Below, in pieces: positions 1 through 64,000 of a stretch of 64,000 bases of DNA. This DNA comes from an uncultured Clostridia bacterium (GTDB lineage Bacteria; Bacillota; Limnochordia; Darwinibacteriales; DTU012). Both the position numbers and the translations under genes were made by a program. How positions within the stretch are numbered: the stretch's first letter is position 1; the number at the start of each line of letters is the position of its first letter. The stretch spans positions 2,796 through 66,795 of the forward strand of contig FIZJ01000007.1 in NCBI GenBank assembly GCA_900019385.1. The letters are read 5' to 3'. The notes below the pieces were generated by a model. It had not been told where the DNA came from and did no database searches. It saw only the letters and a program-made list of their open reading frames with translations.

Positions 1-2
1 TG

Positions 3-314
3 CGGCTGCTCCTTTGGCACCTCAACCAGATTCGCCTGGACTATTTCACCATCAATCTCCTTGGCGCCGCGGCAGCTGCTGTTTGCGGCTGGTTGTTCGG
101 CTTCGCAGGCACCCTTGTGAATTGGTGGATCATTGCTTTCGCCGCGATTATGCAGATGGTTCCAGGCCTGATTTTCACCAATGCGATCCGAGATTCAGCG
201 GCTGGAGATCTGGTTTCGGGCAGCAGCCGCGGTGTGGAAGCTTTCAGCATTGTCACGGCCTTGGCCTGCGGTGCCGGCGCGGTCCTGATCCTGCTCGGGA
301 GACTGGGGGGCTGA
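3..314 (+). CDS. Threonine/serine exporter (ThrE/YjjP-like) family membrane protein, 3'-terminal part. The gene starts upstream of the window.
   Basis: Frame 3 is open from the window edge with no stop and encodes hydrophobic membrane-protein sequence (…GWLFGFAGTLVNWWIIAFAAIMQMVPGLIFTNAIRDSAAGDL…). It resembles the DUF1212 half of two-part ThrE-type exporters. It is immediately followed by the DUF3815-type partner. Confidence 0.5.
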   Translation, partial: RLLLWHLNQIRLDYFTINLLGAAAAAVCGWLFGFAGTLVNWWIIAFAAIMQMVPGLIFTNAIRDSAAGDLVSGSSRGVEAFSIVTALACGAGAVLILLGRLGG

Positions 315-318
315 GTTT

Positions 319-750
319 ATGATTGCGAAGACAATATTCGCCGTGATTGCCACAGCTTCGTTCGGGATCCTCTTCAACATCCGAGGATTGAACCTGATAC
401 TGGCAGGAATCAACGGCGGGCTGGGCTACCTGATCGTCAGCGTCAGCACTGCCGGAGGTGCTGAAACGTACATCGGCATGTTTCTGGCAAGTATAGCGAT
501 GACCGCCTTGGCCGAAATTCTGGCCCGGTACCGCAAAGCGCCGGCCACTGTTTTTCTGGCAGCCGCTTTGATTCCCATTGTTCCAGGCGGGCGCCTGTTC
601 AACTTCGTACTGCACTTGCTGGAGGGAGATTACCAAACGGCAGCAGCCGACGGAATTACCACACTGCTTGAAGCCGGTGCGATCGCTGTTGGCATAATCG
701 CTGTTTCTTCGTTTACGAAGGTGTTTTTAGCAAGGATCCGGAAAAAATAG
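319..750 (+). CDS. Threonine/serine exporter family protein (YjjB/DUF3815-like small membrane subunit)
   Basis: 143-aa ORF with four predicted TM helices (MIAKTIFAVIATASFGILFNIRGLN…). It starts 5 nt after the previous gene, as in the YjjP-YjjB two-part arrangement. Confidence 0.5.
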   Translation: MIAKTIFAVIATASFGILFNIRGLNLILAGINGGLGYLIVSVSTAGGAETYIGMFLASIAMTALAEILARYRKAPATVFLAAALIPIVPGGRLFNFVLHLLEGDYQTAAADGITTLLEAGAIAVGIIAVSSFTKVFLARIRKK

Positions 751-867
751 GCCCTGGACAACATGGAATGTAAAAATTTTCACATTGCAAGGAATCAGGC
801 TGCGAAACAGGAAATATCTATATGGGAGTAGTAATCCCATGCCTGTAATCGAAAGGGAGGCTGTTAA

Positions 868-1689
868 ATGAACGTTATTGTCCGAGACACCTATGACGAA
901 ATGAGCAAAGCTGCAGCGGAGATTATCGCAGGGGTTGTGAAGGCCAAGCCAAACTGCGTAATCGGTTTGGCTACTGGAAGCACACCGATCGGGACATACA
1001 AAGAGCTGATCCGGATGCACAAAGAAGAAGGATTGGACTTTTCCCAAGTGCGGACCTTCAACTTGGATGAGTATCTCGGCTTGGGAATGGATCTCGGCAA
1101 ACCCTACCACCTTGATCAGAGCTATGCCCGCTTCATGTACGAGGAATTGTTCAAACACATCAACATCCCCAGAGAAAACTGGCTGGTGCCAGACGGATTG
1201 ACCGAGGACCCGGAAGCCTACTGCAAGTGGTATGAGGAGCAGATCGCCGCTGCCGGCGGCATCGACATTCAAGTCCTGGGCATCGGCGGCGATGGGCATT
1301 GGGGGTTCAACGAGCCGGGGTCGTCATTGGCAAGCAGGACTAGAGTGGTTGCTTTGACGCAGAAGACTCTCGACGACAATTACGAGTCATTTTATAAAAA
1401 AGCAGGATTCACGCGGGATCAGATGCCGAAATTTGCCATCACCATGGGCATCGGCACAATCCTGGAAGCCCGCAGCGCCATCATGCTGGCCAACGGCGCA
1501 CACAAAGCCGAGATCGTGGCCAAAGCCATCGAAGGGCCGATAACCGCCCAAATCACCGCCACTGCCATGCATCTGTTCAAGGGCAGCATGACTGTGATTC
1601 TGGATCGTGCGGCTGCGTCAAAACTGCAGCATCTTGATCATTACCTGCATACGGAAAGGGCATGGCAAGAAATGAGGAGCAAAGGCTAG
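868..1689 (+). CDS. nagB: Glucosamine-6-phosphate deaminase
   Basis: 273-aa ORF. Strong NagB hallmarks: GLATGSTP, NLDEY, LGIGGDGHWGFNEPGSS and a C-terminal HLH…VILDRAAAS stretch. AGGGAGG ribosome-binding site upstream. Confidence 0.88.
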   Translation: MNVIVRDTYDEMSKAAAEIIAGVVKAKPNCVIGLATGSTPIGTYKELIRMHKEEGLDFSQVRTFNLDEYLGLGMDLGKPYHLDQSYARFMYEELFKHINIPRENWLVPDGLTEDPEAYCKWYEEQIAAAGGIDIQVLGIGGDGHWGFNEPGSSLASRTRVVALTQKTLDDNYESFYKKAGFTRDQMPKFAITMGIGTILEARSAIMLANGAHKAEIVAKAIEGPITAQITATAMHLFKGSMTVILDRAAASKLQHLDHYLHTERAWQEMRSKG

Positions 1690-1719
1690 ATTCAGGCCTA
1701 AAGCCGCTTAACACGAGTG

Positions 1720-1756
1720 ACGGGGACAGTGGACGATCACTGTCCCGTTTTATTTG
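1720..1756 (+). terminator. Rho-independent terminator after nagB
   Basis: GGGACAGTG-gacgat-CACTGTCCC stem followed by GTTTTATTT. Confidence 0.65.
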
Positions 1757-2191
1757 GGCACTTGCGACAGGAGTCCGGCCTGGAAAGGTAGAACACACTA
1801 TCCAGCGCTCTTCACGGTGGAAGACGCGGCGTTTGGATTTATTGTCATGAAAAACGGTGCCACCATCTTTCTGGAATCCAGCTGGGCTTTGAATGCTTTG
1901 GAAGTTGGCGAAGCCCAGGCCACCTTGTGCGGCACTTTGGGCGGCACCGACATGCGCAGCGGCTTGATGATCAACGGCCAAAGACACGGCAGGCACTTCA
2001 TTGAGACTCCGGCGCTGGAGCAGGGTGGCGAATCCCCGAATCCCGGCGTTCTTGAAGTACAGGCGTTTTATGATGCGATCCTTAAAGGAAGGCCTTTGGT
2101 GGTCAAGCCTGAAGAAGCGCTGGTGGTGACTGAAATTTTTGAGGCAGTTTACGAATCGGGAAAAACCGGCCAGCCGGTGTTCTTTGATTAG
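1754..2191 (+). pseudogene. 5'-truncated remnant of a Gfo/Idh/MocA-family oxidoreductase (C-terminal domain only)
   Basis: The ORF encodes only the C-terminal alpha/beta domain (…FIVMKNGATIFLESSWALN…VVKPEEALVVTEIFEAVYESGKTGQPVFFD). No N-terminal Rossmann domain is found in any frame between the nagB terminator and this ORF. A full-length paralog lies at 51679-52755. Confidence 0.5.
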
Positions 2192-2197
2192 AAAGGA

Positions 2198-5100
2198 GTG
2201 GAGGCGGTGAACCTTAAAGAGTTCAAATCTCCGCCAAAGGAATACAGGGCTTCGCCTTTCTGGGCTTGGAATGACCAACTGGACCCGGACGAGCTGCGCC
2301 GGCAGGTGCGGGAACTGAAGCAGCAGTGTTTTGGCGGCTTTTTCATGCATGCCCGGGTAGGCCTAAAGACTGGTTATCTTTCGGAAGCATGGTTTTCATG
2401 TGTGGCGGCAGCCGTCGAAGAAGCCCAGCGGCAGGGTATGGAAGCCTGGCTGTATGATGAGGACCGCTGGCCGAGCGGCTGCGCGGGAGGGCTCGTCACT
2501 GCCGCCAATGATACGTTCAAAGCACGATGGCTGGTTATGCGCCCGGCCGCTTTGGCGGAGATCGGGACACTGCTCTCGGATCCAGATGTTGTGGCCCTGT
2601 TCCGCCTTGTTTTGGATGACGAGGGCCGCCTGATCGATACCGAACGGATTCAGAGCCCCAGCCAGCTGGATGGGCAATACGCGGCTGATCCTCGGGTATC
2701 TTACTGGCAGTTCCGGATGGAGTTTCAAAACCCCACCACCAACTCCAACGGCCATGGATATATCGATGTCCTGAACCCCGAGGCTGTGGCGGAGTTCATC
2801 CGGGTTACCCATGAACAGTATTACCAGCATGTAGGCGGGCACTTTGGCTCAACCATCCCCGGGGTGTTCGCCGATGAGCCCACCTACCGCAGCAAAGCAG
2901 AGGATTCGATCCCTTGGTCGCCGCTGCTTCCTGGTTATTTCCGCAGCGAACACGGCTGCGATCTCATCGATCATCTTCCGCTGCTGTTCTTTGAAGGCGG
3001 CTGCAGCGCCAAAATCCGCTACAGCTTCTACCGCACATTGACCAAAGCCTTTGTGTCCTGTTTTACCAAGCAGATTTACGATTGGTGCGAAGGACGAGGC
3101 TTGCAGTTCACCGGCCATTACTTAAGCGAGGACACACTGGTCAAACAGACCAATGCCATCGGCGCCGCCATGCCTCATTATCGGTACATGCATGCACCGG
3201 GGATCGATCACTTGGGGAACAACATCGCCGACAGCCTGACGCTCAAGCAGTGCGCGTCCGTCGGGAATCAATTCGGCCGCAAGCGCCTGCTCTGCGAAAT
3301 TTTCGGCGTGAGCGGGCATGCCATGACCTTTGAGGATCAGAAATGGATCGCCAATTTCCATTTCGCCCTGGGAATCACCTTCTTGTCGCAGCACTTGGTG
3401 CTCTATTCCATGACCGGCGACCGGAAAAGGGATTATCCGCCCACGTTCAGCTACCATCAGCCTTATTGGCCTTATTATCATAAAATCAATGACTATCTGG
3501 CCAGGGCCGGTTATTTCTGCTCGCAAGGCGATTACATCTGCGACACTCTGGTCCTGCATCCCATAGGCTCGGTCTGGGCCACGTTCGCGAGGCAGAAGGG
3601 GAAGCCCCTTTCCAGTAAGTACGACGCCGGATTGTTCAGGCTGCAGGATAGTTTGTTCAAAAGCCACATTCCCTTTGATTACGGCGATGAACTGATCATG
3701 GAAGACTGTGCCCGAGTGATCGAGGAGGAAGGGCACACCTTCCTGCAGGTTGGAAACGGCAAGTACAGCACAGTGATCGTGCCCCCGTCCTTGACTTGGA
3801 GCCGCAGCACGTACGGCCTGCTCAAAGCGTTCGCCAGCAAGGGAGGGCGGCTGCTCTTCGTCGGCGAAAGGCCGAGCTTGATCGATGGCGAACCAGGAGC
3901 CGGCGAGTGGGAAGAGCTCTGGCAGGAGCAAAGTGTGGCACTGGTTGCAGAAAACGATCCTCAGTCAACCGCAGTACTTAAGCAGTTCTGCCGGCGCCCT
4001 GTCGTGATCAGCGGAAGCGAGGACGGCCACATCTTGTTTCAAGCCCGCCGAGGCGAGGGCTGCTTATATCTGTTCATAACCAATACCAGCAGGGAGGCCG
4101 CTCACACCCTCACGTTGACAGTGCCGATCAAAGGCCGTGTCTACCGGTGCTGTTTTGAAACTGGAGAGATTGCCGAAGTGCAGCCGCGGGAAAAAAGAGA
4201 TCACCTGGAGTTGGAGCTGGTTTTGGCCCCCGCCGGCGCCCACGGGTATATTGTTGCCGAAGCAGAGTTGGAGATGGGCTGCAGCGGTTGGAAACATAGC
4301 GCCGCTGAACTGCGGATTCCTGCCGCAGGAGTGGAAGTGGTACCCTTGAGCAGCCAGTGGCAGTTTGAGCGTGTTCATAAAAACTCAATAACGCTGGATT
4401 ACTGCCGGTATATGATCGAATCCTCCGCTTGCGGTGAATCGGGCCAAGCTGGCTGGAGCGGCAGAATGCCAATCTGGCAGGCACGGCGCCGGCTGTGGCA
4501 CGCTGCGGGGCTCGACTGCTGCCAAGGCATCCAGCCTTGGGCGGTGCTGCCCCATAAAGAACAATTTCAAACACTGCCGGTACGTCTGCAGTTTGAGTTC
4601 TATGCGGACTATCTCCCTGGTGATCTGGGCGTCGTGATCGAAAACAGCCGCCATTGGCAGCTCAAGGTTAACGGTGTTGAGATCAGCACACAAACAGATA
4701 AGTTCCACTGGGACAAGCAGTTTGGGTTGGTGGACATCGCCAAGGCTGCGCGTCGGGGCAGGAACCTGATTGAACTTGCGGGCGGCTTCACATACGGCGT
4801 CGAGATTGAAGAGATTTATCTTGTGGGAGATTTTGCTCTCCGGCAGTGCGGCTATCAGGAATACCGATTGGTGCAGGAGCCCCGGCTTCTTACCGACGGC
4901 AGCTGGGTCTACCAGGGATATCCGTTCTATGCAGGAAACATGGTCTACGCCCAAGAGTTTGATCTGCGGGAAGCGGGCGGCAGCCGCGTCTGGATCAGGC
5001 TCAACCAGCCCAAGGGCACACTGTTCAGGGTGAAGGTGAACAATGGGGAATGGAAGTGCCTCATCTCCCAGCCGTGGGAAGTGGAGATCACCGGTGACTG

Positions 5101-5296
5101 TGTTCCAGGGAAGAACTTGCTGCAAATTGAGGTGGTGGGCTCGCTGCGGAACACATTCGGGCCGCTTCATCACCGCCTGCGGTCGCCGGCTTGGTGCGGG
5201 CCGAAGCAGTTTGAGGATGAATCGAGCTGGGTTGGAAACTATCAGTTTGAAGACTATGGGTTGATCGGCGGCGCTGAGTTGGTGGCGGCAAGATAA
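2198..5296 (+). CDS. Large cytoplasmic glycoside-hydrolase-like protein, CAZy family not assigned
   Basis: 1032-aa ORF with a GTG start; an alternative GTG lies at 2207. No signal peptide. N-terminal FWAWNDQLD motif and a C-terminal beta-sandwich resembling GH2/F5-8-type sugar-binding domains. Gene context is all CAZymes. Confidence 0.45.
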   Translation: MEAVNLKEFKSPPKEYRASPFWAWNDQLDPDELRRQVRELKQQCFGGFFMHARVGLKTGYLSEAWFSCVAAAVEEAQRQGMEAWLYDEDRWPSGCAGGLVTAANDTFKARWLVMRPAALAEIGTLLSDPDVVALFRLVLDDEGRLIDTERIQSPSQLDGQYAADPRVSYWQFRMEFQNPTTNSNGHGYIDVLNPEAVAEFIRVTHEQYYQHVGGHFGSTIPGVFADEPTYRSKAEDSIPWSPLLPGYFRSEHGCDLIDHLPLLFFEGGCSAKIRYSFYRTLTKAFVSCFTKQIYDWCEGRGLQFTGHYLSEDTLVKQTNAIGAAMPHYRYMHAPGIDHLGNNIADSLTLKQCASVGNQFGRKRLLCEIFGVSGHAMTFEDQKWIANFHFALGITFLSQHLVLYSMTGDRKRDYPPTFSYHQPYWPYYHKINDYLARAGYFCSQGDYICDTLVLHPIGSVWATFARQKGKPLSSKYDAGLFRLQDSLFKSHIPFDYGDELIMEDCARVIEEEGHTFLQVGNGKYSTVIVPPSLTWSRSTYGLLKAFASKGGRLLFVGERPSLIDGEPGAGEWEELWQEQSVALVAENDPQSTAVLKQFCRRPVVISGSEDGHILFQARRGEGCLYLFITNTSREAAHTLTLTVPIKGRVYRCCFETGEIAEVQPREKRDHLELELVLAPAGAHGYIVAEAELEMGCSGWKHSAAELRIPAAGVEVVPLSSQWQFERVHKNSITLDYCRYMIESSACGESGQAGWSGRMPIWQARRRLWHAAGLDCCQGIQPWAVLPHKEQFQTLPVRLQFEFYADYLPGDLGVVIENSRHWQLKVNGVEISTQTDKFHWDKQFGLVDIAKAARRGRNLIELAGGFTYGVEIEEIYLVGDFALRQCGYQEYRLVQEPRLLTDGSWVYQGYPFYAGNMVYAQEFDLREAGGSRVWIRLNQPKGTLFRVKVNNGEWKCLISQPWEVEITGDCVPGKNLLQIEVVGSLRNTFGPLHHRLRSPAWCGPKQFEDESSWVGNYQFEDYGLIGGAELVAAR

Positions 5297-5309
5297 CGAA
5301 AGGGTGCTG

Positions 5310-6230
5310 CTAGTAATTTCTGACAATAAGTTCCGAAATCAAGCCTCTTCCACGTCCATTGCAGTTTATGCTTCGCTTTGCGCGGACACGGTCAATAGTG
5401 AAACCTTGATAAAGACTGTCAAGAAAACTATCGTCAGCGTTTACCGCCTTTGGATCAGAATTGCTGAGCAGAAGCAGCGCTCCTATCTCGTCCAATTCTC
5501 GGAAATAGTGGGCTAGGCGAATCTGATCATCGTCTGTGAAATCATCCTTATTGTAGGTAGTGAAGCTGGCGGTTTTTGTCAGCGGACGGTAAGGCGGATC
5601 GAAATACCCTAAAGTTCCGGGGCCGATATAGGGCCTGGAACAGGTAAAATCGCCGCAGACCAGCTTGACGCCTGCCAATGCTCTGCTCACTGCTCTTATG
5701 TTGTCGGCATCACAGATTTTCGGCTTTTTATACCTGCCGTGGGGGACGTTGAACTCACCCTTGTGATTTTGACGAAACAAGCCGTTATAACAAGTCTTGT
5801 TTAGGAAAATCATATAGCTGGCCCGCACAATCCAGTCTTCGTTAAAAGACTGATAGTCAAATTGGTTCATCTGCTGGTTATATTGTTCCCGTATACCATA
5901 ATAAAACACTCGGCGCGCCTGGGAGCCCAATGCCAGATAGTCTCTTTCAAGCTTGCTCAAACACGCAATCAAAGCATCCGGTTCTTGCTGGACAACCTTA
6001 TAACCAAGTATCAATTCTCTGTTGATGTCAACCAAACAGGCATTTTCAATGACAAACATGCTCTTCAAATGAAAGAAAAAAGCTCCACCACCGATAAAGG
6101 GCTCCACATAGGTTTTGATTACGCCTGATTCTTTGATTTCACGCGGTAGACGGGCAGTCAACTCACGCAGCAGTTGGGTTTTACCTCCTGCCCACTTAAG
6201 AAAGGGTTTTGCCTGCACCGGTTTGTTCAC
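5310..6230 (-). CDS. dam: Dam-type (D12 class, alpha group) DNA N6-adenine methyltransferase, orphan
   Basis: 306-aa ORF with FLKWAGGK (AdoMet-binding motif I) and DPPY (motif IV) in alpha-group order. The gene is about 40% GC against about 60% flanking. Strong GGAGGAAGGGGGG ribosome-binding site. No restriction endonuclease nearby. Confidence 0.85.
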   Translation of the reverse strand: MNKPVQAKPFLKWAGGKTQLLRELTARLPREIKESGVIKTYVEPFIGGGAFFFHLKSMFVIENACLVDINRELILGYKVVQQEPDALIACLSKLERDYLALGSQARRVFYYGIREQYNQQMNQFDYQSFNEDWIVRASYMIFLNKTCYNGLFRQNHKGEFNVPHGRYKKPKICDADNIRAVSRALAGVKLVCGDFTCSRPYIGPGTLGYFDPPYRPLTKTASFTTYNKDDFTDDDQIRLAHYFRELDEIGALLLLSNSDPKAVNADDSFLDSLYQGFTIDRVRAKRSINCNGRGRGLISELIVRNY

Positions 6231-6371
6231 ATTGACCGCCCCCCTTCCTCCACAGTCATAAACAATGCCTCACTAATACCGGGGTGACACCAGTCTTGAA
6301 ATACAATTCAATGATATAATAGTCAATACCTGCCGTTGATAAGGAAATGGGGGACGACACTAATCAACGCC

Positions 6372-6416
6372 CGACATAAATAAAACCGCCCTGCGGCCTT
6401 GCGTCGAGGGCGGTTC
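6372..6416 (-). terminator. Rho-independent terminator of the AraC-corrinoid operon (minus strand)
   Basis: AACCGCCCT…AGGGCGGTT stem followed on the minus strand by TTTTATTTAT. Confidence 0.6.
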
Positions 6417-6426
6417 ATCAATTGTT

Positions 6427-7068
6427 TCACGCCATACTGGCACAGGCTTGAACAGCCACTTCCGCGGCGGACGCGGCATCAGGCGCGTAAAGGTCAGCGC
6501 CGATGCTGGCGCGGAATTGGTCGGTGACCGGCGCGCCGCCGATCATGATCTTGACCTTGTCTCTGATTCCCGCTGTTTTGGCGGCCTCCACGATCAGCTT
6601 CATTTCGTTCATGGTGGTTGTCAACAGCGCCGAACAGGCAATAATCTGCGCCTGCTCCTGAACAGCTGTCTCGATAAACTTCTCAACCGGCACATCAATA
6701 CCGAGGTCGATCACTTCGAGGCCTTTGCCTTCCATCATCATCCGCACCAGATTCTTGCCGATGTCATGGAGATCGCCCTTCACGGTGCCCAAGACCACTT
6801 TGCCTTTTGCCTTGACATCGTCCGAGACCAGCAGAGGCTTCAAAAGGGCGGTCCCGGCGTTCATGGCTCTAGCGGCAATCAGGACTTCCGGGACAAAAAT
6901 CTCGTTGTTTTTAAACTTGACACCGACAACGTCCATGCCGGCCATCAGGCCTTTTTCCAGAATCTCCTGGGCTGAAAACCCTTCGTCGATTGCCTGCTGC
7001 ACCAGTTCTTTGACAGCGCTGGCGTTTCCCTGCTGCAGTTTTAGGGAAATCTCATTCAGGATGCTCAT
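6427..7068 (-). CDS. Corrinoid (cobalamin-binding) protein, MtaC/MtbC-like: helical cap plus B12-binding Rossmann domain
   Basis: 213-aa ORF with the DxHxxG cobalamin-ligand motif (GDLHDIGKN) and the downstream glycine-rich MIGGAPV motif. GGAGGG ribosome-binding site. Co-oriented with, and 24 bp downstream of, the AraC gene. Confidence 0.8.
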   Translation of the reverse strand: MSILNEISLKLQQGNASAVKELVQQAIDEGFSAQEILEKGLMAGMDVVGVKFKNNEIFVPEVLIAARAMNAGTALLKPLLVSDDVKAKGKVVLGTVKGDLHDIGKNLVRMMMEGKGLEVIDLGIDVPVEKFIETAVQEQAQIIACSALLTTTMNEMKLIVEAAKTAGIRDKVKIMIGGAPVTDQFRASIGADLYAPDAASAAEVAVQACASMA

Positions 7069-7092
7069 CGTATACCCTCCAATACCAGTGTT

Positions 7093-8322
7093 TTATTTAA
7101 TCTGACCGCGTGTTTCCCTGAACTTGCCTGGAGTGGTTCCGGTCATTTTTTTGAACACCCGTGTGAAATAACTTTGGTCCTCAAACCCTACCAGGCTTGA
7201 TACGTCCGCCAGAGGGATAGCTTCGTTCACCAGCAGGTTTTTGCTCTTCTCGATCCGCACAGTGTTGAGATATGTGGTGAAATTGTAACCTGTTTCTTCC
7301 TTGAACAGCCTGCTGAAATAAGCCGGGCTTAAATGGACGTAGCTGGCTGCATCCTCGAGGGTTAGCCTTTCCATGTAGTTGTTGTTGGTGAATTCAATCG
7401 CCTTATATATTATATCCTTGTTTTTGACATTCTTAAAGTTAAACACACAGTCGGTGAAGCGGGTCAGGATTCTGGAGAGCCAGACGCTCAGCTCCTCAAT
7501 GTTGTGCAGGCGAGACACTTGGTTGAGGTATTGGTTGTTCAGACCGAAGATCTCTTCCTGTTCCGCCCCGCCTTCCATTGCCGCCCGGGAAAGAAGGACC
7601 ACAAGTTCCAACGACCGGTATTTTATATCCTCGAAGTCGTTTTGGCCGGTAAAAAACACGTAGCCCAGGATCTCGTTGAGCACTCGCAGGGATCCGGCTT
7701 TGTCGCCCACGGCCACATGTGAGATCAGCTCATTTTCCTTGTCGATTGGGTAATTCTTGTGTCTCGCCCCACCAAGGTAGGTTTGGGGATCGGAAGCGGG
7801 TATGGGGCTGTCCATAGGATCCGGCAAATGCCGTTTGTCATCTGCGGCTGCGTATCCGGCGAGCAGGTACAACAGTTCAGACAAGCTCGTAACCACATCA
7901 GGCTTGATTACCGGTATCTGATCCATGTGCGCTCTAAGCCGCCGCCGCGCTTTTTGATCCGGGATCTGCTGCTCGATGATTTCATCCAGCAGAAAGGCTT
8001 CCGGTTCTATCATCATCACCGGGCCGCCGACAAAAGCGCCCTTGAACTCCTCGCCGCGGTTGATGGGCGCCACCCAGTGAGTAAGCCCCATCGGGCAGAA
8101 GTAGATGTACCTGCCCCCAAACCGCTCCGCCTGATAACTGCCGTACAAATGGACGTTCGCACAATCGCACAAGTGGGCGAAACCATCCTGGACAGCTTCG
8201 CAGAACGGGCTGCAGCTTTTGAGGGCATGGTAGACAACGGACCCGGCGCCGTCGATAATGAAGCTGGAAACTCCCGTCGCCTTGCTGTAATGATCGATCC
8301 ACTGCCTGATCTCTTGAATCAT
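7093..8322 (-). CDS. AraC-family transcriptional regulator with an N-terminal PocR-type ligand-sensing domain
   Basis: 409-aa ORF. The C-terminal AraC helix-turn-helix pair is recognisable (…LEDAASYVHLSPAYFSRLFKEETG…IPLADVSSLVGFEDQSYFTRVFKKMTGTTP). The N-terminal ~200 aa resemble the PocR sensory domain. Confidence 0.75.
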   Translation of the reverse strand: MIQEIRQWIDHYSKATGVSSFIIDGAGSVVYHALKSCSPFCEAVQDGFAHLCDCANVHLYGSYQAERFGGRYIYFCPMGLTHWVAPINRGEEFKGAFVGGPVMMIEPEAFLLDEIIEQQIPDQKARRRLRAHMDQIPVIKPDVVTSLSELLYLLAGYAAADDKRHLPDPMDSPIPASDPQTYLGGARHKNYPIDKENELISHVAVGDKAGSLRVLNEILGYVFFTGQNDFEDIKYRSLELVVLLSRAAMEGGAEQEEIFGLNNQYLNQVSRLHNIEELSVWLSRILTRFTDCVFNFKNVKNKDIIYKAIEFTNNNYMERLTLEDAASYVHLSPAYFSRLFKEETGYNFTTYLNTVRIEKSKNLLVNEAIPLADVSSLVGFEDQSYFTRVFKKMTGTTPGKFRETRGQIK

Positions 8323-8462
8323 GTGCCCGCCCTTCCTTACCTTTCGGTTATATTCTAAACGATCCTGGAACCGGGATCAATGCGGCCGTGGAAAAAGTGC
8401 AGGGGAAAGGCGCCTTCGAGTAGAATAGACAAACAGGAACAAACCATGAGAGGGGAGACGCT

Positions 8463-9767
8463 ATGGGTTTCAAGCTTCGAGTTGGATTACTGGCAGTATT
8501 ATTGATATTGACATGTTCGCAGTTGGCAGGTGCGCAGTACAGCATTCCTCTCACTTCGCAGCGGGCATTCGAGGTTGCGGACAATATCATCGCCTGGCAG
8601 ACCGAGGCTGGTGGGTGGACCAAGAATACTGACTTCTCAAAGGTCATATACCAGCCGGGCATGTCCAGAGGAGAGCGGGCCATAAACGGCCAGGAAGCCG
8701 GGTGCTTCGACAACAATGCCAGCATCAACGAAATGAAGTTTCTAGCCATGATGTACGCACGGCACGGAATCGAGAAGTATCGGGACGCCGTCATCAAAGG
8801 CATCGACTGGATGCTGGACGCCCAGTACCCAAGCGGTGGCTGGCCGCAGTATTATCCGCTCATCGGCGGTTACCATGACAACGTGACCTTCAATGACGGC
8901 GCCATGATGAATGTGCTCAATTATATACAGGAGATCCTGAGGTACCGCGGGCTGTACGAGTTCTTGGGCGAAGAGCGCTTTGCCCGCCTGGAAGCCGCTT
9001 TGGAAAAAGGCATCGACTATATTCTCAAATCCCAGATCCGAGTCAACGGTTACCTCACAGCCTGGTGCCAGCAGCATGATCCAGTTACGTACGAACCGAA
9101 AATGGGGCGGAGCTATGAGCATCCGTCCATCGTCTCGGCGGAATCGGTCCCGATTGTGGAATTTTTGATGGCTCTGCCCGATCCGTCGGAAGAAGTGCGC
9201 CGGGCGATTGTGGGCGCGGTGGAGTGGTTTGAAATTTCCCAGCTGCCGAACGGCCAGTGGGCACGCTTTTACGATATTCAGTCCAATGTCCCGATCTTTT
9301 CGGGGCGGGACGGGATTATCCGCTATGACGTGAAAGACATCGAACTGGAGCGGCAGCAGGGTTACAGCTGGTTCAACGGCAGCGGCGGCAATCTATTGTC
9401 CAAGGCCCGGCGTGATGGGTACATTGACACGCTGCGGCAAAGCCTGCCCGATTACAAACCCCTCACCATCGATGTCTTCGCTGATCCGGCCGTTCCCAGG
9501 GTCATAAGCCCCAAGATCTGGCCCACTCAGACTGTAAGCGGCGTTCTCGCCGTCGAGGTCGAGATCTCCATGCGCAATCCGGAAAACCTGCGGGAAGTGG
9601 CCATCAAGATCAACAATCAAGAAATCTACCGCGGCAGCGATCTCCACATCCAGGTGCCGGTCGACACCACCGCGTTCCGCAATGGAACTTGCACCATCGC
9701 TGTAGAGACCACGACCACACTCGGGACATCCCTGTCCCACTACGTCAATTTCATTGTGGCAAATTAA
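8463..9767 (+). CDS. Secreted pectate lyase, PL10 family (PelA/Pel-15E type), with an extra C-terminal beta domain
   Basis: 434-aa ORF with a signal peptide (MGFKLRVGLLAVLLILTCSQLAGAQ). Motifs AWQTEAGGWTKN and YPSGGWPQYY are typical of (alpha/alpha)3-barrel PL10 lyases. Confidence 0.7.
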   Translation: MGFKLRVGLLAVLLILTCSQLAGAQYSIPLTSQRAFEVADNIIAWQTEAGGWTKNTDFSKVIYQPGMSRGERAINGQEAGCFDNNASINEMKFLAMMYARHGIEKYRDAVIKGIDWMLDAQYPSGGWPQYYPLIGGYHDNVTFNDGAMMNVLNYIQEILRYRGLYEFLGEERFARLEAALEKGIDYILKSQIRVNGYLTAWCQQHDPVTYEPKMGRSYEHPSIVSAESVPIVEFLMALPDPSEEVRRAIVGAVEWFEISQLPNGQWARFYDIQSNVPIFSGRDGIIRYDVKDIELERQQGYSWFNGSGGNLLSKARRDGYIDTLRQSLPDYKPLTIDVFADPAVPRVISPKIWPTQTVSGVLAVEVEISMRNPENLREVAIKINNQEIYRGSDLHIQVPVDTTAFRNGTCTIAVETTTTLGTSLSHYVNFIVAN

Positions 9768-9780
9768 AACCAGACAACAA

Positions 9781-9825
9781 GGCCAACTTCAAGCCCTGTG
9801 GACTTGCAAGTTGGCCTTTCTTTTT
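9781..9825. terminator. Bidirectional rho-independent terminator between the convergent PL10 and URO-D genes
   Basis: GGCCAACTT-gap-AAGTTGGCC hairpin followed by TTTCTTTTT. It overlaps the stop codon of the minus-strand gene. Confidence 0.6.
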
Positions 9826-10909
9826 ACACCGGCTCTTTCACGGCTTCAAACAGCGCCTCGATATTCGCCGGATCCACATCGGGAAGAATCGCTTCATGGC
9901 TCGGCGAGATAATCAGGCCAGTGGGGAAGATGCGTTTCAACTCCTGCACCTTGTCTTTGACCTGCTTAGGGGTGCCGTTGATCAAGAGCCACTGGGCGTC
10001 CACACCGCCGCAGAAAGAGACTTTGTCGCCGAAATCCCGCTTCAATCTCTCCGGTTCCATGTCTTTGGCCAAGGCCTGAATAGGATGGATGACATCGACG
10101 CCTGCGGCAATCAGATCGGGAATGACGGGATAGATTGATCCACAGGAATGATAAATAACCTTCAACCCGTAACTCTTGGCCTGTTCAATGAATTTCCTGG
10201 TACCCGGCATGACAAATTCCCGTATCGCATCCGGAGAGACCATCAATCCCCGCTGGCTGCCGAAGTCATTGCCGATCAGAATGGCGTCCAGCTTGCCTTT
10301 GGTGGCGCTGTAGAAGATCTCGTTGGCTTCAAGGTAGAACTGGGTGATGCGGTCGATTACAGCCCGGAACATTTCCGGCTCGGTCAGCATCTTCACCAGA
10401 GCGGTTTCCATGCCGAAGGCCGAACAGGCGTCTTGAAAGTGCGCCGACCACAAAACGCCCATGATTGGGTGGCCTGGCGGCGCGGCCTCCACCGCTCGGC
10501 GGCATCGGTCCGGATCAATATGTTTCGCCGGATCGGGCCAGTCGAAGTCATCAACGCGGCTGGGATCGGAATAGTCTTCAAAGAAGCCGGGCGCAGTCAG
10601 AGTCCTTTGATCGGGTGTGTTAGCCTTTTTGGCAAACTGAAGGGCGGTGTAAATCGCCTTGCTGTCGGGGGCGTCATAGGGGATCTCCACCGGATAGATG
10701 TCGTCCCCGATCTTTAGTTTCAGCTCGTCGATATCGCCGACGTCGAAATAGGCAAAGAGCCGTTCGCAGGCTTCCGGCACAGGCAGGCCAAGCCAAGACG
10801 CGGGCCTGTCCACCGGCCTTCTTTCCACTGTGGCGAAAAAACGTTCCTTAGGATCCATGGCATTCTTCCTTTCTCGCAGCAAATACCGGTCACTGAATTG
10901 ATTCACCAT
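9824..10909 (-). CDS. Uroporphyrinogen decarboxylase (URO-D)/MtaA-like family methyltransferase
   Basis: 361-aa ORF. N-terminal KERFFATVERRPVDRP and the HSCG motif (IYHSCGSIYPVIPDLIAAGVDVIHP) are characteristic of URO-D/MtaA/CmuA-family proteins. Confidence 0.72.
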   Translation of the reverse strand: MVNQFSDRYLLRERKNAMDPKERFFATVERRPVDRPASWLGLPVPEACERLFAYFDVGDIDELKLKIGDDIYPVEIPYDAPDSKAIYTALQFAKKANTPDQRTLTAPGFFEDYSDPSRVDDFDWPDPAKHIDPDRCRRAVEAAPPGHPIMGVLWSAHFQDACSAFGMETALVKMLTEPEMFRAVIDRITQFYLEANEIFYSATKGKLDAILIGNDFGSQRGLMVSPDAIREFVMPGTRKFIEQAKSYGLKVIYHSCGSIYPVIPDLIAAGVDVIHPIQALAKDMEPERLKRDFGDKVSFCGGVDAQWLLINGTPKQVKDKVQELKRIFPTGLIISPSHEAILPDVDPANIEALFEAVKEPV

Positions 10910-10955
10910 TTTTTAATAATCATTCGCTAAAATTAATCGATCCCCTTCAGCCGGG

Positions 10956-10984
10956 TTGAACTCCTCCGGTGGGCGTGCTATGCT
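10956..10984 (+). promoter_or_regulatory. Candidate sigma-A promoter for the FGE-BNR gene
   Basis: TTGAAC, 17-nt spacer, TATGCT; located about 30 nt upstream of the ribosome-binding site. Confidence 0.3.
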
Positions 10985-11015
10985 TTGAGTAAACCACTGG
11001 AAAGCGGGTGGATGA

Positions 11016-13226
11016 ATGATGATCGAGATGGTAAAAGTGGAAGCTGGTTCCTTTAAAATGGGCGGAGGCGATCTGAAAGACAGGCCCGACGCGCTCCCGG
11101 TGCATACGGTCACCATCACCAGGGATTTCTGGATCGCCAGGGAACCGATCAAATACGAACTCTTCGCCAGGTTTTGCCGCGAAGAGCTGGGAACTGAACC
11201 CGACGCCGAAAACTTATTGGGATATGTGGTCGGGATCAGCTGGCACGACGCAGACCGGTTCTGCGCCTGGCTCAGCGCCAAGACAGGACTGCCTTACCGC
11301 CTGCCTACCGAGGCGGAATGGGAGTACTGCGCCAGAAACAGCCGGCGCTTCGGGATTGACCGGATGTGTGACATGAATATCAGAGAATGGTGTTTTGACT
11401 GGTATGACGCATATAGTCCCGAAGAGCAGGCCGATCCGGCAGGTCCTGATTCAGGCATGTTCAAGGTTGTCCGGGGCGGCTTCCTGGACAACCCGGCCAA
11501 GTTCAACGCCTACTATTTGGATGTCTGGGCCAGGGGGTCGCTGCCGCCGCATTACCGGCATTTCCCGGGAGACCCCAACGATTTCGGCCGGCACAATGTG
11601 GGCTTTAGGGTTGTGCAGGCAGAGCCGGTGCAGACCAACGGGAAAAACGTTGTCATACCCCTGTCCCTCCATGTCCGGCAGCACCGTCCCCGGACTGAGA
11701 TCACTACCGAAAAGCCCTACTTTAGAAAGCGCCGTTTGTTTCCAATCCCGCCGGATACGGCCAGTCCCGAGGCTGTCAGGGCTTTTGGGCTAAATCCGCT
11801 TCTGCGCCACCACAACCATTCACCTGGGTTCGATGTGGCGCCGAATGGCGATTTGATTGTCTCAATCTATTCGTCCTACCACGAGTATGATCCGGAAGTG
11901 GGGCTGATGGGCGCAAGGCTGCGATATGGCGCCGATGAGTGGGAAATGCCGGATATCTGGCTGAACGCTGTGGGGGTCAACGACCACGCCCCTTTGCTTT
12001 TTACCGACCGCGACGGCACAATCTATCATTTCTGGGGATGGCCCCAATTAGACAATGCCTTTCCGTTTCAGTTCGTCTACTCCAAAGACAGCGGTGCCAC
12101 CTGGAGCCCGGTCCAGTTCCCGAAGTTCGCGGATCGGGCGGAGAAAGTGGCCAGCCAGCCTATCAATACGGTGGTCCATGCCGAAGACGGCTGGTACTAT
12201 GTGCCCTGCGATGTCCAGGGCGAGTCTGCCTCGATTTTGTGGCGCTCCATAGATTTGATCAACTGGGAGGTGCCGCGGGGCAAGACTGCGGGAAGGCACA
12301 GCGCTGTGGTGGAGCTCAAGGACGGCCGGCTGCTGGCGATAGGCGGCAAAAACACCAGCATCTACGGATACATGCCGCAGGCCATCTCCACCGATAAAGG
12401 CGACAGTTGGACAGTGAGCAAGACGCCGTTTCCGGCCATGAGCTCAGGCCAGCGCCCCTGTGTGATCCGGCTGCAGAGCGGAAGACTACTTTACTGCGGT
12501 GATTTTCAGAATAAGCAGGGTAACAGGCCGCCGGGCGCCGCCGAGGATCAATGGGGTTCGTTCGTCGCCTACTCGGAAGATGAAGGCGCGACCTGGAAGA
12601 TCAAAAAGCTGTGGGGCACTCAGCACAAGAAACAGGATCCGGCTCAATTGGGCGGAGCCCATACGCTGGGCTACAGCGTATGCCGGCAGTCGCCGGACGG
12701 GCTGATCCATGTCATCACCTCCAACAACCGGCCCTGCCTGCATCTTTGCTTCAACGAAGCGTGGCTCCTGGCCGACACCGACGGCATATGCCCGAGTGAC
12801 GAGGAACTGATGCGCGAGGACACGGTGGAAATCTCCAATGTCACAACTTATCAGGAGCGCTACGCCGACGGCGGCGTCAAATGTGTCTATTCCGGCGGCA
12901 CTGCTCCCGACGGGCGCTTCCTGCTCCACGGAGAAGAAAAATGGTATTATCCGTCGGGTGAATTGATGACTGAGGCGCGGTACCAGTTCGGCAGGCGCGT
13001 AGGCGCTTACACCCACTACAGCCCGGAAGGCCGCAAGATTTGGGAGTGGGAATACCTGGATGATCATGTTTCCCTCTACAAAACTTACTACACAAATGGC
13101 GGGCTCAGGACGGTAGGGCGTTACCGAAACCGAATCGCCGAAGGGTGGGCGGAACGATATGAGCCCGATGGGAAGCTGGCGGCCCGGGCTCTGTTTGAAA
13201 ACGGGGAGATCGTCAAGGTTGAATAG
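11016..13226 (+). CDS. Multidomain protein: FGE-sulfatase (SUMF1-type) domain + BNR/sialidase-like beta-propeller + MORN-like repeats
   Basis: 736-aa ORF. N-terminal ~200 aa carry formylglycine-generating-enzyme-family motifs (WCFDWY, RVVRGGFL, NVGFRVV). The middle has Asp-box/BNR repeats (SKDSGATW, SEDEGATW). The C-terminus has YwqK/MORN-type repeats. No signal peptide. Confidence 0.6.
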   Translation: MMIEMVKVEAGSFKMGGGDLKDRPDALPVHTVTITRDFWIAREPIKYELFARFCREELGTEPDAENLLGYVVGISWHDADRFCAWLSAKTGLPYRLPTEAEWEYCARNSRRFGIDRMCDMNIREWCFDWYDAYSPEEQADPAGPDSGMFKVVRGGFLDNPAKFNAYYLDVWARGSLPPHYRHFPGDPNDFGRHNVGFRVVQAEPVQTNGKNVVIPLSLHVRQHRPRTEITTEKPYFRKRRLFPIPPDTASPEAVRAFGLNPLLRHHNHSPGFDVAPNGDLIVSIYSSYHEYDPEVGLMGARLRYGADEWEMPDIWLNAVGVNDHAPLLFTDRDGTIYHFWGWPQLDNAFPFQFVYSKDSGATWSPVQFPKFADRAEKVASQPINTVVHAEDGWYYVPCDVQGESASILWRSIDLINWEVPRGKTAGRHSAVVELKDGRLLAIGGKNTSIYGYMPQAISTDKGDSWTVSKTPFPAMSSGQRPCVIRLQSGRLLYCGDFQNKQGNRPPGAAEDQWGSFVAYSEDEGATWKIKKLWGTQHKKQDPAQLGGAHTLGYSVCRQSPDGLIHVITSNNRPCLHLCFNEAWLLADTDGICPSDEELMREDTVEISNVTTYQERYADGGVKCVYSGGTAPDGRFLLHGEEKWYYPSGELMTEARYQFGRRVGAYTHYSPEGRKIWEWEYLDDHVSLYKTYYTNGGLRTVGRYRNRIAEGWAERYEPDGKLAARALFENGEIVKVE

Positions 13227-13265
13227 GATGAGGCCTTCGGTTTCCTATAAAATTTAGTTAACATA

Positions 13266-13294
13266 TTGACGAAAATTTAGCTAAACAGTAAACT
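13266..13294 (+). promoter_or_regulatory. Candidate promoter of the 13351→33971 operon, with embedded palindromic motifs
   Basis: TTGACG, 17 nt, TAAACT. The spacer contains the perfect palindrome TTTAGCTAAA. An upstream direct-repeat copy AAAATTTAGTTAAC lies at 13249-13262. Confidence 0.4.
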
Positions 13295-13350
13295 AAAGAT
13301 AGAGGCGCTCCTGATCAATACAAGATTATAGATTAGTTTGGAGGAATAGC

Positions 13351-14751
13351 ATGAAAAATGGTGTGATATTCGGCAACAGAAGCTTCTTTGCGGATGAGCT
13401 GTGTCTGGACGGGAGGAGGCGGCTGCTTGGAGTGCTGCAAGAGGCGGGTGTCACTCCTGTAATCCTGCCGGAAGACGTGGGAGCCTACGGGAGTGTGCAA
13501 AACCGGGAACAGGCCTTGAAGTGCGCCGCTTTGTTCAAGGAACACGATGATCTTAAGGGAGTGATCATATCCCTGCCCAACTTCGGCGATGAGAAATCCA
13601 TCGTCACCGTCCTTCGGGAAGCGAAAATCGATGTGCCGATTTTGGTCCATGCCTTCAACGACCACCTCGACAGACTCAACTATGAAAACCGCCGCGACAG
13701 TTTCTGCGGCAAAATCTCTGTCTGCAACAATCTGCGCCAATATGGGTTCAAGTTTACCCTGACCACCCTGCATACAGTAGATCCGGAAAGCCCTGTTTTC
13801 AAGCAGGACCTGCAGCGTTTTCTAGCTGTCTGCCGTGTTGTGGGCACGCTTAAGGGCGCTCGGATCGGGCTGGTGGGTGTAAGGCCCGCGGATTTCAACA
13901 CCGTCCGCTTCAGCGAAAAGATCCTGGAACACCACGGCATTTCTGTGGAACCAATCGGCCTGATTGATGTGATCGGCAAGATCGATGAGCTTGGCGACGC
14001 CGAAGCCCAACCGGCTGTGGAAGAAATCAAGGGTTACATGTCCACCGACAGTGTGCCGGAGGATGCCCTGGCGAAGATGGCCAAGCTTTTGGTTGTGCTG
14101 CGGGAGTGGGTCAGGGGCAATGATCTGCACGCAGTGGCCATCCAGTGCTGGGATTCGCTCCAGCGCTATCTGGGGATCAACTCCTGCGCTGTCATGAGCA
14201 TGCTTTCCCAAGCCGGTGTTCCGGCCGCTTGCGAAAGCGACGTCGCCGGCGCCGTCAGCATGCTGGCGCTGCAGGCGGCAAGCGGTATGCCCAGCGCTCT
14301 TGTCGACTGGAACAACAACTATGCCGATGATCCTGACCGTTTCGTCCTGTTCCACTGCGGCAACTTCGCCAAGGAGTTCTACGATTGCGCTTCCTGCCGG
14401 CCGGTGATCGATTACCCGCCGATTCTGGCCTCGACCCTGGGGCAGGAAAACACCTACGGTGCCATCGACGGCAGAATGAAGCCCGGCAAGGCAACCTTCG
14501 CCAGGATCACCACCGATGATCTCACTGGCACGATCCGGGCCTACTGTGCAGAAGGGCAGGTCACCGATGATTCTCTGGCCACTTTTGGTTCTTGGGGCGT
14601 GGTCAAGGTCCCGGGGCTGCAGAAACTGATGCGCTATATCTGTGAAAATGGGTTTGAACACCATGTGGCGATGAGTTTGGCCAGTGTGGCCGATGTCTTG
14701 GCGGAGGCATTGGGCAAGTACCTCGGCTGGGATGTCTATCATCACGCTTAG
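13351..14751 (+). CDS. L-fucose/L-arabinose isomerase-family sugar isomerase (FucI-like, about 470 aa type)
   Basis: 466-aa ORF with a GGAGG ribosome-binding site. It resembles the short FucI-like isomerase family. Its substrate cannot be assigned from sequence. Confidence 0.5.
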   Translation: MKNGVIFGNRSFFADELCLDGRRRLLGVLQEAGVTPVILPEDVGAYGSVQNREQALKCAALFKEHDDLKGVIISLPNFGDEKSIVTVLREAKIDVPILVHAFNDHLDRLNYENRRDSFCGKISVCNNLRQYGFKFTLTTLHTVDPESPVFKQDLQRFLAVCRVVGTLKGARIGLVGVRPADFNTVRFSEKILEHHGISVEPIGLIDVIGKIDELGDAEAQPAVEEIKGYMSTDSVPEDALAKMAKLLVVLREWVRGNDLHAVAIQCWDSLQRYLGINSCAVMSMLSQAGVPAACESDVAGAVSMLALQAASGMPSALVDWNNNYADDPDRFVLFHCGNFAKEFYDCASCRPVIDYPPILASTLGQENTYGAIDGRMKPGKATFARITTDDLTGTIRAYCAEGQVTDDSLATFGSWGVVKVPGLQKLMRYICENGFEHHVAMSLASVADVLAEALGKYLGWDVYHHA

Positions 14752-14765
14752 GCGGAGGGATTGGT

Positions 14766-15428
14766 GTGAAGAAACTGGTGGCGGTTTACACAGGGCAGGG
14801 GCTGGCGGAGCCTTTGGCGCGGTTGATCCAGGCTGAGCTGCCCAATGTCCAACTGGTGAATATTATCGATGACGGGCTGATTCATGATGTGATCAAAGCC
14901 AGTGGTGTGACCAAGCCCATCGCCAGGCGGCTGGTCAAGTACTATCAAATCGCGGCGGAGATCGGCGCCGATCTGATCTTAAACACTTGTTCGTCAGTGG
15001 GCGAAGTGGTTGAACTCGGCAGACAAATTGTGGATGTCCCGATTGTAAGAATTGATGAACCTATGGCCAGAGAGGCGGCGGCCAACTATCAAAGGATCGG
15101 AGTCATCGCCACTCTGCCGACGACACTAAGGCCTACAGCCAGGCTGGTCCAAGCTCAGGCTCACGCCATGGGCAGGGAAGTCACGATTGTGGACGGCCTT
15201 GCGGATGGGGCGTACCAGGCCTTGATCAGCGGCCGAGCAGAGGAGCATGACAAGCGGATCATGGATGTGGGGCGCAGCCTGGCCCAGAAAGTGGATTGCA
15301 TTGTCCTGGCCCAGGCTTCGATGATGAGGATGCAGCAAACCCTGGTAGAAGCGGCACAGCTTCCGGTCCTGTCAAGCCCGCCGTTGTGTGCGGCCTATCT
15401 TAAATCGCTGCTGGAGCGTGGCGGTTGA
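14766..15428 (+). CDS. Asp/Glu/hydantoin racemase-family protein (possible sugar epimerase/isomerase)
   Basis: 220-aa ORF with GTG start and a GGAGGGA ribosome-binding site. It has a two-Cys architecture (NTCSSVG…) like PF01177-type racemases. Confidence 0.45.
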   Translation: MKKLVAVYTGQGLAEPLARLIQAELPNVQLVNIIDDGLIHDVIKASGVTKPIARRLVKYYQIAAEIGADLILNTCSSVGEVVELGRQIVDVPIVRIDEPMAREAAANYQRIGVIATLPTTLRPTARLVQAQAHAMGREVTIVDGLADGAYQALISGRAEEHDKRIMDVGRSLAQKVDCIVLAQASMMRMQQTLVEAAQLPVLSSPPLCAAYLKSLLERGG

Positions 15429-16255
15429 TGCTGAGCCAAACTGTGAAAGAACTGGAGAAAACCGCGCGGCAGATCCGGCGCGACATTATCACCATGATTT
15501 ACCAGGCGGGGGATGGTCATCCCGGCCCGAGCTTGTCGTGCGCGGATCTGGTCACTGCGCTCTACTTCGCTGTCATGAATGTCGAACCGGCGGATCCGCA
15601 CTGGCCTCGGCGGGATCGCCTGATTCTCTCCAAAGGCCATGCATGTCCCGCGGTCTATGCCGCCTTGGCCAGAAAAGGCTACTTCGATGCCGCCGAGCTG
15701 CCCAGGCTGCGCAGTTTAGGCAGCATCCTCCAGGGACACCCTGATATGCTTAAGACGCCCGGGATTGATTTTAGCTCCGGCTCGCTGGGCAACGGGATCA
15801 GCGCCGGGCTGGGTATGGCTTTGGCCGCCAGAATCAGCGGGCTCGATTACCATACTTATGTTATTTGCGGTGACGGCGAGCTGCAGGAAGGTATAGTCTG
15901 GGAAGCGGCCATGGCTGCCAAACGCTATCAGGTTGGTAATTTAACCGTTCTGGTAGACTACAACGGTGTCCAAAGCGGGGGCCGGATCGAAGAGATCAGC
16001 GGTTTGGAGCCGCTTGTCCCCAAATGGGAAGCGTTCGGGTGGCACTGCCAGGAGATCGATGGCCATGACTTCACCGAGATCCTCACTGCCATTGCAGAGG
16101 CCAAAGCAGTGCCTGACAGGCCGTCGGTGATTGCGGCCCGCACCGTCAAAGGCAAAGGTGTCTCATTTATTGAAAACAACAATGCCTGGCACAAACGAGT
16201 GCCCACCAGAGAGGAATGGGAGCAGGCCATGAAAGAGTTGGGAGCTGAAGATTGA
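15428..16255 (+). CDS. Transketolase, N-terminal (TPP-binding) subunit of a split transketolase, copy 1
   Basis: GDGHPGPSLSCADL and SKGHACPAVYA motifs. The ATG overlaps the upstream stop (TGATG). Confidence 0.85.
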   Translation: MLSQTVKELEKTARQIRRDIITMIYQAGDGHPGPSLSCADLVTALYFAVMNVEPADPHWPRRDRLILSKGHACPAVYAALARKGYFDAAELPRLRSLGSILQGHPDMLKTPGIDFSSGSLGNGISAGLGMALAARISGLDYHTYVICGDGELQEGIVWEAAMAAKRYQVGNLTVLVDYNGVQSGGRIEEISGLEPLVPKWEAFGWHCQEIDGHDFTEILTAIAEAKAVPDRPSVIAARTVKGKGVSFIENNNAWHKRVPTREEWEQAMKELGAED

Positions 16256-17211
16256 TGCAGTACTCAAGCACCAGAGAGGCTTTTATCAACAGCCTGACTG
16301 AGCTCGCAGGCCGGAACCGGAAGATCGTCCTGGTCTGCGCCGATTCGGCGAAAGTGATCCGGGCCGATGGTTTTGCCGACCGGTTTCCCGAACGGTTCAT
16401 CGATGTAGGCATCGCAGAGCAGAATGCTGTGGCCTGCGCCTCCGGAATGGCGTCTTGCGGCCTTGTTCCTTTTGTCGCCACATATGCCGGGTTCATCACG
16501 ATGCGGGCCTGCGAACAAGTGCGGACTTTTGCGGCATATCCCAACCTCAACGTGAAGATGGTGGGGGCAAACGGCGGAATCGGCGCTGGAGAGCGTGAAG
16601 GTGTCACCCACCAGTTTTTCGAGGACTTGGGGATTCTCCGGACCATCCCCGGCGTCACCATCGTTGTTCCAGCCGATGCTTCCCAGGTGGGAAAAGCGGT
16701 GGAGGTGATCGCCGATATCCCGGGCCCAGCCTACATCCGAATCGGCAGCGGCCGCGATCCAGTCGTGTTTGACGAGGATCTCCCGTTTGAACTGGGTAAA
16801 ATCCGTATTCTTAAGGCGTACGGCGAGGATGTAGCCGTTTTTGTCAACGGGCACGCCATCCCCCGGGCCCTGGCGGCGGCAGAAGGCCTTAAGGCGCTTG
16901 GGATCAAGGCCATGGTGGTGGAAGTCCACACCCTCAAGCCTTTGGATTCGGAAGCCATCGCCGATGTGCTCAAGCTAACGGGAGCGGCAGTCACAGTCGA
17001 GGATCACAACATCATCGGCGGGCTGGGAAGCGCCGTTGCAGAGGTGATCGCCGAGCGCGCTCCGGTTCCCTTGTCCCGGATCGGGATAGAGGATCGGTTC
17101 CCCGAGTCCGGTGATGCGGAACAGCTCATGGACGCGTACGGATTAAGTGTTGATGATATTATGGATGCGTGCAGGCGCGCAGTGGGCAGAAAAGAAAGGA
17201 GATCATCATGA
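16255..17211 (+). CDS. Transketolase, C-terminal (pyrimidine-binding) subunit, copy 1
   Basis: Recognisable Pyr-binding and C-terminal transketolase domain sequence (…FIDVGIAEQNAV…). The start overlaps the upstream stop. Confidence 0.85.
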   Translation: MQYSSTREAFINSLTELAGRNRKIVLVCADSAKVIRADGFADRFPERFIDVGIAEQNAVACASGMASCGLVPFVATYAGFITMRACEQVRTFAAYPNLNVKMVGANGGIGAGEREGVTHQFFEDLGILRTIPGVTIVVPADASQVGKAVEVIADIPGPAYIRIGSGRDPVVFDEDLPFELGKIRILKAYGEDVAVFVNGHAIPRALAAAEGLKALGIKAMVVEVHTLKPLDSEAIADVLKLTGAAVTVEDHNIIGGLGSAVAEVIAERAPVPLSRIGIEDRFPESGDAEQLMDAYGLSVDDIMDACRRAVGRKERRSS

Positions 17212-18260
17212 GTCACGGCTACTTCCACAGGGTGGCCCGGCAAAGCCCCACCCGGCTTTGGATCAACAACCCCACTCAGGAGGAGGCCCGCAAAGCGATC
17301 GCCGCAGGAGCCATCAGCTGCACCACCAATCCTACATACACTGCCAAGATGCTCCAGGAAGAATCGGAAAAAGACGCTGTAATGGGCGTTATTGATCAAG
17401 TCACATCCACAGCCGGGGACGATGCCAAGGCGGCTTCGGAGATCCAGCGGCAGGTAATCAAGCCTTTGGTGGAAATTTTCTCTCCCCTTTACGCCAAAGA
17501 CCCGCATCAGGGTTTTGTCTCGATTCAAGGCGATCCTTACGCCGAGGATGACTATGCCAACATCGTCGAAGCAGCCTTGGCGGACCGGGCCTTGGGCGAA
17601 AATGTGATCGCCAAGATTCCGGTGACAGCGGCAGGGCTCAAGGCGATTGAACACTTGATTTGGGAAAATGTGCCGATTATCGCCACAGAGGTGATGGCCA
17701 TAAGCCAGGCCACAGCTGTGTGTGAACTGTACGAGCGCACCTGTGCAAGGACGGGCAGAAGGCCGCCGCTTTTTGTCACTCATATCACCGGGATTTTTGA
17801 CGAATACCTGCACAATCTGGCTTGTCAAGAAGAAATACCCATTGCCAAGGATATTCTATGGCAGGCTGGAACCATTGTGGCCCGCAAACAGTACAAACTG
17901 CTGAAAGAACGGGGATATCAAGTGACCATGCTCGGCGGTGGAGCCCGAGGCTTGCACCATTTCACCGAAATGGTCGGCGGCGACATCCATGTGACCATCA
18001 ACTGGCGGGGAGCCGCGGAGGAACTGGTGCGCCGGGATCCGCCGGTGGTCTACCGGATGGACACACCAATCCCTGACTACGCAGTCAACGAACTGCTGCG
18101 CATTCCCGTCTTCAGGATGGCTTTTGAGGAAGGCGGGCTGGCGGTGGAAGAGTTTGCCGATTACGGGCCTGTGCGCTATTTCCGCGATAGTTTCGAAGCT
18201 GGTTGGAGTGCTCTTTTGGAGGCGATTGCGGCACGGCGAAAAGAACAAGAAGGATCATGA
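17208..18260 (+). CDS. Transaldolase-family protein
   Basis: 350-aa ORF with an AAAGGAGA ribosome-binding site. SCTTNPT motif, as in the transaldolase/F6P-aldolase SxxT[ST]NP signature. Confidence 0.6.
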   Translation: MSHGYFHRVARQSPTRLWINNPTQEEARKAIAAGAISCTTNPTYTAKMLQEESEKDAVMGVIDQVTSTAGDDAKAASEIQRQVIKPLVEIFSPLYAKDPHQGFVSIQGDPYAEDDYANIVEAALADRALGENVIAKIPVTAAGLKAIEHLIWENVPIIATEVMAISQATAVCELYERTCARTGRRPPLFVTHITGIFDEYLHNLACQEEIPIAKDILWQAGTIVARKQYKLLKERGYQVTMLGGGARGLHHFTEMVGGDIHVTINWRGAAEELVRRDPPVVYRMDTPIPDYAVNELLRIPVFRMAFEEGGLAVEEFADYGPVRYFRDSFEAGWSALLEAIAARRKEQEGS

Positions 18261-18270
18261 AGGAGTGGGT

Positions 18271-18618
18271 ATGGCGATGGCCGAGAAAGAGTTTCACAAG
18301 CGTTTGCATGAAGAAAAGACAGTGGAGATGCTGCCGGGCGTTTTCCGCACCACTTTGGCGTACAATGGGGCGCTGATGCTGTGCCACTTTCACATGAAGA
18401 AGGGGGCCAAGATCCCTCTCCACAGCCATGAAGCGGCTCAAATCGGCTATGTGATCAAAGGGAAAGTGCGCTTTTTCACCAAGGATGGGCAGGATATCGT
18501 TGTCGAGCCCGGTTCCAGCTACGTCTTTGATTCCCGCCAAGAGCACGGCTCGGATGTGCTGGAGGATACAGAGCTGATCGAATGCTTCACCCCGATGCGG
18601 CCTGAGTACATTGTGTGA
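18271..18618 (+). CDS. Cupin-domain protein (possible sugar isomerase/epimerase)
   Basis: 115-aa ORF with a GGAGTGGG ribosome-binding site. His-rich two-motif cupin pattern (HSHEAAQIGYVIKG…EHG). Confidence 0.55.
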   Translation: MAMAEKEFHKRLHEEKTVEMLPGVFRTTLAYNGALMLCHFHMKKGAKIPLHSHEAAQIGYVIKGKVRFFTKDGQDIVVEPGSSYVFDSRQEHGSDVLEDTELIECFTPMRPEYIV

Positions 18619-18628
18619 GGTGCGTTTG

Positions 18629-19648
18629 ATGGAGATCAGCGTCACTGATGCGGCACAGAAGTATCTCACACCGTACAAGCTCGGGCGTCCGGTGTTGACA
18701 GGATCGGGACAAGCCGGAACTTTCGACGCTCTGGCTGTGGACTGTCCTTTTACCTTTTACCACAACGGTAGGTTTCACATGATGTATGTCGGGTTCGACG
18801 GGACTGGCTATCAGACGGGGCTGGCGGTGAGCGATGATCTGATCAGCTGGCGGCGCAAAGGGCCGATCCTGAAGCGGGATGATCATGTGGGCTGGGATCG
18901 GGTCGGCGCCGCAGGGACCTGGATTCTCAAGAGCACCAACTCCATATGGGATCTGCCCACGCTTAAAAAAGTGGATGGCAAATACTGGATGGTGTACCAT
19001 TCCTATCCCGAAGAGGGCTATGAGGCTGGCCCAGCCCAGATCGGCCTTGCCTGGAGCGAGGATCCGGAACTGATGGAGTGGCACCGTCTGCCTGAGCCGG
19101 TATTCTCCTGGAAGGATGGAGCGGACTGGGAGTGCGGCGGGCTGTACAAAGCCTGCCTGATTCAAGCGAACGGCCGCTATTATTTGTTTTACAACGCCAA
19201 AAACGCCAAGCCGAAAGGCTGGATTGAACAGATTGGAGTGGCGGAGTCCGGTGATCTGCTCAAGTGGCGGCGCTATGAGGGCAATCCCATCGTTAAAGTG
19301 TCGGAAGGCAGGTGGGACAGCCAGTTTTGCGCCGACCCGTATGTAGCCAGGGACGAAGATCGCTGGCTGATGTTCTACTACGGCTTCAACCGGCGGCATG
19401 CCCAGGACGGGATCGCCTTCTCAGACGATCTCTACAGCTGGGTCAAACACCCGGAGCCGATTTTGACCAACGGCCGAGAAGGGGAGATAGACCATTCTTA
19501 TGCCCACAAGCCGTCGGTTCTTTGCCATGACGGCGTTCTGTACCATTTTTACTGCGCCTGCCGCAAATACAGAGAAGGCGATCCGGTAAAAAGTCTCTGG
19601 GAGGAATTCCGGACCATCACCTTCGCTTCGTCTCGACCCATCGCCTAA
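18629..19648 (+). CDS. Five-bladed beta-propeller glycosidase/phosphorylase-like protein (GH130/DUF377- or GH43-like)
   Basis: 339-aa ORF. Repeated W/Y-rich blade motifs (…HMMYVGFDG…, …YWMVYHSY…, …YYLFYNAKN…, …WLMFYYGF…, …VLYHFYCAC…). No signal peptide. Confidence 0.4.
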   Translation: MEISVTDAAQKYLTPYKLGRPVLTGSGQAGTFDALAVDCPFTFYHNGRFHMMYVGFDGTGYQTGLAVSDDLISWRRKGPILKRDDHVGWDRVGAAGTWILKSTNSIWDLPTLKKVDGKYWMVYHSYPEEGYEAGPAQIGLAWSEDPELMEWHRLPEPVFSWKDGADWECGGLYKACLIQANGRYYLFYNAKNAKPKGWIEQIGVAESGDLLKWRRYEGNPIVKVSEGRWDSQFCADPYVARDEDRWLMFYYGFNRRHAQDGIAFSDDLYSWVKHPEPILTNGREGEIDHSYAHKPSVLCHDGVLYHFYCACRKYREGDPVKSLWEEFRTITFASSRPIA

Positions 19649-19670
19649 TATTTGTTTGTGAACGGAGGAA

Positions 19671-20507
19671 GTGATACCCTTGGCTGATCTGGGGCTTTTG
19701 ACCAAGAAAGCACTGCAGACCCGCATTGCCATTCTGAAGATGATTTACCAGGCGAAAGGCGGCCACATTGGAGGGGCCTTTTCCTGCACTGATATTTTGG
19801 TGACACTTTATTATGCCGTGATGCGCATCGATCCCCACAACCCCCGCTGGGAAGGCCGGGATCGGTTCGTTTTGAGCAAAGGCCACAGTGTGGAAGGACT
19901 GTACGCGATTTTGGCTGATTTGGGGTTTTTCCCCAAAGAGGAATTGGACTCTTACCGCGGTTTTCATTCGCGCTTGATCGGCCATCCCACAAACAGAGTA
20001 CCGGGGATCGAAGTGAACACCGGCGCCCTCGGGCACGGTTTGTCAGTGGGTGTGGGCATGGCGCTGGCTGGAAAAATGGACGGCAAAGACTACAAAGTCT
20101 ATGTCCTGATGGGCGATGGGGAACTGGCGGAAGGCTCGGTTTGGGAAGCGGCCATGGCCGGCAGCCATTACAAGCTGGACAATTTGATCGGGATTGTGGA
20201 CCGCAACCGGCTGCAGATCGGCGGCAGCACCGAGGATGTGATGGCCCTTGAGGACCTGAGAGCGAAGTGGCAGGCCTTCGGTTGGGAGGTTCTGGAGTGC
20301 GGCGGCCATGATTTCCAGAACCTGGTGGAGACATTCGGCAAAATCCCGGCTGTGTCTGGAAAGCCGCATGTGGTTATCGCCAATACCGTCAAGGGCAAAG
20401 GCGTCTCGTTCATGGAGCACCAGGCTGGATGGCACCACCGGGTCCCCAATGAGGAGGAGTACGCCCAGGCGCTGCAGGAGCTGGAGCATATGATGGGAGC
20501 GGTTTAA
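19671..20507 (+). CDS. Transketolase N-terminal subunit, copy 2
   Basis: KGGHIGGAFSCTDIL and SKGHSVEGLYA motifs. Paralog of 15428-16255. Confidence 0.85.
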   Translation: MIPLADLGLLTKKALQTRIAILKMIYQAKGGHIGGAFSCTDILVTLYYAVMRIDPHNPRWEGRDRFVLSKGHSVEGLYAILADLGFFPKEELDSYRGFHSRLIGHPTNRVPGIEVNTGALGHGLSVGVGMALAGKMDGKDYKVYVLMGDGELAEGSVWEAAMAGSHYKLDNLIGIVDRNRLQIGGSTEDVMALEDLRAKWQAFGWEVLECGGHDFQNLVETFGKIPAVSGKPHVVIANTVKGKGVSFMEHQAGWHHRVPNEEEYAQALQELEHMMGAV

Positions 20508-20509
20508 GT

Positions 20510-21454
20510 ATGAAGAAGACCAATAAAATGCCATGCCGGAAAGCGTTCACAGAAACTCTCTTGGAACTGGCCCGAAAAGACAGGGACATTGTCGCCCTGA
20601 CCAGCGATGCCAGGGGTTCCGTGACTTTGGAGCAGTTTGCCAAGGAACTGCCGGAGCAGTTTGTGGAAGTGGGCATTGCCGAGCAGAACTTGGTGGGAAT
20701 TGGGGCTGGTTTGGCCGCCTGCGGCAAGAAACCGTTTGTCTGCGGCCCCGCCTGTTTCCTTTCTGCCCGCAGCCTTGAGCAGGTCAAGGTGGATGTGGCC
20801 TACAGTGATTTGAATGTGAAGATAATTGCCGTAAGCGGTGGTGTCAGCTACGGGGCTTTGGGTTCGACCCATCACGCCGTCCATGACCTGGCGGTGATGC
20901 GGGCGATTCCCAACCTGACTGTCGTGCTGCCGTGCGACGTGCATCAGACCAGGAAGCTCACGGAAGCCCTGGTTGATTACAAAGGCCCGGTTTATGTGCG
21001 CATGGGCCGGGGAGCGGTCGCCGACGTGTACTCGGAAGCTCACGTTCCTTTCGCAATCGGGCGGGCCAATGTCCTTCTCGACGGCAAGGACCTGGCAATC
21101 ATCGCCGCGGGCGAGACGGTGCGCCACGCGCTGGATGCGGGCTTGGCCTTGAAAAAACAGGGTGTAAGCGCCCGGGTGATCGACATGCACACGATCAAAC
21201 CGCTGGATCAGGAAACAGTGCTGCAGGCTGCCTGTGACACTGGAAACCTGATCACTGTTGAAGAGCACAGCGTTTACGGCGGCCTTGGATCGGCCGTGGC
21301 CGAGTTGGTGGCCCAGAATTATCCGGTGCGGATGCGGATTCTGGGCATACCGGACGAGCCTGCCGTCACCGGAGAATCATCCCAGGTGTTCAAGTATTAT
21401 CAGCTGACAGGCGACGAGATCGTCCAGGCGGCCTTGGCCATGCTGGATGTGTGA
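20510..21454 (+). CDS. Transketolase C-terminal subunit, copy 2
   Basis: …FVEVGIAEQNLVG…; paralog of 16255-17211. Confidence 0.85.
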   Translation: MKKTNKMPCRKAFTETLLELARKDRDIVALTSDARGSVTLEQFAKELPEQFVEVGIAEQNLVGIGAGLAACGKKPFVCGPACFLSARSLEQVKVDVAYSDLNVKIIAVSGGVSYGALGSTHHAVHDLAVMRAIPNLTVVLPCDVHQTRKLTEALVDYKGPVYVRMGRGAVADVYSEAHVPFAIGRANVLLDGKDLAIIAAGETVRHALDAGLALKKQGVSARVIDMHTIKPLDQETVLQAACDTGNLITVEEHSVYGGLGSAVAELVAQNYPVRMRILGIPDEPAVTGESSQVFKYYQLTGDEIVQAALAMLDV

Positions 21455-21468
21455 AAGGAGACAGAAGT

Positions 21469-23367
21469 ATGAGTTTTGAATGGCGCCGCGGGCAAAATCA
21501 GCTTTATGCCGGTGAAGAGCTCATTGGGGAACTGTGCGTTGACCTTCCGGATAAGGCAGTCATTGAAGACAGTGCCGTGGACCAGATCAAACCTGGTGTG
21601 TTCAGGATAGATCTGTCGGTTCTTGTCAAGGAACCGGTGGAGCAGTTCCGGTTGGTTTTGGAGTTCAAAGCCCATTACCAGGCCGATTGGGCTATGATTC
21701 CCGCAGTCAGCTACAACGGGAATCATTGGGGCAGGGGGAACGAACCGAAAGGTTTCACGAAGGACGGTATCCCCTGGGCTTTTTCCTACAGCCGGGCATC
21801 GGTGCCGGGAGCCACTTACTCTGAAGGTTCCCGCTGGGCTGTGGGCCTGTTCGGGGATTTGCGCGCTTCGGACGCCCCGTTTTCCTGTTCACTGCTTCCC
21901 GAGCAGGAACAGGTGGTTCACCGCCTGATCTGGCCGGAAGAAGAAAGCCCTGACACCTATTATATGAAGAACCGGTACCAGGAAGGGTTTCAGCGGCAGA
22001 TCAGCCTGGACGCGGGTGCAAGATTCAAAGCTGGCGCCTATCTGGTCGCGGCGGAGGTGCGCACACCGAAGCTGTCCTATGGTCATCTGCTGGATTTCGC
22101 CTGGGAGGTGAACTATCACCGCCAAAAGCCCTGGTATTCCCCGGAAGAGCTGTGGCGCTTAGGCCTGCACTATGCCAAGCACAGCCTGTATGTGGAAGAA
22201 GGGATTTACCGCGGTTTTTCCAAAGGGCTGCGCTGGAACGGGGCAGAATGGCGCCTCAGGCCCACCGCCAGGTACCTGGCCGGCTGGACAGGGCAGAACA
22301 TATCGTTGGCCAATTCCATGATCCACAGCTATATCATGAGCGGCAGCGAGGAAGACCTACAGATCGGCCTCAACACTTTGCGGACATGGGCTGTCCATGC
22401 CCGCTTGGACAATGGACTGATTTACTGCTTGTTTGATCCGATCCTGGACGGAGGCGCGGAGAATGCTGTCCAGGATGCCTGCAACCTTTCGGATGCGGCA
22501 GTGAACTTTTTCGAAGCCTGGGAACTCTTAGGAAAGATCGGGTTTGAAGACGAGAGGGAACTGTGCAAAGAAACAGCCTTGGGCATCTGCGGCTTTGCCC
22601 TGTCACACCAGTTTCCCGACGGCAAGTTCGGCAAGTCTTGGAACAATGCCGGCGAATGTGTCGATCCCAACGGCACCATTGGCTGTTACCTGGTCCTGCC
22701 CTTGTTGAAGGCGTACCAAGTAACTGGGGAGCGGAAGTATTTGGACGGCGCCGTGCGCGGCTGGGAGTACTATGCCGAGAGCTTCTCAAAGGACGGCTAC
22801 ACCTCGGCTGCGGCGCTTGACACATACTGTATCGACAAGGAATCGGCGATTCCTCTGTTAAAGAGCAGCATCGCGCTTTATGGACTTACCCGGGAACAAA
22901 GGTATCTTGAGATGGCTGAACTGGCTTCATATTATCTGGCGAGCTGGCAGTGGCATTACACCGCGCCGTTCCCGGAAGGCACACCGCTTTTTGAAATGGG
23001 CTACGACACCTTTGGCGGCACATCTGTCTCCGCGCAGCATCATCACCTGGATCCCTTCGCCCTGGTGTTCGTGGAAGACTGGTTCAAACTTGCGGAATAC
23101 ACCAGCCGGGATATCTGGCGGCAGCGGGCAAAGGCCGTTTGGGCCAACGCCTCCATGGGCGTGTCCGACGGCTCGTTGGTGGTCAACGGAGTGCGAAGGC
23201 CAACCGGCAGCCAGGACGAAGGCTTTTTCCACACATATTGGGGAGCGCCCAACCAAAACACGGGCGATCCTATGGGCAATGTCAGTTATTGGCTGGTGGC
23301 CTGGCCAACCGCCTTCCGGCTGCAGGTGCTGCGTCGCTTGTCCGACTGGCGGCAGCTGACAGATTAG
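21469..23367 (+). CDS. Hypothetical protein of 632 aa, possibly an (alpha/alpha)-toroid glycoside hydrolase/lyase-like enzyme
   Basis: AAAGGAGA ribosome-binding site. No signal peptide. Aromatic-rich and helix-rich composition. No motif I can assign to a known family. Embedded in the sugar operon. Confidence 0.35.
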   Translation: MSFEWRRGQNQLYAGEELIGELCVDLPDKAVIEDSAVDQIKPGVFRIDLSVLVKEPVEQFRLVLEFKAHYQADWAMIPAVSYNGNHWGRGNEPKGFTKDGIPWAFSYSRASVPGATYSEGSRWAVGLFGDLRASDAPFSCSLLPEQEQVVHRLIWPEEESPDTYYMKNRYQEGFQRQISLDAGARFKAGAYLVAAEVRTPKLSYGHLLDFAWEVNYHRQKPWYSPEELWRLGLHYAKHSLYVEEGIYRGFSKGLRWNGAEWRLRPTARYLAGWTGQNISLANSMIHSYIMSGSEEDLQIGLNTLRTWAVHARLDNGLIYCLFDPILDGGAENAVQDACNLSDAAVNFFEAWELLGKIGFEDERELCKETALGICGFALSHQFPDGKFGKSWNNAGECVDPNGTIGCYLVLPLLKAYQVTGERKYLDGAVRGWEYYAESFSKDGYTSAAALDTYCIDKESAIPLLKSSIALYGLTREQRYLEMAELASYYLASWQWHYTAPFPEGTPLFEMGYDTFGGTSVSAQHHHLDPFALVFVEDWFKLAEYTSRDIWRQRAKAVWANASMGVSDGSLVVNGVRRPTGSQDEGFFHTYWGAPNQNTGDPMGNVSYWLVAWPTAFRLQVLRRLSDWRQLTD

Positions 23368-23381
23368 GGGAGGGACGCTGG

Positions 23382-24497
23382 ATGCAGTATGCCATGAAGT
23401 ATGTCGAGGACTGGGAGGCTGTCAAAGCCCGCTTTGCGGCCTGGTGGCAGGGAAAGAATCCCGGCCGGCCGCTGATGAGAATTGTCGCCAGGCGGGAACA
23501 GCCCCTTGAAGAGCTGGAGCCCGCTTGGAAAGCGAAGACATTTGTGGACAAACATCTGGAAGTGGAGCGGAAAGTGGTCAACATGCGGAACTACTGCCGC
23601 ACCCGCCGGTTTTTCGCCGAAGCGTTCCCTTCCTTGGATTTGAATATAGGCGCCGGATCGTTCGCCGTTTATCTGGGGCTGGAACCCATTTTTGATCAGA
23701 ACACGGTCTGGTTCCCGGAATGCATCGACGACTGGGACAGCTGGGGAGAATTCCGGTTTGATCCGGACAATCACTGGTGGCAGCGGCATTATCAGGCGAT
23801 CCGGCAGGCGGTGGAGCTCGCTCAAGGGGATTTTCTAGTCAACATCCCTGATATCATCGAAAACCTGGATATTCTCGCCGCCATGCGGGGGGCTCAAAAC
23901 CTCTGCTTAGATTTGATCGACCAGCCGGATGTGATCAAGGCCCGGCTGGAGCAGCTTGACGCTCTGTATTTCCAGTACTATGACCGCTTTTATGATTTGG
24001 TCAAGACTGAGGACGGCGGCAGCAGCTACACGACTTTCAGTATTTGGGGCCCGGGACGGACGGCCAAGATTCAGTGTGATTTTTCCGCCATGATCTCCCC
24101 GGCCCATTTCCGGGAATTTGTCCTGCCGTCCCTCAGGAAACAGTGCCTCAGCCTTGACTGCTCCCTTTACCACCTGGACGGGCCCGACGCAGTCAAGCAC
24201 GTGCCGGCTTTGATGGAAATCGAGGAACTGAACGCTCTGCAGTGGACACCCGGGGCAGGGCAGCCTGACGGAGGCAGCCCTCAATGGTTCCCGATTTATG
24301 ACCAGGTGATCGCCGCCGGCAAGTCATTGTGGATTATGTTCTCCGGGAAGCAGGGCAAATTCGATGATTGGACCGAGGCGGCGGACCGGATAGTGGAGCG
24401 CTACGGCCCGGAGAAACTATACTTCATCTTTCCGGAGATGTCGGAAAAAGAAGCGGAAGCCTTGATGGCGAAAGCAGAACGGGATTGGGCGAGGTAG
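23382..24497 (+). CDS. Divergent URO-D/MtaA-like family protein
   Basis: GGGAGGGA ribosome-binding site. Local similarity to the 9824-10909 protein (CDFSAMISPAHFREFVLPSLRK vs NDFGSQRGLMVSPDAIREFVMPGTRK). The HxxG region is replaced by LYHLDGPDAV. Confidence 0.4.
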   Translation: MQYAMKYVEDWEAVKARFAAWWQGKNPGRPLMRIVARREQPLEELEPAWKAKTFVDKHLEVERKVVNMRNYCRTRRFFAEAFPSLDLNIGAGSFAVYLGLEPIFDQNTVWFPECIDDWDSWGEFRFDPDNHWWQRHYQAIRQAVELAQGDFLVNIPDIIENLDILAAMRGAQNLCLDLIDQPDVIKARLEQLDALYFQYYDRFYDLVKTEDGGSSYTTFSIWGPGRTAKIQCDFSAMISPAHFREFVLPSLRKQCLSLDCSLYHLDGPDAVKHVPALMEIEELNALQWTPGAGQPDGGSPQWFPIYDQVIAAGKSLWIMFSGKQGKFDDWTEAADRIVERYGPEKLYFIFPEMSEKEAEALMAKAERDWAR

Positions 24498-24502
24498 AGG
24501 GT

Positions 24503-25822
24503 ATGAGCCTGAGTCTGATCGGTTTGATCGCTGACGACCTGACCGGTGCTATGGATGCGGGGATGCAGCTTCTCTCCAGGAGACTGGCGATCCACACCGC
24601 CTTGACGGTGGATGATGTGGAAGCTGTGATGGCTGGGGCGGATGTGGTTGTGGCCAACACTCAAAGCCGCAACATCGATCCCCACGCGGCATACAGGCAG
24701 GTTAGAACGGCACTGGACAAACTGGCAGCAGGCGGGTGCCGGGCTTGGTACAAGAAGATCGACTCGACCTTGAGAGGGAATATTGGTGCCGAGCTTAAGG
24801 CTGTCTTGGACAGCGGCGTCTTCGATTTGGTGATCACGGCGCCGGCTCTGCCTTACAATAAAAGGACGACCATCAATGGAATCCACTATGTGGACGGAGT
24901 GGAACTTGCCGAGATCGAACTGGCCAAGGATCCTTTCGCGCCCATTGCCTATTCGGAGATCGGGAGCATCATCAAGACTCAGTTTGAGGGGGAAGTCGGG
25001 CATTTGCCCCTGGACACTGTGCGCCGGGGGAGCGGGGCGCTTGCCGCGAAGGCGAAGGAGTATCTTGCTGCCGGAATCAAAGTGCTGACCGCCGACGCTG
25101 AAACAGAGCGGGATCTCAGGCAGATCGCCTCCGCCGCCGGTGTTTTGCCGTGCAGAGTTCTGTTGTGCGGTTCTGCGGGATTGTTTAGGTATCTTGATGA
25201 GGCTTACAGCCTCGCAAATCCGAGAGGAGAGGGCGAAAAGCCTAAAGTGGACAGGGAGCCTTATGCCCCGCCGGAAGGCGCGCCCGTGCTGGTCCTGTCG
25301 GGAAGCCCCGCCCAGATGTCCAAGCGGCAGATCCAGTATCTAGAGGACAGGCGGCCGGATACGGTTGTTGTCGCTGCTGACATCGCCGCCGTGCCCGAAG
25401 GGGAAGCGGCCGCCAAAACGATGGAGGTGATCAGTACGGTTATCGGCCACCTGCGGGCGGGTAAAAATGTGGCCCTGGACGCTGCCGGAACAAGCAAGGA
25501 AGCGATTCTCAGTCAGACGCGGGGCATGCGGGAGCAGCTTGACCGCTTTAGCTCGACAGTGCAGACACTGCTGCGGGACGCAGCCGCCGCTGCAGCAGCC
25601 CAAGTGCCTCTTGCTGCCTTGGTCCTTTTCGGCGGAGACACAGCAGTTGCGGTGCTGAAGCAGTTGGGGGGCCAGGGCATAGCCATCGTCAAAGAAATGG
25701 AGCCCTACATACCCTTAGGCAGATTGATCGGGGGAGCTTATGCCGGGCTGCTGGTTGTGACCAAAGCGGGCGGGTTCGGCAGTGAAGATTCTCTGCTTCG
25801 GATACTGGAAACGAGGGGATGA
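24503..25822 (+). CDS. Four-carbon acid sugar kinase family (DUF1537/DUF2090; OtnK/OiaK-like)
   Basis: N-terminal IADDLTGAMD motif typical of DUF1537 kinases. About 440 aa. Immediately upstream of a PdxA-family gene. Confidence 0.75.
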   Translation: MSLSLIGLIADDLTGAMDAGMQLLSRRLAIHTALTVDDVEAVMAGADVVVANTQSRNIDPHAAYRQVRTALDKLAAGGCRAWYKKIDSTLRGNIGAELKAVLDSGVFDLVITAPALPYNKRTTINGIHYVDGVELAEIELAKDPFAPIAYSEIGSIIKTQFEGEVGHLPLDTVRRGSGALAAKAKEYLAAGIKVLTADAETERDLRQIASAAGVLPCRVLLCGSAGLFRYLDEAYSLANPRGEGEKPKVDREPYAPPEGAPVLVLSGSPAQMSKRQIQYLEDRRPDTVVVAADIAAVPEGEAAAKTMEVISTVIGHLRAGKNVALDAAGTSKEAILSQTRGMREQLDRFSSTVQTLLRDAAAAAAAQVPLAALVLFGGDTAVAVLKQLGGQGIAIVKEMEPYIPLGRLIGGAYAGLLVVTKAGGFGSEDSLLRILETRG

Positions 25823-25829
25823 CAGCGCG

Positions 25830-26891
25830 ATGAACGAGCAATCCGTGATGGCAAAACTGATGGAGCAGGCAGCAGCCAAAGGCAGGCCGATTGTAGCTGT
25901 CTCCACCGGGGATCCTTCCGGAATCGGGCCGGAGATCTCAGTATCGGCCTTGCGGCATGAGGAGGTTTACCGAATCTGCCGCCCGTTTCTTATCGGCGAT
26001 TCAGCGGCTTTTTCCTCTTTGGATCTAAAGGGGTGGAGGCTCAATCCGGTCGAGCAGATCGGCGATATGCAGTTCCGCTTTGGAACTATCGATCTTTTAA
26101 ATATGAACCTGCTTCCAAGCGCGCCGCCGTTGGGTGTGGTCAACGCGGAATCAGGCAATGCATCGTTTCACTATGTGAAAAAAGCCATCGATCTGGCCAT
26201 GGCCAACGAGGTGGACGCCACGGTCACTGGACCGATCAGCAAAGAAGCGATCAACTTGGCTGGGCACCATTTCTCGGGGCATACAGAGATCTACGCCCAT
26301 TACACCAACAGCGAAGACTATGCCATGGTCTTGGCCCATGAGCATTTTCGGGTGATCCATGTTTCCACCCATGTGTCGCTGCGCCGGGCCTGCGATTTGG
26401 TGAAGAAAGGCCGGGTGCTGAAGGTGATTCAAATCGCAGACCAGGCCTGCCGCCGGCTGGGTATTGCCAAGCCCAGGATCGCGGTTGCAGGTCTGAATCC
26501 CCATGCAGGGGAAAATGGGCTGTTCGGGACTGAGGAGATCACAGAGATCATGCCGGCGATTGCCGAAGCCAGGGAACTGGGCATTGATGTGGATGGGCCG
26601 ATCCCTCCAGACACGGTTTTCCCGAAGCTGAACGGCAGACTGTACGACATCTGCGTCTGCATGTATCATGACCAGGGGCATATTCCCACCAAACTGCTGG
26701 GTTTCACTTGGGACCCTGCCCAAGGCAAGTGGCTTTCGGTGAGCGGTGTCAACATCACCATGGGCCTGCCGATCATCCGGGTCTCGGTCGACCACGGCAC
26801 AGCCTATGACATCGCCGGCAAGGGTGTGGCTTCTGACAGTTCGATGGTTAATGCCATTGCCTATGCTGTTCAGTTGGCCTTAAATCGATGA
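25830..26891 (+). CDS. PdxA-family NAD-dependent dehydrogenase (PdxA2-type; 4-phospho-acid-sugar dehydrogenase or oxidoisomerase)
   Basis: VSTGDPSGIGPEI, HAGENG and HDQGHIP motifs. Classic pairing with a DUF1537 kinase. Confidence 0.8.
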   Translation: MNEQSVMAKLMEQAAAKGRPIVAVSTGDPSGIGPEISVSALRHEEVYRICRPFLIGDSAAFSSLDLKGWRLNPVEQIGDMQFRFGTIDLLNMNLLPSAPPLGVVNAESGNASFHYVKKAIDLAMANEVDATVTGPISKEAINLAGHHFSGHTEIYAHYTNSEDYAMVLAHEHFRVIHVSTHVSLRRACDLVKKGRVLKVIQIADQACRRLGIAKPRIAVAGLNPHAGENGLFGTEEITEIMPAIAEARELGIDVDGPIPPDTVFPKLNGRLYDICVCMYHDQGHIPTKLLGFTWDPAQGKWLSVSGVNITMGLPIIRVSVDHGTAYDIAGKGVASDSSMVNAIAYAVQLALNR

Positions 26892-26908
26892 AGTTGGGAG
26901 ATGGTGGC

Positions 26909-27799
26909 ATGAAATTGTGCCGGGGTATCACAGCGGCGGTTGTGACTCCGTTCACCAAGAGTGAAGCAGTAAACTACAAGGAACTTCGCAGGCATGTACA
27001 GAGGATTATTGAGGCAGGGGTGCACGGGATCTTCTGCCTGGGGACGAACGGCGAGTTCTACGCCTTAAGCGAAAGAGAGAAATACCGCGTGGTGGAGACA
27101 GTGGTGGACGAAGTTAGCGGAAAGGTCCCGGTCTATGCCGGCTCGGGGGAGATCGCCACCCGGACCGTAATCAGGTTGACCAAGCGGTTCAAAAAGCTGG
27201 GTGCTGACGCTGTTTCCATTGTAACACCCTATTTTATCCACCCCACCCAGCACGAGCTGTACCATCACTACGGAAGAATCGCCGTGGAAACAGAGTTCCC
27301 TATCATTCTCTATAACATTCCCATGCGGACCAATGTCAAGTTGGAGCCGGAAACAGTGGCCAGATTGGCCGCTGGGTTTGAGAACATTATCGGAATCAAG
27401 GACTCGAGCGGCGATCTCAAGCTCACCCAGGCGTATATCGAGCAGACACCGGAACGCTTCGCTGTTATGGGAGGCAACGACGGTTTGATCCTCGATACAC
27501 TGCTTTTGGGCGGGACGGGAGCGATCGCCGCCACCGCCAACGTGATTCCGGAAATCCTGGTCAACATTTACCAGGCTTTTATGGAAGGGGATCTGGACAA
27601 AGCCAGGATGTGGCAGGACAGGGTGGCGCCGCTTAGGAAAGACTTCGCCCTGGGAACGTCCCCAGGGGTGATCAAAGTCCAGGCGAACCAGCGCGGATAT
27701 CCCGTAGGCCCCAGCCGGATGCCGATATTGTACGATGATCCGGAAGTGGTGGCCTTGATTGGAGAGAATTTGCGCCAGAATTACGGATTGGCAGACTGA
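26909..27799 (+). CDS. DapA/N-acetylneuraminate-lyase (DHDPS) family class I aldolase
   Basis: AAVVTPF, GTNGE and YNIP motifs. About 297 aa. Translationally coupled to PdxA2. Confidence 0.75.
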   Translation: MKLCRGITAAVVTPFTKSEAVNYKELRRHVQRIIEAGVHGIFCLGTNGEFYALSEREKYRVVETVVDEVSGKVPVYAGSGEIATRTVIRLTKRFKKLGADAVSIVTPYFIHPTQHELYHHYGRIAVETEFPIILYNIPMRTNVKLEPETVARLAAGFENIIGIKDSSGDLKLTQAYIEQTPERFAVMGGNDGLILDTLLLGGTGAIAATANVIPEILVNIYQAFMEGDLDKARMWQDRVAPLRKDFALGTSPGVIKVQANQRGYPVGPSRMPILYDDPEVVALIGENLRQNYGLAD

Positions 27800-27818
27800 T
27801 GGAAGGGTGGAAACGACA

Positions 27819-29801
27819 ATGAAGTTCAGATTAATGGGCTGGACCGTGCTTGTGGGCATGCTGCTGTTGGCGGCGCAGGGTTTTTGCGCGGCCGCGCTGG
27901 AACAAACGGGGCTTGAGCACTTGGCCGACAGTCCGCTGGGATTCGCCATAGTCGACAGCCTGGGCCAGAATGGTGTCACAGGCGGCGGCCGCGGCAAAGC
28001 TGTTGTGGTAACGGATTTCGCTGAGCTTCGCAAGTATGCCGCGAGCCCAGAGCCGCTGACAATCTTCATCAAAGGAACGATCTCCGGGCAGAGTGATCTG
28101 CAGGTCGCATCGAACAAGACACTCATCGGGATGGGGGCGGACGCCACAATAAAGGGCGCGGGTATCAAGGCGGACAACGCTTACAATATCATTATCCGCA
28201 ATTTGACGATCACAGAGGTGAGCCGTTCTTCCGACGCTATTGCGCTCCGCGGCTGCCACCACGTCTGGATCGACCACTGTGAACTGACCGGCGCCTCCGA
28301 CGGGCTTCTGGATTTCACCATTGGTTCAGACTACCTGACCGTTTCCTGGACAATCTTCCGCAACCATGACAAAGTCTCGCTCTTGAACTCTGGCACAAAC
28401 CACCCGGAGGACTACGGCAAGAACAAGGGCACATTCTACGGCAACTGGTTCGACAACACCGTCCAGCGCAACCCGAGAATCGGGTACGGCCTGGGACATA
28501 TTTTCAACAACTACTACAGCAACATCACAAGTTATGCTATCGGCACTCATACCCGAGCCAGGGTTTTGGCGGAGAACAACTATTTTCTCAATGTGAACAA
28601 CCCCTTCAGCCAGATGTACAGCGGAAATGACTGGGATGCCAACTACGGCGATATCGAGAGCAGAGGCAACATCTTCGACAAATCGCGGGGGAACACAACC
28701 GGAACCGGCCGGTCTTTTGATCCCGGCTTTTATTACGAATACGCTTTTGCCTTGTCTGAGGCGGCGGCGGTGCCGGGACTAATTATGGAAAAAGCCGGCC
28801 CTGGTGAGGAATACGGCCACCTGATTATTCCGGTGCCGGGCAACGGCGCTGTGGATGTCGCTGAAGGAGACTTGGAGCTGGCCTGGTTCGACACCAGGGA
28901 GGTTGAGGCCTGGCAGGTGTATCTAGGCACAGACGCGGGCTTGGATTATCTGGGCACTGTGACCGAACCGAGCTTCCAACTCAGCAATCTTCAGCCTGAT
29001 ACAGTCTACTTTTGGCGGGTGGACGCAGTGACTGCCCAAGGGACGATTACAGGATCGGTATGGCGGTTTAAGACTGTCCCGGCTCGGGCATCAAAGCCGC
29101 TGCCACAGGACGGCAGTATTGCTGCGCCTTTCGACCAGCTGAACGCCACGACAGTGAAGCCGGTGGAATTGAGCTGGGTACCGGGGTTGAACGCTGTGGC
29201 CCACGATGTTTATTTGGGCACAGGGGAGCAGCTGGGATCCGGGGATTACCTGGGCCGGGCGGTCAAGAATGTCTATGCGCCTGGGCGCCTTCAGCTTGGG
29301 ACGACTTATTTCTGGCGTGTGGACAGTGTCCTGCCAGACGGTTCAATCGTAGAAGGCGAGGTTTGGTGCTTTGCCCTGCCGATCGCTTATGCCAAGGCCG
29401 GCAGGCTTGAGGCGGAAGACATGGTGGTGGGCGGGCGCTATTTCCGCGAATTCCACTCCCGGGGCGGAGCCCTTGATGTGTCCAATCAATGGGTGATGAA
29501 GATCGAAGCGGGCGCAGGCAGCCTCAGTGCCGTCTGGAGTGATCCGGACACGGTCTGCGACATCAGCATCGCCTATCTGGACCAAAGCACCGGTGTGGGC
29601 ACGATTGCCTTGTACGTCAATGACACCTTGATAGATCGGTTTCTCGCCAACCAAAACACCGATCGGATCATGGTGCGGACCATCCCCAGCGTGCGCCTGC
29701 GCACCGGCGATGAAGTTCGGATTGAGGCGAACAGCCAGTCCAAGATGCTCACCCGCATCGATTACCTGGAATTCAAGCCCGCCGCCAAGCAGGGCGATTA
29801 G
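27819..29801 (+). CDS. Secreted pectate lyase PL1 with three FN3-like repeats and a C-terminal CBM (CBM35/6-like)
   Basis: Signal peptide present. vWIDH motif (HHVWIDHCELT) and RxPRxR-type motif (QRNPRIGYG). Repeated …YFWRVD…VWRFKT units. The C-terminal beta-sandwich starts with LEAED. Confidence 0.8.
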   Translation: MKFRLMGWTVLVGMLLLAAQGFCAAALEQTGLEHLADSPLGFAIVDSLGQNGVTGGGRGKAVVVTDFAELRKYAASPEPLTIFIKGTISGQSDLQVASNKTLIGMGADATIKGAGIKADNAYNIIIRNLTITEVSRSSDAIALRGCHHVWIDHCELTGASDGLLDFTIGSDYLTVSWTIFRNHDKVSLLNSGTNHPEDYGKNKGTFYGNWFDNTVQRNPRIGYGLGHIFNNYYSNITSYAIGTHTRARVLAENNYFLNVNNPFSQMYSGNDWDANYGDIESRGNIFDKSRGNTTGTGRSFDPGFYYEYAFALSEAAAVPGLIMEKAGPGEEYGHLIIPVPGNGAVDVAEGDLELAWFDTREVEAWQVYLGTDAGLDYLGTVTEPSFQLSNLQPDTVYFWRVDAVTAQGTITGSVWRFKTVPARASKPLPQDGSIAAPFDQLNATTVKPVELSWVPGLNAVAHDVYLGTGEQLGSGDYLGRAVKNVYAPGRLQLGTTYFWRVDSVLPDGSIVEGEVWCFALPIAYAKAGRLEAEDMVVGGRYFREFHSRGGALDVSNQWVMKIEAGAGSLSAVWSDPDTVCDISIAYLDQSTGVGTIALYVNDTLIDRFLANQNTDRIMVRTIPSVRLRTGDEVRIEANSQSKMLTRIDYLEFKPAAKQGD

Positions 29802-29826
29802 CCTGACAAGCTGAAGGAGGGGTAGC

Positions 29827-32103
29827 GTGAGATTGAGCAACAAATTCGTCCATGATCTGCTCGATTTTGATCTGCCCGAGACGGCGGAGGATGTTTTTTG
29901 GCTGGCGGGTAAGGCTTCGCGGGTTTGGGAACAGGATGGGGCGGTGATCATCGAGATTCCCTTTCAGGCCCAAACCCGGCCGAAACTGATGGCTGACAAG
30001 ACTGTGGCGCAGAAGCACTATCAGATGGTGGTGCGGGCTTACGGCAGCCAAATCGTGCGCTGCTCCATCGCTTTCGGCGGCAGACTGCCCCGTGATGAGG
30101 AGAATCCCATGATCGAATGGGATCCAACCTTGGCCCAGAACACGTTGAAGGCGCAAAAAACAGCAGAAGGCTGGGATATAACCGACAGCGGCGGCATTGT
30201 GCGGATGCGGATCATCACCGCGCCCAAACCTGTCAAGCACTGGAGTTCGCTGCTGCCGCCGCCGCAGGATTTCTTTGAGGCCAGCGTCTTACCGGACGGC
30301 GCTGCCGAAGTACCGTTCATGGCCTATGACACCTTTTCTCCGGGCCATATCGACTCTGCCTGCCTGGGGTATGTTGAGCGCGGTGGGCAGGCGCACCGGA
30401 GTGTGTTTTCCCTTCATGCCAAACCGGGCGAAAAATTCGCCGGCACAGGTGAAAGGTTCTTGGGCATGAACTTGGCGGGCACCACCTTGAACCTGGAGAA
30501 CGAAGACGCTGCCGGAGCCAACAGCCCCAGAGCATACAAAAACATCCCTTTCTATGTGTCCAGCCGCGGTTACGGGCTGCTGATCATGACTTCAAGCCAT
30601 GTGCGCCTGTCGCTGGCGGACATTTCCACCAGGGCTGCCCAAGGGTTGGTGGAAGGAGATTGTCTTGACTTGTTTTTCATCGGCGGCCGCTGTCTTGTGG
30701 AAATTGTCCGCAATTACCAGCGGATCACCGGTTTTCCCCGCCAAGTGCCGCTTTGGTCCTATGGGGTGTGGATGAGCCGGATGACGTATTTTTCCGCCGA
30801 TGAGACCTTGGAAGTTGTCCAAAGGCTGCGGGAGGGCCGCTTCCCTTGTGATGTGATCCACCTGGACACAGGCTGGTTCCGGAAAGACTGGCAGTGCGAC
30901 TGGCAGTTCAACGAGGAAAGATTTCCCGATCCCAAGGGTTACATGGATCAAATGCGGAGACTCGGGATCAGGATCTCACTTTGGCAAACACCAAATGTGG
31001 CCAAAAAGACAGATCTCTATGCCGAGGCCTGCGAAAAAGGCTATCTGCCCCGCAAGCGCGCGGCTTCGGGGGATGCGTCCAGCTTTGGCGATGTGGAGTA
31101 CGGCGGCCGGATCGACTACACCAACCCTGAAGCGGTGCGCTGGTACCAAGGGCTGTTGAAGCGGCTCTTTGATCTCGGGGCCGAGGTGATCAAAACGGAT
31201 TTTGGCGAGAAGATCGATGACAACGCCGTCTTTTACAACAACATGAGTTATGGGCAGCTTCATAACCTGTACGCCCTTTTGTACCAAAAAGCGGCTTTCG
31301 AGATTACCGAACAGGTTAAAGGCAAAGGCCGGGCAGTGATCTGGGCCCGGGCCGGATGGACTGGGTGCCAGCGGTACCCGGTGCACTGGAGCGGCGACTG
31401 CGCCGCCACCTGGGATGGATTGGCCGGGACCGTCAGGGCAGGCCTGCATGCCGGGTTGTCCGGGTTTGCTTTCTGGAGCCATGATGTGGGTGGTTTTCAC
31501 GGGCTTCCGGACTTTATGAACAGCTGGCCCGAGGATGAGCTTTATGTGCGCTGGACGCAGGTGGGCGCGTTTTCTTCCCATATGCGCTACCACGGCACTT
31601 CACCCCGGGAACCGTACGAGTATCCCATGGTGGCGGGCATTGTCCGGGAATGGCTTAAACTGCGCTATGCCTTGATCCCATATTTGTATGAACAGGGTTG
31701 TGAAGCGGTGGAAAGCGGTTATCCCATTTTCCGGGCGCTGATTTTCCACCATCAGCGTGATCCGTTCTGCTGGCACATCGATGATCAGTTCTACTGCGGC
31801 AGGAGCCTGTTGATTGCCCCAGTGCTGGACAAGGGGGGAATCCGGGATGTCTATCTTCCCGAGGGGCAGTGGACCGATTTCTGGACCGGCGATACCATTG
31901 AAGGGCCGGTACTGCTCAAGGGAGTCCGTTCTGAACTGGCGCGGATTCCAGTCTACGCGGTGACGGGCTCCGAGATTCCGGTTTATCCGGAGTTTGTGCA
32001 GCATACGGGAGAAATGGACTTGGGCAAAGTGGAGAAGCTTAAATTTGATCGATCCTACAAAGGTTTTAAAGCGTCTGTTTTGGGCAGGTTTATCAATCTA
32101 TAA
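29827..32103 (+). CDS. GH31 alpha-xylosidase (YicI-like)
   Basis: KTDFGE catalytic-nucleophile motif, HLDTGW and WSHDVGGF. 758 aa. No signal peptide. Confidence 0.85.
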   Translation: MRLSNKFVHDLLDFDLPETAEDVFWLAGKASRVWEQDGAVIIEIPFQAQTRPKLMADKTVAQKHYQMVVRAYGSQIVRCSIAFGGRLPRDEENPMIEWDPTLAQNTLKAQKTAEGWDITDSGGIVRMRIITAPKPVKHWSSLLPPPQDFFEASVLPDGAAEVPFMAYDTFSPGHIDSACLGYVERGGQAHRSVFSLHAKPGEKFAGTGERFLGMNLAGTTLNLENEDAAGANSPRAYKNIPFYVSSRGYGLLIMTSSHVRLSLADISTRAAQGLVEGDCLDLFFIGGRCLVEIVRNYQRITGFPRQVPLWSYGVWMSRMTYFSADETLEVVQRLREGRFPCDVIHLDTGWFRKDWQCDWQFNEERFPDPKGYMDQMRRLGIRISLWQTPNVAKKTDLYAEACEKGYLPRKRAASGDASSFGDVEYGGRIDYTNPEAVRWYQGLLKRLFDLGAEVIKTDFGEKIDDNAVFYNNMSYGQLHNLYALLYQKAAFEITEQVKGKGRAVIWARAGWTGCQRYPVHWSGDCAATWDGLAGTVRAGLHAGLSGFAFWSHDVGGFHGLPDFMNSWPEDELYVRWTQVGAFSSHMRYHGTSPREPYEYPMVAGIVREWLKLRYALIPYLYEQGCEAVESGYPIFRALIFHHQRDPFCWHIDDQFYCGRSLLIAPVLDKGGIRDVYLPEGQWTDFWTGDTIEGPVLLKGVRSELARIPVYAVTGSEIPVYPEFVQHTGEMDLGKVEKLKFDRSYKGFKASVLGRFINL

Positions 32104-32133
32104 TAAACAGCGGTAGAGGAAAGGAGCCGGGCC

Positions 32134-33216
32134 ATGAACACAATCCGCGAAGTAAACGTCTATTCCGCCACATCCCTGCTTTCACGGCCGATCGCCGACG
32201 CCACCCATGAGATTTCCGAAATCAAGTTCTATATTATGGAGGTCATCACCAACCGCGGAGTTGTCGGGCAGGGATACCTGCTGGCCTTCAACTACTCGCC
32301 TGGGGGTATTGAAGGAGCCCTGCGGGATATCAAAGAATTCGCGGAAGGCGGCCGGTACGATGTGAGCCAGACAGTAAGGCTCAAACAGGATTATGAGCGG
32401 GAAGCGGAATACTTTGGGAATTCCGGGCTGCAGCGCTGGGCAGCGGCGGTGCTCAATGTCGCCATGTGGGACGCTTGGGGCAAGACACTGGGCCAGCCAG
32501 TCTGGAAGCTGTTAGGCTCCGGCCCGGATAAAGTGCCGGTTTACGGCAGCGGCGGCTGGCTGTCGTACAGCGACGAAGAGCTGCTGGCGGAAGTGAAGGA
32601 CTATAAGAAGCGGGGGTTTACAGCCGTCAAGATCAAAGTTGGTTCCAAAGACATCGAACGGGACGTCGAGCGGCTGAAAAAATGCCGGGAAGCCTTGGGA
32701 GAAAGTGTCAAAATCATGATCGACGCCAACCAAGGCCTTGATGTGCCGACCGCGTTGAGACTGGCGGAAGCGGCCAAAACCATCGGTATACACTGGTTTG
32801 AGGAACCGATTGTCAACACCGACTATGCCGGGTATGAGCTGCTGCGGCACAAATGCGGCATTGCCATGGCCATGGGCGAACGGGAATACAGCACCGAGGC
32901 ATTGAAACACTTAATCAGCCGCAACGCGCTGGATTTGTGGCAGCCGGATCTGATCCGGCTGGGCGGGGTTGAGGAATGGCGCAGCTCGGCTGCGGTGGCC
33001 CAGGCGTACAATATCCCGGTACTGCCCCATTACTATACCGATTATGATGTGCCTTTGCTGTGCACCATCCCCAACGGCCGCGGAGCTGAATACTTCGCCT
33101 GGGTTGAGGATTTGATCGACAGCAAAATGGTGATCGAGAACGGCTTCGCCTATCCCCGCCAGGGCGCCGGGTGGGGCTTCCAGTTCCTGCCCCAGTATTT
33201 GCGAGAAGTGAAGTAG
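32134..33216 (+). CDS. Enolase-superfamily protein (mandelate racemase/acid-sugar dehydratase subgroup, for example L-fuconate or galactonate dehydratase-like)
   Basis: 360-aa ORF. KIKVG, a run of Asp/Glu metal ligands and …MIDANQG… are typical of MR-subgroup dehydratases. Confidence 0.72.
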   Translation: MNTIREVNVYSATSLLSRPIADATHEISEIKFYIMEVITNRGVVGQGYLLAFNYSPGGIEGALRDIKEFAEGGRYDVSQTVRLKQDYEREAEYFGNSGLQRWAAAVLNVAMWDAWGKTLGQPVWKLLGSGPDKVPVYGSGGWLSYSDEELLAEVKDYKKRGFTAVKIKVGSKDIERDVERLKKCREALGESVKIMIDANQGLDVPTALRLAEAAKTIGIHWFEEPIVNTDYAGYELLRHKCGIAMAMGEREYSTEALKHLISRNALDLWQPDLIRLGGVEEWRSSAAVAQAYNIPVLPHYYTDYDVPLLCTIPNGRGAEYFAWVEDLIDSKMVIENGFAYPRQGAGWGFQFLPQYLREVK

Positions 33217-33224
33217 GAGGCTGC

Positions 33225-33971
33225 ATGATGGTGGAGTTATTGGCTGGGCGGACAGGAATTGTCACCGGAGCATCGAGCGGTATTGGTTTTACCATCGCCA
33301 ATATGCTGGCGGAGGCAGGGGCTGTGGTCTACGGTGTCAGCCGCAGCGGCAGGCCCAAAGGGGACAGAGTGTATCATCGGCGGGTGTTCGGCGTCCAGGG
33401 TGATGTCACCGACTATGCCGCCATGGCAGAGATCGTGCGGGATATCGGTGCAAGTCGGGGCATTGATTTTCTGGTGAACAACGCCGGCATCACCGTCCGG
33501 CAGAGAGCGGAGCTGTTCAGTGACGCTGATTTCGACCGCATCCACCGAGTGAATGTCTACGCCGTTTTCAAGCTTTCCTGCCTGTGCTATCCATATCTGA
33601 AGGCGTCCAAGTTCGTGGGAAGAGTTGTCAACATTGCCTCCATGGCCGCTCACCAGGGATTTAGCGAGGTCGTCCCCTACTGTTCCAGCAAAGCCGCTGT
33701 GCTCGGACTCACCAGAGGCCTGGCTGTGGAGTGGCGCGGCGACAACGTATTGGTCAACTCTGTTTCCCCGGGCTGGTTTCCGTCGGAGCTGACCAAAGGT
33801 GTGATGGATCCGGAACGGAAAGAAAAAATCATCAATAAAATACCGCTCCGCCGTTTTGGCGATCCCGAGGCTGTGGGGGCCATGGTCCGCTTTCTGCTTT
33901 CAGATGACGCGCTGTACATTACCGGCCAGGACTTCGCGGTGGACGGCGGCGCTCTGGCCTTCGGCTTTTAG
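33225..33971 (+). CDS. Short-chain dehydrogenase/reductase (SDR) family oxidoreductase
   Basis: TGASSGIG cofactor motif, NNAG and YxxxK (YCSSK). Confidence 0.8.
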   Translation: MMVELLAGRTGIVTGASSGIGFTIANMLAEAGAVVYGVSRSGRPKGDRVYHRRVFGVQGDVTDYAAMAEIVRDIGASRGIDFLVNNAGITVRQRAELFSDADFDRIHRVNVYAVFKLSCLCYPYLKASKFVGRVVNIASMAAHQGFSEVVPYCSSKAAVLGLTRGLAVEWRGDNVLVNSVSPGWFPSELTKGVMDPERKEKIINKIPLRRFGDPEAVGAMVRFLLSDDALYITGQDFAVDGGALAFGF

Positions 33972-34017
33972 AAGTGTAAAATCCGGCGTCAGGATATTAA
34001 CAAATGGGAAAATACGC

Positions 34018-34046
34018 TTGATCTTTTTTAGGCATGCCGATATAAT
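34018..34046 (+). promoter_or_regulatory. Strong sigma-A promoter of the GH29 gene
   Basis: TTGATC, 17 nt, TATAAT. The perfect palindrome GTTTTGCAAAAC lies downstream at 34067-34078. A copy of the TTTACTAAA motif lies at 34088-34102. Confidence 0.5.
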
Positions 34047-34115
34047 TTACTTTAGAAGCAAAGCTTGTTTTGCAAAACGCCAGGTTAAAATTTACTAAAA
34101 TCTCAACAAGTTTAG

Positions 34116-35480
34116 GTGAGGGGATCTGGAGGGTGGAGATTGAGCGAAGGCAAAATCCGGGAAATGACGGGTGATGAGCTGAAGTCGATGCTGAAGAGCA
34201 ACATCCAGTTGAAGAGCCTGGGAGGTGTGAAACATCCCGGTTTGAGGCTGGAGGAGGAAGACCTTGCCTGGTGGCGGGCGGCCAAGTTCGGGATGTTCAT
34301 TCATTGGGGGCTCTATTCAATCCTGGGCCGGGGAGAATGGGTCATGCACAATGAGAAAATCCCAGCCGAGGAATACCGGAAACTAGCGGACGAGTTCAAC
34401 CCCAAAGCCTTTGATGCCGACCGCTGGGCTCAGATTGCCAAGGACGCAGGCATGCGCTATATGGTCATGGTAGCCCGGCATCACGACGGTTTCGCCCTTT
34501 GGGACAGCCCCGGCAGCTATCAAGAGTTTACCAGTGTGAAGACAGCCGCCAAACGCGACTTTGTCAAGGAATACGTCGAGGCGTGCCGCCGGGCAGGCCT
34601 GCGGGTCGGTTTGTACTACTCCCTCATGGACTGGCGTTTCCCAGGATACTTCAAGCCCAAGGAACTTCTGGACAGCGCCTTGTTAATGAAAAAACAGTGT
34701 TATGACCAAGTCCGGGAGCTGATGAGCCAGTACGGCAAGATCGACATTCTTTGGTACGACGGAGCTTGGCTTGCCCATCAGGGACACGATCCTGACGCCG
34801 CCTGGCTGTGGGAGCCGGTGCAGCTGAATCAGATGGCGCGGGAATACAACCCGAAACTGCTGATCAACCCCCGTTCCGGGTGGGAAGGGGATTTTTACTG
34901 CGACGAAGGGTCCCATCCCATAAAAGGCAGCATCATTCCCGTACCTTGGGAAAAATGCCTCTGCATCGGAAGCGGTCGGTCCTGGGGCTGGATCCCCGAG
35001 GATCCGGTGATGGAATTCGACGACGCCATCCGCATGTTTGTCAATGTGTGGGCGCGGGACGGCAATGTCCTGCTGAATGTTGGGCCTGACAAAGACGGTG
35101 TGATTCCTGAGGAAGCGGTCGCCAGGCTCCAGGAGATCGGAGCTTGGATGCGGGCGAACGGAGAAAGCATTTACGGCACCCGCGGCGGCCCGTTCCAGCC
35201 TGTGGACGATGTGTACGGCAGTACATACAAAGACAGCACGATTTATATACATATTCTCGATTGGGAACGTTTCAGCGGTTTGCGTCTGCCTCCGCTTGAG
35301 GGCAGGGTGGTGGGGTGCCGGACGATCGGCGGTGAAGCGCTTGAGTTTGAGCAAAACGACGGCGGCATCGCTGTTTCTGTCCCGGAAGCCTTGGCGGAGC
35401 CCCCAGATACCATCGTGGCCCTGGAACTTGACAGGCCAGTACCGAAGCTGCCTCAGGACAGAATTTCATTCACAGGATGA
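34116..35480 (+). CDS. GH29 alpha-L-fucosidase
   Basis: FGMFIHWGLYS hallmark motif. Start is either GTG at 34116 or TTG at 34140; the latter is better spaced from the GGAGGGTGGAG ribosome-binding site. Confidence 0.85.
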   Translation: MRGSGGWRLSEGKIREMTGDELKSMLKSNIQLKSLGGVKHPGLRLEEEDLAWWRAAKFGMFIHWGLYSILGRGEWVMHNEKIPAEEYRKLADEFNPKAFDADRWAQIAKDAGMRYMVMVARHHDGFALWDSPGSYQEFTSVKTAAKRDFVKEYVEACRRAGLRVGLYYSLMDWRFPGYFKPKELLDSALLMKKQCYDQVRELMSQYGKIDILWYDGAWLAHQGHDPDAAWLWEPVQLNQMAREYNPKLLINPRSGWEGDFYCDEGSHPIKGSIIPVPWEKCLCIGSGRSWGWIPEDPVMEFDDAIRMFVNVWARDGNVLLNVGPDKDGVIPEEAVARLQEIGAWMRANGESIYGTRGGPFQPVDDVYGSTYKDSTIYIHILDWERFSGLRLPPLEGRVVGCRTIGGEALEFEQNDGGIAVSVPEALAEPPDTIVALELDRPVPKLPQDRISFTG

Positions 35481-35514
35481 CAGATTCTCCCACCCGGCAG
35501 GACACGGTGTTTGG

Positions 35515-35543
35515 TTGACAGCTGTTGATAAATAGAGTAAAAT
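35515..35543 (+). promoter_or_regulatory. Sigma-A promoter upstream of substrate-binding protein gene 1
   Basis: TTGACA, 17 nt, TAAAAT. The extended core TAGAGTAAAATGTAAACA is shared with the promoter at 37103-37131. Confidence 0.45.
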
Positions 35544-35704
35544 GTAAACACCTCGCAAGAATTGATAAGAAAATATTAGGTAAACGTTAAGTACGATACA
35601 TATTTTGCCAGGCAGGGGGGTGGAAGGGCGGCATAGACCAAACCCCGAGCAGCACGTAGTTTTGGTGGCGCGTGTCAGTAAAATCATGGAGAGGTGAGCG
35701 AGCA

Positions 35705-37045
35705 ATGAAAAGGCTGATACCGATTCTGTTGTTTGTTTTGATATTCGCCGCGGCAGCCCACGCCGAGGAAGTCAAACAAGTTATGGATTTGGGCGGCCGA
35801 GTGATCCGCATTCAGACACAGTGGGGTGGAGACACTCCGCTCGGGCCGAGAGGGGCCTACAACTGGTATAACCCTGACGAAATGCTGAAAGCCCACATCG
35901 AGAAAGTGGAGAAGATGTTCAACTGCAAGATCGAGTTCGTGCTCGAAGGCAACCGGGCAGACGCTCTTGAGACACTGCGCCTCAGCGTTCTTGCCGGGGA
36001 TAGGCCGTTTGACTTTTTCCAGCATTCGATTACTCCCGCATTGATCGCGGAAGGGCTGATCCAACCGCTTAACGATTACATCGGGCCCGATTTCTACGAT
36101 GCATATCCTTCCTTGTTCCGCCGCCCTGACCCGAGAATCGGGGCCGCGGTAGGTGACACCATCTACACCTTTGAGTCGTCCAACACTTCACCGGGGACCA
36201 AGTACATCCTTTGGAACAAGAGCATGGTGGAAAGGGCGGGCGTTGAGAGCCTCTACGATATTTACGAACGGGGCGAGTGGACCTGGGAAACTTTTGAGGA
36301 TGTGCTCCACAAGCTGACCAGGGACACTGACGGCGACGGCATCACCAATGTGTGGGGCATCCGCAGCATCAATCTCAAGGATGAGATCATAGTCATGCTG
36401 GTGTCCAACAGCGCCCGGGTGACAAAGACCACTGAGGACGGCAAGATCGTCTTTGACCTGCTTAATCCCCATGTCATCGATACGCTCGAATTCATGCAGC
36501 GCCTGTATCGAGACGGCGTTTGGGCCCGGCGCGGCCAGGCCGAGCTCGATGGCGCGGCGATGACCATCGCCACCGGTACCGATGTCACCAGCAAAGGCTA
36601 TCAAGATCACATGGCGTTGATCGGCGATGAATTCGGCCTGATGCTTCCGCCGCAGGGTCCAAACGGCAAGAATGAGTTCAATATGTATGCGGCAGCTTCC
36701 GGCGCAATACCGGTCTACGTGGAAGATCCGGAAGTGATCATCGAAGTTGTCAGCGCGCTGTGGATGGTCAAGGAACCCTACATCGAAGACATGGCGGCCT
36801 GGGAACAGGCATACTGGGATCGCTACATCTGGGGCCTGCAGGATGAAGAGTCTTACAATTTCCTTGTAAACCCCGACGTCGTGCCGGTGTTCCTGCCGTC
36901 GCCGATTGAGCGGGAAATCCTGTTCCCCAGCAGCACTCCGCCAGTATTTAACAGAATCATCGTCAACGGCGAAAGCGCAACCTCCGTTTTGGCTGCGGAA
37001 CAGCCGGTATTCCAGGCCCAGCTTGATGAAATCCTGAAGCAGTAG
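35705..37045 (+). CDS. Extracellular solute-binding protein of a carbohydrate ABC transporter (CUT1/Lpl-type), copy 1
   Basis: Signal peptide (MKRLIPILLFVLIFAAAAHA). About 446 aa. Paralog of 44299-45639 with roughly 75% aa identity. Confidence 0.72.
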   Translation: MKRLIPILLFVLIFAAAAHAEEVKQVMDLGGRVIRIQTQWGGDTPLGPRGAYNWYNPDEMLKAHIEKVEKMFNCKIEFVLEGNRADALETLRLSVLAGDRPFDFFQHSITPALIAEGLIQPLNDYIGPDFYDAYPSLFRRPDPRIGAAVGDTIYTFESSNTSPGTKYILWNKSMVERAGVESLYDIYERGEWTWETFEDVLHKLTRDTDGDGITNVWGIRSINLKDEIIVMLVSNSARVTKTTEDGKIVFDLLNPHVIDTLEFMQRLYRDGVWARRGQAELDGAAMTIATGTDVTSKGYQDHMALIGDEFGLMLPPQGPNGKNEFNMYAAASGAIPVYVEDPEVIIEVVSALWMVKEPYIEDMAAWEQAYWDRYIWGLQDEESYNFLVNPDVVPVFLPSPIEREILFPSSTPPVFNRIIVNGESATSVLAAEQPVFQAQLDEILKQ

Positions 37046-37065
37046 CGCCTGGCGCCGACGAGTTA

Positions 37066-37105
37066 GACGGGAGAGTCCGCTTTGCCAAAAGCGGACTCCC
37101 TTTTG
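37066..37105 (+). terminator. Rho-independent terminator after substrate-binding protein gene 1
   Basis: Perfect inverted repeat GGGAGAGTCCGCTTTTG/CAAAAGCGGACTCCC followed by TTTTG. The T-tract overlaps the −35 of the next promoter. Confidence 0.65.
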
Positions 37106-37131
37106 ACATTATATATATAATATAGTAAAAT
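37103..37131 (+). promoter_or_regulatory. Sigma-A promoter of the NHL-Yip1 gene, and likely of the downstream ABC genes
   Basis: TTGACA, 17 nt (TTATATATATAATATAG), TAAAAT. TTAAGTAAATTG motif in the 5'UTR at 37164-37175. Confidence 0.5.
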
Positions 37132-37231
37132 GTAAGCAATTTAAGAATGAAACAAACGAACTGTTAAGTAAATTGTTTAGTTGTCTGTTTGGTCAGTGGC
37201 TGTCGACAGGTTTCGCCGAGGAGGACTCTTT

Positions 37232-39397
37232 ATGCAGCGCAGAGGGTGGCTAATTGCAATAGTACTGCCAGCCGTGATCATCATGAGCGCCGTTGTTTGT
37301 TCCAGCGGTGCCAATGCGGCATTGTACCCAAGCTATGTGTACAACTACTGGGGCATGGCGGTACCGATACCAGATCCTTATGTTCCCGTCCGGACGGTCA
37401 GCGGCATGGATCTGGGGGTTGGCGAGTTCAGGAACGCCCAGTATATTTTTACCGCACCCGACAACACTCTGTACATTGTCGATACCGGAAACCACCGGAT
37501 CATCAGAACCACCAGTGATTTTACTCTGATCGAAGTCATCCAGCAATTTGAGCGGGACGGCAAGATCGAGAAGTTCAACAATCCCCAGAGCGTCTTTGTG
37601 ACCAGCGACGGGCGTTTGTTTGTCGCGGACACGCAGAATGAGCGCATTGTCGCCTTCAACCCCGACGGCAGCTTTGCCTACACGATCGACGCGCCGCAGG
37701 TCGACATCCGCGAAATGCTGTCTGAGCACTTCCGGTTCCGGCCCAAGCGGATCGCCATCGATCCGGTGAACCGCCTCTATGTCACTGTGGAAGGGGTTAT
37801 CGACGGGATCATGCACATGTCCCTTGAAGGGGAGTTCCGGGGTTTCATGGGAGCCCCAAGGGTGACAAGGTCTCCTTGGGAATACTTCTGGTACCAAATC
37901 GCCTCCGAGGAACAAAGAGCCAGGATGCGGCTTCTGCTGCCCACGGAATTCAGTGCCATGGCCCTGGATGACATGGGGTTTATATATGCCACCGTCGCCT
38001 CTTCGGAAGTGGAAACCAATCTTTTTATCCGTAAACTCAGCCCAGCCGGCAGCGATGTGCTGAGGCGCAATGGTTTTTTCCCGCCCATGGGCGATCTTAG
38101 TGAAGGGACTAATAGTAGTATTGTCGGATACTCGAAGCTGATTGACATCATCGGCCGCGACTACGGCATGTACAGCGCCTTGGATCAGCTCAGGGGCAGA
38201 GTGTTCACTTATGACTACAACGGAAACCTCCTTTATGTCTTCGGCGGTATCGGCAACGGGATAGGGCTGTTTACCAGCCCCAGCTCTTTGGCGGAGCTTG
38301 ACGGCAGGCTGTTGGTCCTGGACAGCCGAGGCGCCAACTGTATCACTGTGTTTGAACCGACCGCCTATGCCCACACAATTCACAACGCAGTGCGCTATCA
38401 ATATGACGGCCTGTTTGCCGAGGCGACAGAGTACTGGTGGCAGGTTATAGCCATGAATCCAAACTACGAGCCGGCCTATTCTGGTGTGGCCGAAGCCTAC
38501 ATGCAGCAGAAGAACTACAAACAAGCGATGCATTACTACAGGCTCGGCAACAACCGTCCTGGGTATTCCCGAGCATATGCCGCTCTCAGGTTTGAGTTTG
38601 TGAACAAGAATTTCGGAACCATGATGACCACTTTCTTGGCGCTCATATTCTTGATCTACATCGCCAAAGCACAGTCCTGGGGCTCCAAGCTCAGGCGCAG
38701 GTACGTTCAATCAAAAATGGCGCGCTGGTTCGCCAGGCCCGAAGTGCAGCAGAATCCCGTCTATGCGTGGCTGAAGCGGACATGGTACGCTCTGTGCTAT
38801 GCCAGGCATGTGATGTTCCACCCCTTTGACGGGTTCTGGGATTTGAAGCATGAAAACAGGGGCACTGTCACCGCCGCCACCATCCTGCTGGTTTTGACTG
38901 TGTTGTCTTATGTCTTTACGACTCAGTACACGGGGTTTCTCTTCAATATCAGAAGGGTTGAAAGCATCAACATCATGGTAGAAGCCATCAGTATCGGCGT
39001 TCCCTTTTTCCTGTGGTGCGTGGTGAACTGGGCGCTGACTACGCTGATGGACGGGAAGGGCACAATGAAGGACATTTATATCGCGGCGGCCTACAGCCTT
39101 ACCCCCTTCCTGCTGGCGGCAGTGCCTCTGACGATTGTCAGCAACTACATCACCATTGACGAGGGCAAATTGTTCAACCTGGCGTACTCCATCCCTGTGA
39201 TTTGGACCTTTGCACTGCTGTTTTTGGGCACCGGGCTGACCCATGATTACAGCTTCGGCAAAATCATGTTCACCACCGCCGCAACCGTGGTGGGAATCGG
39301 CTTCGCCTGTTTTGTCGGCCTCCTATTTTTCGATGTGCTCGACAGGATGCTTAGGTTTGTCCAGGAAGTGTACCGCGAAATCACGCTGCGGCTGTGA
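37232..39397 (+). CDS. Membrane protein: secreted NHL-repeat beta-propeller + TPR-like region + C-terminal Yip1-type multi-pass membrane domain
   Basis: GAGGAGGA ribosome-binding site. Signal peptide. NHL repeats (…LYIVDTGNHRIIRT…, …LFVADTQNERIVAF…). At least five to six hydrophobic helices in the last ~250 aa. Confidence 0.55.
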   Translation: MQRRGWLIAIVLPAVIIMSAVVCSSGANAALYPSYVYNYWGMAVPIPDPYVPVRTVSGMDLGVGEFRNAQYIFTAPDNTLYIVDTGNHRIIRTTSDFTLIEVIQQFERDGKIEKFNNPQSVFVTSDGRLFVADTQNERIVAFNPDGSFAYTIDAPQVDIREMLSEHFRFRPKRIAIDPVNRLYVTVEGVIDGIMHMSLEGEFRGFMGAPRVTRSPWEYFWYQIASEEQRARMRLLLPTEFSAMALDDMGFIYATVASSEVETNLFIRKLSPAGSDVLRRNGFFPPMGDLSEGTNSSIVGYSKLIDIIGRDYGMYSALDQLRGRVFTYDYNGNLLYVFGGIGNGIGLFTSPSSLAELDGRLLVLDSRGANCITVFEPTAYAHTIHNAVRYQYDGLFAEATEYWWQVIAMNPNYEPAYSGVAEAYMQQKNYKQAMHYYRLGNNRPGYSRAYAALRFEFVNKNFGTMMTTFLALIFLIYIAKAQSWGSKLRRRYVQSKMARWFARPEVQQNPVYAWLKRTWYALCYARHVMFHPFDGFWDLKHENRGTVTAATILLVLTVLSYVFTTQYTGFLFNIRRVESINIMVEAISIGVPFFLWCVVNWALTTLMDGKGTMKDIYIAAAYSLTPFLLAAVPLTIVSNYITIDEGKLFNLAYSIPVIWTFALLFLGTGLTHDYSFGKIMFTTAATVVGIGFACFVGLLFFDVLDRMLRFVQEVYREITLRL

Positions 39398-39444
39398 TAC
39401 TTAGCGTCCGCGTTTCAGAAATTCTATTGCAGGGAGCGATCACC

Positions 39445-42297
39445 GTGTTAGGCCAACCAACCTATAGGAGGATACTGCTGAGTCTTACCTCGATACTGCT
39501 GCTTGCGGCCAGTCTCTCTGTCTGTGCCCAAGAGGGGGATTTCCAGCTTGTGGCCAGCAATGAATACCTTAACCTGTATATTGATCCGGTCACCACAGAA
39601 GTGGCTGTCGAGGACAAAGCCACACACACATTCTGGTACAGCAACCCGCAGGATCGCTTCAGCCAGAGAGGGCTGAACTTGGAGAGGTTGAGCAGCCAGT
39701 TCACAATTACACATCACTTTATCCGTTCAGGCGCGCCTGAGCTGGCGGAGAAGGAGAATTACCGCTTCAGCACTGTCTATGAGCAGTATGATATCCAGGA
39801 GATTGAGAACGGTGTCCGGATTGACTATACTTTGGTGGAACAGTGGCAGCCCCGGCATTACGTCCCTCGGATGATCAGCCAGGAGCGGATGGAGGCCCTT
39901 ATCTTTTCAGAGGATCCCGAGGTCCGGGCCGAACAGGAATCGGTATTATTAAATTATTATCATTTGATCATGCTCGCTCCCCTGGGTGACCGGAAGCCGT
40001 TGGAGATCGCCGGGTTCAACCATGAACGGGTGTTCGGCGAGTACGATCTGGTTGTGCTTAACAAGGATTATCAGGAACGGGAGCGCCAACTGGAGGCAAT
40101 GAAGGCGCAGGCGGCTCAGATGGCGGAAGACGCGCCGGAACGGGCTGACTTGGAGAGCCAGATCACCAAGCTTGAGAGCCAGCTGAACAAAGAAAAAACT
40201 GACATCATCAAACGCCTGGTCGAAAACCTGGTCGAGAGCCGGCAGGATATCGAAAAATCCGATTTTGTCACCTTCCAGGATGTGGCTCAGCTGGTAGGCA
40301 ACCCGACCTATCTTCTGCAGAAGGTGCCGCAGTTTACTCTGAACACCATCTATAATGTCTTGGCCGAGACCGACTATACACCGATCGAGTGCGGTGAAGA
40401 CCATGTGATGAACAACCTCGACCCGCTTCTGCCCAACGTGCAGATTTTCCATATCCCTCTGGAATACGTCCTGGACGGGCCGGAACTTCTGGTCCGGATT
40501 CCGGTCAAAGACGTGAAGTATCCGGTGGATGTGGAGGATGTTGTCGGGGAAAAGCATACATTCCCGCTTCTGACCATCAGAGTGCTTGAGTATTTTGGCG
40601 CCGCCGGAAAAGACAGTGAGGGATATATGCTGGTACCGGACGGCTCCGGCGCCCTGATCAATCTCAACAACGGACGCCTGGCGGGAGCGGCGTTCAACGA
40701 GCCGGTCTATGGGCCCGACGGTGCCCAGGACCAGCCCGCCGAGAAGCGGAGATACCCGGAGCAGACAGTCATGCCGGTATTCGGCATCAAGGACAATGAC
40801 AAGGCGCTGTTCGCCGTGATCGAGGAAGGTGCGTCCTTTGCCCGCGTCAGAGCGGACATTGCCGGCAGGATCAACGACTATAACCGGATTTTCGCCGAGT
40901 TTCAGCTGCTGGCCAACGGCAGAGTCGCTTTGAGTGAGAAGGCCAGCCACATAAGTTTCTCGGGATCGGCCGCTATCTATCAGCAGCGGATGTATGAAGG
41001 GGATATCGTGATCCGGTATTTCTTCTTGACCGGGGATGACGCGGACTACATCGGCATGGCCGATTCCTACCGCCGCTACTTGATGGATAAATACCAGCTG
41101 AAACCGCTTGAACCGGCAGAAGATGTTCCGTTCTTCCTGGAGTTGGTGGGAGGCATTGACACCATCGAACCGATTTTGGGAATCGCCCGGAAGGTGATCC
41201 GCCCCTTGACCACGTTCAACCAGGCGCAGGAGATTTTGCAGACTTTGTCGCAGCAGGGAATCAGCAATATTAAACTAAAGTATCTTGGTTGGCTCAGCGG
41301 CGGCATCCGCCATGATTACCCGGTTAGCGTCCAGGCTGAAAAAGCTTTGGGAGGAGCCAAGGCTTTCCAGGCGCTGGCGGAGTTCGCCAAGGCCAATGGA
41401 CATGAACTGTATCCAAGTGTAGGTTTTCAAAGTGTGTACCTGGGAAGCAAGCAGAACGGGTTCAATTCGAAACAGGATGCGGCCCGCGGGCTTAACAATC
41501 TTGCCGCGAGGCGTTATGAGTATTGGCTGGATACTTTCGACAGGGCCTATCCAGTCAGTTGGGTGCTTTCCCCCAGGATTCTGGGGGAGACGGTGGATCA
41601 GTTCCTGGCCAATTACCGTCAGTATGGAGTGCCTGGCCTGGCCTTGTTGGATCTGGCCCACGAGCTGAATTCCGACTTCAACAACGACGTAAGAAAGCTG
41701 GTTGACCGGGAACAGGCCTTGAACACTATCACGGAACAGCTGAAAAAGATGAAGAGCGTTGGTTACAAGCTGATGGTGGATTACGGCAACAGCTACGCCG
41801 TTCCCTATGCCGACGCCATAGTCAACATGCCGACGCATGGAAGCTCATACTATATTGTCGATGAAGAAATTCCCTTTTATCAAATTGTGCTGCACGGGCT
41901 GGTGCCGTATGCCGGAGAACCGATCAACCTGGCCGCCCATGGGCAAGACTCGTTCCTGAAAATGATCGAGACAGGAGGGTATCCTTATTTCATCGGCAGT
42001 TATCAGGAGTCTTCAATGGTGAAGGACACTGATTTCGCCTATCTATATTCACTGCATTACAACGACTGGCTCGAGCTTGCCGCAGAGATGTACCAAAAGG
42101 CGAATGCCGCCCTGAAGGGCATCCAGAACCTTAAGATCGTTGATCACCGCAAACTTGCGGACAATGTATACCAGACTATGTATGAAAACGGCCGGACGAT
42201 CATCGTCAATTACAATGACGATGCGGTCATGGTAGGAGATTGGCTGGTCGGCGGCAAAGACTTTGTTGTACTGGAGGGCATTGCTGATGCGAATTAG
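39445..42297 (+). CDS. Large secreted protein of unknown function (about 950 aa; coiled-coil segment; DUF5696-like from memory)
   Basis: Probable GTG start with an AGGGAG ribosome-binding site. Signal peptide/lipobox-like sequence (RRILLSLTSILLLAASLSVCAQ). Glu/Lys/Gln-rich coiled coil at about aa 200-270. No recognisable catalytic motifs. Confidence 0.4.
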   Translation: MLGQPTYRRILLSLTSILLLAASLSVCAQEGDFQLVASNEYLNLYIDPVTTEVAVEDKATHTFWYSNPQDRFSQRGLNLERLSSQFTITHHFIRSGAPELAEKENYRFSTVYEQYDIQEIENGVRIDYTLVEQWQPRHYVPRMISQERMEALIFSEDPEVRAEQESVLLNYYHLIMLAPLGDRKPLEIAGFNHERVFGEYDLVVLNKDYQERERQLEAMKAQAAQMAEDAPERADLESQITKLESQLNKEKTDIIKRLVENLVESRQDIEKSDFVTFQDVAQLVGNPTYLLQKVPQFTLNTIYNVLAETDYTPIECGEDHVMNNLDPLLPNVQIFHIPLEYVLDGPELLVRIPVKDVKYPVDVEDVVGEKHTFPLLTIRVLEYFGAAGKDSEGYMLVPDGSGALINLNNGRLAGAAFNEPVYGPDGAQDQPAEKRRYPEQTVMPVFGIKDNDKALFAVIEEGASFARVRADIAGRINDYNRIFAEFQLLANGRVALSEKASHISFSGSAAIYQQRMYEGDIVIRYFFLTGDDADYIGMADSYRRYLMDKYQLKPLEPAEDVPFFLELVGGIDTIEPILGIARKVIRPLTTFNQAQEILQTLSQQGISNIKLKYLGWLSGGIRHDYPVSVQAEKALGGAKAFQALAEFAKANGHELYPSVGFQSVYLGSKQNGFNSKQDAARGLNNLAARRYEYWLDTFDRAYPVSWVLSPRILGETVDQFLANYRQYGVPGLALLDLAHELNSDFNNDVRKLVDREQALNTITEQLKKMKSVGYKLMVDYGNSYAVPYADAIVNMPTHGSSYYIVDEEIPFYQIVLHGLVPYAGEPINLAAHGQDSFLKMIETGGYPYFIGSYQESSMVKDTDFAYLYSLHYNDWLELAAEMYQKANAALKGIQNLKIVDHRKLADNVYQTMYENGRTIIVNYNDDAVMVGDWLVGGKDFVVLEGIADAN

Positions 42298-43195
42298 GTT
42301 TTGGCCGCGCTTTACTCTGAGGCGGAAACGGGCGGTATGGGGGTACCTGTTTGTCAGCCCGTTCATCCTTGGTTTTATTGCCTTCTTCCTGGGGCCGATA
42401 GTCCAATCGATCATTTTTGCCTTTAACGAGCTTACCATCAAGGCGGCAGGTTTTGAGCTCACCTATGTGGGCTGGGAGAACTTCCGCTACGCGCTCCGGG
42501 TTGACCCGGATTTTGTCCGGGTGTTCACCGAGACAACGATCCAGATCCTGGTGGACCTGCCGGCCATCATCCTGTTCAGCTTCTTCGCGGCAAACCTTTT
42601 GAACCAGAAATTCCGCGGCCGGTGGATGGCAAGGGTGGTCTTCTTCCTGCCGGTGATCTTGACCGCGGGCATCGTTTACAGGTTCGAATCGGGGGACATT
42701 CTCACCGATGTCCTGGGTTATGTGCCGGACGAGACGGAAGTATTCTCTGTTTCCCGATCGATGATTGGATTGCTGTCGGTGTTGAGGATGCCGGCTTGGT
42801 TTGTGCAGTACATTCTGACGGCGGTGGAAAGAGTCCCGGACATCATCAAAGCTTCCGCCATACCGATTGTGGTGTTTTTGTCCGCCCTGCAGGGAATCCC
42901 TTCGTCGCTCTACGAGTGCGCCGCCATTGAGGGGGCGACCGGCTGGGAGACATTCTGGAAAATCACATTTCCTCTGGTGTCGCCGCTGTTTTTGACCAAC
43001 ATCATTTATATCATCGTGGATTCATTCACACGCCCCGGCAACACGTTGGTGGAGTTGATCAACGATTCGGCCTGGGGCCGGGGTATTTACGGGGTCAGTG
43101 TGGCGATGACCTGGATGTATTTTGGCGTGATTGCTGTCATCCTCGTACTGGTGTTCTTGCTCTTGGCCAGACGTGTCGTTTATATGGAGGAGTGA
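42287..43195 (+). CDS. Carbohydrate ABC transporter permease (LplB/MalF-like)
   Basis: GGAGGG ribosome-binding site. Six TM helices. About 300 aa. Confidence 0.8.
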   Translation: MRIRFWPRFTLRRKRAVWGYLFVSPFILGFIAFFLGPIVQSIIFAFNELTIKAAGFELTYVGWENFRYALRVDPDFVRVFTETTIQILVDLPAIILFSFFAANLLNQKFRGRWMARVVFFLPVILTAGIVYRFESGDILTDVLGYVPDETEVFSVSRSMIGLLSVLRMPAWFVQYILTAVERVPDIIKASAIPIVVFLSALQGIPSSLYECAAIEGATGWETFWKITFPLVSPLFLTNIIYIIVDSFTRPGNTLVELINDSAWGRGIYGVSVAMTWMYFGVIAVILVLVFLLLARRVVYMEE

Positions 43196-43201
43196 TTAAA
43201 C

Positions 43202-44176
43202 ATGGCCGCTGAACTGAGCCGCGATCTCGAAACAATGCCTAAGGTCCGCCGCAAGAGCAGGTTTTTCACTTCACACTTTTGGGCGGAAACACTGTGGGCC
43301 TTCGTTCGGGCTGTATTGGTCCTGGGAATCTGTTACATTATCGTCTATCCGCTCCTGATAAAGCTGTCATCGTCAATGATGACAGAAAAGGACATGTACG
43401 ACATGCTGGTGAAATGGATCCCCAGGAAACTGAACTATGAAAGCATTGTCCAGAACTACAGGCTGCTGTACGGTTTTATGGACTATCCGAAGGCTTTGTT
43501 CAACTCGCTGGTCTTGGCCACAACTGTCGCCCTGCTGCAGGTGGTTTCCAGCAGTTTGATCGGCTACGGCCTTGCCCGGTTTGACTTTTTCGGCAAGAAT
43601 CTGCTCTTTGCGCTGGTGATCCTCACCCTGTTGATCCCGCCGCAGATGATCATGGTGCCTTTGTTTCTGAATTTCCGGTTTTTCGACTTCTTTGGGATCA
43701 TGCCCAAATCCGTGAACTTGTTGGGGACTTACTGGCCTTTCATCCTGACTTCCATTACCGGCATGGGACTGCGCAACGGGTTCTTTATCTACATCATGCG
43801 CCAGGTGTTCAGGGGCCTGCCGAAAAGCCTGGAAGAGGCGGCTTTGGTGGACGGAGCCGGGCAGTTCAGGACTTTTTTGACTATAATGGTGCCTGGGGCG
43901 GCTTCGGCCATGCTGGTTGTATTCTTGTTTGCCTTCGTTTGGCAGTACAACGACTACCAGTTTACCCGCATGTACCTGTCCAACACCGCGCCGCTGCTGC
44001 CGTTTTCCCTGGAGCGGTTGACGCGGACCTTTGATGTGGAGCAGTATTCCAAAGAGTATATCTCGATTCTCAACAATACCGGTATGATCATGTTCATCAC
44101 ACCGCTGCTGTTGCTTTATGGGTTTCTGCAGAGATACTTCATTGAAAGTATCGAGCGGACTGGTATTGTCGGCTGA
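43202..44176 (+). CDS. Carbohydrate ABC transporter permease (LplC/MalG-like)
   Basis: Six TM helices. About 320 aa. Follows the first permease by 6 nt. Confidence 0.8.
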   Translation: MAAELSRDLETMPKVRRKSRFFTSHFWAETLWAFVRAVLVLGICYIIVYPLLIKLSSSMMTEKDMYDMLVKWIPRKLNYESIVQNYRLLYGFMDYPKALFNSLVLATTVALLQVVSSSLIGYGLARFDFFGKNLLFALVILTLLIPPQMIMVPLFLNFRFFDFFGIMPKSVNLLGTYWPFILTSITGMGLRNGFFIYIMRQVFRGLPKSLEEAALVDGAGQFRTFLTIMVPGAASAMLVVFLFAFVWQYNDYQFTRMYLSNTAPLLPFSLERLTRTFDVEQYSKEYISILNNTGMIMFITPLLLLYGFLQRYFIESIERTGIVG

Positions 44177-44298
44177 CCGAAGGCTGTGACAGGGGAGGTG
44201 ATTGGCGAGCACCACTTCTGCAGTATTGGGTGAGCTTTTAAAGGGCTTGAAAAGTACTGCTGTGCAATAATCAATACTAACAAAGAGGTGACTGATCT

Positions 44299-45639
44299 AT
44301 GAAAAAACTGATTCCGGTTTTGCTGCTGCTAGTGATCGTTTTCGCTGCAAGCGCCAAGGCTGCCGAAACACCCAAGATTGATTTGGGCGGCCGGACGATC
44401 CGCATTCAATGCCAATGGTACAACATCACACCCTTAGGGCCGCGGGGCGCTTACAACTGGTATGAACCCGATGAAATACTGAAAGCGCATATCGAGTCGG
44501 TAGAAAAGATGTTCAACTGCAAGATCGAGTTTGTCCAACAAGGCAATGCCGCAGATGCCCTGGAAACACTGCGGTTGGCTGTTTTGGCCGGAGATCAGCC
44601 GTTTGATTTCTTCGCCATTCAAATCAGCCCGGCCGTGATTGCCGACGGATTGATTCATCCGCTGAACGACTACATAGGCCCGGACTTCTACGATGCTTAT
44701 CCCAAGCTGTTTAGGCGGCCGGATCCCCGTATCGGCGCAAGTGTGGGCGATACAATCTACACCTTTGAATACAACAACCACTCGTCGGAAGCCAGGTATT
44801 TGGTGTGGAACAAGAGCCTGTTTGAAAGGGAAGGTGTGGAAAGCCTCTACGACATCTTTGAGCGGGGCGAATGGACCTGGGCCAAGTTCGAAGAGGTGCT
44901 CCATGCTCTGACCAAGGACAAAGACGGCGACGGTATCACTGATCAGTGGGGCATTAGAAGTGTCAACCTCCGGGATGAGATCATCGTCATGCTGGTGTCC
45001 AACAGCGCAAGGGTGTCGAAGACCACCGAAGATGGGAAGATTGTCTTTGACCTGCTCAACCCCCATGTGATTGAAACTGTGGAATTCATGCAGCGCCTGT
45101 ACAGCGACGGTGTCTGGGCGCGGCGCGGCCAGGCCGAGCTTGGCGATGCGGCCATGACGATCCAGATCGGCACCGAAATCTCCGGCAGGTCGTACCAAGA
45201 GCACTTCCAGACCATCGGCGACGAGTGGGGGCTGATGCTGCCGGCGCAGGGCCCGAACGGCAAGAACGAGTTCAACATGTTTGTCGATGCCAGAGGCGCT
45301 ATTCCGATTTATGTGGAAGATCCTGCCGCAATCATTGAAGTGGTCAGTGCCCTGTGGCAGATCAAGGAACCTTATATCGAGGATATGGAAGCCTGGGAGC
45401 AGACTTATTGGGAACGGTACGCATCGGGCTTGTTTGACTACGAGTCCTTTGAGCTGCTCAGTAATCCGCCGGTGACACCCGTGTTCCTGCCTACCCAGCT
45501 TGAACGCTCAATTCTGTTTGAGAGCAGCAATCCGCAGGCGTTCGTCAGAATCATTGTCAACGGTGAAAGCGCGACCAGCGTCCTCGCCGCTGAGCAGCCG
45601 GTATGGCAGGCGCAGCTGGATGAGATTCTCAAGCAGTAG
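44299..45639 (+). CDS. Extracellular solute-binding protein of the carbohydrate ABC transporter, copy 2
   Basis: Signal peptide (MKKLIPVLLLLVIVFAASAKA). Collinear with copy 1 along its full length. Confidence 0.72.
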   Translation: MKKLIPVLLLLVIVFAASAKAAETPKIDLGGRTIRIQCQWYNITPLGPRGAYNWYEPDEILKAHIESVEKMFNCKIEFVQQGNAADALETLRLAVLAGDQPFDFFAIQISPAVIADGLIHPLNDYIGPDFYDAYPKLFRRPDPRIGASVGDTIYTFEYNNHSSEARYLVWNKSLFEREGVESLYDIFERGEWTWAKFEEVLHALTKDKDGDGITDQWGIRSVNLRDEIIVMLVSNSARVSKTTEDGKIVFDLLNPHVIETVEFMQRLYSDGVWARRGQAELGDAAMTIQIGTEISGRSYQEHFQTIGDEWGLMLPAQGPNGKNEFNMFVDARGAIPIYVEDPAAIIEVVSALWQIKEPYIEDMEAWEQTYWERYASGLFDYESFELLSNPPVTPVFLPTQLERSILFESSNPQAFVRIIVNGESATSVLAAEQPVWQAQLDEILKQ

Positions 45640-45693
45640 CAGTCCTGCGGTTTGAGCAGCAGAACTGCGTTTGCTGAAATCTGAAGCACGGTG

Positions 45694-45725
45694 TTAAAGT
45701 CCGCTTCCGGCAGGAGCGGACTTTA
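45694..45725 (+). terminator. Terminator-like hairpin after substrate-binding protein gene 2
   Basis: TTAAAGTCCGCT…AGCGGACTTTAA stem. The AGTCCGC/GCGGACT core is shared with the terminator at 37066-37105. The trailing T-tract is weak. Confidence 0.4.
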
Positions 45726-45749
45726 ATGCTCAAAGAAGAGGGGATGAAG

Positions 45750-47774
45750 ATGAAGTACGGCGTTTCGTATTATCCGGAACACAAGGATCAGGCTGAAATC
45801 GGCCATGATATCGCCCTGATGAAAGAGTTGGGCGTCAATCTGGCGCGGATGGGCGAGTTCGCCTGGTGCAAGTTTGAACCCCGGGAAGGGGAGTATGACT
45901 TTGCCTGGCTTGACCCAGTGATCGAACAGCTGGGGGAGAACGGGATCCAGACCATTGTCTGCACTCCGACTGCCTGCCCTCCGGCTTGGCTTGTGGAAAA
46001 GCACCCGGAGATCCTTTATGTGGACAACCGGGGAGTGGCCAGGCCCTTTGGCGGCAGGCGGCATTATTGTTACAACAACCCGGTCTATCGAGAGTACTCC
46101 CGCAGGATTGCCGAGGCGGTGGCCGCCCACTATGGGGACAACCCCTACGTTTACGCCTTCCAGATTGACAATGAACTGGCTCAGGAGGGGACAGGCCGGT
46201 GCCGCTGCCCGGTGTGCCGGGAGAAATTCCAGAGATGGCTTGAGGCCAAGTATGGGACGATAACCGAGCTAAACAGGAGAATGGGCACAATCTTCTGGGG
46301 CCAGGTTTATGATCATTTCGGCCAGATCCATCCCCCGGTGAACACTATTGAACCTAACACCGCACAGGCCATCCCCGCTTACTTTGAGAACCCGTCGCTG
46401 CGCCTGGATTTCGAGCGTTTCTGCAGCGAGTCCAATATTGAGTATCAAAACATCCAAAGAGATGCGATCAAAGCATACACCGACAAGCCGACAACCACCA
46501 ACGCCACAGGTTTGGCCACCAACAGCATCGATTATTACAGAGCCTTTCAGAATCTGGATGTGTACGCTTTCGACTATTACCCCAACCTGCGAGAGGGCAT
46601 GATCAGTTCCTTCCCGTATGCCCATGCGCGAGGGGTTTGCAATAAGGACTTCTGGCTGCTGGAGTTCGTTTCCGGCGGCGGCCACGGACTCTGGGGTTCA
46701 GGCAGGCTGCAGCCGTACCCCGGCGCCCTGCGCCAGGCGGCCGTCCATGCCTTCGCCGCCGGAGCGGATTTGGTGGCGCATTTTCAGTTTAGGACCTTCC
46801 CGTTTGGGGCGGAACAGCTGAACTATGCCATCGTGGATATCGACGGGATCCCCAGGCGCCGGTTCTACGAAATGCAGGCCGCCGCCAAGGATCTGAGGCA
46901 GCTTGGCTTGACACTGAAGAATTCCTACTTTGAGAACGAAGTTGCCGTCTTGTTCGATTATGATTCACTGTGGGCGCTGAAGATCAAGCCCATCGCCAAG
47001 GATTTCGACTACGCGCATTTCTGCGGCGAGTTCTACCACCAGCTGACCAGGCTGGGTGTGGGAGTCGATGTGATCTCGTTCGATCACGATCTGGACAAAT
47101 ACAAGGTTGTGATCGTCCCAGCCCCCATGATTATGAGCGAAGCGTTCAAGCGGCGTTTGAAACAATACGTCTACAACGGAGGCGTTTTATTATCCACGTT
47201 TCTTGCGGGGGTGAAAAACCTGGACAATCTGGGGATCACCGAGTCCCTGCCTTGTGGGCTTACTGATCTGTTCGGGATCAGAGTCGGGGAAGTGGAACCG
47301 GTGGTGGAGAGCACAGCCGCCGCTGTCACCCTGGACACCGGCACCGGCTGTGCCCGGGGTATGAACAGGTACTGGGCGGAAACCCTCGAACCAAACGGGG
47401 CGGAGCTGATCGGCACATACACCGGCAACTTCCGGGAAGGTATCGGTGTTATCAGCAAAAACAGCTACGGCAAGGGCACAGCATATTACCTGGGCACAGG
47501 CCTGGAGCCGGATCTTCTGAAAACCCTCTTGAAGAGGGTTGTGGAGGAAGGCGGGGTTGCCGGGCTGCCGTTCGCGGTCCCAGAGGGTGTGGAAGTGCTT
47601 GTGCGGAAGTACAACCACCAAAATTTGTACTGCATCTTCAATTTCTGCAAAGAACCAGCGGCAGTGGAGCTTGAGCGAGCCTACCACGATGTCCTGCGGG
47701 GCGCTGCTGTCGATGGGCTGGCGGAACTGCCGCCGAAAGGGTATCTGTTCTTATTGGAGGAGGGATGGGATTGA
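45750..47774 (+). CDS. GH42 beta-galactosidase (YesZ/BgaB-like)
   Basis: YGVSYYPEH start. Cys cluster GRCRCPVCREK (GH42 Zn site). IDNE acid/base region. AGAGGGGA ribosome-binding site. Confidence 0.85.
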   Translation: MKYGVSYYPEHKDQAEIGHDIALMKELGVNLARMGEFAWCKFEPREGEYDFAWLDPVIEQLGENGIQTIVCTPTACPPAWLVEKHPEILYVDNRGVARPFGGRRHYCYNNPVYREYSRRIAEAVAAHYGDNPYVYAFQIDNELAQEGTGRCRCPVCREKFQRWLEAKYGTITELNRRMGTIFWGQVYDHFGQIHPPVNTIEPNTAQAIPAYFENPSLRLDFERFCSESNIEYQNIQRDAIKAYTDKPTTTNATGLATNSIDYYRAFQNLDVYAFDYYPNLREGMISSFPYAHARGVCNKDFWLLEFVSGGGHGLWGSGRLQPYPGALRQAAVHAFAAGADLVAHFQFRTFPFGAEQLNYAIVDIDGIPRRRFYEMQAAAKDLRQLGLTLKNSYFENEVAVLFDYDSLWALKIKPIAKDFDYAHFCGEFYHQLTRLGVGVDVISFDHDLDKYKVVIVPAPMIMSEAFKRRLKQYVYNGGVLLSTFLAGVKNLDNLGITESLPCGLTDLFGIRVGEVEPVVESTAAAVTLDTGTGCARGMNRYWAETLEPNGAELIGTYTGNFREGIGVISKNSYGKGTAYYLGTGLEPDLLKTLLKRVVEEGGVAGLPFAVPEGVEVLVRKYNHQNLYCIFNFCKEPAAVELERAYHDVLRGAAVDGLAELPPKGYLFLLEEGWD

Positions 47775-50488
47775 TGAAGCAAGCACTGATCCTGACTGGT
47801 GGGGAAGTTGGCAGAAGGATTGAGTTCGGCATCAGCCTGCTTGAGCAGGGACTGGCACAGGCGGGTTATGATGTGAGGCGGGAAACTCTCATCGATCAGT
47901 TCCACAGCTACCGCGGTTTCGACGGCGACAAGATTTACGTTGGCTGCAGAGGCCGGGATCCGTTCATCGCATGGCTCGAAGAACAGGAAGTGCTGCTTTA
48001 CCACGGCCCGGAGCCGGGCAAGGAAGGCTTCTACTTGGAATCCTGCCCAGGGCGGCTCACCGTGGTGGTTGGGGGAGATGATACCGGCACTGTTTACGGC
48101 TGCCGGGAACTGGCAGGCCGCATCGCCCGTGAAGGGTCGCTCCCCACGAACCTGGCCTTCTATGACGCGCCCGCGTTCAAACTGCGGGGACCCTGCCTGG
48201 GGCTGCAGAAAACTAAGATCGAGCCGCCGCGGCTGACGTATGAATACCCGATCACCCCGGATCGGTTCCCCTGGTTCTACGACAAAGAGCTGTGGCGTGT
48301 GTTCCTGGACCGTATGGTGGATTACCGCTGCAACGTGCTCTATTTGTGGAGCGGCCATCCTTTTTCTTCACTGGTCAAGCTCGAAGAGTACCCCGAAGCG
48401 CTGGAAGTCTCGGAAGAGGAGTACGAGCTCAACCGCGCCATGTTCCGCTGGCTGACGGAGGAATGCGACCGCCGGGGGATTTGGGTTGTGCTCAAATTCT
48501 ACAATATCCACATTCCGTACCCCTTTGCCGTAAAGCACGGCCTGGAACAGCGCCAGGCAAGGATTCACCCTTTGGTGGCCGATTACACCGCCAAATCGAT
48601 TGTTGAATTCATCAAATCTTTTCCCAACATTGGACTCATGGTTTGCCTGGGTGAAGCCCTCCGCGGTTACGACAACAAGACCGAATGGTTCGTCAAGACG
48701 ATCATCCCGGCGGTCAAGGAGGGCATGCGGCAAGCTGGGATTGGGGAAGAGCCGCCGATCATCCTCCGGGCTCACGACTGCGATCCTTTCGCTGCGATCG
48801 CAGGGGCCGAAGAGCTTTATTCCAACCTGTACACCATGTGGAAGTACAACGGCGAAAGCCTGACCACCTATTACCCCAGAGGCAGCTGGCAGAGGCAGCA
48901 CAAAGCATTGAGCGGGATGAAGTCGACGCACATCATCAATGTGCATGTTCTGGCCAATCTGGAGCCTTTCCGCTACAACGCCGTGAATTTTATTCAAAAA
49001 AGCATGCAGGCCGCCAAGTACCGACTGGGCGGCAACGGACTGCATTTGTACCCCCTCTTCTATTGGGACTGGCCTTACGCTCCGGACAAGGCTGAACCGA
49101 GAATGCTGCAGCTGGACCGGGACTGGATGTGGTACGAAGCCTGGTTCCGCTATGCCTGGAACCCGGAACGGGATGAAAAGGATGAGTCCCTGTATTGGAC
49201 GAAACGAGTGGGAGAGCATTACCAGATCGACAGCCAAGCCGCCGGACTCCTGGTGGAGGCGATGAACAGCGCCGGGCAGATCGCCCCGAAGATCCTGGGC
49301 AGGATCGGCATCACCGAAGGCAACCGCCAGACGTTCAGCCTGGGTATGACCTTAAGTCAGATCACCAATGTCAACCGCTATGGCCCCAACCGGGAGCTGT
49401 GGCATTCGGTGGCCAGAGCCGGAGAACAGCCCGATGACTACATCACGAAAGAACTGGCAGGCCGGCCCCATGTCGGTGAGACACCTTATGATATGATAGA
49501 AGAAGTGAAGGCCGACGCCGAGGCGGCTTTAAGCAAGTGCGAACAGGCTTTTGGCCTTATTAACGAACCCTGCTTGGAGCTCCGCCGCATCAAGAGCGAT
49601 ATTGAGGCGCTGTACCATCTGACCCGGTTTTATTGTTTCAAACTGGAAGCAGGTATGGAAGTCTTGAAGTACAAGTATACAATGGATGAACAGTTTAGGG
49701 GCGATTTTTCCCTCCTGGACAAAGCCGAAGGGCTGCTGGCCCAGAGCCTTGAGGCCTACAAAAAGCTTACGGCAATCACCGAGCGGACTTATCTTTATGC
49801 CAACAGCCTCCAGACCAGGCACCGCAAAATTCCGTTCCCCGACGGTGAGTTGTATGACCATTGGCGCCAGTGCCTGCCGGAATATGAACGGGAGTATGAG
49901 AACTTCCGCCGCAATATCGCCAGGCTCAAAGCAGGCGATCTGCCCCAGTTCGAGGCTGGTGCCCAATCATCCCTACCGGAAGCCCCGTTCAAGCTGTTGG
50001 GCAGCGACTGCGAGCTGTACAAGGTGGTGAAAGGGGAGAAACTCTTCACAGACGGGGATCAGATTATCTATGATGTGATTAAGCCCTTGGAAGGCCTCAC
50101 AGGCATCCGCATGGCCCATGCCCATGCCCGGAGCGCAGGGTGCAGCATCAAGATCGAACTGCCTGAGGACAGCCAGATTCTGATTGGGTATATCAAAGAA
50201 AGAGATCCAAAATGGCTGCAGGCGCCTGAATTGGAGACCAATGCCCACGCCGACGACCGGGGTGGTGTGAAAGTACGGTTCAAGAACGCAATCAACGCCA
50301 GCAGCTGCCCACCCATTGACATTCACGCTCTCCAGTATGAAAAGGGAGTCCACGAACTATACTTCGGCACAGGCAGCTATCTGGTCGTGGGAGTGATCCC
50401 CAAAGCCGCGAACCTCGACGCTTATGCCGGAAAGCACAAATACGACGGGCCGGAAACCCTCGATTGGCTGTACTACAGTCTAGACTAA
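47774..50488 (+). CDS. Large glycoside-hydrolase-like protein, family unassigned (architecture reminiscent of GH67/GH89/GH115: N-terminal alpha/beta domain + TIM barrel + helical C-terminus)
   Basis: About 904-aa ORF with a GGAGGAGGG ribosome-binding site. No signal peptide. Trp-rich. Located in the CAZyme operon. Confidence 0.35.
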   Translation: MKQALILTGGEVGRRIEFGISLLEQGLAQAGYDVRRETLIDQFHSYRGFDGDKIYVGCRGRDPFIAWLEEQEVLLYHGPEPGKEGFYLESCPGRLTVVVGGDDTGTVYGCRELAGRIAREGSLPTNLAFYDAPAFKLRGPCLGLQKTKIEPPRLTYEYPITPDRFPWFYDKELWRVFLDRMVDYRCNVLYLWSGHPFSSLVKLEEYPEALEVSEEEYELNRAMFRWLTEECDRRGIWVVLKFYNIHIPYPFAVKHGLEQRQARIHPLVADYTAKSIVEFIKSFPNIGLMVCLGEALRGYDNKTEWFVKTIIPAVKEGMRQAGIGEEPPIILRAHDCDPFAAIAGAEELYSNLYTMWKYNGESLTTYYPRGSWQRQHKALSGMKSTHIINVHVLANLEPFRYNAVNFIQKSMQAAKYRLGGNGLHLYPLFYWDWPYAPDKAEPRMLQLDRDWMWYEAWFRYAWNPERDEKDESLYWTKRVGEHYQIDSQAAGLLVEAMNSAGQIAPKILGRIGITEGNRQTFSLGMTLSQITNVNRYGPNRELWHSVARAGEQPDDYITKELAGRPHVGETPYDMIEEVKADAEAALSKCEQAFGLINEPCLELRRIKSDIEALYHLTRFYCFKLEAGMEVLKYKYTMDEQFRGDFSLLDKAEGLLAQSLEAYKKLTAITERTYLYANSLQTRHRKIPFPDGELYDHWRQCLPEYEREYENFRRNIARLKAGDLPQFEAGAQSSLPEAPFKLLGSDCELYKVVKGEKLFTDGDQIIYDVIKPLEGLTGIRMAHAHARSAGCSIKIELPEDSQILIGYIKERDPKWLQAPELETNAHADDRGGVKVRFKNAINASSCPPIDIHALQYEKGVHELYFGTGSYLVVGVIPKAANLDAYAGKHKYDGPETLDWLYYSLD

Positions 50489-50507
50489 CCATAGGAGGCA
50501 GTATGGG

Positions 50508-51653
50508 ATGACTTCAAAAGAAAGAGTGTTGAAAACCATCGCCCATCAGGAACCGGATCGTGTCCCGGTCGGGGAATGGGGCATCGATCACGACCATGTG
50601 AGCAAGATTATCGGCCGTCACACCTATTACCGCAACCGGAAAGATGAAACCATCGCGCTGTGGGAAGGGAGGCGGGACGAAGTTGTTCAAAGCTACAAGG
50701 AAGACTACGAAGAACTGGTGGAAAAGCTGGAGTACGATATCATCACCGTTGACTTGGTCCCTCCCAAGGGTTATGTCCATCCCGATCCGCCTCGAAAGGT
50801 AGGCGACGGAGTTTGGGAAGACTCCCGAGGCAGAATCTACAAGTATGCTGCCAGCAACGACTCGATTGTCTGTGTCGACAACCGGAGCCAGGGGAAAGAG
50901 GCAATCACCGAGGAAGACATCAAGCGGCGCTTCGAGAGGCTGGAGCAGCTTGACGACTCCATCTTTGAGCTGGTGGACTACTTTGGCGGCAAGTATGGGA
51001 AGGAAAAGGCGGTCTTGTTCCGCGGCATCGACATCTACGACACTCTGATGGGAATCTTCGGCGGCAGCCAGGAGCATCAGCTGATCCTGCCGCTGCTTGC
51101 CCCCGATGAGATCAAAAAGATGTACGATTATGCCATCGCCTACAACAAAAAGTTGATCGAACACTGCGCCAGGCACAATGTGCTCATCTGCATGCAGGGC
51201 AAAGACTTCGGCATGAACAACGCCACGATTATGTCCCCTACCGTGATCCGCGACATTTTCGTGCCCCTGATCAAACAGGTAAACGCCTTGACCGAAGCCC
51301 ACGGCATGATTCCGTTCTTCCACTGCTGCGGCAACATCTGGGCCATTCTCGACGATTTTGTGGCGGCAGGGTACAAAGGTTACCAGTCAATCCAGGAGAC
51401 AGCCGGTATGGACACCAGGCTGGTGAAGGAGAAATACGGCGATGTCCTCACCCTCTGGACCGGAATCCAGTGCGAGACTCTGGTTGAGGGCACCATGGAA
51501 CAGGCCGAGGAGGAAGTGCGCCAAAACCTGGAGTTCCTCATGCCCGGCGGCGGGTTCATTTTCGGCTCCACCAACTCGGTGCAGTATGGAGCCAAGACAG
51601 ACAACTACCTCAAAGCGCTGGAAGTGGTGCGGAAATACGGTGCATACCGCTGA
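50508..51653 (+). CDS. URO-D/MtaA-like family methyltransferase
   Basis: N-terminal KERVLKTIAHQEPDRVPV and the HCCG motif (FFHCCGNIWAILDDFVAAGYKGYQ) are typical of uroporphyrinogen-decarboxylase-family methylcobamide transferases. Confidence 0.75.
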   Translation: MTSKERVLKTIAHQEPDRVPVGEWGIDHDHVSKIIGRHTYYRNRKDETIALWEGRRDEVVQSYKEDYEELVEKLEYDIITVDLVPPKGYVHPDPPRKVGDGVWEDSRGRIYKYAASNDSIVCVDNRSQGKEAITEEDIKRRFERLEQLDDSIFELVDYFGGKYGKEKAVLFRGIDIYDTLMGIFGGSQEHQLILPLLAPDEIKKMYDYAIAYNKKLIEHCARHNVLICMQGKDFGMNNATIMSPTVIRDIFVPLIKQVNALTEAHGMIPFFHCCGNIWAILDDFVAAGYKGYQSIQETAGMDTRLVKEKYGDVLTLWTGIQCETLVEGTMEQAEEEVRQNLEFLMPGGGFIFGSTNSVQYGAKTDNYLKALEVVRKYGAYR

Positions 51654-51678
51654 TGCCGACGAATAGGGGGAATCGTCA

Positions 51679-52755
51679 ATGAAAGACAGGTTGACTCTGG
51701 GTGTCCTGGGTTTGGGAGAAGGCAGGAGCATTATTTCCGCCTGCCTTGCAAGCGACTTGTGGGAGTTGGGCAGCATCTGCGACATCGACGAAGAGGTGTG
51801 CCGCGCCAGGGCGGCTGAGTTTGGCTTGGACAAGTACACTACCTCATACCAAGATCTGCTTGATGACCCGGATATAGATGTGATCGGCATCTACACACCG
51901 GACCAACTGCATGGGCGGCATATCAGAATGGCGCTGGAAGCAGGCAAGCATGTGATCTGCACCAAACCGCTCCTTGTTGATCTGGGCGAAGCCAAAGAAC
52001 TCCTGGATGTGCAGCGGTGTACGGGGAAGGCGGTGTTTGTCGGCCAGAGTTCCCGCTATTTTGAGCCGATGATCAGGCAGCGCCGCGATTTCGAAGCTGG
52101 CCGCCACGGCGAACTTCTCACTTTGGAAACCCATTATGTGACCGATGCCCGCTGGTTTCTGCAGAAAAGCTGGAGCCGGACATCAGGCTTTTCCTGGCTG
52201 TACAATTTCATGAACCACGCTGTGGATCTGGCAGTGTGGTACCTGCCGGATGTCGAAGAAGTGTATGCCGCGGGGATTGTCAGTGAAAACAGCAAAGAGT
52301 GGAACTTGACTGTTCCCGACACGATCAAGGCTGTCCTCAAAAGCAGGCGGGGCATTTGCGCCGGTGTTTCCGGCATCTATGCCGCCCCCACCCTGGGAAG
52401 TGAGGTGGAGCAGTCGATCAGCTGCACATTGAGGGGCACCAAAGGGATCAGCCGGGCGGGATACCCCAAACTGAGGTATTATACGAATTTTGCGCCGGTC
52501 AAGAAGACGGCGGACCTCCACACATATGATCAACTGCACAGGTATTACTTCCGTTTTGAGGCGGAAACACACCATGCGGGAGAATACCAGAACTACATCG
52601 AAGATTTTGCCAGGTGCCTGGCGCAGGGCACAGCCCCCAAACCGGATCTGGAGGAGGGCATCCGCACCATCGCTGTTCTGGAGGCGATTGATGAATCAAT
52701 TAAGACCGGCAAGGTTGTCAAAGTGGATGATGTTTTGGCCAGGTATCTGATCTGA
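51679..52755 (+). CDS. Gfo/Idh/MocA-family NAD(P)-dependent oxidoreductase
   Basis: N-terminal Rossmann domain (LGVLGLGEGRS…) plus the C-terminal alpha/beta domain. 358 aa. Confidence 0.8.
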   Translation: MKDRLTLGVLGLGEGRSIISACLASDLWELGSICDIDEEVCRARAAEFGLDKYTTSYQDLLDDPDIDVIGIYTPDQLHGRHIRMALEAGKHVICTKPLLVDLGEAKELLDVQRCTGKAVFVGQSSRYFEPMIRQRRDFEAGRHGELLTLETHYVTDARWFLQKSWSRTSGFSWLYNFMNHAVDLAVWYLPDVEEVYAAGIVSENSKEWNLTVPDTIKAVLKSRRGICAGVSGIYAAPTLGSEVEQSISCTLRGTKGISRAGYPKLRYYTNFAPVKKTADLHTYDQLHRYYFRFEAETHHAGEYQNYIEDFARCLAQGTAPKPDLEEGIRTIAVLEAIDESIKTGKVVKVDDVLARYLI

Positions 52756-52779
52756 CCAGGATGGAAAAGGAGGGTCGCC

Positions 52780-54576
52780 ATGGAGGATCCAATCCGCTAC
52801 ATCGGCTTGGAGAAGGCGGATATCCGCTTTTATGACGGAGCGCTCCGGCACGCGGTGGGAGCCAAGCACTACCAGGTGGTGCGGGCGAACCGGGAACACC
52901 CGGAGTCACAAGAAGATTACGGTTGGACGTACAACCACGCTCCGATGCTTTGTTACTGGAATGAACATTTCTGGATCGAATACCTCAGCAATCCGGTGAG
53001 CGAGCACCTGCCGCCTTCCCACACCCTGTTGACCTGGTCCCGGGATGGGGAGACCTGGTCCAAGCCAGTTGTGATCTTTCCCCAATACGCGCTTCCGGAA
53101 GGGGTCTACACCGGCCCCAAAAAAGAACTGATCAAGCCCGGCGACACCGCTGTCATGCATCAGCGCATGGGTTTTTACGTTTCCCAAGAGGGCAGGCTGT
53201 TGGTGTTGGGTTTTTACGGGGTGTCGCCTGATGTTCACACCAGCCCCAACAACGGGTACGGCATCGCCCGGGTGGTGCGGGAGGTGTACCGGGATTTCAC
53301 CTTCTCGCCGGTTTATGTGATCCGCTACAACGAATCCGGTGGGTTTAGGCCCGAGCACGTGCCGTTTCCGTTTTACACAGCAAGCAGCGATCCGGGCTTT
53401 GTCAAGGCATGCGGCGAACTGCTGGCCAACAGATTGATCGTGCGCCAATGGTGGGAAGAGCAGCGCTTTGACACTGAACTCTTCCCCCAGCCGAGCCGGC
53501 AGGCGTTTTGCTTTTACACTCTGCCCGACGGCAGGGTGGCAGGGCTGTACAAAAACGCCCTGGTGAACTTCAGTTCCGATGGAGGAAAAACCTGGAGCGA
53601 TTTTGTCCGCTGCCGCACCATCGAGACTTCCACTGGCAAGATGTGGGGAGAAAAAACCAGCGACGGCAGGTACGCTCTGGTCTACAACCCTTCCACCGAC
53701 AGCATGCACCGCTGGCCCCTGGCAGTGGCGGCCAGCGACGACGGCATCAACTACGACAACCTCTTGGCGTTAACCTTTCATGTGCCGCCGACACGGTATG
53801 CCGGATGGGCCAAAAATCTGGGGCCTCAGTATGTGCGGGGTATCTGTGAAGGTTACCCGAAACCTGATGACGGGCATTTGTGGCTCACCTACAGCATGAA
53901 CAAAGAAGATATCTGGGTGTGCAAAGTGCCTGTGCCCATCACTGGAGAGGAAATAGAGCCGGTGGATGAGGATTTCACCGATGCAAGGCTTATTAAATGG
54001 AACATCTACTCGCCCAAATGGTGCCGGGTCTATGTCTGCCCTGCAGAAAAACGGCTGGTGCTCACTGACAGTGATCCATATGATCAAGCCATTGCCGAGC
54101 GGGTGTTCGTCAAATCGGCGGGTGTCACGGTGACAGCGCGGATCATTCCCGACAGTGTCGGCCTTGCCGGGCTGTATGTCGATCTCGCCGATGCCCGGGG
54201 TTCAGTCCCGGTGAGGTTGGTGTTCAAGCACGATCAGCGCCTGTACGTCAAAGGCAACGGTGTCTACCATGATCTGGGCAGGTTTGAGCTGGGTAAAGCC
54301 TATGATGTGACCATCAAGGCCGATTGCGCCGCCAACCAGTTCACTGTGGCCGCCGCATGCGGCGGAGAGATGCTTGTGAATAAAGCGTTCATGTTCAACG
54401 CTTCCGTTCATGCGCTGGAAAGGCTGGTGTTCCACACCAAGCGGCGGGTGAACTACTATGATCTAGAGGCGAACGGCAAGGACGGTTCCATGCCGGATCT
54501 GCCCGGCGCCGGCACACGCCGGCAGGAGACCAGATTCTCGATCGCGGTGGTCAAAACCGCGGATCACCGACTCTAG
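52780..54576 (+). CDS. BNR/Asp-box (sialidase-fold) glycoside-hydrolase-like protein, cytoplasmic
   Basis: Asp-box motifs (SRDGETWS, SSDGGKTWS). Six-bladed-propeller-like composition. No signal peptide. Confidence 0.5.
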   Translation: MEDPIRYIGLEKADIRFYDGALRHAVGAKHYQVVRANREHPESQEDYGWTYNHAPMLCYWNEHFWIEYLSNPVSEHLPPSHTLLTWSRDGETWSKPVVIFPQYALPEGVYTGPKKELIKPGDTAVMHQRMGFYVSQEGRLLVLGFYGVSPDVHTSPNNGYGIARVVREVYRDFTFSPVYVIRYNESGGFRPEHVPFPFYTASSDPGFVKACGELLANRLIVRQWWEEQRFDTELFPQPSRQAFCFYTLPDGRVAGLYKNALVNFSSDGGKTWSDFVRCRTIETSTGKMWGEKTSDGRYALVYNPSTDSMHRWPLAVAASDDGINYDNLLALTFHVPPTRYAGWAKNLGPQYVRGICEGYPKPDDGHLWLTYSMNKEDIWVCKVPVPITGEEIEPVDEDFTDARLIKWNIYSPKWCRVYVCPAEKRLVLTDSDPYDQAIAERVFVKSAGVTVTARIIPDSVGLAGLYVDLADARGSVPVRLVFKHDQRLYVKGNGVYHDLGRFELGKAYDVTIKADCAANQFTVAAACGGEMLVNKAFMFNASVHALERLVFHTKRRVNYYDLEANGKDGSMPDLPGAGTRRQETRFSIAVVKTADHRL

Positions 54577-54604
54577 GAAAAAGCGGGGGAGGTTTCAAGC
54601 AGTC

Positions 54605-56704
54605 ATGATTAATGATCATCTGTCTTATCAAGGGCGCAGCCTGCGCATACTGCCCGGGAAGCTGCTTTTAGGCCCTACGGGCAGAAGGCTGTTCGTGGAT
54701 TACCTGGAGAAAGAGCCGGGGTTTTCCGGGCGCATTGATTTCATCCACACAATCAATCTCACCGGCTTGTTCCGGATCAGGTGCACCGCGGTGAACAGCT
54801 ACGAAGAAGCGGAAACCACCTGGTACCCGAGCATGCTTGTGATGAAGCTGGACAATCCGAAGGTATCCCTGACCGAGACCAAGTTCGTCACCTGGGACGA
54901 CTGTGCCGTATCCTGCCAGCGCTGGGTCAACAAGACCAGCCAACCCATGGAACTCAAGCTCGAGGTGGAGGCGGCGCTGTGTGAAACTGGAGTGGACGCA
55001 GGCACTGGCTGCCTCACTCTGGTGTCTCCTAAAACAGAACACGGTTTTGCAGTCGGCGCCGCCATTAGGAGCGATATCGGCCTGGAAAAAGGGCCTCTCC
55101 GTGTTGAGCCCGGTGAAAGCGTAGAGTTTGTTGTGGCCGCTGCCGTCGGCAACCTGGAGGTCGAGGATCTGGGCAGCATCGCGCGGCGAGCGGTGGATTT
55201 CTTCGCCGACGGCGTGGATTATATCGCCCGGCACAATGAGGAATACGAGAGTTTCTTCCGGGATGTTCCCTACTTTGAGTCCAATGATATGGTGCTGAAC
55301 AAAACCTGGCACTACCGCTGGTTTGTCCTCAGGCACAACCTGGCGCAGCCGGACTATGGTTTCCTGCAGGGGATGGTGATGTACGAAGGGCGCTCCCATA
55401 AAAAATCGAAGCGGCCTTTATCCAGCAGCGGCTGGGGATTTGCCAAACTGATCAACCTGTCCACCCCCCTTCACTTGACGGATATGCGCTGGCACGGCAG
55501 CCGGCAGATCGCTTACGACATGATCCGGAACATGGTCAGCAATGTGGAGGAAAACGGCCTCTTCTGCTGCGCCTATGTGGACAGGCGGCTCCACTCCTTT
55601 GCCAACTACGGGGTGTGGGCGATCTATCAGTTCTATCTGGTTGACGGCAGCAAGGAGTTTGTCAAAGAGCTGCTGCCCCGGTTGAAGGATGTGGTGGCGA
55701 ACGAAACCAGAGTGTATTCCCGGGATGATTACCTCCAGATAGAGGTGAAGCACAACCGGACAGGCAAGGAGTATCAGCCGAGCTACTGGTATTTCCACGG
55801 CTTTCCCGACAACCCGAAGGATCCTGCCGGATACACGCCGCTGAAAAGAGTCGACCGCTCCGTATACCACTTTAAGAACGTCTTGGGCCTGGCACGGCTG
55901 TGCCGGGCGGTGGGGGATCCGGACTATGCCATGTATGAGCAGGAAGCGGAGGAGATCAAACAGGATATCCTCAACAAGATGTGGGATCCGGAAACCGAGT
56001 TTTTCTATGACCTCCACCATGAGACCGACGCCAAAGCCATGGTCAAGAATATTGTCGGAGTCTACCCCCACTGGGCGGCGATCACTGGGAAAGAGCACCT
56101 GGGCGGCTTGAGAAAGCTGTTCGATCCAGCCTATTTCCATACAGCCTGCCCCTTCCCGTCGGTGGCTCGGGACTGCAGGGCTTACCGTCCGGAAGGGGGC
56201 TGGATGGGCCGGTTGATCAAAGGCCGGAACGGCTGTGTCTGGTGCGGGCCGTCCTGGCCGTATACAACCGGAGTGGCCATCGACGCTATCGGCATAGAGA
56301 GCAAGCGCAACGGCCACTGCTTTGACAAAGAATTTGCCTATTACCTCCGGGAGTATTCGCTGCAGCATTTCCGGGATCGGGACCTGGCCAAACCTTACCT
56401 GGTGGAGCATTACCACGGTGAAACGGGAGAACCGATCAGCGACGAGCCGGATTACAACCATTCATTTTATATCGACTTGATCATGTCGCATGTCGCCGGG
56501 ATCACCTTTGCCGAAAACGGCATCAGTTTTGATCCGATCGATGTGGGCCTGGAGTATTTCATCCTGGATCGAGTCCGAATCGGCAGTGACACCTACCGCA
56601 TCACCTTCAAGGCCCAGGGCTGCCTGGACCCCAGGGCGGCGGAGCTTGAGGAAGGGTACAATGTCTATAGGAATGGAGTCAGGATCCATGGAAGGGGAAA
56701 TTAG
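54605..56704 (+). CDS. Putative (alpha/alpha)6-barrel glycoside hydrolase (GH63/GH78/GH116-like), family unassigned
   Basis: 699-aa ORF with an N-terminal beta-sandwich and a helix-rich C-terminal half (…CGPSWPYTTGVAIDAI…). Context only; no diagnostic motif recognised. Confidence 0.35.
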   Translation: MINDHLSYQGRSLRILPGKLLLGPTGRRLFVDYLEKEPGFSGRIDFIHTINLTGLFRIRCTAVNSYEEAETTWYPSMLVMKLDNPKVSLTETKFVTWDDCAVSCQRWVNKTSQPMELKLEVEAALCETGVDAGTGCLTLVSPKTEHGFAVGAAIRSDIGLEKGPLRVEPGESVEFVVAAAVGNLEVEDLGSIARRAVDFFADGVDYIARHNEEYESFFRDVPYFESNDMVLNKTWHYRWFVLRHNLAQPDYGFLQGMVMYEGRSHKKSKRPLSSSGWGFAKLINLSTPLHLTDMRWHGSRQIAYDMIRNMVSNVEENGLFCCAYVDRRLHSFANYGVWAIYQFYLVDGSKEFVKELLPRLKDVVANETRVYSRDDYLQIEVKHNRTGKEYQPSYWYFHGFPDNPKDPAGYTPLKRVDRSVYHFKNVLGLARLCRAVGDPDYAMYEQEAEEIKQDILNKMWDPETEFFYDLHHETDAKAMVKNIVGVYPHWAAITGKEHLGGLRKLFDPAYFHTACPFPSVARDCRAYRPEGGWMGRLIKGRNGCVWCGPSWPYTTGVAIDAIGIESKRNGHCFDKEFAYYLREYSLQHFRDRDLAKPYLVEHYHGETGEPISDEPDYNHSFYIDLIMSHVAGITFAENGISFDPIDVGLEYFILDRVRIGSDTYRITFKAQGCLDPRAAELEEGYNVYRNGVRIHGRGN

Positions 56705-59700
56705 CGTGACCGGTCGCGATTTGTTTGCGGAAATCGGCCTGACAGAGCACCCGGCCCAAAACGAGCAGTTGGTGGAAATTACGCCCATACCGCTTGAAAA
56801 GCATTATCTTCCGGCGGCAGCCCTGAAGGCCGATCCAGTCCGAGAACTGCCCTATGGGGAAAAGCTGCGGCTGTTTAAGGCGGAGCTTGCGGCATTAAGA
56901 GCGAAATACACTCCGTTTTTGCAGAATCATGTGCCCGATCCCCCCTTGCAAAGGCACAGGCTGCCCCTTGAGCGATTTCAGTTCCGGTATCATACTGAAG
57001 ACGACACCAACTTCGCCTTTGTCCTGGAAGGGCGCGGCAGTTGGGAACAGGTAGTGATTCCCGATTACCGCGGCCCGGCTGGGGTGGACGGGAGATGGAC
57101 CGGCTATTACCGCACCGAATTCACTTTCACTAGAACAGAAGGCAGAAGGGTTTACATTGTCTTTAAAGGTGTGGACTATATCGCCAATGTCTACCTGAAC
57201 AACAAATGGATCGGTTCGCATGAGGGTTTCTTCGCCCCCTTCGAATTTGACGTCACCGATACAATCCGGGAGCACAATGTGCTGGTGGTGGAAGTCAAGA
57301 ACGATTATCCCACGTTGGGTGTCCAGGAGATGCCGATTCTGGACGGAGACAAAATCTATGCCGCCACCGGCCCCGGCTGGGATGATCCTGAGGTGGGCTG
57401 GCACCACTGCCCGCCGGGGGCGGGAATCTACAACCAGGTTTACCTGGAGGAGCGCTCAGGGTTGTTTGTCCATGATGTCTTCATCCGCCCCGACATTGAC
57501 AGCGGCACCATCGAGGCCTGGATCGATATTTTCAGCAGCAGCGGCCGGCTGGAGCAGGATTTCGTCATTGATTTGGAAGTATATCCCCGCAATTTCCCCG
57601 AGCCGGTGAAACTCGCCGAGACTATCGCCGTGCCGTATGCCGGCCCGGGCGTGAACTATTACCGCTACCGTTTTCCCTTCAATGACTTCCGGCTTTGGGA
57701 ACCGGAGAGCCCATGGCTGTACACTGCCCGAATCAAGGTCAGCAAAGACGGGCGGCTTTTGGATGTGCGGGACCGGAATTTCGGCATGCGCAAGTTCCAC
57801 ATGGATGAGACCGGTTCGCCAAAAGGGACGCTTTACTTGAACAACCGCCCGGTTATCCTCAGAGGCGCCAACGAAATGGGCCATCTGCAGCAGTGTGTGA
57901 TCCGCGGCGATTTCGATCAGCTGATCGATGACATCCTCATCGCCAAACTGGCGCATCTGAACTATTTCCGCATCACCCAGCGCCCGGTTCAGGAAGAGAT
58001 TTACGATTACTGCGACATGCTGGGCATGATGCACCAGTGTGACCTGCCGTTGTTCGGCACACTCCGGCGCAGTCAGTTTTACGAGGCCATCAGGCAGGTT
58101 GGGGAAATGGAGCGGCTGATCCGCAGCCACCCTTCATCGATCATGGTCACTTTTATCAACGAACCCGTCGCCATCCGCACGCACCCCAACCCCAAGCACA
58201 AGTACAACCGCCGCTACCGGGAAAAGGCTCACCGGCACTTGTTCCGGCAGGAGCTGGAATACTTCTTCCAGGCCGCCCGCAAAGCGGTTGCTTTGGAAAA
58301 CCCGGATAGGGTTGTGAAAAACGTGGAAGGGGACTATGATCCACCGACCTTGGAAGGCCTGCCTGATTTCCACTGCTACTGCATGTGGTACACCAACCAC
58401 GCCGTACCCTTGGGCAAGCTCCACAAAGGGTACCTGCCGGCGGTGAAACGGGGTTGGAAGGTGGCCTGCGGTGAATATGGGACTGAAGGGCTGGACAACT
58501 ATGAAGTGATGGCCAAGCACTATCCCCGGGAGTGGCTGCCGGAAAGCGAGAATCATCCGTGGCACCCGGATCGGATCGTCAAAGCCCAGACATACCTGAT
58601 GCACGGCGACTGGTTTCCGGAGCAGAACCGCATCAAGGATTGGATTGCCGCGAGCCAAAAGCATCAAGCCTTGGCTGCCAAGCTAATGACCGACGCCTTC
58701 CGCAGACGGAGCGATCTGCTGATTGCCACCGCCATTCATCTTTTGATCGATGCTTGGCCGGCAGGTTGGATGAAAGCTTTGGTGGGAGTGGACCGGGTGC
58801 CGAAGCCTGCCTACTTCGCTTACAGGGAAAGCCTGGCGCCGGTAAGGGTCAATCTCAGGACCGATCGGCTGCGGGTGTACAGCGGCGAGACAATTGAGGC
58901 TGAAGTATGGGTCTTGAATGACACACCGGAGGCGGGGCGCGGGAGGATAACCGTCACTGTGCGGGATACCCGCACTGATTACCAGTCGTTTGCCCAAGAG
59001 TGTGATATTGCGCCTGTGACAGCGGCCTACAGCGGCTCGGTCCGGTTCGAGGTTCCTGATCTGCCTGACCGGAGCTGCCTTTACCTGGACGCGGCCCTCT
59101 TTGACGGCACCGGCAAGATAATCAACCAGGAGCGCATGACCTTGACGGTTTTTAACCGGCATGCCAATGGAAAAGGCACCGGTGGAAGGAAAACCGCGTA
59201 TCTGGGGGAGGGTGCCCGACGGCTGCTCCTGAGCCTTAATCAGGACGCGGCGTTTTTTGGTGAAGGTGACGACGCCGATGTGATCGTAGTGTCTGCAGGC
59301 GAGGAACTGGGGGTGAATCAAGAGCGGCTGTCCGAAGCGATCGGCCGCGGCGCCCATGTGCTTGTGGTCCGGGAGAACGACCAGCCGCTGAAGTTTGAGC
59401 TTTTGGGGCAGGTTTTCACATCAAAGGCGATGACTCCGGTGTATTTTGCCGCCGCCGACACAGAGGCGGAAGTGATGCGGCCGTTCGCAGCCGATGACTT
59501 TTCCTATTGGTACAGCGCCGAGAAGGACATGATCGACTTCACCGCCGACAGCCACATCATCGGCGAAGGGCTGGCGCCGTTGGTCTTCACTTACCACAAG
59601 AAACAGGAGCCTGGCTTGGGCGGCAAACCCAGGCTGCCTATCGTAGGGACGCTGCGGACGGGAGCCGGAAGGCTTACCGTATGCAGCCTGCCTCTTGCAG

Positions 59701-59765
59701 GCAGATTAGGGTTCAATCCACCGCTGGATCGGCTGCTGTTGGCTTTGATACATCAGCTTGATTGA
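56661..59765 (+). CDS. GH2-family glycoside hydrolase (beta-galactosidase/beta-mannosidase/glucuronidase-like)
   Basis: GH2 sugar-binding jelly roll (FKGVDYIANVYLNNKWIGSHEGFFAPFEFDVTD…NVLVVEV). NEP acid/base region (FINEPV). Start is ambiguous: ATGs at 56661, 56673 and 56688 all overlap the upstream gene. Confidence 0.62.
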   Translation: MSIGMESGSMEGEISVTGRDLFAEIGLTEHPAQNEQLVEITPIPLEKHYLPAAALKADPVRELPYGEKLRLFKAELAALRAKYTPFLQNHVPDPPLQRHRLPLERFQFRYHTEDDTNFAFVLEGRGSWEQVVIPDYRGPAGVDGRWTGYYRTEFTFTRTEGRRVYIVFKGVDYIANVYLNNKWIGSHEGFFAPFEFDVTDTIREHNVLVVEVKNDYPTLGVQEMPILDGDKIYAATGPGWDDPEVGWHHCPPGAGIYNQVYLEERSGLFVHDVFIRPDIDSGTIEAWIDIFSSSGRLEQDFVIDLEVYPRNFPEPVKLAETIAVPYAGPGVNYYRYRFPFNDFRLWEPESPWLYTARIKVSKDGRLLDVRDRNFGMRKFHMDETGSPKGTLYLNNRPVILRGANEMGHLQQCVIRGDFDQLIDDILIAKLAHLNYFRITQRPVQEEIYDYCDMLGMMHQCDLPLFGTLRRSQFYEAIRQVGEMERLIRSHPSSIMVTFINEPVAIRTHPNPKHKYNRRYREKAHRHLFRQELEYFFQAARKAVALENPDRVVKNVEGDYDPPTLEGLPDFHCYCMWYTNHAVPLGKLHKGYLPAVKRGWKVACGEYGTEGLDNYEVMAKHYPREWLPESENHPWHPDRIVKAQTYLMHGDWFPEQNRIKDWIAASQKHQALAAKLMTDAFRRRSDLLIATAIHLLIDAWPAGWMKALVGVDRVPKPAYFAYRESLAPVRVNLRTDRLRVYSGETIEAEVWVLNDTPEAGRGRITVTVRDTRTDYQSFAQECDIAPVTAAYSGSVRFEVPDLPDRSCLYLDAALFDGTGKIINQERMTLTVFNRHANGKGTGGRKTAYLGEGARRLLLSLNQDAAFFGEGDDADVIVVSAGEELGVNQERLSEAIGRGAHVLVVRENDQPLKFELLGQVFTSKAMTPVYFAAADTEAEVMRPFAADDFSYWYSAEKDMIDFTADSHIIGEGLAPLVFTYHKKQEPGLGGKPRLPIVGTLRTGAGRLTVCSLPLAGRLGFNPPLDRLLLALIHQLD

Positions 59766-59816
59766 TTTAGCTCTGCTGTTTCAGGCCTGTTCGGGCCGTG
59801 GATTTTACTAAACATG

Positions 59817-59845
59817 TTGACGAAATTTTAGTAAATTGGTAAACT
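59817..59845 (+). promoter_or_regulatory. Candidate promoter of the LacI-family regulator gene, with flanking inverted AT-rich motifs
   Basis: TTGACG, 17 nt, TAAACT. TTTTACTAAAC at 59803-59813 and its near-inverse ATTTTAGTAAATT at 59824-59836 bracket the −35. Same architecture as 13266-13294. Confidence 0.4.
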
Positions 59846-59881
59846 ATATACAAAACCAGTGGTTGAACTGAGGTTGATCTA

Positions 59882-60895
59882 ATGAAGAGAAAAGTGAGCG
59901 TGCAAGAAATAGCAAAATTGGCCAATGTATCGCCGGCCACCGTCTCCAACGCCCTGAACAACAAACCGGGTGTCAGCGAAAGCACCAGGAACCGGATCAA
60001 GAGCATCGCCCAAGAACTGGGGTACAAGAAAACCCGGGAGCGGAGCAAGCATTCGGCAATCCGGATCATCATCTACAAGCGGAGTGGGCTGGTAGTGGCC
60101 GATACACCTTTTTTCGCCTATTTGATCGAAGGGCTGCATCAGCAGTGCCGGGCCGCAAAGCTGGAAATGCTGATGACCCACATCACCAAAGACGAGGGAG
60201 ACTATCTCAATCAGATCGCCGAAATCGAGCAGGACGGGGTTATGGGCTACGTGATTCTGGCCACGGAAATGCTGGATGAAGATTTTGCCCTGTTCACCGA
60301 TTTGAAACAGCCGGTGGTTTTCCTGGATTCATGTTTTCCGTATGAAAATCAGGATTTTGTTTTAATCAACAACATTCAAGGCGCATATGTGGCTGTAAAG
60401 CATTTGATCGACGAAGGGCACAAGAAAATCGGTTATCTCCAGAGTTCAGTGTTTATCAACAATTTTGGCGAACGGGAGCAGGGCTTTACCCAGGCGCTGC
60501 GGAACCACAACCTGGAAGTGGACCGGAACCTGTGGTTCCAGCTGGAACCTACCCTGGACGGTTCTTACCGGGATATGAAGGAGATACTGGCCAAAGGCGG
60601 CTACCAGCTGCCCACAGCGTTCTTCGCCGACAATGACATCATCGCTTTCGGGGCCATGAGTGCCCTCAAGGAGTTCGGCATCCGCATCCCTCAGGATGTG
60701 TCCATTGTCGGTTTCGACGACATGCCGTATTGTGAGATCTCGGATCCGAAGCTGACGACCATTCACGTCAACAAGCAGCAGTTGGGTGCCGCCGCGGTGA
60801 AGCGGCTGGTGGAAAAGATCAACAACTGCAGGACCACTCAGAAGATAGCCGTCAATGTTGATTTGGTGAAACGGCACAGTGTGATGAAGCTTTAA
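59882..60895 (+). CDS. LacI-family transcriptional regulator
   Basis: N-terminal helix-turn-helix (VSVQEIAKLANVSPATVSNALNN) plus a periplasmic-binding-fold sugar-binding domain. 337 aa. Confidence 0.85.
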   Translation: MKRKVSVQEIAKLANVSPATVSNALNNKPGVSESTRNRIKSIAQELGYKKTRERSKHSAIRIIIYKRSGLVVADTPFFAYLIEGLHQQCRAAKLEMLMTHITKDEGDYLNQIAEIEQDGVMGYVILATEMLDEDFALFTDLKQPVVFLDSCFPYENQDFVLINNIQGAYVAVKHLIDEGHKKIGYLQSSVFINNFGEREQGFTQALRNHNLEVDRNLWFQLEPTLDGSYRDMKEILAKGGYQLPTAFFADNDIIAFGAMSALKEFGIRIPQDVSIVGFDDMPYCEISDPKLTTIHVNKQQLGAAAVKRLVEKINNCRTTQKIAVNVDLVKRHSVMKL

Positions 60896-60914
60896 CGCAG
60901 AAGACAGGAGTGAT

Positions 60915-62396
60915 GTGCCGGTGGAGCAGTATATACTTACCATTGATCAGAGCACATCCGGAACAAAAGGCCTGTTGGTGAACGGGCAGGGGCAAATCGC
61001 CGCCAAGCATTGGCAGCCCCACCGCCAAATCTACCCCCAGCCGGGGTGGGTGGAGCATGATCCGGAAGAGATATATGCCAGCGTGCTGGCAGTGGCGGAG
61101 CAGCTGATTCGCGACAATTGTGTCGATCCCGCTTCCATCCTGGGCGTGAGCATAACCAACCAGCGGGAGACAGTAGTGCTATGGGACAAATCCACCGGTA
61201 AACCGGTGTACAACGCCGTTGTCTGGCAGTGCACGCGGGGCGGACAGATCTGCGCAGCCCTCAAGGATTCAGGCTGTGAAGGCGAAGTGCGGCGGCGCAC
61301 CGGTTTAGTGATCGACCCGTATTTTTCCGCAAGTAAGATCCAGTGGATCCTGGAGCACTCGGAAGGTGCGGCTGACAGGCTTGATCAGCTGCTGTTCGGC
61401 ACCATCGACTCCTGGCTGATCTGGAAACTGACCAATGGAGCAGTGCATGCCACGGATTATTCCAATGCCTCCCGCACCATGCTGTACAATATCCGGGAAC
61501 TGAAATGGGATCCATATCTGTTTGACTTGTTCAAGATCCCCGTAAACCTGGCGCCGGAAGTCCGTTCTTCCAACGCCAAGTTCGGGTCCACGGATCTCGC
61601 CGGAATTCTGCCGCGGCCGATTCCCATATGCGGGGTAATAGGCGATTCGCAGGCTGCCCTTTTCGGGCAGGGGTGCGTTGAAAGCGGTATGGCGAAAGTC
61701 ACATACGGCACCGGTTCGTCGATTGTCCTGAATATCGGGAAGCAGTGCCAACTGCCGCCGGACGGTATTGTCACATCGCTTGCCTGGGGAATCGACGGTG
61801 TGGTGGACTACATATTCGAGGGCAATGTCCACTGTTCCGGAAAAACGATCGAATGGATAGTCAATACGCTGGGGCTGATTGACGACGCCGAAAGTTCTGA
61901 CACTCTAGCCCGCTCGGTGGAGGACAACGGCGGAGTCTACCTGGTCCCGGCTTTTGTCGGATTAGGGGCGCCTTATTGGAACAGCGACGTCCAGGCAGCG
62001 GTTTTCGGCCTAACCTTCAACACTACCAAAGCCCACATTGTTCGGGCCGGGCTGGAGAGCATCGCCTACCAGATTTATGATGTCCTGGCCTGCATGCAGC
62101 AGGACAGTTCTCTCCAGTATGTCAAGGCCGATGGCGGCGCCAGCCGGAACAGTTTTCTGATGCAGTTCCAGGCGGATATTCTGCAGCTGCCGGTGGCGAC
62201 ACTGCCTTATAGAGAGCTGTCGGCGCTGGGTGCAAGTTACATGGGCGGCTTGGGCCTCGGCGTCTGGACGCTTGCGGAGTTAAGCAGCCTTCAGGCCGAT
62301 CCCCGAATCTACCACCCCCGGATGTCCCTGGAAGAGAGGGACCGGATGCTTGGTGGATGGAAAGAGGCGGTTGGCAGATTAATCGCCAGGAAGTAA
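60915..62396 (+). CDS. FGGY-family carbohydrate kinase (glycerol kinase-like; possibly a ketose kinase such as fuculokinase)
   Basis: N-terminal YILTIDQSTSGTKG and a C-terminal DGGAS…N region typical of FGGY kinases. 493 aa. GTG start. Confidence 0.78.
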   Translation: MPVEQYILTIDQSTSGTKGLLVNGQGQIAAKHWQPHRQIYPQPGWVEHDPEEIYASVLAVAEQLIRDNCVDPASILGVSITNQRETVVLWDKSTGKPVYNAVVWQCTRGGQICAALKDSGCEGEVRRRTGLVIDPYFSASKIQWILEHSEGAADRLDQLLFGTIDSWLIWKLTNGAVHATDYSNASRTMLYNIRELKWDPYLFDLFKIPVNLAPEVRSSNAKFGSTDLAGILPRPIPICGVIGDSQAALFGQGCVESGMAKVTYGTGSSIVLNIGKQCQLPPDGIVTSLAWGIDGVVDYIFEGNVHCSGKTIEWIVNTLGLIDDAESSDTLARSVEDNGGVYLVPAFVGLGAPYWNSDVQAAVFGLTFNTTKAHIVRAGLESIAYQIYDVLACMQQDSSLQYVKADGGASRNSFLMQFQADILQLPVATLPYRELSALGASYMGGLGLGVWTLAELSSLQADPRIYHPRMSLEERDRMLGGWKEAVGRLIARK

Positions 62397-62408
62397 AGGA
62401 GGATCAAG

Positions 62409-64000
62409 TTGGAACACGCATTGACCTTGTGGTATGAGAAGCCGGCGGAGAAGTGGGTGGAAGCGCTGCCCATCGGCAACGGCCGTCTGGGAGCCATGAT
62501 TTTCGGCGAACCTAAGACGGAACATCTGCAGGTGAATGAAGAAACCATCTGGACTGGAAAGCCCCACGATTATGCCCGCAAAGGGGCTTATTTGTATCTG
62601 GACACTATACGAAAACTGATTGCGGAAGGCAGGCAGAAAGAAGCGGAGGAACTGGCCATGGATAAGTTCATGAGCGATCCTCTCCGCCAGAAGGAGTATC
62701 AGCCGTTTTGCGACTTGTATCTGGACTTTGGGGCTGTTGATCCGGCAGAAGTCGAATCATACCGCCGGGCCCTGGACCTGGATCAAGCACTGGCCACAGT
62801 CGACTTCTCCTATCAAGGTGTCCAATACCATCGGGAATACCTGGCAAGCCACCCCCACCAGGCTATCGCTGTGCATTTAAGCGCCGACAAACCGGGCATG
62901 ATCAGTTTTTCAGCGGCCTTGGGCAGTGCCCACGAAGAAGTGGAAGCAACCGCCGATGGGGAAGGGCTGGTGCTGAAGGGAAGGGTACAGCCTGACGGGA
63001 TTCGTTTTCAAGCTCAGGTGGTTGTCAAGGCCGTGGGCGGGACAGTGACGGCTGTATCTGACTCCGGGCAGCCTCGGATTGAGGTCAGAGCTGCCGATTC
63101 AGCCGCTGTCCTGTTGGTCGGGGCCAGCAGTTTTGTCAGCTACCGGGATATCAGCGCCGATCCGGCAGGCCGCTGTGCAGCGTATCTGGAAGGCCTGCAT
63201 GGTGTTGATTACAACCAAATAAAAGCGGCGCACATCGAAGATTACCAGAAGTTGTTCAGGAAAGTGTCGTTCGAACTCGGCGCCACATCCCTTGATCAGC
63301 CAACCGACCGACGCATCGCCAATTTCGACCCGGTTAGGGATCCACATCTTGTCACGCTGTACTTTCAGTTCGGCCGCTATCTGATGATTTCCGGATCCCG
63401 CCCGGGAGGGCTGCCCCTGAATCTGCAGGGAATCTGGAATGATCAGCTAAACCCCCCGTGGGGCAGCAAATATACCTGCAACATCAATCTGGAGATGAAC
63501 TACTGGCCGGCGGAAGCGGCGAATCTTGCTCCCTGTCACCAGCCCTTGTTCGACCTTTTAAAGGTGCTGCACCAGACAGGCGCGTCCGTGGCCAAAGAGC
63601 ATTACAACTGCCGCGGCTGGGTGCTGCACCACAACACAGATATTTGGGGCGGGGCGGCGCCGATCAACCACTCCGACCACGGCATCTGGCCGACGGGAGG
63701 AGCCTGGCTCTGCAGCCATATCTGGCAGCATTACCTTTACCACCAGGACCGGGTTTTCCTAGCCGAATACTATCCTATCATGAGGGACGCGGCTCTGTTT
63801 TTCGTCGATTTCCTGGTGGAAGACGAAAAGACAGGGTGGCTGATCAGCACGCCTTCCAACTCGCCGGAACAGGGCGGGTTGGTTGCCGGGCCAACCATGG
63901 ATCACCAGATTATCAGGGAACTGATGCGCAATTGCATTGAAGCAAGTGTGATCCTGGACTGCGACGCTGATCTCCGCAGCCGGTGGCAGGAGATTGTGGA
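62409..64000 (+). CDS. GH95 alpha-L-fucosidase (1,2-alpha-L-fucosidase/alpha-L-galactosidase family), 5' part. Continues past the window end.
   Basis: TTG start after an AAAGGAGGA ribosome-binding site. LWYEKPAEKWVEALPIGNGRLGAMIFG and NINLEMNYWPAE motifs are diagnostic for GH95. The frame is open to position 64000. Confidence 0.8.
   Translation, partial: MEHALTLWYEKPAEKWVEALPIGNGRLGAMIFGEPKTEHLQVNEETIWTGKPHDYARKGAYLYLDTIRKLIAEGRQKEAEELAMDKFMSDPLRQKEYQPFCDLYLDFGAVDPAEVESYRRALDLDQALATVDFSYQGVQYHREYLASHPHQAIAVHLSADKPGMISFSAALGSAHEEVEATADGEGLVLKGRVQPDGIRFQAQVVVKAVGGTVTAVSDSGQPRIEVRAADSAAVLLVGASSFVSYRDISADPAGRCAAYLEGLHGVDYNQIKAAHIEDYQKLFRKVSFELGATSLDQPTDRRIANFDPVRDPHLVTLYFQFGRYLMISGSRPGGLPLNLQGIWNDQLNPPWGSKYTCNINLEMNYWPAEAANLAPCHQPLFDLLKVLHQTGASVAKEHYNCRGWVLHHNTDIWGGAAPINHSDHGIWPTGGAWLCSHIWQHYLYHQDRVFLAEYYPIMRDAALFFVDFLVEDEKTGWLISTPSNSPEQGGLVAGPTMDHQIIRELMRNCIEASVILDCDADLRSRWQEIV

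What the first reader, a model, noticed from the sequence alone, without database searches (positions are those of the whole stretch)
6427..10909. Corrinoid protein + PocR-AraC regulator + URO-D/MtaA-like methyltransferase inside a plant-glycan locus: candidate cobalamin-dependent sugar O-demethylation system
Seen in sequence: a stand-alone corrinoid protein with the His-on motif GDLHDIGKN is co-transcribed with a PocR-domain AraC regulator. Three uroporphyrinogen-decarboxylase-family proteins, a family that includes methyl-transfer enzymes in corrinoid-dependent systems, lie at 9824-10909 (−), 50508-51653 (+) and, more divergent, 23382-24497 (+). Established knowledge: MtaA-type URO-D-family enzymes together with MtaC-type corrinoid proteins form corrinoid methyltransferase systems, for example methanol:CoM transfer and bacterial O-demethylases. 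Inference: pectin and hemicellulose carry methyl-ether sugars (4-O-methylglucuronate, 2-O-methyl-fucose and 2-O-methyl-xylose of RG-II, 3-O-methyl-rhamnose), and I know of no dedicated demethylation route for them in Gram-positive bacteria. A corrinoid methyltransferase I / corrinoid-protein module among these CAZymes would fit that role. No methyltransferase II (pterin-binding) or reductive activator (RACo) is visible in the window, so they may be encoded elsewhere. Alternative: the corrinoid protein could act with the AraC regulator as a B12- or light-sensing regulatory pair, a split CarH-like logic.
Basis: partly seen in the sequence, partly recalled or inferred. Interest (0 to 1): 0.78.

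Follow-up and report, generated by a model that had tools for sequence, protein, structure and literature searches.

The report
Candidate B12-dependent sugar demethylase system
An anaerobic-digester bacterium carries, inside its gene cluster for digesting the pectin rhamnogalacturonan-II, a vitamin-B12 carrier protein, its regulator and three zinc-type methyl-transfer enzymes that most likely remove the methyl-ether groups from rare plant sugars, a reaction with no known anaerobic enzyme.

Summary
6427-7068(-) is an MtaC/MtgC-type corrinoid protein (CoP) with DxHxxG. It sits 24 nt behind a PocR-AraC regulator at 7093-8322(-). URO-D-fold proteins lie at 9824-10909(-), 50508-51653(+) and 23382-24497(+); the third is shown only by fold.

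The window is a rhamnogalacturonan-II (RG-II) locus, with GH138 (PDB 6HZF, E 9e-203) and GH143 (5MQR, E 6e-137).

None of the paralogs is HemE. Their zinc sites are the O-type (His-Cys-Glu, His-Cys-x, His-x-Asp), not the His-Cys-Cys of thiol methyltransferases.

The reductive activase RACo, a second CoP and a His-Cys-Cys MtaA-like enzyme lie on another contig. No intact pterin-binding methyltransferase II, MTHFR, MetE or MtaB was found. The only homocysteine methyltransferase is a MetH remnant without B12 and pterin modules.

Orthologues of paralog A (68-88% identical) occur across phyla beside sugar transporters, RhaM mutarotase, RACo or RG-II enzymes. In a Bacteroidia RG-II locus, A and C sit with GH31, CoP, a stand-alone homocysteine methyltransferase and GH138.

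A fold model of A with CoP scored 0.74 against a best control of 0.00.

Best reading (about 0.6): corrinoid-dependent O-demethylation of RG-II methyl-ether sugars, with the methyl possibly passed to homocysteine. No biochemistry exists yet.

The parts
6427..7068 (-). Stand-alone corrinoid (cobalamin-binding) protein, CoP (P0001), 213 aa, with DxHxxG at residues 99-104
   Evidence: Pfam B12-binding_2 plus B12-binding. The best NCBIfam hits are MtgC, pyl_corrinoid and MtbC; CarH scores only 28 bits. Homologues at 63-91% identity occur in 79 loci, mostly beside PocR-AraC, RACo or URO-D genes.
7093..8322 (-). PocR-sensor/AraC-HTH transcription regulator (P0003), same architecture as MtaR
   Evidence: Pfam PocR, HTH_18 and HTH_AraC. 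A close homologue lies directly upstream of the CoP on the same strand in 31 of 79 loci, and within 4 kb in 46 of 79. E. limosum MtaR has the same architecture and activates the mta operon (PMC13602510).
8352..8380 (-). Promoter-like site upstream of the regulator-CoP pair
   Evidence: Consensus scan only. The region holds 6 such sites against 4.3 expected, so this is weak.
6382..6400 (-). Terminator-like hairpin just after the CoP stop codon
   Evidence: Consensus scan and sequence view.
9824..10909 (-). URO-D-fold paralog A (P0002); probable true start at 10858 (Met18); candidate methyl-sugar:corrinoid methyltransferase (MT I)
   Evidence: Pfam URO-D E 2e-26. hemE scores 21 bits against a cut-off of 303. 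H254, C256, H338 and E339 are invariant in 121 orthologues. E339 aligns with the third Zn-Cys of MtaA 4AY7. The best fold match is MtaA 4AY7. Complex model with CoP: 0.74 against a best control of 0.00.
9777..9799 (-). Terminator-like hairpin after paralog A
   Evidence: Consensus scan.
23382..24497 (+). URO-D-fold paralog C, a family without a Pfam model, with invariant H264-L-D266-G
   Evidence: AlphaFold pLDDT 94.2. Foldseek top 26 PDB matches are all URO-D or MtaA. hhalign against the A family gives 74%. It is 35% identical (E 2e-73) to the gene directly upstream of the paralog-A orthologue in a Bacteroidia RG-II locus.
50508..51653 (+). URO-D-fold paralog B, in an operon between GH138 and an oxidoreductase/GH143
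   Evidence: Pfam URO-D E 6e-10. It has an H-C-C-G-N motif with a non-coordinating residue at the third ligand position. B-like genes lie beside CoP or RACo in L060, L066, L067 and L092-L094.
47765..50488 (+). GH138 alpha-galacturonidase homologue, an RG-II chain A marker
   Evidence: PDB 6HZF (BPa0997), E 9e-203 over residues 83-904. Within the class it is found in exactly the four genomes that carry paralog A.
52780..54576 (+). GH143-type (BT1020 N-terminal half) RG-II enzyme
   Evidence: Pfam Beta-prop_BT_1020 E 1e-95. PDB 5MQR residues 25-610, E 6e-137.
29827..32103 (+). GH31, a family that includes alpha-xylosidases (background knowledge), shared with the Bacteroidia locus
   Evidence: Pfam GH31. 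It is 48% identical over 750 residues to the GH31 that sits next to the C and A orthologues in L102.
24368..26891 (+). Sugar-acid kinase (SBD_N/NBD_C) and PdxA-type dehydrogenase directly after paralog C
   Evidence: Pfam. The same pair is present in the Bacteroidia locus L102.
8463..9767 (+). PL10 pectate lyase between the CoP operon and paralog A
   Evidence: Pfam Pec_lyase E 9e-95 and TIGR02474 above its cut-off.
2198..5296 (+). GH106 alpha-L-rhamnosidase-like protein
   Evidence: Pfam Glyco_hydro_106 E 8e-10.

Best explanation
The three URO-D-fold proteins are proposed to be cytoplasmic, zinc-dependent methyltransferase-I enzymes. Each would take the O-methyl group of a methyl-ether sugar released from RG-II and imported by the locus's ABC transporters. 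The most likely substrates are 2-O-methyl-L-fucose and 2-O-methyl-D-xylose, or oligosaccharides that carry them. The methyl would pass to Co(I) of the stand-alone corrinoid protein at 6427-7068.

The PocR-AraC protein would be the MtaR-like activator of the carrier gene. RACo, on contig C49, would re-reduce oxidised Co(II).

The methyl-Co(III) carrier would be unloaded not onto tetrahydrofolate but onto a thiol. The most likely acceptor is homocysteine, through the MetH remnant on contig C11, which would give methionine. The His-Cys-Cys MtaA-like enzyme on C49 is the alternative unloader.

Shown here: domain identities, the RG-II nature of the locus, zinc-ligand patterns, gene neighbourhoods, and genome-wide presence or absence. 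Inferred: corrinoid dependence of A, B and C, the sugar substrate, and the acceptor.
For: 1. The locus is for RG-II: GH138, GH143, GH106, GH31, GH29, PL1 and PL10.

2. A, B and C have the URO-D fold and are not HemE. All five Pfam-detected URO-D genes of the genome score better on MtaA/CmuA models than on hemE.

3. Zinc ligands. A has His254-x-Cys256 plus Glu339 where MtaA has its third Cys; these are invariant in 121 orthologues. B is His-Cys-x and C is His-x-Asp. In the UroD superfamily, S-methyltransferases are His-Cys-Cys. O-methyltransferases replace Cys by Asp or Glu, or by non-ligands (PMC10418091). The C49 paralog is the canonical His-Cys-Cys.

4. Co-occurrence. All 14 of 41 related genomes with paralog-A-like hits have RACo, against 5 of the 27 without. 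Of those 14, 13 have a stand-alone CoP.

5. Neighbourhoods of paralog-A orthologues (68-74% identical, other phyla):
- Bacteroidia L102 holds MtaB, GH31, C, A, rhaM, RhaT, SSF, a stand-alone homocysteine S-methyltransferase, CoP, a Met_synt_B12-like gene, GH141 and GH78. GH138 is on the same contig.
- L108 reads A, rhaM, RACo, sugar transporter, GH78.
- L106 reads GH2, A, rhaM, MFS, GH127, GH106.
- L103 reads monosaccharide ABC transporter, A, rhaM.
- Mahella (L101) reads ABC transporter, Fucose_iso_C, A, and further downstream GH141.

6. In the class (95 genomes), paralog A and GH138 occur in exactly the same four genomes.

7. The CoP:A complex model scores ipSAE 0.74 against a best control of 0.00. 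The mark was reached by 51 of 78 solved complexes and 2 of 108 mismatched pairs. The three runs agree in at least 90% of contacts, and the partner's pLDDT is 88.

8. Acceptor. The genome has no full Pterin_bind, MtrH, MTHFR or MetE. Its only homocysteine methyltransferase is a 454-aa MetH N-terminus. The congener without RG-II genes keeps an 820-aa MetH. A stand-alone homocysteine methyltransferase also follows RACo, URO-D and CoP in L086.
Against: - There is no biochemical or genetic test.
- Co(I)-dependent cleavage of an aliphatic sugar methyl ether has no precedent that I found. Known UroD O-demethylases act on aryl methyl ethers, and methanol is handled by the unrelated MtaB.
- Paralog A is a separate transcription unit from the CoP.
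- The zinc-ligand rule comes from one preprint's summary. The ligand assignments for B, C and the other paralogs rest on a six-sequence alignment.
- Co-occurrence counts involve related genomes. The GH138/A concordance is effectively one event within the class.
- The A-rhaM pairing points to a rhamnose-type sugar, which is not a known methyl sugar of seed-plant RG-II. G000 has no rhaM.
- One paralog-A context (L107) has no sugar genes.
- No cobalamin riboswitch or CobS was found, so the cell must import corrinoids.
- The truncated MetH could simply be a decaying gene.
- The complex model may reflect family likeness to corrinoid-protein:methyltransferase pairs.
Confidence: 0.6

Rival explanations
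1. The URO-D paralogs are corrinoid-dependent O-demethylases for aryl methyl ethers that accompany plant glycans, such as ferulate, sinapate or methoxylated flavonoid aglycones. They do not act on sugars.
For: All characterised UroD-superfamily O-demethylases (OdmB, VdmB) act on phenyl methyl ethers (PMC10418091). The O-type zinc ligands fit this reading equally well. CoP and RACo co-occur with the paralogs.
Against: Paralog-A orthologues sit in minimal cassettes with monosaccharide ABC, RhaT or MFS transporters and an RhaM mutarotase, and beside a sugar isomerase-like gene. Paralog C sits within CUT1 sugar-transporter operons. No esterase or aromatic-catabolism genes are adjacent in the window.
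Confidence: 0.1
2. The paralogs belong to a corrinoid system but use another methyl donor or run in the other direction. For example, they could unload methyl-CoP (an MT II role), or handle methanol or methyl-thiol compounds derived from pectin breakdown.
For: MtaB homologues lie beside PocR-AraC plus CoP in L052, L059, L061 and L091, and inside the Bacteroidia RG-II locus. This is the acetogen mtaR-mtaB-mtaC layout. MtaA, MtbA and MtsA are the nearest characterised folds.
Against: G000 has no MtaB. A, B and C lack the His-Cys-Cys site of thiol methyltransferases. Three different, individually conserved paralogs embedded in glycan operons fit substrate-specific MT I enzymes better than a common MT II. 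A His-Cys-Cys candidate for unloading already exists on C49.
Confidence: 0.12
3. The URO-D-fold proteins are cofactor-independent or metal-only enzymes, such as decarboxylases or isomerases, that act on unusual RG-II sugar acids. They are unrelated to the corrinoid protein.
For: HemE shares the fold and needs no cofactor. Fold searches rank HemE and MtaA alike. Paralog A is not co-transcribed with the CoP. RG-II has unusual acidic sugars (background knowledge).
Against: The MtaA-type zinc positions are invariant. RACo is in the same operon as paralog A in L108. CoP, a Met_synt_B12-like gene and a homocysteine methyltransferase lie in the same locus in L102. RACo is present in 14 of 14 genomes that have the paralogs. 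The CoP:A model is supported.
Confidence: 0.08
4. The CoP and the PocR-AraC protein form a B12- or light-sensing regulatory pair (split CarH logic), and the CoP carries no methyl groups.
For: Tight, widely conserved adjacency of the regulator and the CoP. The genome lacks cobalamin riboswitches and CobS, so another B12 sensor would be useful.
Against: The CoP scores 201-228 bits on methyltransferase-cognate corrinoid models, against 28 bits on CarH. RACo, an activase of methyl-carrier corrinoid proteins, lies within 10 kb in 34 of 79 loci, and URO-D genes in 46 of 79. MtaB lies between the regulator and the CoP in L061. MtaR, with the same architecture, is an ordinary operon activator.
Confidence: 0.05

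Closest known systems
Bacterial three- or four-component aryl O-demethylases (for example OdmABCD/VdmB of Acetobacterium dehalogenans, and the Desulfitobacterium hafniense systems)
   Same: A UroD-superfamily MT I with a non-Cys zinc ligand, a stand-alone corrinoid protein of about 210 aa, and a RACo-type ATP-dependent activase (PMC10418091).
   Different: Those substrates are phenyl methyl ethers and the acceptor is tetrahydrofolate, via a pterin-binding MT II. Here the genes sit in an RG-II and sugar-transport context, no intact pterin-binding MT II or MTHFR was found, and the genes are scattered over three contigs.
MtaABC methanol methyltransferase system, and the MtaR-regulated mta operon of Eubacterium limosum
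   Same: A PocR-AraC activator encoded with the corrinoid protein. MtaA of Methanosarcina is the nearest solved structure to paralog A (4AY7).
   Different: G000 has no MtaB. Paralog A scores 43-55 bits on MtaA/CmuA models whose cut-offs are 235-400 bits. The third zinc ligand is Glu, not Cys.
Type 1 mlp gene clusters (Kountz and Balskus, bioRxiv 2023)
   Same: Non-methanogen clusters of UroD-family methyltransferases, a CoP and a RACE/RACo, without a tetrahydrofolate methylase. The C49 cluster (CoP, His-Cys-Cys URO-D, RACo) resembles them.
   Different: Mlps are His-Cys-Cys enzymes proposed for methyl-sulfur or methyl-selenium compounds. The window's A, B and C have O-type sites and lie in glycan loci. 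That paper does not mention sugars or PocR.
Modular or split methionine-synthase systems (MtgBCD of Ruegeria pomeroyi, PNAS 2025)
   Same: A shared corrinoid protein links a catabolic demethylase to homocysteine methylation. Here a MetH-derived homocysteine module lacks its own B12 domain, and in L102 a stand-alone one lies between paralog A and the CoP.
   Different: In that system the donor is glycine betaine, through an MttB-family enzyme, in aerobes. Coupling here is inferred only.
Bacteroides thetaiotaomicron RG-II degradome (structures 5MQR BT1020; 6HZF GH138)
   Same: GH138, GH143, GH106, GH31 and fucosidase-type content of the window.
   Different: From memory (Ndeh et al. 2017): B. 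thetaiotaomicron leaves the 2-O-Me-Xyl-Fuc linkage uncleaved and has no described demethylase. The loci here add URO-D, CoP and homocysteine methyltransferase genes.
Cytochrome P450 6-O-methyl-D-galactose demethylase of marine porphyran degraders (from memory: Reisky et al. 2018)
   Same: It removes a sugar methyl ether as part of polysaccharide utilisation.
   Different: It is oxidative, O2-dependent and releases formaldehyde. It is an unrelated protein family and is not usable by strict anaerobes.

Membership tests
URO-D superfamily (Pfam PF01208 / fold) | Score above the Pfam gathering cut-off, or a URO-D (beta/alpha)8 fold | tested here: met
   A scores 93 bits and B 39 bits, against a cut-off of 23.9. 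C has no Pfam hit, but its 26 best PDB fold matches are all URO-D or MtaA.
HemE (true uroporphyrinogen decarboxylase) | NCBIfam TIGR01464 equivalog score of at least 303 bits | tested here: not met
   A scores 21 bits. B and C have no hit. The C49, C18 and C21 paralogs score 46, 64 and no hit.
MtaA/CmuA methyltransferase family (TIGR01463, NF004889) | Score above the curated cut-off (235-244 bits) | tested here: not met
   A scores 53-55 bits and B 25-29 bits. They are related to this family but are not members by its thresholds.
UroD-type thiol (S/Se) methyltransferases | His-Cys-Cys zinc coordination sphere | tested here: not met
   A is His-Cys-Glu. B is His-Cys-x and C is His-x-Asp. Only the C49 paralog is His-Cys-Cys.
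UroD-type O-demethylases (MT I) | One or both zinc Cys ligands replaced by Asp or Glu, or by a non-ligand (rule stated in PMC10418091) | tested here: met
   See the row above for the ligand patterns. H254, C256 and E339 are invariant in 121 paralog-A orthologues.
UroD-type O-demethylases (MT I) | Methyl transfer from a methyl ether to Co(I) of a cognate corrinoid protein | not testable with these tools
   Only a structural model of A with the CoP is available: 0.74 against a best control of 0.00.
Methyltransferase-cognate corrinoid proteins (TIGR02370; MtaC/MtbC/MtgC type) | B12-binding_2 cap plus a Rossmann B12-binding domain with DxHxxG; score of at least 215.3 bits on TIGR02370 | tested here: inconclusive
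   Both Pfam domains and the motif are present. TIGR02370 scores 201.2 bits, just under the 215.3 cut-off. MtgC-type models score 181-228 bits, under their cut-offs of 310-370.
CarH-type B12 photoreceptor/repressor | MerR-type DNA-binding domain fused to the B12 domain; NF052513 score of at least 400 bits | tested here: not met
   It scores 28.5 bits and has no DNA-binding domain within its 213 aa.
PocR/MtaR-type AraC activators | N-terminal PocR sensor domain plus a C-terminal AraC double HTH | tested here: met
   PocR at residues 2-158 and HTH_18 at residues 326-403. The PocR equivalog NF047788 scores 116 bits against a cut-off of 500, so it is not an orthologue of Salmonella PocR. The ligand and the target promoters were not tested.
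Complete corrinoid methyltransferase system | MT I, CoP, a reductive activase and an MT II encoded in one genome | tested here: inconclusive
   CoP: two copies. RACo: one copy. MT I candidates: A, B, C and the C18 and C21 paralogs. No intact Pterin_bind or MtrH MT II was found. The candidate unloaders are the C11 homocysteine methyltransferase remnant and the C49 His-Cys-Cys URO-D.
RG-II utilisation locus | Presence of RG-II-specific glycoside hydrolase families | tested here: met
   GH138 (6HZF, E 9e-203). GH143 (5MQR, E 6e-137).

The most novel reading that the evidence does not exclude
Methyl-ether groups of plant cell-wall sugars (2-O-Me-fucose and 2-O-Me-xylose of RG-II) would be harvested by URO-D-fold, zinc- and cobalamin-dependent sugar O-demethylases. 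The methyl would pass through a hub corrinoid protein directly to a MetH-derived homocysteine methyltransferase. In these anaerobes, which lack MTHFR, MetE and an intact MetH, the pterin module of methionine synthase would then have been functionally replaced by sugar-demethylase modules. Methionine synthesis would be fed by dietary or plant methyl ethers. The large URO-D expansions in related genomes (up to 41 paralog matches in a single genome) would be a repertoire of such carbohydrate demethylases.
Probability: 0.3. Interest if true: 0.9.

Novelty: new variant of a known kind. Interest (0 to 1): 0.78.

Why it matters
No anaerobic route for removing sugar methyl ethers is known to me. None turned up in eight full-text searches.

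RG-II is the most complex plant glycan. From memory, its 2-O-methyl-xylose-fucose unit is the one piece the model gut degrader leaves behind.

A corrinoid-dependent sugar O-demethylase would:
- close that gap;
- extend Co(I) methyl-transfer chemistry from aryl ethers and methanol to carbohydrates;
- explain the many unannotated "uroporphyrinogen decarboxylase family" genes in CAZyme loci of Bacillota and Bacteroidota;
- tie fibre degradation to B12 cross-feeding and methionine supply in digesters, and possibly in guts.

The proteins are small and soluble, and the candidate substrates are defined. The idea is therefore directly testable.

Tried and rejected
RNA elements. Rfam found no RNA family in the window. 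No cobalamin riboswitch was found in the genome.

Paralog C. Pfam and NCBIfam gave nothing, so I needed a profile-profile comparison and a fold search.

Neighbouring unknown proteins. PDB sequence searches of the 638-aa (21451-23367) and 967-aa DUF5696 (39394-42297) proteins found nothing.

Expression.
- Six metatranscriptome libraries from anaerobic digesters hold the region.
- Only as assembled contigs of 4-9 kb that cross genes on both strands.
- Transcription, operon limits and induction therefore cannot be read from them.

Rejected readings.
- HemE function, on hemE scores and zinc ligands.
- CarH-like photoreceptor, on score and architecture.
- Methanol as donor in this genome, because there is no MtaB.
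- Tetrahydrofolate as acceptor, because no intact Pterin_bind, MtrH or MTHFR was found.

Not done.
- I did not search for a shared operator motif for the PocR-AraC protein.
- Mahella's genome was not held, so I could not check it for CoP or RACo.
- Only one complex job was allowed, so CoP with the regulator and CoP with the homocysteine methyltransferase remain untested.

Full report
**What is at the coordinates**

The region 6427-10909 holds four genes.
- 6427-7068(-): a 213-aa protein with the B12-binding_2 cap and the B12-binding Rossmann domain. The G-D-L-H-D-I-G-K-N loop is at residues 98-106.
- 7093-8322(-): a 409-aa PocR-sensor/AraC-HTH regulator.
- 8463-9767(+): a PL10 pectate lyase.
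- 9824-10909(-): a URO-D family protein (paralog A).

The regulator's stop is 24 nt before the corrinoid protein's ATG, which has a GGAGG in front. A promoter-like site precedes the regulator and a hairpin follows the corrinoid gene. A two-gene operon is plausible. Paralog A is a separate unit with its own terminator-like site.

Paralog A probably starts at Met18. Homologues are 340-346 aa, M18 is invariant, and residues 1-15 are disordered in the model.

The second URO-D hit, 50508-51653 (paralog B), passes Pfam. The third, 23382-24497 (paralog C), has no Pfam or NCBIfam hit. Its high-confidence model (pLDDT 94) matches only URO-D and MtaA structures among its 26 best PDB hits. Its family profile aligns to the paralog-A family up to the shared catalytic His.

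**What the surroundings are**

The window is a rhamnogalacturonan-II utilisation locus.
- The 907-aa protein just upstream of paralog B is a GH138 (PDB 6HZF, E 9e-203).
- The gene two positions after B is the GH143 half of BT1020 (PDB 5MQR, E 6e-137).
- Around them lie GH106, GH31, GH29, GH42, GH2, PL1, PL10 and two CUT1 ABC sugar transporters.
- There are also sugar-acid kinase/PdxA/DHDPS genes and two split transketolases.

B and C are packed into same-strand operons with these genes.

The organism is a 2.17-Mb, 97.7%-complete genome. Its DNA is found in anaerobic-digester and wastewater samples.

**The rest of the system in the genome**

RACo occurs once, on contig C49. That cluster reads: second CoP (58% identical), full-length MtaA-like URO-D, Met_synt_B12-like protein, RACo. 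Two more URO-D paralogs lie on C18, after ABC sugar permeases and a xylose-isomerase-like gene, and on C21, after a GH35.

No MtaB, MtrH, MTHFR, MetE or CobS, and no cobalamin riboswitch, were found.

The only Pterin_bind hit is a fragment, positions 7-117 of 244. It sits at the end of a 454-aa protein whose first 290 residues are a complete homocysteine S-methyltransferase domain, that is, the N-terminus of MetH.

Within the genus the pattern is as follows.
- The one species without GH138, paralog A and RACo keeps an 820-aa MetH with a full pterin and B12 module.
- Two RG-II species (this genome and G003) have the 454/478-aa form.
- A third RG-II species has a 299-aa form.
- In the fourth RG-II species (94% complete) no homologue was found.

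**Are the URO-D paralogs corrinoid methyltransferases?**

None approaches the hemE threshold, and all match MtaA/CmuA models better, though below their cut-offs.

Against MtaA (4AY7), paralog A keeps the His-x-Cys pair and has Glu339 where MtaA has its third zinc Cys. H254, C256, H338 and E339 are invariant in 121 orthologues. In a six-sequence alignment B is His-Cys-x; C and the C18 and C21 paralogs are His-x-Asp; only the C49 enzyme is His-Cys-Cys. C's H-L-D-G is invariant in 31 homologues.

According to Kountz and Balskus (PMC10418091), His-Cys-Cys marks the S-methyltransferases of this superfamily. O-methyltransferases replace Cys by carboxylates or non-ligands.

Among 41 related genomes, all 14 with paralog-A-like hits have RACo and 13 have a stand-alone CoP. 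Only 5 of the other 27 have RACo. These genomes are kin, so the counts overstate independence.

A structural model of A with the CoP scored ipSAE 0.74 against a best control of 0.00. The mark was reached by 51 of 78 solved complexes and 2 of 108 mismatched pairs. The three runs agree in at least 90% of contacts, and the partner's pLDDT is 88. The interface uses the conserved paralog-A segments 167-176 and 218-228. The model supports binding but does not show it.

**The corrinoid protein and its regulator**

P0001 scores 181-228 bits on MtgC, MtbC and pyl_corrinoid models and 28 bits on CarH. It is 63-91% identical to proteins across Clostridia and some Spirochaetes.

In 79 fetched loci:
- a close PocR-AraC homologue lies within 4 kb in 46, and directly upstream on the same strand in 31;
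- RACo lies in 34;
- at least one URO-D gene lies in 46;
- at least one of the three lies in 69.

In four loci an MtaB gene joins the module. That reproduces the mtaR-mtaB-mtaC layout of Eubacterium limosum, whose MtaR has the same PocR-AraC architecture and activates the operon (PMC13602510).

The pair is therefore a carrier-plus-activator cassette of corrinoid methyltransferase systems, not a CarH-like sensor. Some relatives have 14-41 URO-D paralog matches but only one to three CoPs where any was found. This fits a hub carrier and may explain its unusual conservation.

**Why a sugar substrate**

Paralog A has 68-88% identical orthologues in Bacillota, Bacteroidota, Latescibacterota and Moduliflexus-type bacteria. 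Seven neighbourhoods were read.
- Bacteroidia MAG (L102): PdxA, sugar-acid kinase, rhaM, MtaB, GH31, a paralog-C homologue (E 2e-73 to the window's C), A, rhaM, RhaT, SSF, stand-alone homocysteine S-methyltransferase, CoP, Met_synt_B12-like, GH141, MFS, GH78. GH138 is on the same contig, about 12 kb downstream of A. Its GH31 is 48% identical to the window's.
- L108: A, rhaM, RACo, sugar transporter, GH78.
- L106: GH2, GH2, A, rhaM, MFS, GH127, GH2, GH106.
- L103: monosaccharide ABC transporter, A, rhaM.
- Mahella (L101): ABC transporter, Fucose_iso_C, A, DUF4432, and further downstream GH141. The window also has a Fucose_iso_C gene near A.
- L107 has no sugar genes.
- The window's own locus is the seventh.

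C homologues sit in a LacI, URO-D, ABC sugar transporter, C operon, and among GH genes.

In the organism's class (95 genomes), paralog A and GH138 occur in exactly the same four genomes. This is effectively one event, but it matches the Bacteroidia case.

These contexts point to an imported mono- or oligosaccharide. From background knowledge, RG-II offers 2-O-methyl-L-fucose and 2-O-methyl-D-xylose. The recurrent RhaM partner is not explained by these two sugars, and it leaves a methylated rhamnose-type sugar open.

**Where the methyl goes**

There is no intact methyl-tetrahydrofolate-forming module and no MTHFR. A MetH-derived homocysteine module has lost its own B12 domain. Stand-alone homocysteine methyltransferases are encoded next to the CoP in L102 and L086. 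Homocysteine is therefore the most economical acceptor.

This would parallel the shared-carrier logic of MtgBCD in Ruegeria (PMC12478193). It is inference. The MetH remnant could be decaying, and the C49 His-Cys-Cys enzyme could unload to another thiol.

**Verdict**

The corrinoid-methyltransferase nature of the module is well supported, at about 0.85. The sugar O-demethylase reading is the best explanation, at about 0.6, but it rests on context, ligand pattern and a model.

Eight full-text searches found no description of such a system. I rate it a new variant of a known kind: a known enzyme system with a new substrate class and a probable new acceptor coupling.

RNA-library data could not show transcription.

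Noticed in passing
Own genome contig C11:164139-165503 (locus L005:4140-5504, minus strand); relatives G001-G004 and G008: The only homocysteine methyltransferase is a 454-aa MetH N-terminus: a full homocysteine domain plus the first 110 or so positions of the pterin barrel, with no B12 domain. Of the four RG-II-degrading congeners, two carry the 454/478-aa form, one a 299-aa form, and in one (G004) none was found. The congener without RG-II genes has an 820-aa MetH. MTHFR and MetE were not found.
   Followed up: partly
Own genome contig C49 (locus L001:1184-5451): A second corrinoid cluster: a CoP 58% identical to P0001, a full-length MtaA-like URO-D with the canonical His-Cys-Cys site, a Met_synt_B12-like protein and the genome's only RACo. 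It resembles the type 1 mlp clusters proposed for methyl-sulfur or methyl-selenium metabolism.
   Followed up: partly
L102:5189-6565 (Bacteroidia MAG GCA_025996865); also L052, L059, L061 and L091: An MtaB (methanol:corrinoid methyltransferase family) gene lies inside a Bacteroidia RG-II-type locus. Close MtaB homologues lie beside PocR-AraC plus CoP in several Clostridia. This suggests pectin-derived methanol may be used through the same carrier in non-acetogens.
   Followed up: partly
L018/L019:5886-7241; also L046, L056, L074, L081, L083 and L085, next to the CoP: URO-D proteins of about 450 aa lie directly beside P0001-type CoPs in many Clostridia. In Petroclostridium (L018/L019) the protein is fused to a thioredoxin-like domain and sits with a small thioredoxin-like protein and CobW. 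The function is unknown.
   Followed up: no
Related genomes G009, G012, G014 and G016; candidate counts only for G047, G048 and G068: Large expansions of URO-D paralogs, 14-41 matches per 2.7-4.2 Mb genome. Only one to three stand-alone corrinoid proteins were found with this query, and none in G009, which is 86% complete. G047, G048 and G068 showed 29-33 first-look candidates that were not confirmed.
   Followed up: no
window 13351-21454: This stretch holds a Fucose_iso_C-like isomerase, an Asp/Glu-racemase-like protein, a split transketolase, a transaldolase-like protein, a GH43-like protein and a second split transketolase. It may be a transketolase-type pathway for the branched RG-II pentose apiose; that idea comes from memory of published apiose pathways and was not tested.
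   Followed up: no
window 5310-6230 (-): A Dam-type (D12 class) N6-adenine DNA methyltransferase gene lies directly downstream of the CoP operon's terminator. No restriction partner was looked for.
   Followed up: no
L102, L103, L106 and L108, immediately after the paralog-A orthologue: A 107-109-aa RhaM-family mutarotase gene follows the paralog-A orthologue in four of seven contexts read. G000 itself has no rhaM homologue (tblastn).
   Followed up: partly
Whole genome G000 and its genus: No cobalamin riboswitch in G000 and no CobS in the genus, although the genome has several B12-dependent proteins (two CoPs and a B12-radical-SAM protein on C16). The organism is likely a corrinoid auxotroph without riboswitch control.
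   Followed up: partly
window 13316: Contigs from two RNA libraries carry a 14-nt insertion behind position 13316, in the intergenic region before the Fucose_iso_C-like gene. Contigs from the other two libraries do not. This looks like strain variation.
   Followed up: no
window 39394-42297 and 21451-23367: A large DUF5696 protein (967 aa) and a 638-aa protein with only a faint GH127-like hit sit in the RG-II operons. Neither has a solved relative. They are candidate new RG-II enzymes. The 638-aa gene directly precedes paralog C.
   Followed up: partly

What the first reader, a model, noticed from the sequence alone, without database searches (positions are those of the whole stretch)
6427..10909. 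Corrinoid protein + PocR-AraC regulator + URO-D/MtaA-like methyltransferase inside a plant-glycan locus: candidate cobalamin-dependent sugar O-demethylation system
Seen in sequence: a stand-alone corrinoid protein with the His-on motif GDLHDIGKN is co-transcribed with a PocR-domain AraC regulator. Three uroporphyrinogen-decarboxylase-family proteins, a family that includes methyl-transfer enzymes in corrinoid-dependent systems, lie at 9824-10909 (−), 50508-51653 (+) and, more divergent, 23382-24497 (+). Established knowledge: MtaA-type URO-D-family enzymes together with MtaC-type corrinoid proteins form corrinoid methyltransferase systems, for example methanol:CoM transfer and bacterial O-demethylases. 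Inference: pectin and hemicellulose carry methyl-ether sugars (4-O-methylglucuronate, 2-O-methyl-fucose and 2-O-methyl-xylose of RG-II, 3-O-methyl-rhamnose), and I know of no dedicated demethylation route for them in Gram-positive bacteria. A corrinoid methyltransferase I / corrinoid-protein module among these CAZymes would fit that role. No methyltransferase II (pterin-binding) or reductive activator (RACo) is visible in the window, so they may be encoded elsewhere. Alternative: the corrinoid protein could act with the AraC regulator as a B12- or light-sensing regulatory pair, a split CarH-like logic.
Basis: partly seen in the sequence, partly recalled or inferred. Interest (0 to 1): 0.78.

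Follow-up and report, generated by a model that had tools for sequence, protein, structure and literature searches.

The report
Candidate cobalamin-dependent sugar O-demethylase genes
An uncultured anaerobe's pectin-degrading gene region carries a vitamin-B12 carrier protein, its regulator and three enzymes that comparisons with other genomes tie to removing methyl groups from rare plant-wall sugars such as 2-O-methyl-fucose; no oxygen-free route for that step turned up in the literature searched.

Summary
6427-7068(-) is an MtaC-type corrinoid protein (DxHxxG/SxL/GG present). It is co-transcribed with a PocR-AraC regulator (7093-8322). 9824-10909(-) and 50508-51653(+) are URO-D family by Pfam. 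23382-24497(+) has no Pfam hit but a confident URO-D fold.

None is HemE.
- The regulator-corrinoid pair is a relocated piece of a module conserved across phyla: RACo, PocR/AraC, corrinoid protein, MtaA-like enzyme. The rest lies on contig C49.
- UROD1 belongs to an orthogroup 57-86% identical across five or more phyla. It sits beside GH139 2-O-methyl-fucosidase, RhaM mutarotase, RhaT/SSF transporters and fucosidases.
- Every genome checked that has UROD1 also has a stand-alone corrinoid protein (29/29, and 15/15 in a Bacteroidales sample where 50/251 have one).
- In Clostridium thailandense, UROD1 heads a complete set: monosaccharide transporter, UROD1, RhaM, corrinoid protein, pterin methyltransferase, RACo.
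- The Pfam-less family occurs fused to corrinoid, pterin-binding and homocysteine-methyltransferase domains.

Corrections: UROD1 is monocistronic, not in the corrinoid operon, and the adjacency is specific to this genus. No biochemistry exists and the substrate is inferred. Verdict: a new variant of corrinoid methyltransferase systems, of high interest.

The parts
6427..7068 (-). Stand-alone MtaC/MtgC-type corrinoid (cobalamin-binding) protein, 213 aa
   Evidence: Pfam B12-binding_2 plus B12-binding. Best NCBIfam matches are MtgC and pyl_corrinoid, both below their cut-offs. DxHxxG, SxL and GG motifs are present. It is 59% identical to the corrinoid protein of the C49 module.
7093..8322 (-). 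MtaR-like transcription activator: N-terminal PocR sensor domain plus C-terminal AraC HTH, 409 aa; first gene of the two-gene operon with the corrinoid protein
   Evidence: Pfam PocR, HTH_18 and HTH_AraC. Homologues (33-42% identity) lie between RACo and the corrinoid gene in other genomes. The architecture is that of E. limosum MtaR.
8323..8462 (.). Divergent intergenic region between the regulator operon and the PL10 gene; promoter-like site at 8380-8352(-)
   Evidence: No operator motif could be defined.
6382..6400 (-). Terminator-like hairpin after the corrinoid gene
8463..9767 (+). PL10 pectate lyase, divergent from the regulator and convergent with UROD1; the PL10-UROD1 pair is kept in three genomes of the genus
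   Evidence: Pfam Pec_lyase 318 bits. Synteny.
9777..9799 (-). Terminator-like hairpin after UROD1
9824..10858 (-). UROD1: URO-D-fold enzyme with an H-x-C motif, proposed methyl-sugar:corrinoid methyltransferase (MT I). The open frame runs to 10909; the likely start is M18 at 10858
   Evidence: Pfam URO-D. Model pLDDT 94; the top structural match is MtaA 4ay7. Orthologues are 57-86% identical across phyla. Context and co-occurrence.
13351..14751 (+). Fucose_iso_C-type sugar isomerase, 466 aa; a homologue is directly upstream of the UROD1 orthologue in Mahella australiensis
23382..24497 (+). UROD3: member of a large family without a Pfam model, with URO-D fold and an H-x-D motif; proposed second MT I
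   Evidence: Model pLDDT 96.5 with URO-D/MtaA fold. 2245 representative clusters. Found fused to B12-binding, Pterin_bind and S-methyl_trans domains. 35% identical to the Bacteroidia protein that lies between GH31 and the UROD1 orthologue.
29827..32103 (+). GH31 glycosidase, 48% identical to the GH31 that lies next to the UROD3-family gene in Bacteroidota
50508..51653 (+). UROD2: third URO-D-family paralogue (H-C-C motif), between a 907-aa protein without a Pfam hit and a GFO/IDH/MocA oxidoreductase. The link to corrinoids is the weakest of the three
   Evidence: Pfam URO-D 39 bits. Orthologues are 59-86% identical; one of the two contexts read is a sugar-ABC locus, the other is not.

Best explanation
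The region holds parts of a dispersed, cobalamin-dependent O-demethylation system for methylated cell-wall sugars.

Proposed mechanism. Steps marked S rest on sequence evidence shown here; steps marked I are inferred.

1. The PocR-AraC protein is an MtaR-type activator. It senses a small methylated or hydroxylated ligand (I) and switches on its own operon with the corrinoid protein (S: architecture and operon; I: the ligand).
2. The corrinoid protein carries cob(I)alamin, bound His-on (S: motifs).
3. UROD1 is a URO-D/MtaA-fold enzyme with a conserved His-x-Cys...His site. That site is probably a Lewis-acid metal that activates the ether oxygen, as zinc does in MtaB and MtaA (I). UROD1 transfers the methyl group of a free methylated 6-deoxyhexose to Co(I), giving the plain sugar and methyl-Co(III). 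The most likely substrate is 2-O-methyl-L-fucose released from RG-II chain B (I, from context).
4. UROD3 (23382-24497) does the same for another methyl sugar linked to GH31 and GH141 genes (I). That sugar is possibly 2-O-methyl-D-xylose or its fucose disaccharide. UROD2 may be a third such enzyme (I).
5. The methyl group passes from the corrinoid protein to an acceptor. The candidates are the MtaA-like enzyme of the C49 module and the homocysteine S-methyltransferase protein on C11 (I). No MetF, MetE or full MetH was found in the genome, so homocysteine (giving methionine) or another thiol is a likelier sink than tetrahydrofolate.
6. RACo and the Met_synt_B12-like protein on C49 reactivate oxidised Co(II) (S: genes present; the function is known for the family).
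7. The demethylated fucose enters the isomerase pathway through the Fucose_iso_C gene at 13351 (I).
For: Module membership.
- In G012, G014, G016, G025, G029, G032, G035, G038, G040 and in Oceanispirochaeta, homologues of the window's regulator lie in the order [Met_synt_B12-like]-RACo-PocR/AraC-corrinoid protein-MtaA-like URO-D.
- The window's own genome has the remainder on C49.
- In G001 the only small corrinoid protein is the orthologue of the window's (84% identity). The MtaA-like/RACo cluster there has no corrinoid protein of its own.
- In G002, UROD1, RACo and a small corrinoid protein are all not found together.

UROD1 context.
- 71 loci were read across Bacillota, Bacteroidota, Spirochaetota, Lentisphaerota/Victivallales and Verrucomicrobiota.
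- A rhaM gene follows in 32 of 71.
- GH139 lies in 10 of 71, mostly adjacent. The Gaoshiqia copy matches the GH139 2-O-methyl-fucosidase structure 9HYQ at E 2.9e-280.
- The nearest neighbours also include GH29, GH95, RhaT, SSF and AraC genes.
- Mahella has Fucose_iso_C directly upstream.

Complete sets.
- C. thailandense PL3: sugar-binding protein, ABC ATPase, two permeases, UROD1, RhaM, corrinoid protein, Pterin_bind protein, chemotaxis receptor, RACo.
- A Bacteroidia MAG: rhaM, MtaB-like, GH31, UROD3-family, UROD1, rhaM, RhaT, SSF, S-methyl_trans, corrinoid protein, Met_synt_B12-like, GH141, GH78.

Co-occurrence.
- 29 of 29 UROD1 genomes hold an open frame of about 200-275 aa with B12-binding_2.
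- In 251 Bacteroidales genomes, 15 have UROD1, 50 have a stand-alone corrinoid protein, and all 15 are among the 50. The hypergeometric probability is 4.6e-12, which overstates the case because related genomes are not independent.

Fusions of the UROD3 family.
- Pterin_bind + B12-binding_2 + B12-binding + UROD3-like.
- UROD3-like + S-methyl_trans + B12-binding_2 + B12-binding.
- UROD3-like + B12-binding_2 + B12-binding.

Active site. His238 is invariant and Cys240 nearly so in alignment A1 (His254 and Cys256 of the full open frame). They align with the H-x-C zinc ligands of MtaA 4ay7.

Exclusions. Not HemE. No MtaB in the genome.
Against: - No experiment exists. Substrate, direction and acceptor are all inferred.
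- UROD1 is not co-transcribed with the corrinoid gene, and a corrinoid gene lies within 10 kb in only 7 of 71 UROD1 loci.
- The window's genome has no GH139 and no rhaM, so its source of free methyl-fucose is unknown.
- UROD1 lacks the third zinc cysteine of MtaA; the aligned position reads Ser-His-Glu. It is far below the MtaA/CmuA NCBIfam cut-off (53 against 235 bits).
- Alkyl methyl ethers have a poorer leaving group than the aryl ethers of known O-demethylases.
- No corrinoid synthesis genes (CbiD, CobS) and no cobalamin riboswitch were found in the genome, so cobamide must be imported. No importer was looked for.
- GH139, meant as a control, is itself associated with corrinoid proteins. 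Shared ecology or lineage is therefore not excluded as part of the co-occurrence signal.
- For UROD2 there is only family membership, plus a sugar-locus context in one of the two orthologue loci read.
Confidence: 0.6

Rival explanations
1. The system is a corrinoid methyltransferase system, but the methyl donor is not a sugar. It could be methanol freed from pectin methyl esters, methoxylated aromatics bound to pectin or lignin, or a methyl-sulfur compound. The URO-D paralogues would sit in glycan loci only because those substrates appear together with plant cell wall.
For: Pectin yields methanol. The regulator type (MtaR) is known from methanol operons. The Bacteroidia locus holds an MtaB-family gene. 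MtaA-like clusters without a THF methyltransferase have been linked to methyl-sulfur or methyl-selenium metabolism (PMC10418091).
Against: No MtaB was found in the window's genome. UROD1 is tied specifically to GH139, RhaM, RhaT, fucosidases and monosaccharide ABC transporters, in some loci as the next gene. Mutarotases and sugar transporters have no role for methanol or aromatics.
Confidence: 0.13
2. The URO-D paralogues are corrinoid-independent sugar-pathway enzymes, for example a decarboxylase, isomerase or hydrolase on the URO-D barrel. The corrinoid operon next to UROD1 is a chance neighbour that belongs to an unrelated methyl-transfer or split methionine-synthase system.
For: UROD1 is monocistronic and separate from the corrinoid operon. 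The adjacency is specific to this genus. Most UROD1 loci have no corrinoid gene within 10 kb. The founding members of the URO-D fold need no cofactor. The genome has a homocysteine S-methyltransferase and no MetE or MetH, so the corrinoid module could serve methionine synthesis alone.
Against: Every UROD1 genome checked has a stand-alone corrinoid protein: 29/29, and 15/15 against a background of 50/251. UROD1 lies in one gene run with corrinoid protein, pterin methyltransferase and RACo in C. thailandense and near a corrinoid gene in several Bacteroidota. The H-x-C motif is shared with MtaA. The sister family UROD3 is physically fused to corrinoid domains.
Confidence: 0.15
3. The corrinoid protein and the PocR-AraC protein form a B12-sensing or light-sensing regulatory pair (split CarH-like logic) that controls the pectin genes.
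For: The two genes share an operon that is divergent from PL10. The genome appears unable to make corrinoids and has no cobalamin riboswitch, so some B12 sensing could be useful.
Against: CarH scores 28.5 bits against a cut-off of 400. The best family matches are methyltransferase corrinoid proteins. The pair is conserved inside RACo/MtaA-like modules across phyla. In G001 the orthologous corrinoid protein stands without the regulator and is the only partner available for the RACo/MtaA-like cluster.
Confidence: 0.04

Closest known systems
Bacterial aromatic O-demethylase systems (Acetobacterium dehalogenans Odm/Vdm, Moorella thermoacetica MtvABC, Desulfitobacterium hafniense Dhaf_4610-4612 with activating enzyme). 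The component description is partly from my own knowledge; OdmB and VdmB as UroD-superfamily O-demethylases comes from PMC10418091.
   Same: Four-part logic: a substrate-specific MT I of the UroD superfamily, an MtaC-type corrinoid protein, a second methyltransferase, and a RACo-type ATP-dependent reductive activator. All four kinds of gene are in the window's genome. They form one cluster in C. thailandense.
   Different: The substrate would be an alkyl (sugar) methyl ether, not an aryl methyl ether. In this genome the genes are dispersed over at least three contigs and embedded in CAZyme loci. No full pterin-binding MT II was found here.
Methanol methyltransferase system MtaABC with the activator MtaR (Eubacterium limosum; PMC13602510)
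   Same: A PocR-AraC activator encoded with an MtaC-type corrinoid protein and an MtaA-type URO-D enzyme.
   Different: No MtaB in this genome. The regulator is only 409 aa long and its ligand is unknown. Extra URO-D-fold paralogues sit in sugar loci.
Type 1 mlp gene clusters (Kountz and Balskus, PMC10418091)
   Same: [quoted passage not shown]
   Different: Type 1 clusters are defined by holding both Mlp2 and Mlp3. The C49 module has a single URO-D gene. No link to carbohydrates is mentioned in that paper. Membership by phylogeny was not tested.
Cytochrome P450 sugar demethylase for 6-O-methyl-D-galactose in marine porphyran/agar loci (Reisky et al. 2018; PMC6292453, PMC10033563)
   Same: A demethylase encoded inside a polysaccharide utilisation locus to unblock a methylated monosaccharide.
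   Different: That enzyme needs O2 and ferredoxin and releases formaldehyde. The system proposed here is anaerobic, passes the methyl group to cobalamin, and is unrelated in fold.
Cobalamin-dependent methionine synthase MetH
   Same: The same modules occur here as separate genes: homocysteine S-methyltransferase domain, B12-binding_2 plus B12-binding, and an activation-domain-like protein. Fusion proteins of the UROD3 family copy the MetH layout, with the URO-D-fold domain where the pterin module would be.
   Different: The methyl-donor module is a URO-D-fold protein, not a full pterin barrel. Reactivation is by RACo.
Bacteroides thetaiotaomicron RG-II degradation apparatus (Ndeh et al. 2017, from my own knowledge; GH139 BT0984 from PMC12282258)
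   Same: Shared enzyme families: GH139 in related loci; GH106-like, GH2 and a BT_1020-like propeller in the window; GH141 and GH78 in the related Bacteroidia locus.
   Different: That system releases methylated sugars, and no fate for the methyl groups is described. The GH139 paper does not contain the word 'demethyl'.

Membership tests
Methyltransferase-type corrinoid proteins (MtaC/MtbC/MtgC; Pfam PF02607+PF02310; TIGR02370) | N-terminal four-helix B12-binding_2 cap followed by a Rossmann B12-binding domain, as a stand-alone protein of about 210-260 aa | tested here: met
   PF02607 at residues 4-77 (76 bits) and PF02310 at 89-200 (93.5 bits); 213 aa.
Methyltransferase-type corrinoid proteins (MtaC/MtbC/MtgC; Pfam PF02607+PF02310; TIGR02370) | His-on cobalamin motif DxHxxG ... 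SxL ... GG | tested here: met
   D99-L-H101-D-I-G, S146-A-L, G177-G.
Methyltransferase-type corrinoid proteins (MtaC/MtbC/MtgC; Pfam PF02607+PF02310; TIGR02370) | Score above the curated cut-off of a named subfamily or equivalog | tested here: not met
   TIGR02370 201.2 against 215.3; MtgC NF047996 227.8 against 370; MtbC 186.5 against 350; MtaC 133.7 against 420. It is a corrinoid protein of this type but not a member of any named substrate-specific group.
Methyltransferase-type corrinoid proteins (MtaC/MtbC/MtgC; Pfam PF02607+PF02310; TIGR02370) | Genomic association with methyltransferases and a reductive activator | tested here: met
   Orthologues and paralogues lie next to RACo and MtaA-like genes.
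Uroporphyrinogen decarboxylase HemE (TIGR01464) | Score above the equivalog cut-off | tested here: not met
   UROD1 scores 21 bits against a cut-off of 303; UROD2 and UROD3 give no hit.
URO-D superfamily (Pfam PF01208, fold) | Match to PF01208 above the gathering score, or a URO-D (beta/alpha)8 fold | tested here: met
   UROD1 93 bits and UROD2 39 bits against 23.9. The UROD1 and UROD3 models match 4ay7 and HemE structures with TM 0.6-0.7. UROD3 has no PF01208 hit.
MtaA/CmuA methylcobamide:CoM methyltransferases (TIGR01463, NF040654) | Score above the family cut-off | tested here: not met
   UROD1 53 against 235 bits; UROD2 25 against 235.
MtaA/CmuA methylcobamide:CoM methyltransferases (TIGR01463, NF040654) | Zinc site His-x-Cys plus a distal Cys | tested here: inconclusive
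   H254-S-C256 aligns with the H-x-C of 4ay7. The distal Cys position reads S-H-E in the UROD1 clade. Model coordinates could not be inspected, so the geometry was not checked.
MtaR-type regulators (PocR sensor + AraC HTH in corrinoid methyltransferase operons) | N-terminal PocR domain and C-terminal AraC-type HTH | tested here: met
   PF10114 at residues 2-158, PF12833 at 326-403; MtaR architecture in PMC13602510.
MtaR-type regulators (PocR sensor + AraC HTH in corrinoid methyltransferase operons) | Encoded within or at the head of a corrinoid methyltransferase gene cluster | tested here: met
MtaR-type regulators (PocR sensor + AraC HTH in corrinoid methyltransferase operons) | Ligand-dependent activation of the operon promoter | not testable with these tools
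   Needs reporter or knock-out experiments. No operator motif was found. Sequence similarity to E. limosum MtaR itself was not measured.
Four-component corrinoid O-demethylase | ATP-dependent reductive activator (RACo/RamA type) in the genome | tested here: met
   L001:3655-5451 has Fer2, Raco_middle and RACo_C_ter.
Four-component corrinoid O-demethylase | Methyl-corrinoid:tetrahydrofolate methyltransferase (pterin-binding MT II) | tested here: not met
   The only Pterin_bind match is a truncated one (model positions 7-117 of 244) inside the 454-aa homocysteine S-methyltransferase protein on C11. No MTHFR was found. A full Pterin_bind gene is present in the C. thailandense cluster.
Four-component corrinoid O-demethylase | Methyl transfer from an O-methyl substrate to Co(I) | not testable with these tools
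   Needs an anaerobic enzyme assay.
CarH-type B12 photoreceptor or sensor | Score above the CarH equivalog cut-off, and a DNA-binding domain fused to the B12 domain | tested here: not met
   28.5 bits against 400. The corrinoid protein has no DNA-binding domain.

The most novel reading that the evidence does not exclude
Anaerobic bacteria of at least five phyla use cobalamin to strip methyl ethers from plant-cell-wall sugars: 2-O-methyl-L-fucose, and probably 2-O-methyl-D-xylose, of rhamnogalacturonan II.

The system would have several substrate-specific URO-D-fold methyltransferase families. One of them is a family of more than 2000 sequence clusters that has no Pfam model. All would feed one shared corrinoid protein, activase and acceptor module.

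In genome-reduced fermenters such as this one, where MetE, MetF and full MetH were not found, the scavenged methyl groups would be passed to homocysteine to make methionine.

This would be the oxygen-free counterpart of the P450 sugar demethylases. It would explain what happens to the methylated sugars of RG-II.
Probability: 0.45. Interest if true: 0.9.

Novelty: new variant of a known kind. Interest (0 to 1): 0.8.

Why it matters
Methyl-ether sugars block ordinary sugar catabolism. Examples are 2-O-methyl-fucose and 2-O-methyl-xylose of RG-II, 4-O-methyl-glucuronate, and the methyl-galactoses of algae.

The only demethylation route found in the literature searched is the O2-dependent P450 system of marine aerobes (PMC6292453). 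A 2025 paper states that the mechanism in anaerobes is still to be discovered (PMC12316285).

If the reading here is right:
- It names the enzymes for that missing anaerobic step.
- It links vitamin B12 supply to pectin and RG-II fermentation in guts and digesters.
- It gives a function to two large groups of proteins now annotated as 'uroporphyrinogen decarboxylase family' or 'hypothetical'.
- It extends corrinoid O-demethylation from aryl to alkyl methyl ethers.

It can be tested directly, because cultured strains carry the genes: Clostridium thailandense PL3, Mahella australiensis, Gaoshiqia hydrogeniformans Z1-71, Mangrovibacterium lignilyticum and Roseimarinus sediminis DSM 28824.

Tried and rejected
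- HemE reading: rejected on NCBIfam scores.
- Methanol route through MtaB: no MtaB in the genome.
- Cobalamin riboswitch or any Rfam family in the window: none. RF00174 in the whole genome: none.
- Corrinoid synthesis genes (CobS, CbiD): not found, so the organism must import cobamides. No transporter was searched for.
- Shared operator for the regulator: a k-mer comparison of nine upstream regions gave no shared 9-mer and only one uninformative 8-mer.
- GH139 and rhaM in the window's genome: not found by tblastn.
- GH139 as a negative control for the co-occurrence with corrinoid proteins: it failed as a control, because GH139 itself co-occurs with corrinoid modules. 14 of 20 GH139 genomes have a stand-alone corrinoid protein and 3 more have a fused one.
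- Three-dimensional check of the putative metal site: model coordinates are not exposed to scripts.
- Phylogeny against OdmB, VdmB, MtvB, MtaA and the Mlp proteins: not done, because no reference sequences could be obtained from the tools and typing them from memory is unreliable.
- Type 1 mlp cluster membership: considered, not adopted. The C49 module has one URO-D gene, whereas the definition needs Mlp2 and Mlp3.
The library lacks most subscription journals.

Full report
**1. What is there**

The window is contig C7:2796-66795 of a 2.17 Mb, 97.7%-complete genome. Its closest relatives in the genome collection are 'Bacillota bacterium' genomes assembled from metagenomes, isolates AS08sgBPME_46 and AS21ysBPME_219.

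The minus strand carries a two-gene unit:
- 7093-8322 encodes a 409-aa protein with a PocR sensor domain and an AraC HTH.
- 25 bp downstream, 6427-7068 encodes a 213-aa corrinoid protein with B12-binding_2 plus B12-binding domains. It has the full DxHxxG/SxL/GG motif set.
- A promoter-like site lies upstream of the unit and a terminator-like hairpin lies downstream.

Divergent from this unit is a PL10 pectate lyase (8463-9767). Convergent with PL10 is UROD1 (9824-10909):
- It scores 93 bits on Pfam URO-D.
- Its likely start is M18 at 10858, which has a good ribosome-binding site and gives the length of the orthologues.
- It has its own terminator-like hairpin, so it is not in the corrinoid operon.

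UROD2 (50508-51653) is a weak URO-D match (39 bits). The third gene, UROD3 (23382-24497), has no Pfam or NCBIfam match. Its model is very confident (pLDDT 96.5) and has the URO-D/MtaA fold.

None of the three is HemE. UROD1 scores 21 bits against a cut-off of 303. The genome holds five Pfam URO-D genes plus UROD3.

The rest of the window is a pectin/RG-II type locus:
- Glycan-cleaving enzymes: GH106-like, PL10, PL1, GH31, GH29, GH42, GH2, a GH43-like protein, and a BT_1020-like propeller.
- Sugar catabolism: two split transketolase pairs with a transaldolase-like gene, a DUF1537 kinase, PdxA and a Fucose_iso_C isomerase.
- Two ABC uptake systems.

**2. The regulator-corrinoid pair belongs to a conserved corrinoid methyl-transfer module**

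Contig C49 of the same genome carries four genes in a row: a corrinoid protein, an MtaA-like URO-D (181 bits, full length), a Met_synt_B12-like protein and RACo (Fer2, Raco_middle, RACo_C_ter).

Homologues of the window's regulator lie inside the order [Met_synt_B12-like]-RACo-PocR/AraC-corrinoid protein-MtaA-like. This holds in nine genomes of two other families of the order. Oceanispirochaeta, a spirochaete, has RACo-PocR/AraC-corrinoid protein (42% and 63% identity).

In the window's genus the module is split. The regulator and a corrinoid-protein copy lie next to PL10 in G000, G003 and G004.

Two genomes of the genus are informative:
- In G001 the only small corrinoid protein is the orthologue of the window's (84% identity). 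It lies about 9 kb from the PL10-UROD1 pair. The MtaA-like/Met_synt_B12-like/RACo cluster there has no corrinoid protein of its own. The window-type protein must therefore serve that module.
- In G002, UROD1, RACo and a small corrinoid protein were all not found.

A PocR-AraC activator heading a corrinoid methyltransferase operon is a known arrangement. MtaR of Eubacterium limosum is needed for growth on methanol (PMC13602510). Together with the CarH score of 28.5 against 400, this makes the sensor-pair alternative unlikely.

**3. UROD1 is tied to methylated 6-deoxy sugars and to corrinoid proteins**

UROD1 has orthologues at 57-86% identity in five or more phyla:
- Bacillota: Mahella, Acetivibrionales, Monoglobales, Oscillospiraceae, Clostridium thailandense, C. 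grantii.
- Bacteroidota: Bacteroides, Tannerella, Prolixibacteraceae, Mangrovibacterium, Gaoshiqia, Roseimarinus, Rikenellaceae.
- Spirochaetota, Victivallales/Lentisphaeria, and Opitutaceae.

Across 71 loci read:
- An L-rhamnose-mutarotase-family gene follows in 32.
- A GH139 homologue is present in 10, usually as the next gene.
- The nearest neighbours also include GH29, GH95, RhaT, SSF, monosaccharide-binding proteins and AraC regulators.

The GH139 assignment is solid. The Gaoshiqia neighbour matches PDB 9HYQ at E 2.9e-280. 9HYQ and 9HMB are the 2-O-methyl-fucosidase structures of PMC12282258.

In Mahella australiensis the orthologue lies between a Fucose_iso_C gene and a DUF4432 gene, downstream of a sugar ABC transporter and near a GH141 gene. 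A Fucose_iso_C gene also lies 2.4 kb from UROD1 in the window.

Two loci show the whole system in one place:
- Clostridium thailandense PL3 has a Peripla_BP_4 binding protein, an ABC ATPase, two permeases, the UROD1 orthologue, RhaM, a corrinoid protein, a 268-aa Pterin_bind protein, a chemotaxis receptor and an 821-aa RACo. These are the four components of a bacterial O-demethylase next to a monosaccharide importer.
- A Bacteroidia MAG has rhaM, an MtaB-family gene, GH31, a UROD3-family gene, the UROD1 orthologue, rhaM, RhaT, SSF, S-methyl_trans, a transposase, a corrinoid protein, a Met_synt_B12-like protein, GH141, an MFS transporter and GH78.

Co-occurrence:
- All 29 UROD1 genomes searched hold at least one open frame of about 200-275 aa with B12-binding_2, besides MetH.
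- In an even sample of 251 Bacteroidales genomes, 15 have UROD1, 50 have a stand-alone corrinoid protein, and all 15 lie within the 50. The hypergeometric probability is 4.6e-12. Related genomes are not independent, so the figure overstates the case.
- GH139, which I meant as a control, is itself enriched for corrinoid modules. 14 of 20 GH139 genomes have a stand-alone corrinoid protein and 3 more have a protein of about 1000 aa with a fused corrinoid domain. This fits the hypothesis, but it means shared ecology is not ruled out.

**4. The Pfam-less family (UROD3) is physically fused to corrinoid modules**

The family has 2245 representative clusters at E <= 1e-3. Some sources name members 'trimethylamine corrinoid protein 2' or 'metH'.

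Three fusion architectures were found:
- Pterin_bind + B12-binding_2 + B12-binding + UROD3-like (975 aa).
- UROD3-like + S-methyl_trans + B12-binding_2 + B12-binding (995 aa).
- UROD3-like + B12-binding_2 + B12-binding (615 aa).

The second copies MetH, with the URO-D-fold domain where the methyl-donor (pterin) module would be. That argues for a donor-side (MT I) role.

In Bacteroidota the family lies next to GH31, and in one case next to the corrinoid gene itself: GH141-GH31-UROD3 family-corrinoid protein in Bacteroides sp. 214. The window has a 48%-identical GH31 5 kb downstream.

The family's invariant residues include H264-x-D266 in place of H-x-C.

**5. Mechanism proposed**

MT I enzymes (UROD1, UROD3 and perhaps UROD2) would bind a free methyl sugar. 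A Lewis-acid site would polarise the ether oxygen: His254-x-Cys256 plus His338 of the full open frame in UROD1 (His238 and Cys240 in the numbering of alignment A1). Co(I) of the corrinoid protein would then take the methyl group.

The methyl-Co(III) protein would be discharged by the MtaA-like enzyme of C49, by the 454-aa homocysteine S-methyltransferase protein of C11, or by both.

MetE, MTHFR and full MetH were not found in the genome. Tetrahydrofolate-based oxidation is therefore unlikely here, and methionine or another thiol product is the likely sink. In the acetogen C. thailandense a pterin methyltransferase is in the cluster instead.

RACo repairs oxidised cofactor. The cobamide must be imported, because CbiD, CobS and the riboswitch were not found.

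All catalytic steps are inferred. What is shown is the gene content, the motifs, the folds, the synteny, the fusions and the co-occurrence.

**6. Weak points**

- UROD1 is not in the corrinoid operon, and the adjacency is genus-specific.
- Most UROD1 loci have the corrinoid gene elsewhere in the genome.
- The window's genome has neither GH139 nor rhaM, so it may depend on methyl sugars released by neighbours or on an unrecognised glycosidase. Two large proteins without a Pfam hit lie directly upstream of UROD3 and UROD2.
- UROD1 lacks the third cysteine of MtaA and fails the MtaA/CmuA family cut-off.
- Sugar alkoxides are poorer leaving groups than phenolates, although methanol activation by MtaB shows that this chemistry is possible (general knowledge).
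- UROD2 has only family membership, and only one of the two orthologue contexts read is a sugar locus.

**7. Novelty**

Nine literature searches found only the P450 route for sugar demethylation. They also found an explicit 2025 statement that the anaerobic mechanism is unknown. The GH139 paper does not discuss the fate of methyl-fucose. The MtaA-homologue cluster paper does not mention carbohydrates.

The component families are all known. A sugar methyl ether as substrate, the hub-and-spoke layout inside glycan loci, and the Pfam-less MT I family are new. I rate it a new variant of a known kind, with interest 0.8 and confidence 0.6 in the general mechanism. Confidence that 2-O-methyl-L-fucose is the UROD1 substrate is lower, about 0.35-0.4.

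Noticed in passing
window 5310-6230 (-): A Dam-family N6-adenine DNA methyltransferase gene (TIGR00571, 266 bits) lies between the GH106-like gene and the corrinoid gene. No restriction-enzyme gene was seen beside it among the neighbours annotated. It is present at the same place in G003 (82% identity) but was not detected in the syntenic stretch of G004, so it looks like a variable insertion.
   Followed up: partly
window 15425-17211 and 19671-21454, with 17169-18260, 24368-26891: Two pairs of split transketolase genes (N-terminal and C-terminal subunits), a transaldolase-like gene, a DUF1537-type kinase (SBD_N+NBD_C) and a PdxA-family dehydrogenase. From my own knowledge this set resembles published D-apiose and acid-sugar catabolic pathways, which would fit RG-II use.
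   Followed up: no
window 21451-23367 (+) and 47765-50488 (+): Two large proteins (638 and 907 aa) with no Pfam hit lie directly upstream of UROD3 and UROD2 respectively. They are candidates for unrecognised glycosidases that release the methylated sugars in a genome where GH139 was not found.
   Followed up: no
window 11016-13226 (+): An unusual 736-aa fusion of an FGE-sulfatase-like domain, a BNR_2 sialidase-like propeller and a MORN repeat, divergent from UROD1. It is conserved in G003 (81% identity).
   Followed up: no
window 37181-39397 and 39394-42297 (+): A 738-aa NHL/TPR/Yip1 membrane protein and a 967-aa DUF5696 protein lie between a binding-protein gene and two permease genes. In G004 a Yip1/NHL homologue is the nearest upstream neighbour of UROD1 (about 540 bp away).
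   Followed up: no
G000 contig C11:164139-165503 (-) (locus L136:6140-7504): A 454-aa protein made of a complete homocysteine S-methyltransferase domain and only the first half of a pterin-binding barrel. MetE, MTHFR and full-length MetH were not found in the 97.7%-complete genome. Methionine synthesis may therefore depend on the separate corrinoid proteins, or methionine may be imported.
   Followed up: partly
genomes G009, G012, G014, G016 (same order): Very large expansions of URO-D-family genes. G009 (2.7 Mb, 86% complete) has 13 matches to UROD1 at E <= 1e-20 and 47 first-look candidates, but only two B12-binding_2 proteins and one RACo. This fits many donor-specific enzymes feeding few carriers.
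   Followed up: partly
G000 contigs C18:5716-6759 and C21:14926-16071 (loci L002, L003): Two further URO-D paralogues with H-x-D instead of H-x-C. One lies after two ABC permease genes and a xylose-isomerase-like TIM-barrel gene; the other lies near a GH35 gene (about 0.9 kb downstream). They also sit in sugar loci.
   Followed up: partly
Bacteroidales genomes G089, G205, G229: Open frames of about 1000-1250 aa whose corrinoid domain matches the stand-alone Bacteroidia corrinoid protein far better than MetH does (E about 1e-47 to 1e-50). They are probably fusions of the kind seen in P0329. All three genomes also have GH139.
   Followed up: no
window 18260-18610 (+): The 'intergenic' stretch before the GH43-like gene appears to be read through by a small open frame. 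By eye its translation contains a cupin-like motif. It fell below the length cut-off of the ORF lists used for annotation.
   Followed up: no
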